Assembly (NCBI GenBank): GCA_027604505.1
Contig: JADIIX010000035.1
Span: 124,001-176,918, forward strand
Reading direction: 5' to 3'
DNA length: 52,918 nt
Source: Gonapodya sp. JEL0774
Taxonomy: Eukaryota
Positions 1 to 52,918 of this stretch are shown here, piece by piece (the stretch's first letter is position 1; each line of letters starts with the position of its first letter). Below the pieces are notes generated by a model. The model worked only from the letters and a program-made list of their open reading frames with translations. It was not told where the DNA came from and did no database searches. The position numbers and the translations under genes were made by a program.

Positions 1-94
1 TCTTGGTTCGTATTGTCTCACACGGGAATTGCTACACTCATCTATAAAAGTAATGTTTCCCGCATTTTTTTCACTTTCTTTTCATGATTGACAG

Positions 95-602
95 GTATGA
101 AAACTCTTGATCCCGAGGATTGGGCCTACCGAGGGTACTACGACAACTCTAATGACTCCGGTGATCCGAGTGTTGCGCATGGAGCCAACTATCACCAAGG
201 ACCTGTGAGCAAACCCCTTCACTAGCGCTTAATCGGGTGTTTTGTTAGTAACGTCCGTGCCTTTGAAGGAATGGTTCTGGCCGATGGGATATTTTCTTCG
301 TTCTTACATGAAGTTCCACCGAGGGCAAGTCGACAATTCTTCTCTGACTTATTTCGTCCAACGAGTGCTTCTCAAACCCAAACATCATCTATTGGACGTG
401 GTGCGGAGTCCGTTTGCGGGCCTTCCAGAACTGACCAATGCGAACGGGGAATTCTGTCCTGGATCATGTCCGACGCAGGTGAGAGGGAACCACAGGTATG
501 ATTAGGCTCACTGTGAGGATAGCGTTTATTGGCTTCCCTTTTCGATAGGCATGGTCGCTGGGCTGTCTTCTGGAAGCCGTACAGGACGCAGTTGTTACTT
601 AG
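95..602 (+). CDS. GDB1: Glycogen debranching enzyme (amylo-alpha-1,6-glucosidase domain), last 3 exons; gene starts upstream of window
   Basis: Exons 95-204, 269-478 and 549-602 with GT-AG introns splice to [22 protein letters not shown]...[18 protein letters not shown]...[35 protein letters not shown]. These match the diagnostic C-terminal motifs of AGL/Gdb1 (NYHQGPEW, GLPELTN, SCxxQAWS). Confidence 0.95.
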
Positions 603-888
603 ATATTATTCGTACAGTGTTGCATCATCACCTCGAAATGTCCGCGGTAGTCAACAGAAACAACACCCGTTGTCATCACTTGTATGTAGCAAAGTGGCAA
701 GAACCCGATCATGTAATTCAACAGTCTGTACTCCTATAATTTTCCGTCTCCCGGCATCGACATAAAGTGTACACCATCGGGAGATCCGGCGGATCAGACG
801 GCGATCGTGTCTGTGGGTGGACCATCCCTCAAGCTCAGGCTCCTCAGCTGCCCATTATTCTCACACGTCTCTTTCTCCCTCCATTTCG

Positions 889-3591
889 ATGGAAATCGCA
901 TCCATCCTCATTGGCATACACTCTCTAGGACTTTTCTCTTCCCTTCTCGGAGTGTTCCATTTCGCAACCGAGTCCACATTGCGTTGCTTTGGAATTGCTG
1001 CCGGTGGATGGGTGAGTGCAAGCAATGAGATGCCGACGTGACACGAGGGAACAAAAGAAAAGAATACGCTTATCAATATCGCCCGTACGGCGCTGCTGGG
1101 TGGTTTGGTTGAATTCGTGCTCAGCATTGATTGACTCTCCGGAGTTCGACCTGTCTTCGTCTCGATGCCGACCCATAGAGCACAACCAATCTTATTCGTC
1201 TCTCTCTCTACGGATACGATATGCATTCAACACCAGTGCGTGGTTTGATGTTTTTTGTTCCTCAAAATTCCGAGGTAGCTTCTGTACTGCCTTGCACCAG
1301 ATCATTCCATGCTTCGCTTTAAATCTCGTTTTAACTTATTCCGAATCCGCAATGGCGTGGTGGTCGGCGGCTTGTGTTTTGGAGTGACTATCTCGTCTGT
1401 CTGTTTGGTATTCCGATCGCTGATCAAAACCCACAACTACCAGATGCGCCATCCGTTACCTCAGTCCACATTCATCGAATCTTTTCTCTTTATCCAATAC
1501 CACTTCCTGTATTTTGACTGTCCTCGCCACATTCGTATTCCCCCTCACACCTGTCTTCATCATGATCGTGGCATCGACCGCGCCTGTTGCGCCATCGGTG
1601 CAGTATCTCCCTTCAATGTGTTTGATCTATTCTGCACATCCGACAGGATCCATGGTACTGGCTGTCGCAGAGTTGCTGAGCCAAGTGGCAGTTGCAGGGA
1701 CGGTGGGCTGGGCCACTTTGGTGACCGTGTGGGGAGGTGGGATAAGGTCTTGGATGAAAGGAGGGCCTACGTATGTAAGTGCCGCACGCTCGTGGGCCTG
1801 CTGGGAGTCAGAATCGAAGCGTAACTGCGTAACTGGTCCCTTCGATCCCGGTTCGTAGGACCGTCAATACGGTTCTGCAATAGACTTTCAAGACCATGAT
1901 GATCGCAGCTGGGAAAAGACAGGTAAGATTTCCTCGCAGCACCTATTCTTCTCTCTCGCTGCTTCCCTTTTCTTCTTCATTTACGACGCTGACTGGATCT
2001 CTCAATTACCTCACCCAAATCACCAGCTCTGGCAATCACGATATCTCTCTCATTCTTGGCCGTGCTCGTACTCCGCCTCATCGCCGCGTTCTCCCTCTCA
2101 TCGCTACCCGCGTCCACCACGATATCCAATGCACCGACGTCAGACTTCGGCAACGGATCAGGCCAAGGGTCCTTACTTACCGCTCATATAGTCACTGCAA
2201 TGTGTCCATTGGTGTATGCTGTGGCATTTCGATCGCCAAAACGGCCGGGGAAGTTAGGATTCGAGAGGAGGAGGATGAGCAATTTCCCTGAGCACGATCA
2301 GAGGATGGAAGCTGAGCTGAGAAGCTCCATTACCTCAAATCCTCGTACGAAATTGGGGAAAGCGGTATCGCTTAGTGAAAGAGATCTACATGTCGGTAAG
2401 GTGCTATCGACAGGTCGGGCAATGCAGGGCGAGTTGGGTCAGAGTCCAGTATTTGAGGTAGACGTCTCCAAACCACCTGGACACCGAGTTACCGAGCAAG
2501 CCCAGAGTCGCCGTGTTGACTTGGATGATCATGTGTCCCCCAGCCGTGGACGGCGGTCGAGACACCCTTGTCACACCACCAAGGTTAGCCCGTATGCTCC
2601 ACCACACGCCCTGCTTGAAACTGCATACACGATCGACAGCTTTGCGCAGTACTTGCCGGCGACGTATTGGTCGCGAGGATCTTCTCTGGAAAGTTCCGTT
2701 CCTTCAATCGTCACTGGAAACTCTCCACGATCTCCACGTTCCACACTCTCCTCCCTGTCGAGCATTCGAGGGACAACATTGTTGACTAGATCTGACGGCG
2801 AGTACAGCACATTTTTGGATCAGTCGTCCTCCGGTAGTTCTCCTTCCCGGCGAACCACCCTGTCTTTCTCCATCTCCCGGCCTCCTGCACCCCGTTCTGC
2901 CATCACTGTCCACAACCCTTTCTTTTCACCACGCTCGGAACCATTCACAACCGACTTGCTTGTCACGTCTTTGATCGTTTCGGACCTCGGACCCCGTGGA
3001 GGTCAAAGCACCTCAACCGAAAGCCAGGTTAGTCTGGGTGCTGGGAGTGGTGGCACGGTACCCAGCCTCAACGTGGGTGGGGTGAGAGCACCGGACAATA
3101 CCGCGGTGGATGTGGGGCACACCACGACCGACAGGGAGGTGGATGTGGGAGCTGGTTTGAGCGCGAAGGTGAATAATAAAGTCGCTGCAGCTGTGACGTG
3201 GAATGACGTCTGGGAGACGCGCCGAGCTAGTGGAGGCACTGGGCCTCTTAGTTGGTCCGAGGTTGGTGCACAGAGTGGTGATGGCTACAAAGGCGAAAGA
3301 ATGGATGCAAGGATATCCAGGATGGTGGACTTTGAGGAAGAAATACGGAGATTCGAAAGCATCGCAGGAGGTGCGGCCGGTGGGGTTGATGTACAAGGTG
3401 GATCCGACGTGGGAGTAACGTTGATCACAGGTGGTGACAGTGACCCACATCATCTCGTAGATGGAGGTGAGGGGCGCCAGATCACCACGAATGGATTTGG
3501 GACCAAAAGTAGAAACAGTGGCGCTCCGAGGCCAGGTCACGGCCATTGGTGGTCCCGGTCACGGGTGGCTAAAGCATTGTCTGGAGCGTGA
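889..3591 (+). CDS. Multi-exon polytopic membrane protein, probably 7TM GPCR-like, with long disordered Ser-rich C-tail
   Basis: Several hydrophobic exons: MEIASILIGIHSLGLFSSLLGVFHF; CFALNLVLTYSESAMAWWSAAC; ILTVLATFVFPLTPVFIMIV followed by ...MCLIY; VLAVAELLSQVAVAGTVGWATLVTVW; ISLSFLAVLVLRLIAAFSL; LLTAHIVTAMCPLVYAVAFR. These are followed by a ~440-aa low-complexity tail. Exon boundaries are only partly resolved. Confidence 0.55.
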
Positions 3592-3814
3592 TCTTGTAAC
3601 ATACCCACGGGGCCTTCAAGTGCACTCATGCGCAGGGAAGACCGTCGATTTGAATGAAATAGGTCAAATTAGAACAGGCATTCCGCTTGTTAGCCTATAT
3701 TTGACAGAGCTAGTACCATTGCCTTGTGTAACAACAATTCATACTTGTCATTACATAACTCATTATCATATTTGTGCATGTAAAGACAGAAAAGTTGATG
3801 TGCGAGATTAATTC

Positions 3815-4530
3815 CCTCCTTTATTCGGGCTTCCATTGTCCTAGGACCTAGCGTCCCTGGTCCTCACTTCTTCCATCCACGCTTTCACTGTCCTTGCCTC
3901 CCTTGTCCATGTCGCCGTCCAGCGTCCACCCGTCCCTACTTCCCCTTCCTCACTTAGTCCCTACTTGTTTTCCCTGTTGTTGCTTTCGTTTCTTGCTAAC
4001 TCCCTACTTGCTTCCTGGGTTCCCGCTTTTCCAGTAATTGGATTCCCCTGTCCGTGCTTCTCGTGTCCTTGCTCTCCCGTCCTCGTTTCTCCTGTATGCC
4101 TTTCCCGTCCTCGCGCCTCCCATACTTGCTCCCAGTGTCCATGCTTCTAACGTAACCCTTTCTCGGGTCCTTGCTTTTGTGTGCTCGCTTTCCCCGACCT
4201 AGCTGCCCTTGTGCGGTCCTCGTTTCTCCCTTCCTATCCTCTCCAGTCTTCGCTGTTCCTGTTCTCGCTTTCGTCCTTGCTTACCACTCCGTGCTTCTCC
4301 CATTCCTTGCTTCCCCTGTCCTCCAGTGTCGCATCACCCGACGTCACATCTCCTGCTGGGTGCTCTCCCGTCGTTGCTTTTCCTGTCCCTCCTGTCTCCT
4401 GTCTCTCGTTCGTCCCGTTATTCATTTCTTCCGAGTCTCCTTTATCCCGCTTCTTTTTTTCCCGTTTGCTCCTCATCCCCCTCCTTCCGACCTCCCATCC
4501 CACTGGCCCATGCTTCCACTCTCCTCTGAT
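3815..4530. repeat. Pyrimidine-rich, A-poor low-complexity tract
   Basis: About 700 bp dominated by C/T on the + strand, with recurring short words (gtcct, cttgct, ctcgt) and no strict period. Confidence 0.7.
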
Positions 4531-6483
4531 GGTGAAAAACGTTCGGCGAAAACTCATTGAAAATTTTTCACTTTTCATTATGCGAGTCATTTGACGAGGA
4601 AACGGAACTGGCTCTTTGGTTTCATTTCCGAAAGGGATGCTTCGAGGCGAGAACCCCTTGGGTAGTAGAGAGAGTAGAGTTCGTTACATATCCTCTCTAG
4701 AATGCAAAAACAAGTAGCACGAGGAGACGTAAAGTGTATGAGATTATTATTTGAGAGACTCAAACGTGTCGTCTGGTAGGGGGAAGAACGAGTCAGTTGG
4801 ACAATTACAAAGTGTGAGAGAGGCAGCCATTCAGGATAATAGAACGTTGACTCAAAGCACTGAAAAGTCATACCTGCTTCTATCTCTCTTGTATGGGCTT
4901 CCGCAACATCCTTTCGGTCTTCATTTGGTTGGGAACCAGCAATACTGTCCCAGCCACCATCAGAGTCAGCTGATTCAACTTGAATTCCACTTTCACCAGC
5001 AGCAATTGGAAGCCAGCTCGATAATACAGGCGTTGACAAGCCCTCCAGGGACGTGGTAGCTTTGATGGGTATTGACAATTGACGACCCTCAGTGGCCCGA
5101 AGCGCTTTCTGCATTTTCAAGACCTTGTTTGCGGCGATTTAAAATTTGCACTCTGAGATTTGCGCTGCTGCTTATTTAAGCCAATCAGATTTGCAATGAC
5201 AAAGCTCTGTATGGGTTTCGGGGTTGAACGATGGTTCAAAGACAAGATAAACTAGGAGAGGTTGAAAACATCACTAGTAACCTATAAGCAACTTTGAGGC
5301 GGGTATGCTGTCCCGTTGACTGTACGCCGGTAGGTCCCGGTCCTCCGTGCGTCCAGCGTATGATTCCGAATTGATAGGTGAAAGATGTCCCGGGGTTCCA
5401 GTGGGAGCAGTCCGAGAGAGAGTGGGGGACCTCTCTCGGGGTTCGAAAAGAGCAAAGATCGGCATGACTTACCTGCGGTGAGTCCCCGAAACCAGCCGGA
5501 GGAGCGTATCCGATTTTTGTGAGTCCTCATGAGTTGCCGGATGGATGGCGAGCCTGAGCTTCGCAAATCAACGAAGATAGTCGACACTGTATCTCTGGAA
5601 GCAGAAAAATGAAGCTAAAACCCTACTACGCTTTGTGCGCAACAGATTACAGTCCACAAAAATGTCTCGAACAAGACAGGAGTGGCTCTCTGAACATTCA
5701 TGCACCTTAATGTTGTGAAACGTCGCCCTAACAAGCAGGAGACGTGCCAGAACATCTTATACACCTAGCTTTCATAGTGTTTCTCGGTGAAAACAACAAT
5801 CTCTATCTGGAGAGCGCGCTCACTCTCGCGCATTTTAATTGTCAACGCGTCGAAAATGCTAGCGACTGCTGTGCCACAAACGAGCCCCCCCAAGTGCGGC
5901 CATTCAATTGTGTGCGGGAGACACGATTTGAATTAACATTCAGATGTCCAAGGAGGACCCAGGAGAACACGCTTTCAAGCTTCTTACATAAAATATCATA
6001 TACGACAAGCACGGCCAAACACGGAGTGTGAGTTGCGAAAAGTGCAATCGAAGCGATGACAGCCCTCCATCTGCAAAAGTTACAATTCGTTATCGGAAAA
6101 GTGGGGCCGGTGCGCAATCGCCCCACTTTAATAGGAATTGAGATTAAGCTACGATGCGCTGTAATGTGATGGGTCTCACGATGGGAGTTGGTGCATGGTG
6201 GGGGAGGATCAGGATACTTTCGAGTTACAACTTGGAGTCAAATCGGTTGAACACGGTGTTAGTATGAGAAAATTCAATTTTAGACCGCATAGAACCCGTT
6301 GAAGGATGAAGTGCACTATTCTTGCTTCACAGGATATACCAGTACATCGCTGCTGTGACCTGACATGTGCCTTCATATTCCAAAAAGTTCTGCTTTCTAC
6401 CATAGACAGCGAATTTATGAGGCCCCTTTCGGCGAATGTTTGAGCCACTTATCAATCTTCTACGTGGCCGAGGCCAAACCACC

Positions 6484-6994
6484 TTATGACGGTCTCGAGG
6501 GGAAAATTCCTTGAAGGGCAATGATATAAGTTACACCCAAGGTGCCGTAATCTGCGTTGTTAATCCCACACGGGCTCGCAAGTGGAGCATCAGGCTTGTC
6601 CCCAAGGATAACATTCGCGAGTCCGCTTCCCTGCCCAGAGCCCACTGGCGTTCGCGATCGGAGATCGGGAAGGGCGAAGTTAGTCTGGCCTAAGAGAAAT
6701 ACCACCAATAAGGCGAGAGAAGATGTTACCAATACGCATAGCAGCACCACCTAGAGCAATGGCGGAAATACCGGCACCAATTAATTTACCGTTGCCGCCG
6801 TAAGTAGTTCCAAGGAGAGCAAATAGAGCTGTATACTGCGTGATGGGTAGAAGACGGCCATCGCAACGAGCCCAGCCACGAGGTTCAAAATCGAGAGCGA
6901 CAGGGCGTATTTCACCGACGAAGTATGATTGAGCCGATGTGGACGCTGCAAAGAGACCCCCCAGCAACGCGATTGTCAAAAGTGCTAGCCGCAT
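6484..6994 (-). CDS. Secreted phage tail-collar-domain protein, copy 1 (COG4675/MdpB-like, PF07484-like), 136 aa, 2 coding exons
   Basis: Exons 6994-6790 and 6689-6484, separated by a 100-nt intron GTAAAT...CTTAG. Product: MRLALLTIALLGGLFAASTSA (signal-like) + QSYFVGEIRPVALDFEPRGWARCDGRLLPITQYTALFALLGTTYGGNG|QTNFALPDLRSRTPVGSGQGSGL...YIIALQGIFPSRPS. This matches the collar consensus GEIxxF..PxGWxxCDGxLLxIxxYxALFxLLGTTYGGxGxxxFxLPDLRGR and the family C-terminus YIIALxGIFPSR. Confidence 0.92.
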
Positions 6995-7468
6995 GTGCTG
7001 GAACACGAGTCAGTCTCGCTGCCAAAGAGTTGGTCCAGTGATAGAGTCAACGCTTGCCTTCGGCGGCTCTTTCGCTGCAGCTTAAAGAACTATTTGTACT
7101 TGGTTGATGTGAGTATCGGGACAGTGGCTGAACAGACCAACAATCGCGGAAATTTCCAAAATGGGTTTTGGTGATCTTGGCTACTATGCAATATATTGAA
7201 TAATATAGGTACGAATCCATAAACACAAGGTGGCACCAGTTACAGGTGTGCTCGACGTATTGCCTATACTGGAGGGTCCAATTGCGGATCATTGTGATAA
7301 ACAACAACGCGTCTCGCGCGCATCACCGGACACTGCCAGAAATTGTGGTTTATCAGCTTCATTCCGATTCCCCAGAGGAAGAACGCGAGGAGGGAAACGT
7401 ATCGTGCCGTAAATCACAGACGTCGGTAGTGACCCTTCGATTGAAATCGGTCTCATTCTACTGGGTGA

Positions 7469-7528
7469 ATGCGTTCATCATTAACTATCGGTGCAGTCTT
7501 CGCATCAGTGGTGGGCGTTGCTACCTGA
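7469..7528 (+). pseudogene. Truncated relic of the first codons (signal peptide) of the LRR-mucin gene
   Basis: Reads MRSSLTIGAVFASVVGVAT* versus MWSSFTVCAVFASVVLLPA... at 9166. It lies at the equivalent position of duplication unit 1. Confidence 0.7.
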
Positions 7529-8127
7529 ACTTTTTAACTCCATAAGGTGTTTCTAAGAGATTGTCTCGAATATATGCAAGAAGCTCCCCAAAAACTCATC
7601 ATTACTGAATTGCGTTTACACAATGCCCGTTCCGGTGGAGGATGAGTATCTTGAACAGCAACCTTCATTATTCGATCAACCACAATTAAACCGTGCCGAC
7701 AAAGTTCCACCGTTTCGCAGTCGCCCCAATTAAACAGTAATTGAGATTAAGCTGCGATTGCGCTGTAACCTGGTGGGTCTCACGATGGGAGTTGGTGCAT
7801 GGTGGGGGAGGATCAGGATCAGGATGCTTTTCGAGTTCTAGCTTGGAGTCAAATCGGTCGATTTACCGTCACACTACTGTGTTAATATGAGAAAATTGCA
7901 CTTTAGACCGCATAGAACCCGTTGAAGGATGAAGTGCACTATTCTTGCTTCACAGAATTTACCAGTACATCGCTGCGGTGACCTTACACGGGGCCTCATA
8001 TTCCGAAAAGTTCCAGCTTTCTACCATAGACAGCGAATCTAGTGCTCCACTTTCGGCGAACGTTTCAGTTAGTTATCCACATCGGTGCTTGCTCAATCTT
8101 GTACATGGCCTACTGGGAAAAATCACC

Positions 8128-8647
8128 TTATGACTGTCTCGAGGGGAAATATCCGTTGACGGCAATGATATATTTTAGTCCCAAGGTGCCGTAATTCGCC
8201 TTAGTAATCCCACACGGGCTCGCAAGTGGAGCATCAGGCTTGTCCCCAAGGATAACATTCGCGAGTCCGCTTCCCTGCCCAGAGCCCACTGGCGCTCGCG
8301 ATCGGAGATCGGGAAGGGCGAAGTTAGTCTGGCCTAAGAGAAATACCACCAATAAGGCGAGAGAAGATGTTACCAATACGCATAGCAGCACCACCTAGAG
8401 CAATGGCGGAAATACCGGCACCAATCAATTTACCGTTGCCGCCGTAAGTAGTTCCAAGGAGAGTAAATAGAGCTTCATTCTGCGCGATGGGTAGAAGACG
8501 GCCATCGCAAGGGGCCCAGCCAACAGGTTCAAAGTTGAAAGCGACAAGGCGTATTTCGCCGATGTACGGCCCGTCAGTTGTAGACTGAGCTGATGTCGAC
8601 GCCGCAAAGAGACCCAACAATGCGATTGTCAAAAGTGGCAGCCGCAT
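8128..8647 (-). CDS. Secreted phage tail-collar-domain protein, copy 2, 139 aa, 2 coding exons
   Basis: Exons 8647-8434 and 8333-8128, with a 100-nt intron at the same position as copy 1. Product: MRLPLLTIALLGLFAASTSA + QSTTDGPYIGEIRLVAFNFEPVGWAPCDGRLLPIAQNEALFTLLGTTYGGNG|QTNFALPDLRSRAPVGSGQG...YIIAVNGYFPSRQS. Confidence 0.92.
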
Positions 8648-9165
8648 GTGCTGGAACACGAGTAAGTCTTGCTGCCACAGGCTGGACCACGGATAGAGTC
8701 AATTCGTGCCTTTGACACCTCTTTCGTTGCAGCTTCAATGACCGTTCGTACTTGTTTCAGGTGAATATTCAGAGAGTGGCTGAAGGGACCAAATGTGGGG
8801 AAATTTCCAAAAAGGTCCAGTGTATGTTATTGCGACAAGGCTGATCTTGATCTTGATATAATAGCTGGCTATGTACCTGGACCTGGAATTTACAAGATAT
8901 CCGATATATATTGTCACGCCACACACCAAGCGTTGCTGTCGCTTTCAGTTGCCCTCGACATATTGGATATACTGGAGTGTCCAATTGCAGATTTTGATGA
9001 ACAAGAACGCGTCTCGCTAACGGATCACTGGACACTGTCAGAAGTTGTGGTCCAGCTTCATTCCGATTCACCAGAGGAAGAAAAACGTTAGGACAGAAAC
9101 GGATCGTGTCGTGAATGACACAGCGGTGACACTTCGAGAGAAATTGGTCTTATTCTACTGGGTTG

Positions 9166-11827
9166 ATGTGGTCGTCATTTACCGTCTGTGCAGTCTTCGC
9201 ATCAGTTGTGTTGTTACCTGCCGTTCGGACAGCTTTCGTTGCCAGTCCGGACTGCAGCGTCCTAAAGAAATGGGTGATTTCTCAAAATCCTTCGACATTC
9301 TGGCCGTGGAGCTCGGATGGCACTGGAGAGCTTTGTTGTGACGACAGCGGCGCCACGTCCACTTTTAGCAGCGTTGGCGGAACAGTCGTTGGAATCCAGA
9401 TAACTTGCAATAAGTTTGGCGGCACTAGCTGGAAGGTCAAAGACTTCTCCTTCTATGGCAATAATGCTGGGAGTCTCGGTGTTGTCCCGGACCTCTCAAC
9501 GTTGTCCGCCCTCAATACACTTCGTGCACAATTCGCCGGTGTCTCCGCTATCCCAGTCTCCTCAGGCACGGTCAATCTTCCTCTCAGCACAGTTGACTTG
9601 GTTGGAAATCCCAAACTAGCTGGATCTTTTATCGATGGAGTTCTGCCCTCGGGCCTCTCTGTATGCAACCTGGGGTGTAGCGGTGTTATCAATTATTGCT
9701 CTTCTCCTGCCGATGCATGCTTAATCAACCCCGTAAACTCTCTTCAAATCGGTGAGCATCATAAGGGGTTGAATATGAATATGTTGATTATAGTGTGGAA
9801 ACTGTTCCTGCCAACAGTAAGCTGCACAACCACCCGATCGACAACAAGTCTCACCACAACGTAGGTTGAACTTTCCTGAATTTGTCTATTGACTCTCACT
9901 AACTGGCGTTCCCGCCAGCTTAACCACTCAATCCACGACAAGGCAAGTCTTATAGTTCCGTCCCATAACCTTTTCCGCTGATGCTCATCTAATAAATCCA
10001 AAGTCCGACAACATCGACCACAAGCCAAACAACTGAAACGTGCGTGATGAGTAAACCGTTGCTTCTAACGATATTATCTCATGTTCTCCGCAGCACATCG
10101 ACGGTGTCAACAACACAATCGACCACAAGGTACGTTGGCCCTTGTGATTAATCCGCCACCCACACGATATCTTGTGTCGCTCATCCGTTGCAATTTGAAT
10201 TTGCAGTGAGACACCATCAACCACAACAGAAACGTGCGTTGGCGAACAAACCATTGTTTCTAAAGAGACGNNNNNNNNNNNNNNNNNNNNNNNNNNNNNN
10301 NNNNNNNNNNNNNNNNNNNNNNNNNNNNNNNNNNNNNNNNNNNNNNNNNNNNNNNNNNNNNNNNNNNNNCTGACGTTCTCCGCAGCACGTCCACGGTGTC
10401 AACCACGACAACAACCACAAGGTACGTTGGCCCTTGTGATTAGTCCGCCACCCACACGATATCTTGTGTCACTCATCCATTGAATTTTGAATTTGCAGTG
10501 AGACACCATCAACCACGAGTCAAACAACGGAAACGTGAGTGGACACAAAAACTATTAGTCCCGTCGTTTTGATTTGACGTTCCCCACAACCCAACCACAC
10601 AACCCGAACATAGAACCCCGACGTAAGAAGCCTTTTAATCGGGTACTGTCGGGTCAGGCCGTAAAAGATCTCTTCGTGTTAGAGCGACAAAAACCACTCC
10701 AACGCCAGCAAAATCAACAAAAACAACAACGACCTACCCGGCTTTACCCTCGAAATTGACCAAAACTACAGTTTCTACGAATCATCCAAAGCCCACAACT
10801 ACCGCCAAGAGGACTTGCGATAGCATCCACGCAGCATACATTGCTGGAAATAAACTGACCCACCAAGATTATGATGATTGGGAAGCATGGTGGGTAATTT
10901 CCCTTCCAAGTGCCAGGACTTTGAAATAACCAAATTGTTTTACATACTCGCCACCGAAAAGGGATTGTTATAAATGGTTCCCAGATGTACGTACACCGTT
11001 TCTTTCCGCTCCATCAAATTCTGAACGAATTTTCGAACATTGTAATTTCCAATATAGGGAATCACGAATAAGAACGAGAAAACATGCGATAGTATATACG
11101 CGTCTTTCAGGGCTGGGAATGAGATGACGTCGCAAGATTTCTCTGATTGGGATGCATGGTGAATCCAAAGAAAACTGGCGCGTTCTTGAGCTTTTTTGCT
11201 GAACATGTATTGTCGTGGTTGCAGGGCATGCGACAAATGGTACCCCGCGGTGCGTCTCTTAGATCCGCGCATTGTGGTTTGACTATATTCATCATCGTCA
11301 CTGGGTAAAACAGGGCATCGGTTACAAGCGGACGTGCGACTCTATTTTTGCTGCGTATACTGCGGGCGAGACGATGAGCGACAAAGACTTTTCAGATTGG
11401 ACTCAATGGTATAGATCACGTATGCCTGATTCTTCGACGCTGTTTTAACGGTTGCTGCACATTAGGGCCTGCAAAACGTGGTTCCCAAGCGTAAGTTCTT
11501 TTTCACACGGTGCCTGAGAATTTTTCCGCAAACTTTTGGTACCTTGTTGGGAACATAAGGGCATTGGACAACTTGCCACGCGATCATGCGACACAATATA
11601 TGTCGCCTACAGTAACGGAATCAAGATGACTTCTCAAGACTTCTGGGACTGGGAACGATGGTGGGTGAAGCGCAAATTGACTGAATGTCGTACCTTCTCA
11701 ATCAACAAGTTTTCTGGATGATAGGGCGTGCAATACTTGTGAGTTTCTCATGGAGGACCTTTGTCGTGTTTTGGTGCTTACACGCCTTCACCAACCGTCA
11801 GGGTTTCCGGGTGGTATTTGGGGATGA
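9166..11827 (+). CDS. Secreted modular protein: signal peptide + LRR-like head + Thr/Ser mucin stalk (micro-exons) + 4 tandem Cys/Trp modules; spans assembly gap
   Basis: Exons 9166-9751, 9818-9860, 9919-9942, 10004-10039, 10094-10129, 10207-10233, [gap], 10386-10421, 10499-10534, 10614-10622, 10683-10889, 10962-10986, 11058-11158, 11225-11249, 11314-11408, 11466-11490, 11560-11660, 11725-11738 and 11802-11827 splice in frame with no stops. One donor is GC-type (9943). The head has an LRR N-cap-like DCxxL..W..CC...ITC and LRR-like segments (GVVPDLSTLSALNTL, VDLVGNPKLAG). Confidence 0.82.
10083..10560 (+). repeat. Tandem intron+micro-exon repeat unit (~190 bp) flanking a 99-N gap; copy number unresolved
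   Basis: gttctccgcagcac...accacaaggtacgttggcccttgtgatta.tccgccacccacacgatatcttgtgtc.ctcatcc...gaatttgcagtgagacaccatcaaccac occurs at ~10083-10240 and ~10375-10540. Ns occupy 10271-10369. Confidence 0.9.
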
Positions 11828-12570
11828 AATTCGAGGTGACGCTATGGTATGCACTTCCGAGTGCATACCGAAAGAGTCTCCGAATGCGTACTTACGACGA
11901 TGCGCCATTCTAAGCACGTCCCGAAACTTACAATACTGAAGCAATGGCAGTCAATTATAGTGCAACCAAAGCAAATTTATTTCTGCTTTAAGCACCATGT
12001 TTCTAAGAGATTACCTCTAACGGATGCAAGAAGGACCCTGGAAACGTACTGCGTTACGTTTGGTGCTCACGCGAGTGGAAGATGAGTTCAATGCAATCTT
12101 CGTGCCATGCAATGAACCGAAATCAAACATCTCGCCCACCACCGTGTGGACAAGTATACTCACCTCGACGGCATCACCATCATGTCTCATGTAAAGCAGG
12201 ATGAGACAACCCGCTGGCGGTGAATCGAACCGGCAGTTACTTCAAATCATCACGTTCCATAACCAAAAATCTTGGAATTGATCCCGATCTCTGTATGATT
12301 TCGCAACACAAATAAATTCATACCGAAGTCCCACAAACGTTTACTCCACCGTCAAATCCTCCGTCGTCTTTCCAGAACCTCCGCCCTCCAGCACCTCTGT
12401 CTCTGGTAAGACCCCCTCTAAGCATTGGGACTCACAGAACGTTTGAGATCAACACGCTAAGCCTGAGCCCGCCAACTTCTGTGGTCCGTGTTTGGATGGG
12501 CATTTTTATCATAAATGGCGTTGCTTCACACGAATACTACTCACCTCGAATCGCAGGCCGCATACATCTG

Positions 12571-12862
12571 CGACGACAAGGCTGCTGGGAAACCGTTCCA
12601 ACCCGCGACACCTCGATTTGCAAACGAGTGTCTTCCCGCCAAGAATAATTTCTCAGAAATAGATCCGTTCTCGTGAACGAGGACAAGTGCGAGGTGAGTT
12701 GAGAGATGAAGTCGCACGCGGCTTTTGGAGAACGCAATTGTTTGGGAGTTTCCATGAATCAAAGGAAATGAGGGAAAGAGTCTGTGAATTTGTCTCTGCT
12801 GAGGGTCTCGAGTAGTTAGTCGGACAATGTTTTGGAGTAGTGTGCCATCATTTCTCACAGCT
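12571..12862 (+). pseudogene. Decayed duplicate of PP2C exon 1 (3' part) and intron 1
   Basis: Aligns to 17579-17873 (cgacgacaag...acacctcgatttgcaaacgagt...cgtgaacga.gaca...ggtgagttg...caaaggaaat...tcggacaa...ttctcacag). Translates DDKAAGKPFQPATPRFANECLP and then frameshifts. Confidence 0.88.
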
Positions 12863-12930
12863 CTGAACCATGGTCCTTCACGAATGTTGGATATCGCTTT
12901 GTTGCCTTTCCTCTTTCGCTCTTCTCACTA

Positions 12931-12985
12931 CCCCCCCCCCCCCCCCCTCGCCCCCCTCTCCCCCCAACCCCCACCTACCTCCCCC
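12931..12985. repeat. Poly-C/C-run tract (potential G-quadruplex on minus strand)
   Basis: C17 followed by several C4-C6 runs with short spacers. Confidence 0.85.
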
Positions 12986-13069
12986 ATCCGATAGAGGGAA
13001 GGTCAATTCCGTGCAGTCGCTACATGCAACGTGTGTCTGTGATCCGGTGCGAGCTACAGGCGAACGGTA

Positions 13070-13720
13070 CGTACCTCCGGCGACATTGGCCGTACACACC
13101 ACGCAGTCGGCGAATATTGACCGTTTGTGTTCGTCGGCGAGGGCGAGGTCTAGTGTCGAATATCGAGTGGTGGAGGGGGCGGTGAGGTAAGCCGTGATCA
13201 GTGACGTGGGGTAACTTTTGTCCACTGGCACCGACTTATTTCGCCTTTGCTCGGTCTCCCTCCAGTCAAGTGATTTAGAGCGCTGACTCAAAGCGGATCC
13301 CATGGCGCCATACCAACACCTGGTGCCGCTGAGTCCGAGCCATGTGCCGACCAAGCTACAGGAGCGGAAGGACTCACGTAGAACTTGTCGGATCCGGAGG
13401 ACGTCACCTGTAAGTTTAGTAGGTACACTCTGTGGTGAAGTTTGCGGGGCAGGACCCGCCCAGTTGGACGATGCGGTGGGCGAGAACGTTATTTTTCACG
13501 TAAACTCTGGGGGTGGTGAGCGGGTGGTGGGAGGGGGAGGTGAAGGGAACAGCGGTGTGTTGAGGTCGGAGTCAGCTGATTCGACCCACGGTTGCGGGAT
13601 TCGTAACAACGAGCGCCATTCACACGGTCAGACAGCGACACGCCGGTCGTGGAAATGACCAGACCCGCCAAACACGGCGAGTGCGGCGGAATCGTTGATG
13701 GATGGCGCGTGCACTTGATG
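13070..13720 (-). pseudogene. Degenerate 5' fragment of a tandem-BRCT gene (Dpb11/TOPBP1-like)
   Basis: Exon-like pieces PCLAGLVISTTGVSLSDR|, NVLAHRIVQLGGSCPANFTTECT...(stop/frameshift)...VTSSGSDKFY| and SIFADCVVCTAN resemble BRCT beta1, the GG loop, T(H)L-KY and the start of a second BRCT repeat. Confidence 0.55.
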
Positions 13721-13785
13721 TTTGTGAATTCAGCCACAGTGACTTTGGTCTAACTTTGCGAAACGAAAGAGGAGCAGCGAAAGAT

Positions 13786-14540
13786 ATGGCGCGGCATGCT
13801 GCGCGGAAAGAGGAGAAACGGGTGAGTGGGCTAAGTTGAAACGTGCGTGACATTTGAATGTGTTGACATCTGCTGGGAATGCTTTCGAAAGGTGTACGCC
13901 ATTATGGACGAGAACCGAGCACGCGTGGAGAGACGTAAGGCGGCGCACGAGGCGAAGATGACGGATCCAGTGCAGATGCTGCGTATTAAGGGGAGGGCTT
14001 GTGTGCCCGTGTTGGACGCCGAGAGGTGCGAGTGGGTTTGTTTGGTTTGTGTTATAGTGTCAGTTGGGAACAGGGCTGACGGGGGCGGGAGAGACTAGGT
14101 TCAACGCTAATGAAACGGGAAAGAACGTCTCACCATGAGTGCTCGACAGGGATGCGACGATCGACCGGTTCGTTGCGAGGAATTCGTTGGGTTATGTGTC
14201 GCAGTGGGGCAGTGGTGGTGGTGGGGTAGCACACGAGGACGAAGAAGAGGATAAAGTCCAGTTCGAGCAGTACAGAGACATCGCAGACGCTGGCTTCCCT
14301 CTCGGTGCGTATTGACACGTGAACACATTCGCTCATCGTCGTACCACACGCGCCTTAAAGGACCCGAAGACGCCGTCATCCGCGCCATCGACGAGCAGTG
14401 GACCGCTCACCTTGTCGCGCATTCCAAGGCTGGAGCGGCTGCTTCTGCTGCCGGGACTGAAAATCCCGACTCACCTGAACCTTACACCCTCGCAGAGGCG
14501 ACAAAGGGATACCATCGGGGGACAGTATGGCGTGCGTAAG
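13786..14540 (+). pseudogene. Truncated pseudogene of CLASRP/SFRS16-like splicing regulator (DRY_EERY domain)
   Basis: Splices to MARHAARKEEKR|VYAIMDENRARVERRKAAHEAKMTDPVQMLRIKGRACVPVLDAER|FNANETGKNVSP*VLDRDATIDRFVARNSL...EDEEEDKVQFEQYRDI. This parallels the CLASRP N-terminus (WHEARK..K, DPxQFLQVHGRAC, PWQGD..IDRFDVR, NYERYR). An in-frame TGA at 14136-14138 replaces the conserved Trp, and no RS-rich remainder follows. Confidence 0.78.
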
Positions 14541-14800
14541 TGGTCCGGACAACCTGGCGAGAAAGGTGGAGATGAGGGAAGAGAGGGAAAGGAGAGGACA
14601 AGATTGCAAGGTGTGTATGCGTTTGCTTCGAATGGGGCCGGGTGGTCTGGGTGCGTGGAAGACATGTGGCTCATATGCTCCATTTCATGCTATTTGGGGC
14701 TCTGCTACACCGTGCCATTTCATATGACTCCGTGCCATCCCATTCTAATGGTATGACCTTTTTCATCCTGTTCCGCCCTGCTCTGCACTGCTCCATTCCC

Positions 14801-14872
14801 TATCACGACACGAGTGTGTGCCTATCATACCTCGTATATCACGACACGTGTGTGTGCCTATCATACCTCGTA
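14801..14872. repeat. 36-bp tandem duplication
   Basis: tatcacgacacg(a/t)gtgtgtgcctatcatacctcgta occurs twice with one mismatch. Confidence 0.9.
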
Positions 14873-17426
14873 TGCACTCCGGCGTCCGTGTACGTGGAGG
14901 AAAAGCGTAAGAAACCGCGACAAACTGAACGAGATTGGTTGTACTAATTGGACGAGACGAGATGGGTGGACGGGGGCCAAGACAAGGTGGTGTTTTCTGT
15001 TGCGTCATTTTTCTTTTCTTTTTTCTTTTTTCTTGGAGGTTCCCGTGCTGGGATGGAGTGGCCGAGTTGAGAGTGGTGCGGAAGGGGGTGTTGGGACGTT
15101 GTGTGTGCTCACTTGTCGCTTTTGGTGTAGATAGACGGTAGAATGAATTCGGCTTAGTAACGGCGTAACATGAGTACGGAGAGGCGAACGCAACACTATT
15201 ATGGATCACCCGCCGCCGCTAGAACTTTAGCAACAGGAGTGTCTCCATTTTTCTCATAATTCGCACGTCACTCATAGTTATTTGTTTTACATCTTACAAT
15301 TGTACCCGATGCACGTGCACGTGTACGTCCATCATAATACGTACCAAGTGTTGGGGGTTTCAGGCGGGGGTTGCTTCGTGAGTCCGCGGAATAGAGCCGA
15401 GAGCTCACGCCATGTGACCTGGGAGGCGAGACGAGTGGAGTGGGACGAGAGAGACGTGACGGAGGACCGGAGTAAGTGCATTCTTCTTCTTCTTGTCACT
15501 AGAGATTGTATCATATCTTAATAAAAACAGGACAGCAGATGTTTTGTGAATCAAACCGGCATTGCTCACTTTCCGTGATACTGTTTCATGTTTGTGCTGC
15601 CACAGCTTGTTTATGTAATATTGCCTGTGGCTTTGTGGTGAACTCAGTCCTACTCAGTCCTCCAAAGCATGCACGCCGGTAGTGTACCTTTTCACGATTA
15701 CATAGAACGACTACAGCTGTCCAGGAGACCGCCTTTTTGCATTTTTATTCGTCGATTCCTATCCACAGACGCCGCCGCACCGGGGCAACTCCATCGGGTT
15801 CCCTTCCCAAAAAAATGGCGAGAAGTCTGGTATGCTGGTCAGCGGCTGATAATAGATGATCGGAACAGAATTGAGCAACGAATCCACGATCAAAATGGAC
15901 TTCCCTCCGATAGCCGCCGCGTCCTCCCCTGATTGTTCTCATCACCATTTTCGGACTTCTTGCTGTCCTATTCCAATCTGCTTGGGGTGGATATTCTTGC
16001 CCGTGGGGAAGGGTCGTCCGTTATGTGAATGGGGTGCCGCAATCCTGCGCGTGCCGTACTGGATGGTTTCCGGCATATAATGGGCAGTGCTGTGCACCAA
16101 ACTCTTACTGGTCATGGACAGAGCCTGGGTGCAAGTGCGACCCTGGAACCAAGTGGAACAACTTGAGATTGATGTGAGACTTACTAGTAATAGCAGTGCC
16201 GACGTCAATGAATTCTGAAACACCCTACCCCCAACGGCGTTCCTTCTTTTAGCTGCGAAGGCAAATTTCCGTCTTGTCGTCCCTACGGTACTGTACCTGA
16301 CCAACAAGGACAGTATGGTGGCTGCGTGTGCAAGGTTGGATGGTCGCCGGCTGGCGACGATGGACAATGCTGTGCCCCTCTCCAATATTGGGTGAGGGGC
16401 CAAGGGTGCAAATGCCTTTGGGGCTTCTACTGGACTGGTACCCAGTGCATTGTCGGGCTCTGAGTGACGCTCTGAAACTTGACATGGGATAGGGGTGTCT
16501 GATCGCAGAGCTAAGAGCCTGGTCGGTTCACGACCGAGAGTGAAATGACACAGGTAAATGAGTTCCATAATGATAAATAATGTGGCACGAAATAAAGTCT
16601 GCGGCGATAATGTTATGTAATCGAATCCCGGTACATATCCGATCAGCGCGAAGTCCATTGAGCCAGCTACGGATCACCATGGCTGATCAGGACAGTAGAT
16701 TCCGCGCTATTGCTTGTGTGTGATTTACGTTAATCGCCGAGGTTTTGTTGTCAGTGTTCAAGGCATGTGAATCGGCCGCCTTGTCGTCTTGCTCGCGATT
16801 GAGTTCTGCCGGCCGTGGCCACCTCGAGTCGCAGGATGCTTTGCAAAGACTCCGTATTCTCAGCCGCCTCCAAACGGACAGAATCTCGGGTCGAAACACG
16901 ATCAAAAATTGAACCTGAACCTCCTCACGGAAGATAAGCGCTCCCCGAAGTATGCCATGGAACGCGCTGCGTGGCGCGTGCATGGGGATCATGTTCGCAT
17001 TACATGACTCTGGAATGTTTGCAATGTCAATTGTGACGAGGGTGGCCCACGCTGCCCTCCTTTATCCGTAGCGTCTCCTTTCACGCTTGTTCAGAACCGT
17101 TGTCCTTGAACAAGAGAAATGTTTCCAGATGTTTTAAAATTACGGATTATCAGCCATTTCTCCTTGAAGAACAGGAAACCTTTTATCAAGCGGGAAATCA
17201 AGCAGAAGTGCGTTTCTTGTGAGTGTCTTCGCAAATCCTCGCAAGACCAGAATCGTCTGCACAGCACTCTCCAGACCAACGATTGCGGCGTTTGAATCGA
17301 GTGAATTGAACTCGCAGAAAACAAAGTCGTCGAGTTTCCGAGTCGTCGACCCTGTCCTCCGGATCTGGAGCAAAGCGGGGAATCCCAGCTTTGCTGTTTG
17401 AATCTGAGGACCAACTTTCAAGAAAG

Positions 17427-20400
17427 ATGGGCGCCCTGTCACTTCCGGCGTCGCCCGCATCTCCTGCAGGATCAACAGCGACCATTCTTTGTCCTGATAC
17501 CGCAAGCACAGGAAGCAGTCCCGCTCGGAGCAGTCCACATCGAAAGCTTTCGCAGATCGAAACGCGACAGAGTCAAAACGACGACAAGATTACTGGGAAC
17601 CCGTTCCAGCCCGCAACACCTCGATTTGCAAACGAGTCTCTTCCCGGTAGAAAGCATTTTCTCAGAAACGGAACCGTTGTCGTGAACGAAGACACATGCG
17701 GGGTGAGTTGGCAGATGAAGTGACACACTATTTTTTTTGGAATGCAGTTGTTTGCGAGTTTCTATGATTCAAAGGAAATACGAGAAAGAGTTTTTGAATT
17801 CGGCTCTGCTGATGGTCCGAATCACGGATTCGGACAAGTTTTTGCCATCGGCGAGATGTCAATTCTCACAGTTCCCAGCCGCGGCCCTTGAAGAATGTCG
17901 GAAGTCTCATTGTCGCCTTTTCTCGTGTCTCTCCCTCACACGCTCCTCTCCAATCATGCCAATGTCAAGCACTTCTCCTTCACTTTCACCTCTCCACACC
18001 AACCGTCGCACCCGGTCCACTGCTTCTACCTCGCGGACGGTCACGGCGAAGCCGTTCTCGTGCCACTCAACTCCAGCAGGTGGAAGGGATCGAGGGCGGA
18101 ACAGTGGATTCAGGTGCTACGACAGTGCGTGGGAGAGGTGGTGGAGGAGTAAGTGTTTTCGACTGTGTTGTGTGCGACAAGCTGCGGTCGTTCCTTGCCT
18201 GTTTCGATGCAAGAGGGGTTACTGGGGGTAATGTCATGGAGTAAGACATTCAAGTGTTTTCCCGCGGACGGGCTCTTAGGAACTGGGCTCTTATGCGTTT
18301 TGAAAAGAAGCAGCTCGCCCGCCTCAGAATTCCACAAGTATTGGAAGAGATTAAACTCAAGTGTTATGTTTGCGTCATTTTGTGTGCGCTGTTATTCTTG
18401 CAGCGCTTGTACACCACCTTCTGCAACTTATGATATCCCTCCCAATTTGCTCCTCACGCAGAGTCTTTTCCGATGCAGCTCGCAAGGCCGACGAAGAGTT
18501 TTGCAGACTGGTGAGCCCATTTCTAGGTCTTTTGCTCGCGGCACCTTTCTCATCGGAATCGCACCATTTTCTCAGACCCGGCTCTCAAACAGCCCCACCG
18601 AACCGAAAACCACGACTAACGCGACTAACGTCCCATCCACCCCACCACCCCTATCAACACCTGCAGCCGGGGACTCAAACGCAGCAAATGATCCGTTTGC
18701 CTTCCCCGACTCCTCTCCGCCCAAATCCCGGACCGCGTTTCCCACCCCTTCTACACCCACCACCACTGTGTCATCGTCTGAATTTCCGACCAACCAGACC
18801 GACCCTCCAACCTACACAGCAATCTTCCTCCGCTATCTTCTCCCTCCGCTTCGCTCTCTCCACCTCCGCCTCAACCGCCGTATCGCCCACACCTCCCCTT
18901 CCCTCTCCGCTGACAACGGTTCCACGTTCCTCCTTACCTGCATCCTCCCCACCCACATCGTCTCCTGCACCATTGGCGACTCGTCCATGCTTCTCGCCTC
19001 ATCATCAGGCCTCGCCGTGCCCGTCTGGTCCCGCTCGGGAAGCGGTGAACCACCAGGACCCTGCAGCTACGAAGACGCGCTGGGCAAGTGGCCCGACGAA
19101 CTGCACGAGGGGCAGACGGCGGATGAGGTGAGGAAGGACTACGAGAGGGTCAAGAGGAGGGTGAGGAAGGTCGTGGGTGGACAAGGGAAAGGGTGGACGG
19201 TCTGGAGCCCCCGCAGCGCATATGGTTTGGGCATGACGGCGACCCTTGGTAAGTAAGAGAATTGTGGCGCGTCGTCGTGCTGTCATGTTTATTCAGAGAG
19301 CTCTGGATTCTTGGTTCTTTCTCACCACGGAACTTGCAGGAAACCTCAACCACGCGGGCTGTACCATTTCCCGGACCAATGTCTACGTGTTTGACAAAAG
19401 CGAGCTGGCGGGCATGATGGGTGGTTTAGGCATGTCGGCTGGCCACAGGAACGGCCGGCAAGATATATTGGGCGACAGGGGAGGACTCAAAGTCACCATA
19501 GTGATGGTTTCGGATGGGGTCAAGGTTGGTACCAGGAGTTGCTGTTTTTGTTGAGTTCCGCAAAAAGTATCAATGCCCACCACGCTTTCTGCTTTCTTCC
19601 ACCATCCCGCAGGACGTCCTCACTGCCCCCGAGATCGCTCTCCTCTCGCGTTCCCTTCTCCACGGTCTCTTGCTCTCTGCCGGATCTATCCCCACACCAA
19701 ACCCCGCGAACCCTCCCGACTTGCGTGACGATCCCACACTCCCCGTGGAGCGCATTATTGCGGGAGCTATGGCGGGCCCTCGTGATGCAGCTGCCCGCAG
19801 AAGTGCCGAAGAGGTTATGGATTGTGTGCAGAGCGCGGCGCTGGCCGAGAGCACCGAAGATCACGAGAACGACGGAGACGAGGAAGTTGTAAGGAGACCG
19901 AGTCTGGAAATACTATGTAGAGCATTGGTACATCTTGCTAAGATGAGAGGAAGTACCGATGACGTGACAGGTATTTGCGGGTGTGAATGCGAAGTCACCA
20001 GAACATTGGCAGACAATGACGCATTTGATTTCCGTTCTTACAGCGCTGGCCATCGACGTACCCCTGTCTCCAACACACCCGATCGGATCGTCTTCTCCTA
20101 CCTCGACTTCAGTCACCCCCTCCAGACCTCACCCGACCTCACAGTACAATTCAGAATCCCCTCATTCGACTCCACTCTCATCATCTCGCCGCTCTCGATC
20201 TATCACTCCGTCGCCGCTTCGCGCCGACCCCGCCGAGCTCCGCAGGTTGATCGCACCATTAGAAGGCGATGGGTACTACGCCGGTGTCTGTGGTGGCAGG
20301 AGTAGTCCAATGGAGAGAATAACTGACAGTTTGTGTGTGGAACCGGGCAGTCTTGTGGGGTTGGAGATGGCTCTGGGTGGTGCGACGGAAGTGGATGTGG

Positions 20401-22478
20401 ACTTGACTGATGGGTCGGGGCGCAAAGTCGAATCAGATATGAGGAAAATGGACGACTTGGACGTTACGATGAATAATTTAAGGAATGAAGTGGAGCAGGT
20501 GTTGATCCTGGACGAACCGGTTATCCCAAACACCCAAGTGGAAAATGGCAACGATGTGTCCTCAGAGGCTCTTGGAGTGATGACCGCCGCAAAAGTGCAA
20601 ACGGATTTTGTTATGGATGTGAACATGGCCGTCGCCAACACCAGCGCTGCTCAACAAGCTCCCCTTGAGGCGACATCCGTTGTGGACTACAACTTCAACA
20701 TAGATCAGGCAAAGCAAGGCGAACATCCGGGACAGTCTTCCGGAATCGACTGTGAGCTAGTGCTCCCAGAGAATAATCAGGTTCTCATTTCCGTGCCGGA
20801 AAAGGGCTTGCCTACAGATCAAAAAACTTTATCCCAAAGTCCCATACAGCCCTCTGAAAGTATATTCGGCATCACTCGTGGCAAAAATGGTATTCCCGAC
20901 ATGAGCGACACAACGTGCCCCGTCACCATGGCGTTACCGCATGACGTGGTTGAACGCCCGAAGGAGGCCGAAGGCTGGCCTTTGGAAAGGTTCGAAATCA
21001 AGCCTACTTCGGCTGTCTCAGAACCCCAGGATCCCGCCAACGATTTTACCCCTGGGGTACCCACAGAGCTACTCCCAAATGTAGACGCGGTTACGATGGA
21101 TCAGGACGAAGATGAATGTGAAAGATGGCTTTTACACGGCTCCCAGAAACTGCTCGACGAGGAGGAAGAAGCTGAGCTACGGGCCGGCTGGAAGCCTCAA
21201 GGCTCGCATGAACACGAACTGCGTGGAGACTCTTCATATGCCGAGACTTCAACATCCATCGGTCTCATGCCGGAAGGGAACACCGTGTTAGAGAGGTCCC
21301 GGACCGTTTCTGGGAGATCTGTTGATCTGATGGAGGGCGAGATACCCCCTGAAGGGCCTCCTGTGGTGACCTTGATCTCGGGAAGTGCTTCAGATACCGA
21401 GGAAATGGTGCGGGACATCGTCATCGAAGAAAAGAGAATGGCTTCGAGCGTTGGCGATACCATAAGGGACATGGATGCGATTGAAGCCTGTGAAGTGGAG
21501 CAAACAGCGCCAGTTGCATCGCAGGGACCTGCTAGTGAGGTGACGAGGCTGAGCCTTTCGCGGAAGAGCAGTTCGAGCGCTTTGTCGGAAGTGCCTTCTA
21601 GGAAGCGCGTTGCAGAAGAAGATTTGGAGGCCGTCAGAATCGGTGAAAAGCACTGTGTTAAGGATTCACCGATCACTCAAATGCTGGAGGATGTTTCCCG
21701 GTCACCCGCAACTCAAATGCTGGAGGATGTTTCCCGGTCACCCGCACCACAAGGATTTGAGTTTGAAGAAGGTGCTTCTGCATCACAGCGCTACAAACCA
21801 AATTGTGGTTATCTGTCACCCAAGCGTCGCAGACTTAGCAACCCATTATCAACTTTTGTGAATCCGGGGCCGGACTTCAAGGCAATTCAGCCTCGAATTG
21901 TAGACCCAAGGAGCAACATAAATGGTACGGCCGTCTCACCGCGATACGGCCTCCGGCCTCCTATGGTGACGAACTTCGAGCTTCAGAGCCCCGTGGAAAC
22001 CACAGCAAATGGGGATGGGGATGGGCCACCTTGCAGTGACTCAGAAGTTGTCTGTCAGCATGACGGCGACAATTCGGAACGCATTATGATGGACACGGAT
22101 CAGCCCTTTTTAAGAACTCAAGGCTCTGTCAACAGTGAACGCAACATCAGTGGAACCTCATGTGATTTTGAGGACTATGCTCAACCACGAGAATCACTCC
22201 CGCATACACAATCGCAGAGAGAGTTTGGACCCGCACCGCAGGATGCGGAGTATCTGAGTGGCGGGAGGTTTGTTCGGAGTTTGAATGCAATACTCTCCCC
22301 AGAATCGGCTTTGGCATCACAAGGGGAGACGCTCTCCCTGGGTGAGTTTTCCGGCCCCATCGCGATTACTGTCGGGAACAAACCATCATCCCAGAAGAGT
22401 GCGTTCGCTCAACCGTTTGATGAAGAAGAACTCCCGGACGTATCTATGCGGAACCCAGCCCAGCCGTCCCTCAATTAG
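17427..22478 (+). CDS. Divergent PP2C (PPM) family Ser/Thr phosphatase with large insertions and ~800-aa acidic disordered C-tail
   Basis: PPM motifs occur in order across exons: VVNEDTCG, CFYLADGHG, NGSTFLL...SCTIGDSS, YGLGMTATLG, IVMVSDGVK|DVL, LAKMRGSTDDVT|ALAIDV. Some exon boundaries at 18050-18480 are unresolved. Confidence 0.8.
21675..21746 (+). repeat. Perfect in-frame 36-bp tandem duplication (TQMLEDVSRSPA x2)
   Basis: actcaaatgctggaggatgtttcccggtcacccgca is repeated exactly. Confidence 0.95.
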
Positions 22479-22802
22479 AGCTTCGGTCTGGGTGAATCGC
22501 ATTGTGGAAGCAAGGAAAGTCATTGGGGAAATGACAAAGCCAGCACTAATGACTCTTCCACAACGGAAATGAAGATGGTCTAATGTGTGATTCCATTCTT
22601 TTGTCTGTGTAGATAAGTACATACAACCTTGAATCTGCATCTTCACAACCACTTTTAAAATGGGACCGAGCATCTGTACAAAGCATTTTTTTACCTTTAC
22701 CTGCCGTACTTGATTAATCTGCCTTGCTTTGCAAACTTAAAATGCTTTTCTACTTTGTACCACTGGAAACAACTATAATACAAATGTGTTCTCTAACTCC
22801 GA

Positions 22803-25800
22803 TTATGTCCATCTTTCTCCCATGTCAACAACTTCATCTTTGAATAACTCTGCCTCCCATTTCTCTACCCCCTCCAAACGATCCACCATGCCCCTTGCTG
22901 CACGCCTCACCGCTTTCCATGCATCCACTCTGGCTTTCAAGGCAACGATCTGCACACCGAAATCTTCTAGCGCTGCTTTGTCCACGGGTGCCAATGCTTC
23001 CATTGCAACTCGCTCTGACTCGTCCTCAGTTTCGACCCGGCGCTCCCGTGCTCTCGCAGCCGCGTCCATCACCGCTCCACGAGAGATTCGTAATGCGACA
23101 TTGGTTTCCAAAGCTCGCCATCGGTCCGTCCTCGCAGCCGTGAGATCTGCTTCCAATACTGCAACCTTTTCCTCCAAGGCACGATTCGCCCCGATGAGCT
23201 CAATCTCCTTTGCAATTAATGCGTCTCTCTTGGTCTCAAGGTGCTCCACCATAGCAGAATTTTCCCTCCGAGCGGTGGCGGAGTCACGAATAGTGGTGTT
23301 CAATGTTGCTTTAAGGTCAGACAGTCGCGCCGTTACGCCTCGGTGGAGTGTTTGAGCGGCATCAAGTGTAGCTGTCAAGCCAACAAGTTGAGAAGAGAGC
23401 AAGAGTTCGTTGGATTGAGCGATGGAAATCATCGCGGAGTTGGCCTGAGAAGTATCGTGGAGCACCCGATGATTCTCGACCAGTTCGGCAAGACAAACTC
23501 GAAGATGTGAAAGACACGTCTCCTTTGTCACTGCCGAGTTTCGGAGTCTTTCATGCACAGATCGAAGCCTGGCCGCCTCGTACAGATTGACATCCACTTT
23601 GTCTCCGAGGTTTTGCAGCTTCAGCATCGCATCCTTCCTATAGCGCTCCATTTCCGCCTTCACGTCCTTCTCTTCTGCCTCCGTAGCTCTCTTCAACTCC
23701 CTTGTCTTGGCAATCTCATCCACAATCCTCCTCTTCTCCTCAATCTCCTCTGCTTTTCGTTTTACTGCAGCGTCCCTCCTTGCCTTCATTTCAGCAACCT
23801 TCTCCTCCGATTCATCCCTCGTGATCCTCATTTCCTCCGTAAGCTCATCGGCACGTGCTCTTTCCCTTTCCAATGTCATCTGATATTCCTGTCGGCGGAC
23901 GAGAGCAGCTTCCTTTCTGTCTTTTGCCTTCTTCTCTTCAGCCTTGGCAACGTCCATTTCCGAGGCAAGACTTTTTTGCCGTTCATCCAACTCCAAAACT
24001 TCCTTGCTGTGCCGAATCTTTGCCGCCTCAAGCTTGCTTGTGCTTTCCTTCGCCAGTTTTGCTGCTTCTCGCTCTGCAGTTTTCAGCTTCTGCCCCTCAA
24101 TTGTGGCTTCCTCGACCTTCTTTCGCACAGATGTCGCCTCGTGGCGCACAGCCTCACCTCGCTTGGTCAGGTCGTCAAGTGTAGTCTTAAGCTGTCGCGT
24201 GGCTAGTTCATACTCCTTATGTTTGTCCTCATTCTCCCTCCGCATTCGAGCATTTGTCGCGCGCTCTATACCGAGCGCAGCTGTGGCCTGTTGCAGCTGT
24301 GTAAACGATTCTGAGTTTTCCGCTGAGAGTCGCACCACAACTGGCTCCAGGTCCGCAGCTTCCTTTTCTAGTGTCTTCATCTGAATCTGCACGTGGTCCC
24401 TCTCGAACTCTAAACCGTGCAGCTCATCGATCCGTTCACTTAACACTGTCCGCGCACGGTCCACACTGCGAGCGACGCTGGACGCAGAGCGTTGTAGGGC
24501 GGCATGAAGTTCGCGGAGATCCGAGGATCCCGCAGAAGACTCGAGATGGAGGCGGGCTGAGAGACGAGAGAGCCTTTCGGTGTCAAGAGAAGTTTCGTAG
24601 AGGCGCGATTCAAGGGAGGCGAGAGTGGAGCGGTGGGTGGCGACAACAGATGCAAGGGAAACTGAATCTTGAAGGAGAGTGGTGATAGTAGCCTCTATCT
24701 AAAGTGGAGAAAGGTGGAGAAAAGGGGAGCGAGATAGTTTCGGCCATATTCTGTGCATGGTTGCAACACCTGTGCAATTTATACATACGTGTTTCCGTTC
24801 CTCACCACTTAACCACCCCCACACCGCGACTTCTCCGCTCAGAATCTTCATGTATCGCAAGTCCTTCCGAAGTTTCTCAACACCGTTTTCCGTCCACAGT
24901 CTAGCAGCCTCTTCGTACCTCGTCGCCACTTTGACAGCCCATTGAAGCCTTCGTATCGCATCGACGTTTCGCGACAACGACACATTGGCAGAAAACAGGA
25001 GAGCCTGCAAAGCAGATAAATGATGGCGCGCAGCAGCAAGATAGGATGGGTAAAGGTGCGGGGTAATTTGGACGTCGTCGGCAAGACGGATGTTTTCATT
25101 AACGTTTGAAGCTGAAACATCTTTCTGATGTGGTTGAGCGGGGTCGTCGCCAGCCACAGACGTACGGCCAACGGGTGACTCATTCAAACGAACGATTCTC
25201 TTTTTCACGGGGAAATCGGACGGGTGGCGGTGCACTTCCGAGGAAAATATTTCATGGGGTTGATAGATAACGAACGTGCTCGTCAGTTGGGCCGTTGGTC
25301 TGGCCTCTCTCCCACTATCGTGGCTCAAGTCAACTGGGGGAGACATCTCTGTATCTGACGCTTGGGTCCCACCGGGGGTCGTTCCTGGCACTTCCAGATC
25401 CGGTGTTGTGATGTGCGTGTCGTTGCTACCTCCCAAACCATCCGGCACAGGTTGAAATCTAGACACGGCAGAATGGGAACCATCTCGGCGGGCGTTGGTT
25501 ATCAGTGCCTCAGTGTCCGCACTTATGCCAAGCGATTGCTTGACTCCCAGCTGCCCTAAGTCGAGTGCACTCATACCGAACTGATAGTGGACGTGTCTCG
25601 CAAAGCAATGCTCGAAAGCGTCTATCAGTAAGTTCTCGCATTCTGGACAAATGTTGGTGGGTGGTCCTTCCGTGTTCTCAACGGTTAGAGTTCTCCGATT
25701 GTTGCCGCCGTCATCATCCTCCGTGAGCGTGGTGCTCGAGTCATCTGCAGTCAGCTGACCAGAATAAGATTCTTGAGAGGAATTCTCGAGCAGTTGAATA

Positions 25801-25952
25801 TCCCGCAGAGAAGAAGAAAGCGTTGGCGGAAGCCTCACTGCTGGGATGTTCTGTGCGTCATCGGTAACAGACAATGCCGTTTTCAGCAGTTGCTCATCAA
25901 GACGGAGATTGAATGGGTTTTCTTCAATAGAAAACTGTCCAAGTTCATTCAT
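22803..25952 (-). CDS. Large coiled-coil protein, 2 exons, function unknown
   Basis: Exon 1 ~25952-24789 (MNELGQF...EERKH|gtatgt) and exon 2 24698-22803 (tttag|IEATITTLL...) join in frame with the 553-aa E/K/R/A-rich heptad ORF. Confidence 0.75.
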
Positions 25953-26055
25953 TGCGTGCGTTCCCGTCTGCGCAGCAGTCCACAATATATGTGACACATT
26001 TTCCCACGATACATAATAAATGTACAAAAAGTAAATATAATGGCACCTCAAAAGA

Positions 26056-29000
26056 CTACTTTCTTCGGGTTGAGGAACCCGACTTTCCTCCGATTGCGAC
26101 TGCATGTGTGGATCCTCCAAAACCTTTGGTTGGTAGTACTCGGAGCTGCCGAAGACCGGTATCATACTTAAGGAACGCCTCGACAGAGCGTTCGTCGATA
26201 GTGGGTGGCCCAGTGCCACAGAGTTTCCTTGTTCGCACACTGGCCACGCCACCACCATGACCACCTTCACTAGGCCCCCGCTCGACCACCAGCTCGTATA
26301 GTGCACGAAATTTATGATCTCGCTCCTCTTTGACTGCAATCACGAAGTTGTCAGCGCTACTTGAATCGATGGCCTCAAGAGCTTCTCGCTTGGCCGCTTC
26401 GTTTATTGCACCCGCTAGGAGAGACTGTAGAGCGTTCTTTATAAGCGCTCGTGTGGAAGATGGACGGATAGGATTGATTGCAAGTTGGGATTTAGTGGTG
26501 TTGCCAGATGGAACTTTCAGTTTGGCAGTCGTGCGAGTTGTCGCTATAACAATTGTGTTACTCGAGGCCAAACACTTTGCACACTGTATGTCTCACCATT
26601 TATTGATTCTGGTTCAACTCGCTGAACTGTTGAGTTCACACCCTCTACCCGGCGCTCCAAAGTCACAAATCTGTCGTTCAACGTACTGTTTGATCTTTGT
26701 TTCTCCGTCTGCAATCCCTCATCCAGTCTTTCCTCTTCAGCACTTCCATTTAATGTTGCGTTGGAATCAACCCGCGAGTTGGGGTGCTTCAGCTTTTTCT
26801 CTGAGGTTCCTTTATTCCCTTTGCACACAGATTTGGGCACACAGGGTGACACGCCTACTTCTTCGACTCCAGGTCGCAAAACATCGCTGGGCTTTGTTAG
26901 AGAGGGTTCTGCGATATTCGTTTGGTTGATTTTCGTTTGCTGAGACTTGCCTCCCACAGATTTCATTGATCTGACAAAGTGTTTTCGTGTGACCGCTTCC
27001 CACGATGCCTCGGACGTCAACTGTGGCATCGAATGGTGTTCTTTTGGTTTGAGAGAGATGAGATCATGTGGCACGATGCCGTTCAAATGTTTGGTACTCT
27101 TTTCGTCTTGAATGCTCACGAAATATGCCATTCCGCCTTTGGATGTGCGAACCGAGTCTTCATCAGTGTGCCCGAGCACCAGTGTTTGGTTGAAGAGTAT
27201 CTCGTCTTCAGATAGGTGGTCAGGATTATGTGACGTGTTGTCGGTCAACTCAAGAGCAACATCTCTTTCCAAATTGTCGGGGTATCGACCTATCTCACCC
27301 TCCTTCAAAGGTTCCATCATTGATTCGGTCAGTTCCCGAGAATTTTCGTGCTGATCTCGAGTGCAATCTTCGGGAGCATCACAAATCGGGATCAAATCAT
27401 CCATCTGGAGGTTATCCATTGGGCCGGAGTCCACCTTTTCGAGCTTATTGCACACTTCGATCCACTGCCAAGGTAATGTGATCTTTGGTGCAGGAGTTGA
27501 CGCTTCCTCTGCGTCCAGCTCCACAGCATCCGCAACAACTTCCGGCATTGCTTCCTCTTCTCCAATCTTCTCTTTGCTCACATCTTTGAGCCAGCCACTT
27601 TCTTCAACCCTGCGATCTGGAATCACATCGGGCTGTGTCGGCGGGCACTCATCCCTAATGTCTTCTTCAAACACGTTCATGCTGGACGACGGAAGCTCTG
27701 GAATTGCTGCGTCGATGGTTGGTTCAAGGTGCCTGTGACAATGTTGTGCCTCTAAGTCGAGGACCGTAACGTGGGGAACCTTCGCGTCATGTGAAGGAAT
27801 TTCCCCATCAGACTCGGGCAACGTAACCTCTGTAACCGTTGCGTCATAAGAATGAAGTTCCTGAAGAGACGATGAAACCACTGAAGCGGATGGAACCCGA
27901 GGAAGTTTTGCTCGGCGGCGAACCTTAAATGTTGGTACAGTGGTGCGAGCTGATTGCGAGGACATTGTAGAGCCATGAGTTTGTGCGGGGAGGTCTGTGA
28001 TTGTGACGACAGTTGGAACGTAGGAGTCCATTGACAGGGATTGAAGGCTCGACTCGCTGGCCGCGACAACCTTAAGCAACTCAGAAGAGCCCGGAGCTTT
28101 CTCAACGTGGTTTGCTCCAACAATGGCTTGATTCCGAATTCTTAAGTCTGTTGGGAACTCTTCCCCAAACCATTCTTCCTCACGATCAATGATTATGGTT
28201 CTCGCTCCCTCATACTCGTTGTATATCAGTTCTGATGCCGCCAATTGAGCTTCCCCACCACAAAGTTTACCGCAATCCTTTGAGAGAGAGAAAACACTAT
28301 TATTCTTGCAAATCTGTTCCTCAACGAGGTCTTTCTTTTGGATGTTGGACGAAGTCTCGAAGGACAAAGTTGATTCACATATATCTTCAACTCCATCAAG
28401 CAGATCTATCTCAGGTGAAACCGTTGATATTGAATTTGGGGAGCTTGATGAAGCCAGACTGTTCGTTTGCGGTAAAACATGCCTTGCCGGATCCGTAAGC
28501 ACTGTCTGCTCGGTGATGCTGGTGTCCTCCAGGTTTTTCAATGAAATCACACATTCAACGGCCTCAGCTCCACGAGGATCACCTTGGAAAACACCCTTGT
28601 GCTCTGAATTGTTGGCTGTCAAAGCCGGCTCGTCTCCGTCGGTTTGGACCTCTCCTTGACCGCCACATTCGTATAGAAGAGTGGGAGTAAAAGAGGGCGA
28701 TGGACTCTCCGTAGAATGATGTTCCATTATTGCCGGATGCTCTGGTAACTGTCGATGGGAATTCACCGTGGACTTTCGAGATGAGGCCCTGTGTGAAGCA
28801 CTTCCTTCTTTCGCATCATCGAGCTCTCGGAGCTTCTTTCTGGGCATCCGAACTCGAAGAAGCGCATGGCTGCTGTTCACGGAGCTAGGCGCCATGGCAT
28901 GTGAGGAGGCAGGCTGAGCTTCCTCCACATGTGAGGAATTGGGTGGTTTATCTTCCTCTGGTTCCGTAAGCATATTCGCATATGTAGAATGAGTACACTC

Positions 29001-30770
29001 CTCGATCCGCTCCGATCTTGAAACGAATTTGAGTGAAGTTTCGTCGGAACGTGAGAGGTCGACCGCCTTCTGCCTTTCAACCGACTCTGCGCCCTTGTGA
29101 GTGCACTCCACAAACAACACGCTCGCAATCCTCGTCGCAACCTCTTCTAGTCTCATTTTTGAGCCATCGTTTTCTATCGAGTCCAACTCCGACGGGAGGA
29201 ACAGTGGTCCAAAATGGTAAGCTCCGGGATACGTTAGGATCAGCGCACGGGAGAGGTGGGGATCAATGAGAACGTCAACGAGGAGATCCTTTGAGGCCAG
29301 GTTTGTGGGAGTCCTGTCAGAAACCGCAGAGATGAGAGAGTGCAGCCAGGTCTGAAAGTGAGTGGATAACGGAAGACTGTCCGCAGCATCGGATGTAGTG
29401 TGATTCGCTTGTCGACTCAGAAGTTCAGAACGTATCCGCCTGGAGGAGGCACAGAGATCAACAAGATTCTCAGTTCTTATGCCAAAGTCGTTGGTTTGAA
29501 TTCCCTGAGGAGCTGCTCATCTCACCTCGCCTCATCCAGCACAATTTGTGCGTCCACAATTACACACTTGTCGAGTACTCTTTCCATCACCACGATGTGC
29601 GCTTCCTCGCAGATAGGATCGGTCTGAATCAACTTCGCAACGACGTCGGGAGCTAAGTCGAGGTCCCGAACAATCATCTTCATAGCCTCACCATCGGTGT
29701 CTGGCTGGCATGACGTCTCCCGTGATAAAGCACGAGAGTCAGGTGAATGTAGCATTTGGAAAGAAAGCAGATAGAGCCGACCAGAGGAGAGTAGATTTAG
29801 TAGAGAGGGCGAGCGGATTGTAGTGGACTGCAAAAGTTTTTGGGGGGAATCAAAAACCTGAATAAACTCCCAATTTAAGTTCAAATTATTGCGCTTCCGA
29901 GTATTGTGGAATGTTTGGGATGTCTTTTGGCGTCGCTATCTGAGCGAGATTCTGCACCATCCGGATGTAATTCTCTCTGCCAATATGTGTCAAACTCACG
30001 TCGACTTCACTTAGCTTGATTCTATGATACTCGATTTCCTCGAGCCAGCCAGGCCATGTCGCAGACACCACGCGGGCAACGTCGGCATTATATGTATCCC
30101 GAGACCGGGCGCACAATAGCGATAGCAGAGAGCGAAGGTAAACTTTGAATGCGAGGTTCCTAACCTGATGCTCGAGCGTGAAGGGGAGTGCTGGAACCAT
30201 AACAGTGGCATTTGGAGCACAAGATGCTGGACGACCACCTAGTGCAGATAAGGAAACGGAGGAAGGTCGTGTACGGCGTGCGGAGCTCGAAAGCGACCTG
30301 CGTCCAGGATTTATACCGAGTTGGTGTGCGCGGGCTGCATAGCTCTCATGCAGTAGTGTGAGAAGGCACAAGGCATCCGGGATGTTTCCTCGCCGAACTG
30401 ATTCTAATCTTTCCAAGTCAAACGCCCCATCGGGCAGTACGCGCTGCAGTCCTCTTTCCAATCGGGCAAATGTTTCCTCAATAACATTGGCGCGTTCTCC
30501 TCGCAGGAACTCATCGGACGCAAACCATCCAAGGTTTATTGCACGGGGATCCACTAGCGCAACTACTTCTGCGAGCGTAAACCCATCACTAAACTCAGAT
30601 GCTGGATCAATTTCTCGGGAGAGTAAGCACCGGAGCCATTCCAGTGATTCAGAGTGTTTTCGTGCAACGAAATCCGAACTCTCATCAGGCGAATCAGAGG
30701 ATTCCGCAGGATGGCTGGACTCGGAATCACGTGAAAAGGTAAGTGAGGATGAAGGAGGTCGGGAGCGCAT
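26056..30770 (-). CDS. CAMSAP/Patronin-like protein: N-terminal CH-like domain, long disordered middle, C-terminal CKK domain
   Basis: The C-terminus STRALIKNALQSLLAGAINEAAKREALEAIDSSSADNFVIAVKE..HKFRALY...GTGPPTIDERSVEAFLKYDTGLRQLRVLPTKGF matches the CKK pattern (I.NAL..CLAG.VN, HFLILF, FRALY, G.GP, KY+S..K.F..IP.K). The N-terminal WLRCLL..EID..SEFSDGFTLAEVV..VDP is CH-like. A ~53-nt intron joins the 880-aa ORF to the CKK exon. Confidence 0.82.
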
Positions 30771-31037
30771 GGCTTTGGGTTCCCTTGAAATGAAGAGGAG
30801 GGGATGAACTCACAACTTTCCGCTCTCCCGAGAGAATTGGATTCAATGAAGTTTGCAATTATATAACTAATCAGGCCGGCAAACAGGCTGCCATACTTAT
30901 AATAGCAGTGGTCTCCCCCAGCCTACACATGTAAAATTATGCAATCAAAACAGTATAATGTTGATCGTGACGCCGAACATTCGGCGAGGTGAGATCGCAG
31001 CCCATAATGCTGCAGCCAGATCTGTATATGCACGTGA

Positions 31038-32383
31038 TTACGACATCTGGGTGTAAGATCCCAGCTCCTCGTGAGGGACTCGTCGCCGCTTGTAGGCAAC
31101 CACTCCTCCCAGCACTACCAACACAGTCGCCAGGACAGCAACACCGACGCCAATCTTGGCGGCTGACGAGAGGCCACCATCAAATGCTGATGTATCCATT
31201 GATCCACCTGTTGACGCTCCCTCAGGCCCGGCATTAACCCTGGGAGACGAAGTGACGGCAGGGCTGCTGGTTGTCCGAAGGTCTGGGGAGGGTGACAGTG
31301 CAGAGGTTTGAGTGGGTGCGGCTGCGCTGGAGGAGACCAAGGTGGTCGAAACTGCAGAGGCCGCAGCGGCTGGACTCGAGGTCGTAACCGAGGTCGACGT
31401 GGTGGTGGACTGGGCGGTCGATGAAGCCGCCTGGCCACCAATTGGAGGTACTAAGGCGATCCCGGCAGGGTTCGCGGTGCATGTTGGACTGGGAAGATTA
31501 GCTGCAGCCTCAGTAACAGTGGCTGTATTATGTGGAAGGACTCTTTCACAACCCCGTTTTAACGAGCGAAAGACACTTCAAACACTCACGGACGGCCCCG
31601 CCACCGGGACAGTTACTTGTTCCACTGGTACTTGCTGTGATTGTGTGAATTATTTGAGTAAAGCCATCTCAATCATGAAATAGCACAACATTCACACCCA
31701 CAGGCTAGTTGAAGAATCCCGTTTCCTGTTGGAGCGGGCACGGCAGCGCAATAGTCCATGAATTTACCCCACTGCATACATGTCGTCAGTACCTCTCTCC
31801 TTGTTCAACAGATACTTGAGACGACAAACTCACTGGATTGGTAATTTTCACGAACAAGGTTTCTCCAATGCAAGTTTCCGTTTCCGGAATCAACATGCCA
31901 TAAGATCCATCGTTACATACGAGAGTATTGGATACGAGCCTCCCGCTATAGTTGTTGCAGAGGTCAGGATAGGGGCCAGCAACCAGCTCCAACGTCACGA
32001 CCTGACGATTCCACAAGCATTGCGAATGCGTCAGTGTAGATACAGTACAGAAGTACCAAATGATAGACAGCGATCATCTCATTCAGTGCCCACTTACCGG
32101 AGTCTCTGTGAAGTTGAGCGGATTCCACTGGACGTTGAACGTTGAACCTGGTGTCACCGGCTGATATCCTATCCCACCAAGCCATCAATGTCCAGTTGTA
32201 CACCAAGAGGTGAGAAAGTCAGCGAAAGGGTTGTCATGGATCCGGTTAATAAGTAAAGTGTGATCCCTGTGGCTGACGAACGAGCCTCGTATGTGACTTA
32301 CCGGCAGCGCTAGAAACCAGTCCACCCAGAAGAGGAGCGATCGCAAGTGCCTTCCATGTTGGAGCTCGGAATTTTCGAACCAT
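31038..32383 (-). CDS. Single-pass cell-surface protein (signal peptide, Cys-containing ectodomain, Ser/Thr stalk, TM, short tail; Mid2/Wsc-like topology)
   Basis: MVRKFRAPTWKALAIAPLLGGLVSSAA|GYQPVTPGSTFNVQWNPLNF|VVTLELVAGPYPDLCNN..., then an S/T-rich stalk, then GLSSAAKIGVGVAVLATVLVVLGGVVAYKRRR...YTQMS*. Confidence 0.7.
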
Positions 32384-32526
32384 CGCCAAAAATGGAAGGT
32401 TTTTGGGTGGGCTGCTCTTTCACCCGACACGCCGGAAGCCGCACACTGCACCACCGCCCCCTCCCACAAATACAATACGCACAACACAAAACGCTGGATT
32501 CTGTATCGGTACTTTTTTTCGAACTC

Positions 32527-33756
32527 CTAGGTAATCTGAACAAGCTCATTGGCCATCATGTACCTGCTGAATAGAGTGTTCAATTTCCTGAACCAAACAA
32601 ACTGGCTCCGGTGCTCTAACATTGCCCGTCTTCCCTGCCGCGGGGGTGTCAACACCAAATAGCGATAGTGCGCCTCTTCCGGCTGCTCCGTGTCAGTGAC
32701 TTTCCCTTCAGGGTGTGTTCTCTTTCGCAGGGCCAAGCTGAACTCATACAACACCCATGTGAAGAGGACCTCCACAAACCCAAGGTATTTTCGGTAAAGG
32801 GGCAAAGAGATAACTGAGAACGCGGTGAAAGTAGAAGGTAGGTTCGCATTGTGGTCAGCGACCAGATGTCTATTGAAGTGATGCAATACAGTGGAAACAC
32901 CAATAAAAGCAAGTGCATCCCAACCGCCGAGGGTATGTGATACATACCTTACCCCCCGGTACACCGCAATATGGTTTGGATGGCCCGAAATTCCATAGTC
33001 ATCAAAGGTCAACAGCTGTGGAGATCGAATCGAAATGGTCTTGAAGACTTATCGTTGCCGTAGTCATACCCATCACTTACGGTCTCAACGTTCCACTTCT
33101 TTATCGCCTCAAGTACTTTGCTTGCCACTAGCTCCTTGTCCCACACGTTCTCAAAGCCGTCTTGAAGACCCCTCAAAGACGGAATCCACAACGACACCAG
33201 GTTGGTTGAAGCAACATGAGACCCGACGAGTACTCACGGGTCATCCACCACTGCAACATTCGCAGATGGAATGCCGAGGATACCGCAACTTGCAATGAGC
33301 TCTGTTGGGCGGACTCGCCCAAGTGAACCTGCATATGAACGATCGTCCGACCCATCCGATGACAAGGGAGTAGCACGATGGGGAGAAAGCAATGAGAGAA
33401 TAAATTAAAATATCAGGTTGTTGAATGGTCTAGTTATCACCATGGGCGGTACCTTGAGACAAGCAAAGAACGAAGGTCCTCGTTATGTCCTTTCCAACAG
33501 TCTTCTCGTCACTGCCACCGATCACCGCTGCGAGGGAGGGACCAAAAAACAGACACTCATCGTCCGGGTGGGCGGTGACCAGCATCACCCTTCGCGGAGG
33601 TTGGAGGGAAGGAGGAAGGACCGTTCGGAGTCGGGATGGAGCGACAGCGAGGATCGCATAAGATGCCACAAAGAAGATAAGGAAGGAGACAAAAACCACG
33701 CAGAGGGGCAAAGAAAAATGTGATTTAAAGAAGACGGATGGGAGATTTGAGGTCAT
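32527..33756 (-). CDS. GPI12: N-acetylglucosaminyl-phosphatidylinositol de-N-acetylase (PIG-L)
   Basis: N-terminal TM segment; LVTAHPDDECLFFGPSL; LCLSQG; LQDG...WD; TFDDYGISGHPNH; AMLEHRSQFVWFRKL..LFSRYM. Confidence 0.95.
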
Positions 33757-33899
33757 GGAATTTTGAAAACGCCAAGAGGTGAGGTGACTGCCCGCCGATC
33801 ACTTTGAGTGTGTCACCCAGTCACAACACCAGAGTCATTCGGCAAGACTGCAAAATAGAGCCAATCATTAAGTATAGGTGAAAGCATATACCATGTTAC

Positions 33900-34372
33900 C
33901 AACATCATTGAAAAATACATTTGAGAAATTGACTATCTGTCCACGTCGAACCCCCCCCAATTCGCAATCCCTACTCAGGGTGGGCAGGTGGGCTGGGCGA
34001 CAAAAACAAGGATGAATGTTGAGACGAGTCGTCGACATAGAGAGCAAATCAAGTGACGTACCCTCTGAACTTTCCCGGGGTTGTGATTGGGGGCAGTTCA
34101 GCGCTTGCAACCAGGTCTTCGTCCGAGAGCACTCCTCCTTTGTAGTCCGAGAAAGTGTGTCGTTTCCATTCCACCTCGAAGTCTTCCTCATTGGAAAACT
34201 CTTTCGGTTCTTTGGATTCAGCGACCTTGGGTTCTTCTCCCCGTCTGGTGGTGAACTGTGGGGTAGTCTTCGCGGGAATCCCTCCCATGTAACGAGTAAT
34301 GCCCGATGAAGTAGGCGAGAGATTTCTCGAAACGGTTGTAAATTTGCGAGCGAAGAGGGTGATAAAAGACAT
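33900..34372 (-). CDS. Small hypothetical protein with mitochondrial-presequence-like N-terminus
   Basis: MSFITLFARKFTTVSRNLSPTSSGITRYMGG (R/S/T-rich, no acidic residues), then an acidic region and a donor gtacgt near 34055. The last exon is uncertain. Confidence 0.4.
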
Positions 34373-36043
34373 CGACTGTTTGGAGGCAGAACCAAAGCAC
34401 GAAAGCACGTGGTGAACGACTTTCGAGAAACGGAGCCCGAGGTCGACTTCAGGAGATTGGACTCTTACAGGTAATGCGAGGGAGGGCAGATGACAAGCAG
34501 CTAATATCAGAGGGACGGAGGAATCGGATTGGCACGTGCTCTTGGCTTATCTGATCGGACTTCGAGGCTCTTCCGCCGACGCGGGGGACAAACAAATGAG
34601 TGGATCGGAAAATGATACAGATCCAATCTCGCTGTGAGTTTTCATATTACATGATCAAAAGAATAGAAAAGATGGAAGAGTGCATAATTAAATGTAACAC
34701 CTCGGAATGTTCCTCAGGGTGTAAGCGCAGATATAAAGCACCAAGTGCAACACAACCTTCATTCAAGCGAGACACTTTTGCCCACAGTGACGAGTTGCTG
34801 AAGAACACGGACTATGTCCAGGCTTTTTGAAAAGAACAAAGTCAGAATCCAATGATTTCTCCTCATGTCTTCTGAATAAACACCGCAATGTTTCTGTTCG
34901 CGAAATATGCAGAAGCTGACTGTACATATCAGATCGAAAAATGCGATGAGCACACCACGAGAACCCTTGCGCACCCTTTACCATCAGTTTGTCCCATGAT
35001 ATCCACGGAAAATCTCTCGTTGCCAGCGATAACTTGTTTCCTCGTAGCTTTTCCTTTCCGACGGAGTTCAACAGATCTCCTCGTGTCTTCCGGGGACCTC
35101 TGTTACCGCTGCACATACACAAGAAAAAGACCATTTCATTGATTTTAAATTGGGATAACAAGAGTTGTTTCACGAGATGAAAGCTTCCGCCTCCTGCTCG
35201 GGCTCCAAAAAGTGTTCACCGTGACGCTCTCTGCCAATGCCCGGAGGGATCGACCGCCGAACACAACAGTTAAGCCTCCGACCCGAAAGTCCGAGGCAAG
35301 GCATAGGCGCTATCCCAAACCAGATTCGTGGCTGGGATACCAGCATCGTTATACTCAGAGACCCGGTCAACGACATTCGCAACTCATGCGCAGCCCTAAG
35401 AGCGAAGCCCGGACCCGATGTATTGACTACTGATACGAAGCACGAGCTCTTGCCGGAGAGGGAACGGGGCACATGCTGGGGAAAGCCCAAACCGGAACGT
35501 ATTTGCAGACGCCGGCTGCGGAGGGGAAGAGAGCAGAATGGAGTGGAAGGGAGCGGAAGAGAGGAAAGAGTGTTTGATGGGAGATTGAATGGCAAACAAT
35601 GTCACCGTACAGCCATAGAACGTTCAGGGAATTGGAGGAAGAAAGATGGACAAATTCAGAGCCAATATCGAGAGCGGGGAACATCCGTAGTGCATTCTCT
35701 TACCATCTCGTAAAGGAGAGCATGTATGCCAATCGCGATATCCGGCCGACGTTCAACTCTGAGAAATGTCACATGGTTTTGGTTGTCAGGATCGGCAGAA
35801 GATGGGTTTGTTGTAGGCGACCTCTTGCACCACCAGCGTATGCATTTATGGTTTCACACTTTTGAGCCGAGGACCCGTGAGTTCTGTCGTGCTCTTCATT
35901 TATGCTGCTGCAATTCCTTCTGTGTCTCATGGCGACAACCTGCGGGTGGAGGAAACGTTGTGGCTTCATCATACAATGTCTATTTGATTCCCCACACCCG
36001 ATTATGTGGAATAAAATATTAACCACCAATTGATTCCGTTTCC

Positions 36044-39000
36044 CTAGTTTACGACCTCACATTTCACGGCCAAGCATTCCTCCAACCTGTCGTCCTCATC
36101 ATTTATAAATACCAATGCCTCTACAATTGCGGGAGTGGCTCTTGGTGCAAACCTGAGGTGAATGTAGTGTGTTGCACCACCATCCATGCTCAGCTCGAGC
36201 TCTTTGAAACAAAGGAAATCCGGCTTGTTCGTACGGAGTGTGAACAGTTTGGGTGAAGGGTAAGGATTCGTGAAGCTCATACGCTGGGGGTGAGAAATGG
36301 AAGAACAGACACAGAACAGTGGGGCATTTTATGAGAATCAACCAAATGTGAGTGCACCAACCTTGCTCGAACTTCTGCCAACCTGCAACCGTACATCAAA
36401 AGACTTCGTCACTGTGGGCTCAAGACAATGACAAACAACCGACCAAGCAGCAACCAGTTGTCCAGATCCCACTTCGACGATATTTAACATGATTTCTTTG
36501 ACACCAACCGACTTTGGACGCGTAAGCACCTTAACTTCATTGAGCGCGTTGGCCGTGAGGATAAATGGACCCGCCGGGAGGGTCTGTGTCACCTCCAGGT
36601 TTAGTTACATTCCAAAGGTAAAACGTGCAGATAGAAAAACGTACTTTCAAATCTTCTGGCATAGTTGAAAAGCACTGAACTGTTCGCGAATACGAGGAGC
36701 CTCTGACAACCATTGTGGCAATATTTGTTTGGCCAAGGATGCAGTTCACGTCCATCCTTATGAGCGGATGCAGGTTGATCTGCCAACATTCCAGCAACGA
36801 GGTATGGTACGGATCGTCGTAGAATAGCAGGAAAAATCTTCGCACATTGGGGACCTTTGGGAAGCGGAATTTGAGAGATACTTCGTACGCGTTGTTGTTT
36901 TGCTGGATGAAATGTTACATCATGGTCTTTAGTAATGCACCTGAGCAGCTTTCGCACTCACACCGGATTCATTGAGCGAACACACAACGTCATCCGCGGT
37001 TGCAAACGCGTATTTCTTTGACGGATTCGCTGCGTCGTGGACGGTCGAAACTCGGTCTCCGGTGTCTTCGTCGGAACATTGATTCCATGTTGGGATGAAT
37101 TTGAGTGTCTTCCGGGATACCTCATTCTCAGCCTTGTAAAGTCTGATCGAGCGGTCGATGTGATGGTGCCGAGGTATTATCCGTACGTCCAGGATAGCGA
37201 TGGGTTTGTTGTGGTTGTTCAAAATCGATATCTACAAATGTATTCAGGATCAATAATTAATTCAAGTGCTCGGATTGGTAAAGACTCACTTTGATAGTAC
37301 GCGCTCTAATGGCAGCAACGTCGTCGTCCATTTGACCGAGATGTTCCATGGCCGGGCCAGGTCCATCAACAACGCGGTATCCGAATCTGGTCGCTCGTTC
37401 TTCATTCTCGCCATGAGATGCTCTTCTCATGTGACTTTCGGTGAGTGGTTCTGTATCCACATTCCTACCTGTGAGAAGACTTTGGAACACAAATGGGACT
37501 GATACCGTTTCATTTGGCATCAGAAACACCTGTCCATTTCCGTCCTTGGGCCTCAGCCGGAGAAAATTCTCCTCCACGGATGATGGTATGCCGTGAACTC
37601 GTCGAAGATACCGCCATTTAGCGGAGTCTGCAACGACGTGGAGTTCTTCGTCTTCGAAAGACACGGTGAAGGTGTGTTCGACGGCATAAGGGTTGGTGAA
37701 TAGGAACTCGAAGAAGTAGCCCCGAGCAAAAGAGGCGTAGATTGAATGGTGTGAAGTGATGCTCTTTTCTAGTGACGAAGATATCGCACCGGGTTTCGCT
37801 CTTGAGAAGCATCAAGTTATATTCTGGGACTCTGGCAGGATAAACTTTTCATGCTCACCTGTCACGAAAAACGGATATTGTTTGCATGTCCCGCTGCCGC
37901 TCCTGCCTTGTAGAACAGTATGAGAACTCAAGCTTCCAAGTAAGAAGTTCGAAATTTCTCATAAGCTGTATGGCATAATCCAGTACACCAAAACTAATGG
38001 TGCCAACCTACCCCACCAGACTGCCCTTTCATATCCAGGACCAAACCTTCCTGGACAAACCACTCTTTCGCTTTAGAAGCTTTTCTCCTCGACTCCTCTT
38101 CAGAGTCCATTGGTTCTCTCTTTGTACCGTCCTCGTGAACACGGTGGCTCTGGCGCACAAGTGCGCGCTCCTCCATGGAACGACGGAGGAGGGCCTGCAA
38201 CTCAGGATTTGTATCTAAAACCTTTCAAGTTCCGGTAATACTATCAAATTCGAGCGGTAACCAGACCTCAAAACGCGGCCAGTTTGTCATTCACCTTGAG
38301 CGCCAGCACTCTTGTTCCCTCTTGCAGCCTCCGTGACCTCAATCCATCTCTAAAATCTCTCGCCACAACGTCTCTCTTTCTTGTCGCTTCCATGGCACTC
38401 TGTACTGACAACCCTAGGTCTGGTCGTGCGACATTGGTGAGCAGTAGATGAAGCTTTCCGATAGTGCGATACCGATCTAAGTAGGAATAGGGGTCCGCGG
38501 GGTGAGTGACAGCGCCAGTAGAACCACGGTCATCGGGTGGCTGAACGCAGCGTCAAAATTAGTCAAAATTCACATTTCAACCGTAATTCATGGTCACAAC
38601 GACCCACCTCCGCTGCAAGTACATCCACATCCAATGTCCCTCTCACAGCACTTCTGCCTTCGAGCATCAATCCTCTCAGTGGTACACAAGCCTGTCCAAG
38701 GTATGTCCCCGAATCAGGGTCGAAGAGGTCGACCGACATAGTCGATCGAGCTAGGTATCGGAAAAAAGGCAGCCCTGGGGGCGCATTTGGGGAATCAGAT
38801 GAGCTGGCGTGTGTCGGATCTACGAGGTGCACGAAGGTGAGGCCCGCAGGTCGCGAGACTTGTTGTTCGCATAGTAAAGTCAGGACCACTATGATAACCA
38901 CCGATAATGCACAAACTCACAATCCGGTACCCCTTCTTTGTCGGTTCTCCAAAGTATACCTGGCCATTCCTCACCATCTTCCGGATCCTGTTCCCAATGT

Positions 39001-42000
39001 CCATTATCTCTTCCCTTCACAATTCGTCCAAAGTGGTCCTTGCTTTTGTTCGCCCCAATCGCCCCTGTCCACACGCATGCCCTCTCACTCGTGACGGCCG
39101 CAGTATCCCAAAACTGATGTACAAGCCTCACTTTTCTCACTTTCCAACTCAAGCCATCGTCGCACTCCTCAGTCCATGTCACTCCTGCATAAGTGATCCA
39201 TATCTCTTGCATGATCACTTCCTCCTTTGTGGGGTTCGCCCGCCTCGTTAGATCGTCTACCGCGACAACAACAGGTGGGCGATTAAGGCTTGGGGTCGGG
39301 AACTCTGCGAGATGCAAGCGGGCACGCTCAGTTCGGGAAATTGGGCAGTGCGAAACAGGAAGAGGCAGCGGTATCGGGCGAACGACAGGATGTCGGTCAC
39401 AGAGGGGTGACGGATTGGGAGTTGTGGAGAAAGTCGGGGTCCGAAGGCGTGGGACGAGCGACGCAGAAGACGATGACCGCGCCCGGCTAGGCGGAGGTGG
39501 GTTGGGTGGTTCTGGTGGTGGTGGTTGTGGCTGCCAGGAGGGTTCCTCCATGGGAGCTGGTACAGGAATCTCAGCAGGGGGAACCACAATCCCGTCTCCT
39601 TTTGCCTCGAATGCCACAACAACCGGTCGATCCGGCGCGGTGACGCCGGTAATACCGAGGTGGGCAGCACGCGAACCTGCACCCAATCCCCCTTCACTAT
39701 TAACATCTCTTTCAGGAGAGAGTTCGTTGGGAGGAGGACAGAATGCCATGTGGGAGCCAAACGGGTTGACCGATGGCTGAGGAGGGTGCGTCAGGGCAAG
39801 GAGACGAACTGGACCCGGGCGAACTATATATACAAGAACGCATATCGATCATTCTTTTTTGTTTTCTCAACTCACCTTCCCCAGCTGCTCCGGCTTCAGG
39901 AGTCCACCATGCCCAACCTAGATCCACCGTGCGCTCACAAAGTACCTTGCTCATCTCTTTACCCCTCACTGTTCCTTCAGAGTCCCTCGTGCCTACAATT
40001 CCTTTTTCTCTGTCCACATCGACTTCGATATCCATCTCCACCATGATTCCAACTACAACAACGCATCTCGGATCCCCGAGAACAACGGGCAACACGATCT
40101 GGCCTCCGAATTCGTACCATCCCTCGACCGTCACTGAGGGAGCGAGCGAAACGCGAGCAGGCGGAGCCAGCCAGCAGTGTCCGTTGTGAGTACCAAGACA
40201 GAGGGTGTGGGACAGGATGCGGGATAACGGAGGAGGTACATTTTGGGGTGGAGTGGCTGGGAGCCCGAGCGAGGTTCGAACAGCGGACGCGACTGACAAG
40301 AGGAGGAGAGAGTGGAAGGCAGCAGGAGTGGGGTGGAGGGCGAGGCGAAGCTTCGGAAAATCAGAGATCAGTTTGGAAAAGCAAGATCCAAACAGCAGAG
40401 TCATGGAAGGACGAAGGGGGGAGGGAGCTCACCTTCCCAATACTAGCCTCACTCCATTCTTCTTTCTTCCACGCCACCGCCCTTCCCAGTTGATCAATTA
40501 CTCCCACGACCCCTCCCACGGGCTCGTTTGCTTCCATAAACTCCCACCCTTGGATGGACGAAGTCAAGCCCCCGGCGACCAAATCTGGACGACACGCGAG
40601 GGTATACCCAACAGCAGCTGTGGGTATGGTTGCCGCGGGCGGGTTAGGGATCGGGGTGTGGAGAAGAAGGAGGAGGCGTGGGGTACCAGAGTGAAGGGGC
40701 AGGCTAGGGGCGGTGTGCGACACAAGGGGGATCTTAGGCGTGTATTCTGAGGCGTGGCAGACATCTTGTCGCTCACTTGCCGACCACCGTTTTGAGGCCA
40801 CATTCGCGCTCGCGATCTTGAGCATCGTTTCCAAGCCTATACTCTTGTCCTTCCGAGCCCATGTCCAGCCCCCCTCTGGCAGGTTCAAAGACAGGTAAGA
40901 GGGACCAGCCAGCAGAGACAATGAGCGGTGTGCTGGACGCCAATGAATGGACTGTGTAGTTGTAGGGGGAAGTGCAAGGAGGAGGCGGCAAAAGGCGGTT
41001 TTCATACTTGACGTTGCTCAGATCAGGCCGCCATAGCTTGAGCTTACCAGTTACGATGGTTTCCACCACTACCATAAGCGACGAAGATCTGGAAGGTGTG
41101 TGGAAGAAGAGGGTCTGAGAATGTTGCGTGAGAGTGGTTGCAGAGAGCAAACGGAGCGTGAGGAGCGAATGGGGTGGATGAAGTGAGATTAAGGACAACT
41201 TAATGAGCCGAATAAACAGCTGACAGCTAATTTCTCCGTTCCGAGATGGTGCTTCTGTACTTATTCCACCTTCATCTCCACGAGTGATACTCGCTACTCA
41301 GAATCTTGGAACACGTCAATCTTGTCAGAGTCTTATCTTTTCCTCTCAAACATAGTAGACTTTTGGGTCTCTTCCAGGAAGTGTTCCGGCACTAGCACTC
41401 CAGTACCAAATCACATCCTGCTAGCGAGGCCACGTGCGACAACTGTATGTTGGCAGGTGAGTTTCATTTCAGCTGCACCACTAAGAGTATCGCGAGCTTC
41501 CCAGCCCAGCTGCCCACTTTCCTTTTTGGTTTCCTCCTGGGTTCCAACTCGCCATCTCCCAAGGAAGTCCACACATTCACGAAACGGAGTACTCACGCAA
41601 TCAGTCTCAACCGTAATCCTTCTCCCTGATATCCCAATCGCCAGAGCCGAGAGCTTCCCAGCTGCAGCTCGATCCGGATCTGTTGGTGTGCCATCCAAGT
41701 TTTCCAACGATGAGGAAGCTGAAGAGGAGGAACCATCATCATCCTGCCCATCGATATTAACTCGACGTGATTTTTGGTTTGCGAGGTTTGGCAAGCGCTT
41801 GGTACCATTGATTGCCCCGTTTGCTCGATTCCTGGATTGTTCTGCGACATCCTGACACCCGACCGCTCGGCACGTCCTCCCAAAAAAGCGTCCAGATTCC
41901 GAGTCAAACCACGATACCGCGAAGGAAATCGCGATTCGTGGAGGTGAAGTGGACTGTGTGGACAGTTGCAGTGCAGAGTCAGGGATCAAGGGAGGAATTG

Positions 42001-42154
42001 GCACTGACAATATCGCGGAGAGGGAGAGAGAGAATGCAGAGAGGAGTGGCGAGGCAACTAGAGGAGATTCAGCTGCAGCTGCAACAACGGACGGTGGCGG
42101 AGGAATCAGCGACCCTGCCAGGCGTGCATGGTGAGCGGCCCAAGTGACGCTCAT
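36044..42154 (-). CDS. NPHP4: Nephrocystin-4 (ciliary transition-zone protein), multi-exon
   Basis: N-terminal FAVSWFDSESGRFFGRT; central FFRYLARSTMSVDLFD..SGTYLGQACVPLRGL; YFFEFLFTNPY; VFLMPNETVSVPFVFQS; FFLLFYDDPY...LLECWQINLH; C-terminal SFTNPY....FTLRT..PD.L.F....IHLRFAP...LVFINDEDDRLEECL. All are characteristic of NPHP4. Confidence 0.9.
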
Positions 42155-42491
42155 TGAGTCCGAAACCGTTACGGGAAAGTAGTGGAAATGAGAATGAATT
42201 CGAGACACCAGCAATTAATTCTTCAGAACTTGGTTGATTTGAAAATGTATGGAATGATGTAGTCTGGTTTGACAGACGTTCTCGGGCTGGCAGACTCAAG
42301 GTCCCATGTTCCAGGTGAACACTGTAAAACCAGCCTGGGAATGATAGCACCCCACCACAAAAACAAAGATAGTATCATAGGGGTGGTAATACGCGGAGTT
42401 AATACATTTCTGTGAGGTTGTAAATTTGGGCAGCAAACACAGTTCACCCAAAAAAAACCAAACCCACACAATCAACATGAACCACCAAAAA

Positions 42492-43913
42492 TCAAACTGA
42501 ATCCTGTACAACACAAACACCTCTCCCCCACATATCATCCCGCCTCACATCCCTCCGACCTCGCAATTTCCAAAATGGAGTCCCTTGCAGCCACTCTCCA
42601 GATTCGACAGAGTCCCGTTCGTATATGACACCGATATTGAGGTAGCTCCGGTGAAAGTACGGTCTCCCCACGTGTCGCAGACGCGGCATGAGATGCCAAT
42701 TGCATCGAAGCCACGATTCAAACATGGCTTCATCCATGCTGTCGGCTCCAATGTAAAGGTACTCCAAGCGGCGACCATAACGAGCGATTGCAGCGAGGGC
42801 ATGTGTTGGGGGAAGTCCATTGGGGCATTTGCTCATTGTGATTACTCGCAAGAATGGATTCGCCTCCAAAATACGCTCAAAGGCGCTGGTCAGGTTGTGG
42901 GCTGGTCGGCCGTCAGTCCCAGCGAGCGGCGCAAAGGGCCATGTCTCCAACCCGCCAAACGCTTCAAATTTCAAAACTTCAATAGTACCGCGGCCAGCCA
43001 AGTTCTTTACAGCAGAGATGTCACCAAGTATGCTTGTAGGGGACTCAGGAAACAGGAATGTGCGCAGGCCCGGCATTCGCGAGAGCCAGGCACTTGAGCA
43101 AGGGGCCTTCTTCAACGTGGTTCCCCGAAGCTCTGCCAGTGCCGCCAAGTGTCCTTCACGCATTCCGATACCATGCAAAAAATCGACGGACTCCAGGTTC
43201 GGCAAGATTGTGAGCATCCGTCGAAACTGCGGGAGGGACATCTCCGCAGCAGTTTGAAAATATCTGAGCGCTTGGAGCCTTGGCATCAAAGCTTCGACTT
43301 GCTCAATGTACATAGTTCGTACGCTGTCTCGTGGGGCCCCAAATCCCACCCTCTCTAGTCGGCTGATGTTGACATCCGGATGAAGCAACGGCGCCAAGTC
43401 CATCGCATTGCCATCCGGGTCGGGGCATAGAAATACACCCCGCAATCGGCTTATAAGAGCATGTTGATTCTTCCACAGCCGCGAGGGCATAGCGAGCTCA
43501 GTGAGATTTGGGCAATATTGGGCAAGCTGCATCACTGATGGATGATCAATCTGCGGGGCATAAAGATACCGAAGACCCGCGAGCGGAGTTACCGCTAGCA
43601 ATTCTCGCAGTGCATGATGATCGGAGGCGCCATTCGTTTGAACTAATTGTAGGTCCACTTCCCTAACTGATCCCTTGTCCCTGTCCAATCCCATTCGCTT
43701 CCACCACGACAGAATTTTGGTGATGCCTTTGACGCCATTAATTGAGCGCGGCCGTATGACACGCACGAGCTCACAAGCGGCGATGTTGTCCCATTCGCGA
43801 GACACGAGTCTGAGAGTGCACAGAGATCGCGCATCGCATTCTCTTCCCAGATGGAAAGCAATGAGGTAGAAAAGATCGGACGGGAGGTCGTGAGAGCCAC
43901 TGTGAGTGTTCAT
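42492..43913 (-). CDS. F-box protein with degenerate LRR (RNI-like) region, apparently intronless
   Basis: DLPSDLFYLIAFHL....SLCTLRLVSREWDNIA (F-box) is followed by LRR-like segments (LAQYCPNLTEL, ILPNLESVDF, ANPFLRVITMSKC, YGRRLEYLYI). The likely start is ATG 43913 rather than the ORF-track start. Confidence 0.75.
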   Translation of the reverse strand: MNTHSGSHDLPSDLFYLIAFHLGRECDARSLCTLRLVSREWDNIAACELVRVIRPRSINGVKGITKILSWWKRMGLDRDKGSVREVDLQLVQTNGASDHHALRELLAVTPLAGLRYLYAPQIDHPSVMQLAQYCPNLTELAMPSRLWKNQHALISRLRGVFLCPDPDGNAMDLAPLLHPDVNISRLERVGFGAPRDSVRTMYIEQVEALMPRLQALRYFQTAAEMSLPQFRRMLTILPNLESVDFLHGIGMREGHLAALAELRGTTLKKAPCSSAWLSRMPGLRTFLFPESPTSILGDISAVKNLAGRGTIEVLKFEAFGGLETWPFAPLAGTDGRPAHNLTSAFERILEANPFLRVITMSKCPNGLPPTHALAAIARYGRRLEYLYIGADSMDEAMFESWLRCNWHLMPRLRHVGRPYFHRSYLNIGVIYERDSVESGEWLQGTPFWKLRGRRDVRRDDMWGRGVCVVQDSV

Positions 43914-44094
43914 GAGGCAGGAATGGCTGTTGCTGGGGTGTGCGACCGAGTTATTTCTAAGGGAATTGCGGGTCAGGTTGGGGAGTCTGGGGGATTTTGA
44001 TGTCTGCACGGCATGGGGCTGTCGACAGACTGTGGGGAGTCGGCTAACACCACCGACCGTTCCATTCCCGAATTCATCTCCAAATTCTATCAAC

Positions 44095-45508
44095 ATGGAT
44101 CGCCTCTCCAGCCTCTTAACCACTGCTTCCGAGAGTACAGGACTATCAAAGCCCGTCATCGCATTGGGGTTGGGCTCTATTCTCGCAGGCGCGCTGTATT
44201 CATTCGGCGCCAAATCCAAAAAAATTCACTCGGGAAAGGGCTTGACGGCCCTCGTGACAGGATGTGATACAGGTGAGAATGTTGAGAGTAGCGTGGCTAC
44301 TTAATCGAATGTGAGATCACGAAAACATGGCATATGACAGGTTTTGGACCAATGATTGCCATCCAACTCTCCCAGAAGGGATTCACCGTATACGCTGGTT
44401 GTCTCACTAACGATGGTATAAGCCGACTCAATGCCCTTGGTATTCCGAACCTGAAGCCGGTTTTGGTGGGCAAGTGCGCGATTGGATCAACAGCAACAGC
44501 GGAAAGTTGATCAATTTCATTCAAACCAGATGGACGTAACGCGGGACGACCACGTAAAAGCAGTAAGGGAACGTGTCGAGAAAGAGTCGCCGGAAGGTCT
44601 CTACTGTTTAGTCAACAACGCCGGTGTAGTTTCCGCCTACAAGTGGGAACTGTCACCTCTCGACGCTGTGAGGAGAGACGTGGAAGTTAATGTGAGTGTT
44701 TCTGAAGATAAATTTATTCCAATATTGATTTGCAAACGATCTTTTTATGCAGTACCTTGGTGTGGTTCGAGTGTGCAAGGAGTTTCTCCCTCTCCTCCGC
44801 GTATTCTCCCGCAGAGTCCAAACCGGTGCCGTCAACTCTCCCAAGCCCCGCATTGTGACTATCTCGTCGGCTGCAGGGACACAGAGGTCGACTCCCCTGG
44901 GTGAGTTGTTACTGTTGGGAGAATATGGCTTGTGACTGAGGGCGCAATGACGATGTTAGGATCCTACATGGCCTCCAAGCACGCTCTGCAAGCATTTTCT
45001 GGAACGCTGCGGCAGGAGATCAAACGTCAGGGTATCTTATACTCATCAATTGAGCCAGTGAGTCGATGGTCTGTCCAGCTATCTCTCATCCCAACCTCAA
45101 CCTCACCCCCCAATTGCAAGTTCGTCTGCGAAACCCCTATTGTCACCGAAAACGCCAGCTCTCAGAAGAAAATCGATTACATCGTTGGGAGTAACAGCAA
45201 AGAGGTGTTGGACGTCTACGGAGGGGAGAAGGAGATCAGACGGCGCATGGCGCTGAACGGAATCCACACGCGAGTCACGAGCATGCTGCCTCCGCAAATG
45301 GTGGTTACGGAAGTCCTGGAGCAGACGCAACTTGTGAGTTCTGAGAATACCGTTTGTTTTCCTCTTCCCCGCTCACCAAGGCGTACAGTATGTCCCTGGG
45401 TTTCATGTCCCTGTTGGTTTTGGCGCGAAGCTCTTGATATTTATGACCAATTACTTGCCAGCGTGGTTCATGGACGATCTCGCACTCTCGAATGAGGACG
45501 CAGCATAA
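44095..45508 (+). CDS. Short-chain dehydrogenase/reductase, RDH/17beta-HSD6-like (SDR9C type) with N-terminal membrane anchor
   Basis: ALVTGCDTG|FG, GFTVYAGCL, MDVT, GLYCLVNNAGV, EVN|YLG, RIVTISS, catalytic YMASK, IEP. Confidence 0.92.
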
Positions 45509-45840
45509 CACATCATGCTGTTGTGATGATAGATGATGTAGTAGAATAGATTAATCTAATTCTTTTCCTTTGCCGAAAATGGTCCTTTTTTTTGATGTGA
45601 AGCAAGGATTGCCCCGATGATTCATAATGGACCCCACTGCCGAAAGGCACATAACCTCACCATCACTTTCATCTCCGCTCTCAATTTTCCTGTGCAGAGC
45701 CCCGTTGGTCTCAATCTGTCCTTAAGGCATCACCAAGGATTTGCATTCCAATCCCGACATATTCTTCGACTGTGTCGGGATAAGCTCGGTGGCTTGTGGC
45801 TTCTTCCCTGCTCCCTTCCCCTCCATCACGTGAAATCATC

Positions 45841-48800
45841 ATGACAGAGTCTCCAAAAACAGGTGGTGAAGCGACAACATCCGCATCTGCTGACCCTTCC
45901 GCACAATCTGGGACAAAACGACGTTTCGAGTCCTATGGGTGAGTCAGACGATCGCCGCCAAATGTATTTTGACCAAAACTGATTTAGACTGACGTACAAA
46001 CGATTGATTCTGATTTACCGTCTATTGAAACCCCATCCCACAATACTCCTTCAACAGATATGATGGTGTGGCACAACATCCCAACACTCAGGTGGAAACA
46101 GGAGATGATTCCATTCGCGATCTAGACTCAACGGATCCTTTTTCTGGAGTTGATCCTCATTCCTACCTTTCGCGACTCGGTGACTCCACGGCTGCTAACA
46201 GGTCCGAAGTGAAAGTTCTTGTTGCTAACAGAGGAGAAATCGCGATCAGAGTAATGTAAGCCCCCACTCGGTTCGAAGCAGCCCGATTATTGAGGATTGA
46301 ACGTTAACTTTGTGCTTATATTCGGTCATCGATCAGCCGTTCCACTCACGAACTAGGGTACCGTTCTGTTGCGGTATTCTCCTTCGAGGACCGCCTCTCT
46401 CAGCATCGTTACAAGGCAGATGAGGCTTTTCAAATCGGAGGAGACGATCACTCGAGGTATTCTCCGGTGGGTAGCTCCGCTTCGTGGTGATGTCCGACAG
46501 GCATTCACTCTGCAATGATTCCAGGTCGGGGCTTACCTCGCAATCGATGAAGTCATCGCAATCGCGAAATCACGAGTATGTTGTGATTTTTATTGTGACA
46601 CTGGATTCCGTCCTTCAGTTTACATACTTGCCATCGTGTCTCCCTGTGTTCCAGGGTGTACACATTATCCATCCCGGCTACGGCTTCCTCTCAGAAAATT
46701 CGGAATTCGCTCGGAAATGTGAGGCTGCCGGTATTGCCTTTGCAGGCCCGAAACCCGAAACCATCGACGCCTGTGGTGATAAGACCAAGGCTCGGGACCT
46801 CGGTGAGTTATCAACGGTGATCTCGTTTCCTTCTCAAGGTGGCCCATGAATTTTCCTTTTGTTGCGCTTGGAAATGCCGGGCTCATTGATAGCAATTCGT
46901 AACAACGTGCCCGTGATCCCGGGGTCAGGCCCCCTTAATTCGCCGGAGGAAGCAGTGGCGTTTGCCAAATCGGTTGGACTACCAATCATTCTCAAAGCGG
47001 CATTTGGTGGTGGTGGGCGCGGAATGAGGGTGAGTATGATGTGATGTGCTACCGATAACTGTGAAGTGATATCGAGGTTTCGATCCGGAGGTCGTGCGAG
47101 ACATCAAGGACCTCCCCGATCTCTTCAACAGCGCCCGCTCTGAAGCTCTCACTGCGTTCGGTGATGGTACTATTTTCCTGGAAAAGTTTGTGGAGCGTCC
47201 TCGTCATATAGAGGTTCAACTTCTCGGCGATGGACAGGGCAACGTGATCCACTTGTATGATCGGGATTGTTCAGTTCAAAGGAGACACCAAAAAGTGGTG
47301 GAGATGGGTCCTGCGCTCGGAATCGACCCAGAGACAAGAAAAAAAATGCTCGCGGATGCTGTAAAGATGGCCAAGGACGTGAATTACAGGAACGCTGGAA
47401 CAGCAGAGTTTCTGCTAGATCGGCAGGGAAAGTACTACTTCATTGAAATCAACCCGCGTATTCAAGTGGAGCATACCGTAACGGAAGAGATTACCGGAGT
47501 CGATTTGATTGCTCTTCAAGTGAGTTGATTAGTCTCCTTTGTCCTGATTAACTGGATTCGGGCTCGATGGCGTAACAGGTTTCTCTCTTGACACTTTGTA
47601 GCTGAGGATTGCTCAGGGTAGCTCTTTGCCCAGTCTAGGCGTCACGCAAGAGTCCATCGCAGTCAAAGGACACGCACTGCAATGCCGCATGACAACAGAG
47701 GTACGCATTTGTTGCCTGTTGAGTTGCGAGCGTCGGTTCCTCACAAAGTCGAACTCATATGCTCGCGATCACAGGATCCGGCAAAGAATTTCCAACCTGA
47801 CACTGTGAGTTTGGAGACAAATGATTCTCTCCTAGTCAAGACTCACATTCTATGGTCGCGTCATCAGGGCCGCATTGAAGCGTACCGATCTCCCGGCGGT
47901 CCCGGTGTCCGACTGGACGGAGGGAATGCCTTTGCCGGAGCGATCGTCTCCCCGCATTATGACTCTTTGTTGACCAAGATAACTTGTCGTGGTCAGAATT
48001 TTGAAGGTAAGTGGCGTTGCCGTGCTGGTCCATTGCATCGCCAACCACCTGTTTTCAGACGCTAGGCGCAGAATGATCCGGGCGCTCGTCGAGTTCCGCA
48101 TCCGCGGTATCAAGACCAATGTATGGTTCTTGACGCGTTTGCTCACACACCCGACCTTCGTGGCTGGTACGCAGATGTGGACAACTTTCATCGATGATAC
48201 ACCAGAACTTTTGCAAGGTGTGCGGTTCCGTAATCGAGCCTCAAAGCTCCTTTTCTACCTCGTAAGTGTCTGGTCTTTCAAAGGTGGCATATTGTGAGGT
48301 GACGACTTGGATTGATACTCGTAGGCGGATATCGCAGTCAACGGAAGTCGTGTGAAGGGCCAAAATGGTGTTCCCACTCGTGAGTTCTCAAATCAGAATC
48401 TTTCTTACAGATCCTCAACGGTTTGATGTTGTTGTAGTCCGCTCCCCAATCCCTATCCCCACACTCCCCAGTGTGCCTTATGAAGTGGCGACAACCACTC
48501 CCTGCACGGAGGGTTGGCGGAATGTACTCCTCAAAGAGGGTCCCGAGGGTTTCTGCAGAGCGATTAGGGCGCACAAGGGATGTTTGATTATGGACACAAC
48601 CTGGCGAGATGCTCACCAAAGTCTTCTGGCAACGCGAGTCCGCACTGTGGACATGGCCCGTGTTGCCACGACGACGAGCTATGCCCTCAAAGAAGCGTTT
48701 GCTTTGGAAATGTGGGGCGGGGCAACCTTTGGTGAGTGTCGGGTGTACGCCGACAATGCTTCCTATCACTTCAAGTATATATTGGTCTTTGCAAAAGATG

Positions 48801-51264
48801 TGGCTCTTCGCTTCTTGTGGGAAGACCCTTGGGAGCGACTTACGAAGCTCCGTGAAATGGTTCCCAATGTTCCATTTCAAATGCTTCTTCGAGGAGCCAA
48901 TGCTGTCGGATATACCAGGTAAGCTTACGAGTTACTTTCTACAGCCAATGATATTCACTTAAGTTGGCAGCTACCCCGACAATGTTGTGTATGAGTTCTG
49001 CAAAGTCGCCCGGGAGAAGGGTATCGATGTGTTCCGAGTGTTTGATTCGCTCAACTATCTTCCAAATCTGGAACTCGGAATCGATGCGGTGAAGAAGGCT
49101 GGTGGGGTGGCTGAGGGAACGATTTCATACACTGGGGATGTGTCGGATCCAAGGCGAACGAAATATTCCCTCGAATATTATATCGACCTCACAGATCAGT
49201 TGGTGAAAATGGGTATCCATATCTTGGGGATAAAGGACATGGCTGGCCTGTTAAAGCCGAAAGCCGCCACAATGCTTGTCGGTGCTATTCGCCGCAAGTA
49301 TCCAGATCTGGTCATTCACGTGCACACCCACGACACCCCTGGAACGGGAGTGGCGAGTATGCTCGCTTGTGCAGAGGTACGAAGATTGAAAATTTCTCTC
49401 CGCGATTCCACTCGCACTCAAAGCGTTTGTGCTTCAGGCTGGTGCGGACATTGTCGATGCCGCAGTAGATTCCATGTCCGGTTTAACCAGTCAACCGTCA
49501 ATGGGTGCAATTGTTGCTGCGCTGGCTGGGTCGGACCATGAGACTGGTATACCTTTCGAGAATGTTTCAGCCTTGAACAGCTACTGGGAGCAGGTTCGTC
49601 TGCTTTACTCTGTGTTCGACCCAGGCCTCAAAAGCGGTGATTCGGGAGTGTACCTCCACGAGGTGAATTTTCCTCTCTCTCCTTACGGCGTAATTCATTC
49701 ACGTACAGCAATCTCAAGACTGTACAAAATTGCCACAAATGTCACAATTTTAGATGCCTGGTGGACAATACACGAACCTGTTATTCCAAGCCCATTCGCT
49801 GGGACTCGGAGCTGTTTGGAATGATGTCAAGCGAGCGTACATTGACGCCAATCTTCTGTGTGGTGATATTGTCAAGGTCACTCCCTCCTCCAAGGTAATC
49901 CCCAATCTGTACTCGAGGATTAGATCGTTGCTATGAATGACAGTTTCTTGTCTTAATGCAGGTCGTCGGAGACTTTGCCCAATTCATGGTTTCCAACAAG
50001 CTTTCAAAGAAGGATGTGGAAGAAAAAGCGGGATCTTTGAGCTTCCCGACGTCTGTGGTAGAATGTGTGTCGAAATCTTATTTGTGATTGATGGTGCCCG
50101 CTGGATAACCGTTCCATTGATTCAGATTTCCAAGGATACCTCGGTCAGCCTCCTGGTGGATTCCCGGAACCTCTTCGCTCAAAGGTGATTCTGGCTTTGA
50201 GAAATAGAGTCACTTAATGCTCAACTTCCGTACGGTTGGCACGGCACGTAGATCATTCGCAACCTTCCGAGAATCGAGAATCGCCCTGGTGCAGATCTAG
50301 AGCCTCTGGACCTCACGCAATTAAAGCAGCAGTTGACCGAGAAGTACTCAAAAGGCTCTTTTGGCGAGGGGACCGCGGATCCGATCGAGGACACAGACGT
50401 TCTGAGCGCGGCCCTCTACCCAGCGGTCTTTGACGAGTTTCGAAAGGCTCTGGCGAGCTACGGAGATTTGAGTGTATTGCCGACGCAATATTTCCTTGCA
50501 CCCCTTCAGATTGGTGAGTGAGTGGGTGTCAGAACGAGTGATCGGAGACCATTCTCACCCGGTTTTCGCATCTCCCATCACACCCAGGTGAAGAAATGCA
50601 AATAAACGTCGAAGTAGGCAAGATTCTCTTTGTCAAACTTTTGGCTATCGGGCCAAGTAAGTTGTTGAATTCTTCTTCAGTTCCTGAATGATGGTTTACC
50701 GATTCAATCGCGCAGCGGATCCTCTCACTGGGAACCGAGAGGTCTTTTTCGCGCTTAAGTGAATATAACCCTTTCGACTTCATGATGTTCAGCGCCTTAT
50801 TCACTTTGGCGTCCATTTTTCAGTGGCCAAACGCGCATGGTGCAGGTTCACGACGACAAGGCCGCCGTCAAAGCGATTCAACGAGTGAAAGCGGACCCGA
50901 ATAAGCCAGGCGATGTCTCGTGTCCTATGAGGTGAGCTGTGTTTCAATTCTTATCAATAAAGCGATCAATCACCGTGGGTGGTTCTCGCGCAGTGGTGTG
51001 ATAGTGGAGGTTCGTGTCAAGCACGGTGCCGTTGTGCGAGTAGGAGATCCGCTCGCGGTGCTCTCGGCGATGAAGATGGAGACCGTGAGTGTCTCTCGCC
51101 CCATTGACTCGTGCACTGCAGGAAAATTGATCTCTTGTGTCGTCTTAATTACCCTTCAGATTGTAGCCGCTCCTGTCTCGGGAGTGGTTGACCGCATTGA
51201 AGTGTCTGCGGCGGATTCCCTCAATCAGGGAGATTTGATATGTTCCATTATTAAAGATTCGTAG
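45841..51264 (+). CDS. PYC1: Pyruvate carboxylase, many exons
   Basis: Biotin carboxylase motifs ([63 protein letters not shown]); carboxyltransferase motifs ([54 protein letters not shown]); biotinyl motif AMKME. Confidence 0.98.
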
Positions 51265-51329
51265 TTTTGAGTTGAGAATGTATTGTGTTGTGTCGGGTCC
51301 ATGATATTATCACAAACCATCACAAAGAA

Positions 51330-52572
51330 ATGAGCCACAGACTGAACACCAGTGCCCAATGCGTTCTCCGAAAGCACAGCACAACCCGTCCTCTATTGGG
51401 GATCCCCCGTGGAAATCCGTCTTCCTGCCGTCCCTTACGGCCCTCACGTCCCCGCTGGTACAGCACCATCACCGAAAACACACCATCAACCCCCCCACCA
51501 CCCCCGGTAATCTCCAGTATCGATCCATCCGAGATCGCGAAGTTTTCTCAACTCGCAGAGTCATGGTGGGATCCCGATGGTCCGTCCAAGATGCTACATC
51601 TCATGAATGGCGCCAGGGTAGGGTGGATTCGGGAGTGCATAACGAGGAATATGACTTGGAAGATGACAGGAATGGGACTCGAAGGAATCAGGATTCTTGA
51701 TGTGGGATGCGGGGGTGGTTTCCTTACAGAGGTAAGTATTTTGTTCAGCAGTGCATTCAGATAACATTGACATTGACTGTACCATTTTGTTTCTCATTCT
51801 TTATGGTCAGCCTCTCGCTCGGCTAGGAGCTGAGGTCGTCGGAGTGGATGCTGCGCGACAGAACGTCCAAGTAGCGATCTCCCACGCAATGAAGGACCCA
51901 ATGCTGCGACGGGCAGATGGGACGTGCATTATTGATTATCGGAATTCTACTGCTGGTGAGAATAGTGTTCTGCATCTGAACTTATGGTCTAGCCAGCTTG
52001 GTTGAACCTCTTTGATGGTCTTGAATACCACTTTCATACCGCTTGCCTCCCTTTCACTCGTGTGCCGTCCGTTCCTCTTTCAACAAGAGTCACTTCTTGC
52101 AGATGGGGAGAAATTTGACGTCGTTTGTGCTATGGAAATCCTCGAACATGTTGTCGACCCCGTGCAGTTTGTCGAGCTCTGCTCCGGGCTGTTGAAGGTG
52201 TGTACTCTTGTTGTTCGAGATGTGCGGAAATTGAGGAGAGGATTCATTGTAAGCAATACTGTATTGTCTCAGCCGTCCTCCCTGTTACTTGTCTCCACCA
52301 TATCCCGCACCCCGCTATCATACTTCTTGACCGTGTTCCTCGCTGAAAACCTCTTTCGCATAGTACCTCCTGGCACTCACGACTACTCAAAGTACCGCAC
52401 CCCCAGTGAAGTCGTGGACATGATGCGGCGGGCAAACCTCGATGAGGTGGAGAGGAAAGGTGTCTGTTGGAACCCTTTGCTCAGCCGTTGGGAAGTCGGT
52501 GGGGACGGAGATTGGGAGACTGGAGCAAACTTTTTCATTGCAGGAAGGGCCATGGGGAGTGGAGCAGAGTAA
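51330..52572 (+). CDS. COQ3: Ubiquinone biosynthesis O-methyltransferase
   Basis: Presequence-like N-terminus; SSIDPSEIAKFSQLAESWWDPDG...LHLMN..RV; ILDVGCGGGFLTE|PLARLGA; FDVVCAMEILEHV; STISRT..SYFLTV..AE..RIVPPGTHDYSKY. Confidence 0.95.
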
Positions 52573-52918
52573 TAGAACCATGACGTTCATTGAGACATTA
52601 TTTTCCATTTTGACCGAATTCACAAATCCACCCGTAAAGACCACATAGTAAGCAGCGATCAGTGATCTGCAATAATATATCAATGACTGTGATTCCGCTT
52701 TTCTGATACGGGAACATAATACCCTGGCAAAGCCTGGGTAGCTGGACCAAAGCCACGCCTCCACCCAACCTACATCCATCTACCCCCCGACGACGGTCAG
52801 TGTTGGCATCTGCGAGTTTAATCAATTTTGTGGATTTGTGTGAGCGTGCTGACGGGAATTCTGACGGCTCCGTGGGCGTAAAACTTTGTTGGAATCGATT
52901 TAGTGAGCAGAAATGGTT

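Follow-up and report, generated by a model that had tools for sequence, protein, structure and literature searches.

Introns made of mitochondrial DNA are known but rare. As far as the accessible parts of these reports go, one such spliceosomal intron sits in a GTPase-family gene of Bigelowiella natans (PMC4757882), an intron of Daphnia pulex comes from 16S rDNA (PMC3443670, PMC4202315), and the candidates proposed for mitochondrial introns in Drosophila are weak matches with E values of up to 0.1 (PMC3296678). Table 1 of a 2012 review lists five intron gains by break repair, and one of the species is an Aspergillus (PMC3443670); fungi are therefore not new to this class. Organelle fragments within introns have been reported (PMC12730881), and the source of most new introns is stated to be unknown (PMC4202315). 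In early-diverging fungi, bacteria-derived genes gain introns and duplicate, and Gonapodya prolifera is described as prone to intron-rich xenologs (PMC11291939). The available text of that study does not mention collar or PF07484, and two of its supplementary files contain none of the terms collar, PF07484, and microcystin. The literature searched, in which subscription journals were thinly covered, held no collar gene in fungi, no atp9-derived intron, and no report of a mitochondrial-DNA intron inside a transferred gene. What stands out at the locus described here, in a monoblepharid fungus that the NCBI protein of one of its genes names as Gonapodya sp. JEL0774, is a traceable intron source, limits that are exact to the base, and a position inside a gene that was itself likely transferred.

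Results

Two tandem collar genes carry the same insert

The window, meaning the whole 52,918-nt stretch analyzed here, contains a tandem pair of collar-domain genes (PF07484), both on the minus strand. Gene A has its ATG at 8647 and ends at 8128, and gene B has its ATG at 6994 and a stop codon ending at 6484; with the insert removed, they encode 139 and 136 amino acids, respectively. The preliminary description had proposed two intact tail-collar genes of these spliced lengths, each broken within a conserved motif by a 100-nt GT-AG insert, and the open reading frames and the Pfam matches bear this out. In gene A, exon 1 (8434 to 8647) encodes a signal-peptide-like leader and the start of the collar domain (E = 2e-18), and exon 2 (8128 to 8333) encodes the remaining collar, a 45-residue arm without HxH, the family C-terminal strand, and the stop. 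Between them lies the phase 1 insert (8334 to 8433), 100 nt of atp9 with GT-AG ends that is likely a spliceosomal intron. In gene B, the same atp9 piece (6690 to 6789), identical to the gene A insert at 99 of 100 nt, separates exon 1 (6790 to 6994; E = 4e-19) from exon 2 (6484 to 6689), in which the Collar match continues. Exon 1 covers positions 1 to 42 of the 57 in the Pfam Collar profile and exon 2 resumes at 44 to 57, and it is because the match splits in this way that the domain is read as interrupted by the insert. Exon 1 alone scores 66.5 and 68.6 bits in the two genes, above the curated PF07484 cut-off of 24 bits; the exon 2 E values are 0.076 and 0.048.

The tandem duplication in the fungus also stands. 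The duplicated units (7710 to 9220, matching 6107 to 7527) extend into non-coding flanks. These flanks differ at 130 of 817 aligned nucleotides. As they were duplicated along with the genes, the gene already had its leader and upstream region in their present form when it was duplicated. No third collar copy emerged when all six frames of the window were searched with a profile, and the two copies compare to three adjacent ones in bacterial triplets. Near the C terminus, the alignment of 8165-8150 with 6521-6506 allows for two mutually compensating 1-nt indels that together alter three residues and keep the frame.

Introns had also been proposed in the 5′ untranslated regions, at 8751-8651 in gene A, a 101-nt stretch that stops 3 nt short of the ATG, and at 7099-6998 in gene B (102 nt). 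Both have GT-AG ends, and their acceptors fall in the range of host scores, but the gene B donor is weak, scoring under all 22 host donors used for comparison. The two are plausible candidates, weaker than the atp9 insert.

Other features of the window were noted. On the plus strand, positions 1 to 3591 appear by eye to hold an intron-bearing multi-pass membrane-protein gene with a long low-complexity tail, for which no family or Atlas match was found. A small cysteine-rich ORF (9166 to 9864, plus strand) lies head to head with gene A; it has a leader-like start, looks LRR-like by eye, and has no Pfam match, and its first ∼55 bases recur in the gene B unit. Three long minus-strand ORFs of 631, 546, and 990 amino acids (22803 to 29516), without a Pfam match and possibly parts of one very large gene, adjoin a weak CH_2 match at 29.9 to 30.8 kb. 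Weak matches were seen to F-box-like (42492 to 44225, minus strand), short-chain dehydrogenase (44905 to 45495, plus strand), and methyltransferase (51305 to 52572, plus strand) families, the last of which resembles Coq3.

The insert matches atp9 from end to end

The atp9 origin of the insert went unnoticed in the first reading of the sequence. Translated in the exon 1 frame, the insert matches ATP-synt_C (Pfam, E = 0.00097), and in a pairwise comparison it aligns without gaps to residues 3 to 38 of the host ATP9 (P0122), with 30 of 36 residues identical. A protein search with the insert stretch returned five proteins among seven candidates, namely, the two gene models and three ATP9s: that of the host and a near-identical one, both at 83%, and a third, less closely related, at 64%. 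The reference for the protein comparison was the host ATP9 itself, and that for DNA was a set of 27 related atp9/atpE loci, 5 of which gave matches. The closest of these loci (L001; 88% identity to the host ATP9) aligns with the insert along 100 nt, gap-free, at 84 to 85% identity (E = 1e-24 to 1e-25). Outside the insert limits the match drops, to 2 of 19 nt upstream and 8 of 20 nt downstream. The atp9 match thus begins and ends at the splice sites.

Two observations point to a mitochondrial source: the related atp9 in L002 adjoins a nad6-family gene, and the host ATP9 (KAJ3335539.1), whose gene is on a 15,535-nt contig, has no presequence. The insert therefore likely came from the mitochondrion of the host, and the protein alignment to the host and the DNA alignment to its relative supply the homology to a presumed mitochondrial gene of the host that would be expected of a NUMT. 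A bacterial atpE was considered as the source and ruled out; the host ATP9 is the closest protein (83%, compared to 64% for the next cluster), and the DNA matches are few. Rfam gave no match in 5800 to 9400, so that the idea of the insert as a structured RNA or a group II element is unsupported.

The insert is likely removed as a spliceosomal intron

First, removal of the insert restores a spacing that is nearly invariant in the family, namely, exactly three residues at the insert site, as seen in 345 of 353 homologous motifs. Second, the splice sites resemble those of the host. They were scored with a matrix built from 22 introns of a single gene, the pyruvate carboxylase gene at 46 to 51 kb. 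This gene (46212 to 51264, plus strand), which has more than 20 short introns (∼22 to 23), served as the splice-site control; it lies beyond an N gap at 10271 to 10369. Its introns were predicted by a frame-preserving search, because the guide protein matched only the N-terminal part, and 2 of the 24 predicted were dropped as doubtful. The insert donor scores 7.2, above 7 of the 22 host donors and thus in mid-range, and the acceptor scores 8.8, higher than any of the 22 host acceptors. Within the 240 nt around the insert, no other donor or acceptor scores better. Third, the conserved open frame is restored by removal, and the exon 2 motif F-x-L-P, at columns 97 to 100% conserved, is kept.

One feature speaks against splicing: the 100-nt insert exceeds the length of the host introns, which measure 52 to 91 nt (22 introns, one gene). 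A YTNAY motif lies 20 nt before the end of the insert; such a motif occurs in 15 of the 22 host introns compared to 12.3 after shuffling (P = 0.16), and since it is not enriched there, this branch-like motif is uninformative. From the sequence features listed here, the 100-nt atp9 insert is likely removed as a spliceosomal intron.

Selection and probable gene conversion between the copies

Comparison of genes A and B shows purifying selection on the predicted protein in both exons. The leaders are hydrophobic, reaching a mean hydropathy of 2.13 over the best 15 residues, and differ by 8 silent changes and 1 replacement (pS = 0.41, pN = 0.02; Fisher p = 0.0001); both findings agree with the signal-peptide-like leader proposed for each gene. 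In the conserved blocks of the mature domain, 16 residue differences sit on residues tolerated in the family, with a value of 35.6 compared to a neutral expectation of 101 ± 17. Exon 1 shows this bias (P < 0.001), and so does the end of exon 2 when taken alone (P = 0.006 to 0.013). In the mature domain outside the homogenized tract described below, pN is 0.18 and pS is 0.17; a pN/pS ratio of about 1 lends no support to positive selection in this domain, and the equal values also fit relaxed selection.

A 259-nt tract around the insert (8205 to 8463, minus strand) is 99% identical between the copies, with two copy-specific differences, whereas its flanks are 79 to 88% identical. It was likely equalized by gene conversion, and the insert may have entered one copy and then spread by conversion to the other. 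Since the insert lies inside the homogenized tract, it may be younger than the selection inferred from the A/B comparison. This leaves room for an alternative in which the atp9 piece is a disabling insertion spread by gene conversion, the genes, working before its arrival, are now young pseudogenes, and the GT-AG ends are partly coincidence. The equal pN and pS of the mature domain agree with such decay, and so does the short time available for damage: at the divergence of 4 to 5% accumulated since insertion, the frame of one dead copy would survive by neutral chance in 12 to 18% of cases, compared to 3% at 8% divergence. However, a disabling insertion gives no reason for an invariant spacing to be exactly restored on its removal, for an acceptor that outscores every host acceptor, or for two intact frames with F-x-L-P retained. 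Decay of the pair is thus unlikely, and a functional intron is the preferred reading.

A second alternative is that the insert is partly or wholly translated, yielding either a 107-amino-acid retention product anchored in the membrane by the first ATP9 helix or the product of a shorter intron in gene B. Both forms are annotated by NCBI, which models gene A as unspliced (107 amino acids) and gene B with a different intron. The conflict between these models over near-identical DNA suggests that they were predicted without RNA support. The insert is indeed open in the exon 1 frame and is still hydrophobic (1.54, compared to 1.75 for the host ATP9). However, either product would lack the F-x-L-P strand or the whole latter half of the collar, and this is reflected in the scores against the family profile: 152.5 and 144.9 bits for spliced A and B, respectively, compared to 94.2 for unspliced A and 98.0 for the NCBI model of B. 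The splice sites of the alternative intron are weak (3.6 and −2.6), and two changes in the insert bring an arginine into the ATP9 helix. Translation of the insert is accordingly given little credence relative to its removal.

An assembly artifact, either a collapsed repeat in which only one copy has the insert or mis-joined mitochondrial reads, would account for a tract so much more alike than its flanks, and the N gap at 10271 to 10369 also speaks for it. The sequence of the insert makes this very improbable. It differs from the host ATP9 at 4 complete codons, which requires at least 5 base changes over the 33 complete codons, so that it is an aged nuclear copy and not mis-assembled mitochondrial sequence; a collapsed repeat is in turn at odds with the two copy-specific differences within the tract. 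One of the differences from the host ATP9 is a Val/Ile exchange, with Ile present in two of three relatives, and this change may have arisen in the mitochondrion.

The collar genes are most closely related to bacterial triplets

In a search with the collar stretch, those named among the best 120 of 184 matches were bacterial or were labeled microcystin-dependent protein. A representative library gave 11,256 matches at E 0.001, and the Atlas clusters of the matches are bacterial or viral. None of 20 representative proteins looked up carried a eukaryotic name, many of the 20 having no name at all; other eukaryotic members may exist, as most homologues come without a species name. The best matches in bacterial genomes (76 to 77% identity) belong to chromosomal triplets, which we take to be the family labeled COG4675/MdpB, and 60 of the 65 bacterial loci with full flanks have exactly three collar domains. 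Viral contigs contributed 13 loci, the best at 69%.

The neighbors of the bacterial genes were scanned in 38 loci chosen from the 147 listed (99 ORFs). A GNAT gene was found in 15 of the 38 loci and Ig, cadherin, SprB, DUF11, or collagen surface-protein domains in 12, and no capsid, portal, or terminase family appeared among the 99 ORFs. Neither a GNAT nor an adhesin neighbor of the fungal pair was seen among the 63 window ORFs scanned. The phage origin suggested in the preliminary description is thus not favored; the closest relatives are bacterial, the viral matches are lower, and phage structural genes are missing from the scanned neighborhoods. The phage link is one of remote ancestry. As a separate observation, bacterial genomes of many phyla (L028-L107) share a module of three collar genes, a GNAT acetyltransferase, and a large Ig/cadherin-type surface protein, sometimes with DUF6916, and this module may be an under-described adhesin-tip system.

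A tree from a quick search (162 rows from 462 domains plus the fungal pair, 99 columns) joins the two fungal domains with a support of 98 and places them among bacterial and metagenomic domains, the nearest being two long-arm proteins (support 86). This nesting is in line with the prokaryote-to-fungus transfer that had been proposed. By the sequence comparisons, the collar gene was likely transferred from a bacterium, although the tree does not single out the donor; in this fungal group, such bacteria-to-fungus transfer is nothing unusual. That the gene resides in the fungal genome is supported by the piece of the host's own atp9 that it carries. Bacterial contamination, which might be entertained because the clearly fungal pyruvate carboxylase gene sits past the scaffold gap, can be set aside on account of that atp9 piece and of a gap-free left flank with an apparent intron-bearing gene (by eye), and an old, vertically inherited fungal gene, for which eukaryotic homologues might hide among the nameless matches, is equally implausible, the exon 2 arm having found as its sole match among 64 candidates the gene B model itself, which is weak evidence.

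Leader, arm, and predicted fold

Leader-bearing bacterial collar proteins exist, and the preliminary description had allowed that the leader was inherited from one of them. This is not favored: the tree, with weak support, separates the fungal pair from the leader-bearing bacterial proteins, and the five best full-length single-domain relatives that were read start without a leader. Descent from leader-bearing, short-arm bacterial proteins was also considered and receives no support from this quick-search tree. Six bacterial proteins (P0142, P0145, P0146, P0147, P0151, and P0168) consist of three fused collar repeats, some of them with leaders, and hits related to such three-repeat proteins carry Sel1, dockerin, or PEP-CTERM domains.

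The fungal arm has 45 residues and no HxH; in the family, 59 of 462 domains have arms of 55 residues or fewer, and the median is 99. The HxH motif is present in 372 of the 403 long-arm domains. As a structural stand-in, P0142, a secreted three-repeat bacterial protein with an equally short arm, was modeled. The model folds as one unit (pTM = 0.83) and compares with T4 gp12 and other tail-fiber tips at middling Z scores of 5.0 to 5.8 (rmsd, 1.8 to 3.8; 79 to 106 residues). A Foldseek search with this model turned up nothing at an E value of 0.001 or below, with the T4 gp12 and A-1(L) fiber rows ranking near the top, and none of the solved structures matches exon 1 in sequence. The fold of P0142 and the position of the bacterial triplets beside adhesin genes together suggest a trimeric tip module. 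By this analogy, binding of the fungal protein to a surface, e.g., a bacterial envelope or a substrate glycan, is predicted with a confidence somewhat short of even. More tentatively, the protein might be secreted and form trimers, in which, to judge from the bacterial triplets, A and B could be mixed. The full assimilation of the gene and its role as an adhesin, lectin, or antimicrobial factor, as put forward in the preliminary description, are conjectural.

Discussion

The junctions suggest how the predicted intron may have been gained. The dinucleotide GG is present at both ends of the insert, although a 2-nt repeat also arises by chance. The donor GT is native atp9 sequence and belongs to a Gly-Lys codon pair. 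At the 3′ end, atp9 reads CGTAA and the insert reads CTTAG; two predicted host introns end in CGTAG, so that a first acceptor of this form would be usable. The bacterial homologues are uninterrupted at the site, and no close orthologue was found.

The following route is proposed. A bacterial collar gene would have entered the fungus, where its arm was shortened and a leader was probably gained. A staggered break within the Gly codon would then have been repaired by end joining with mitochondrial atp9 DNA as filler, duplicating GG. The acceptor AG would consist of the last A of the atp9 piece and the duplicated target G, with the donor GT pre-existing in atp9; alternatively, the acceptor arose by a later A-to-G change. 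If it formed in one step, the intron would have been spliceable from the start, and splicing would regenerate the original sequence exactly. Gene conversion would later have equalized 259 nt across the copies, and the mature proteins would be secreted and trimer forming, acting as a surface-binding tip. We infer the break-repair route from the junctions as a whole, the 2-nt repeat alone being weak evidence.

We regard the account in its entirety as probable, that is, a bacterial collar gene that received a piece of host-mitochondrial atp9 through break repair, likely splices it out, and encodes a secreted, trimeric, surface-binding tip. A stronger version, to which we lean only slightly, is that of a three-source gene, in which bacterial coding sequence, a fungal leader, and a splice-ready, one-step atp9 intron were combined, with the intron converted between copies that are diverging into subunits of a binding trimer like that of phage fibers. 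If true, the latter would provide a traceable example of intron gain by a transferred bacterial gene and of the use of a collar protein by a fungus.

The value of the locus is that a strong match, base-exact limits, and an empty site made unambiguous by hundreds of bacterial homologues occur together. It could show directly whether filler DNA from the mitochondrion is spliceable as soon as it is inserted. Here the gain of a likely intron is also linked to the way in which a transferred gene is assimilated, and the fungal repertoire is extended by a predicted secreted tail-collar protein.

Comparison with known systems

Distant counterparts are T4 gp12, the T4 long-fiber tip, and the tail fiber of cyanophage A-1(L), all of which are trimers. 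The modeled bacterial stand-in P0142 indicates that the collar fold is shared with them. The relation is remote, however, and the fungal genes have neither a fiber shaft nor a phage context.

The three-repeat bacterial proteins resemble the fungal pair in two respects: the arms of P0142, P0146, and P0151, which are secreted, measure 45 to 48 residues, and P0142, P0151, and P0168 (the last from Gimesia) have by eye a hydrophobic leader, as the fungal proteins do. They differ in having three repeats per chain and in standing apart from the fungal pair in the tree, and from this separation the short arm and the leader are probably convergent.

The bacterial microcystin-dependent/tail-collar triplets are the best matches, sharing the collar and the C-terminal strand with 76 to 83% identity over the collar stretch. 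Compared to them, the fungal locus has two genes and not three, a leader, an arm of 45 residues (median, 99) without HxH, and no GNAT or adhesin neighbor seen.

The xenologs described from early-diverging fungi (PMC11291939) are likewise bacteria-derived genes with intron gain and duplication; in the accessible parts of that work, the sources of the introns are not traced. The introns of Bigelowiella, Daphnia, and Drosophila, so far as the available accounts describe them, share with the Gonapodya insert an intron-like size, GT-AG ends, a mitochondrial match, and the short direct repeat that repair of a double-strand break is expected to leave. The Gonapodya case differs in that the interrupted gene was itself probably acquired from bacteria and in that the predicted intron is wholly collinear with atp9 coding sequence. 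Finally, the origin of both of its splice sites can be followed to the junction, and its match has an E value of 1e-24, compared to values of up to 0.1 for the Drosophila candidates.
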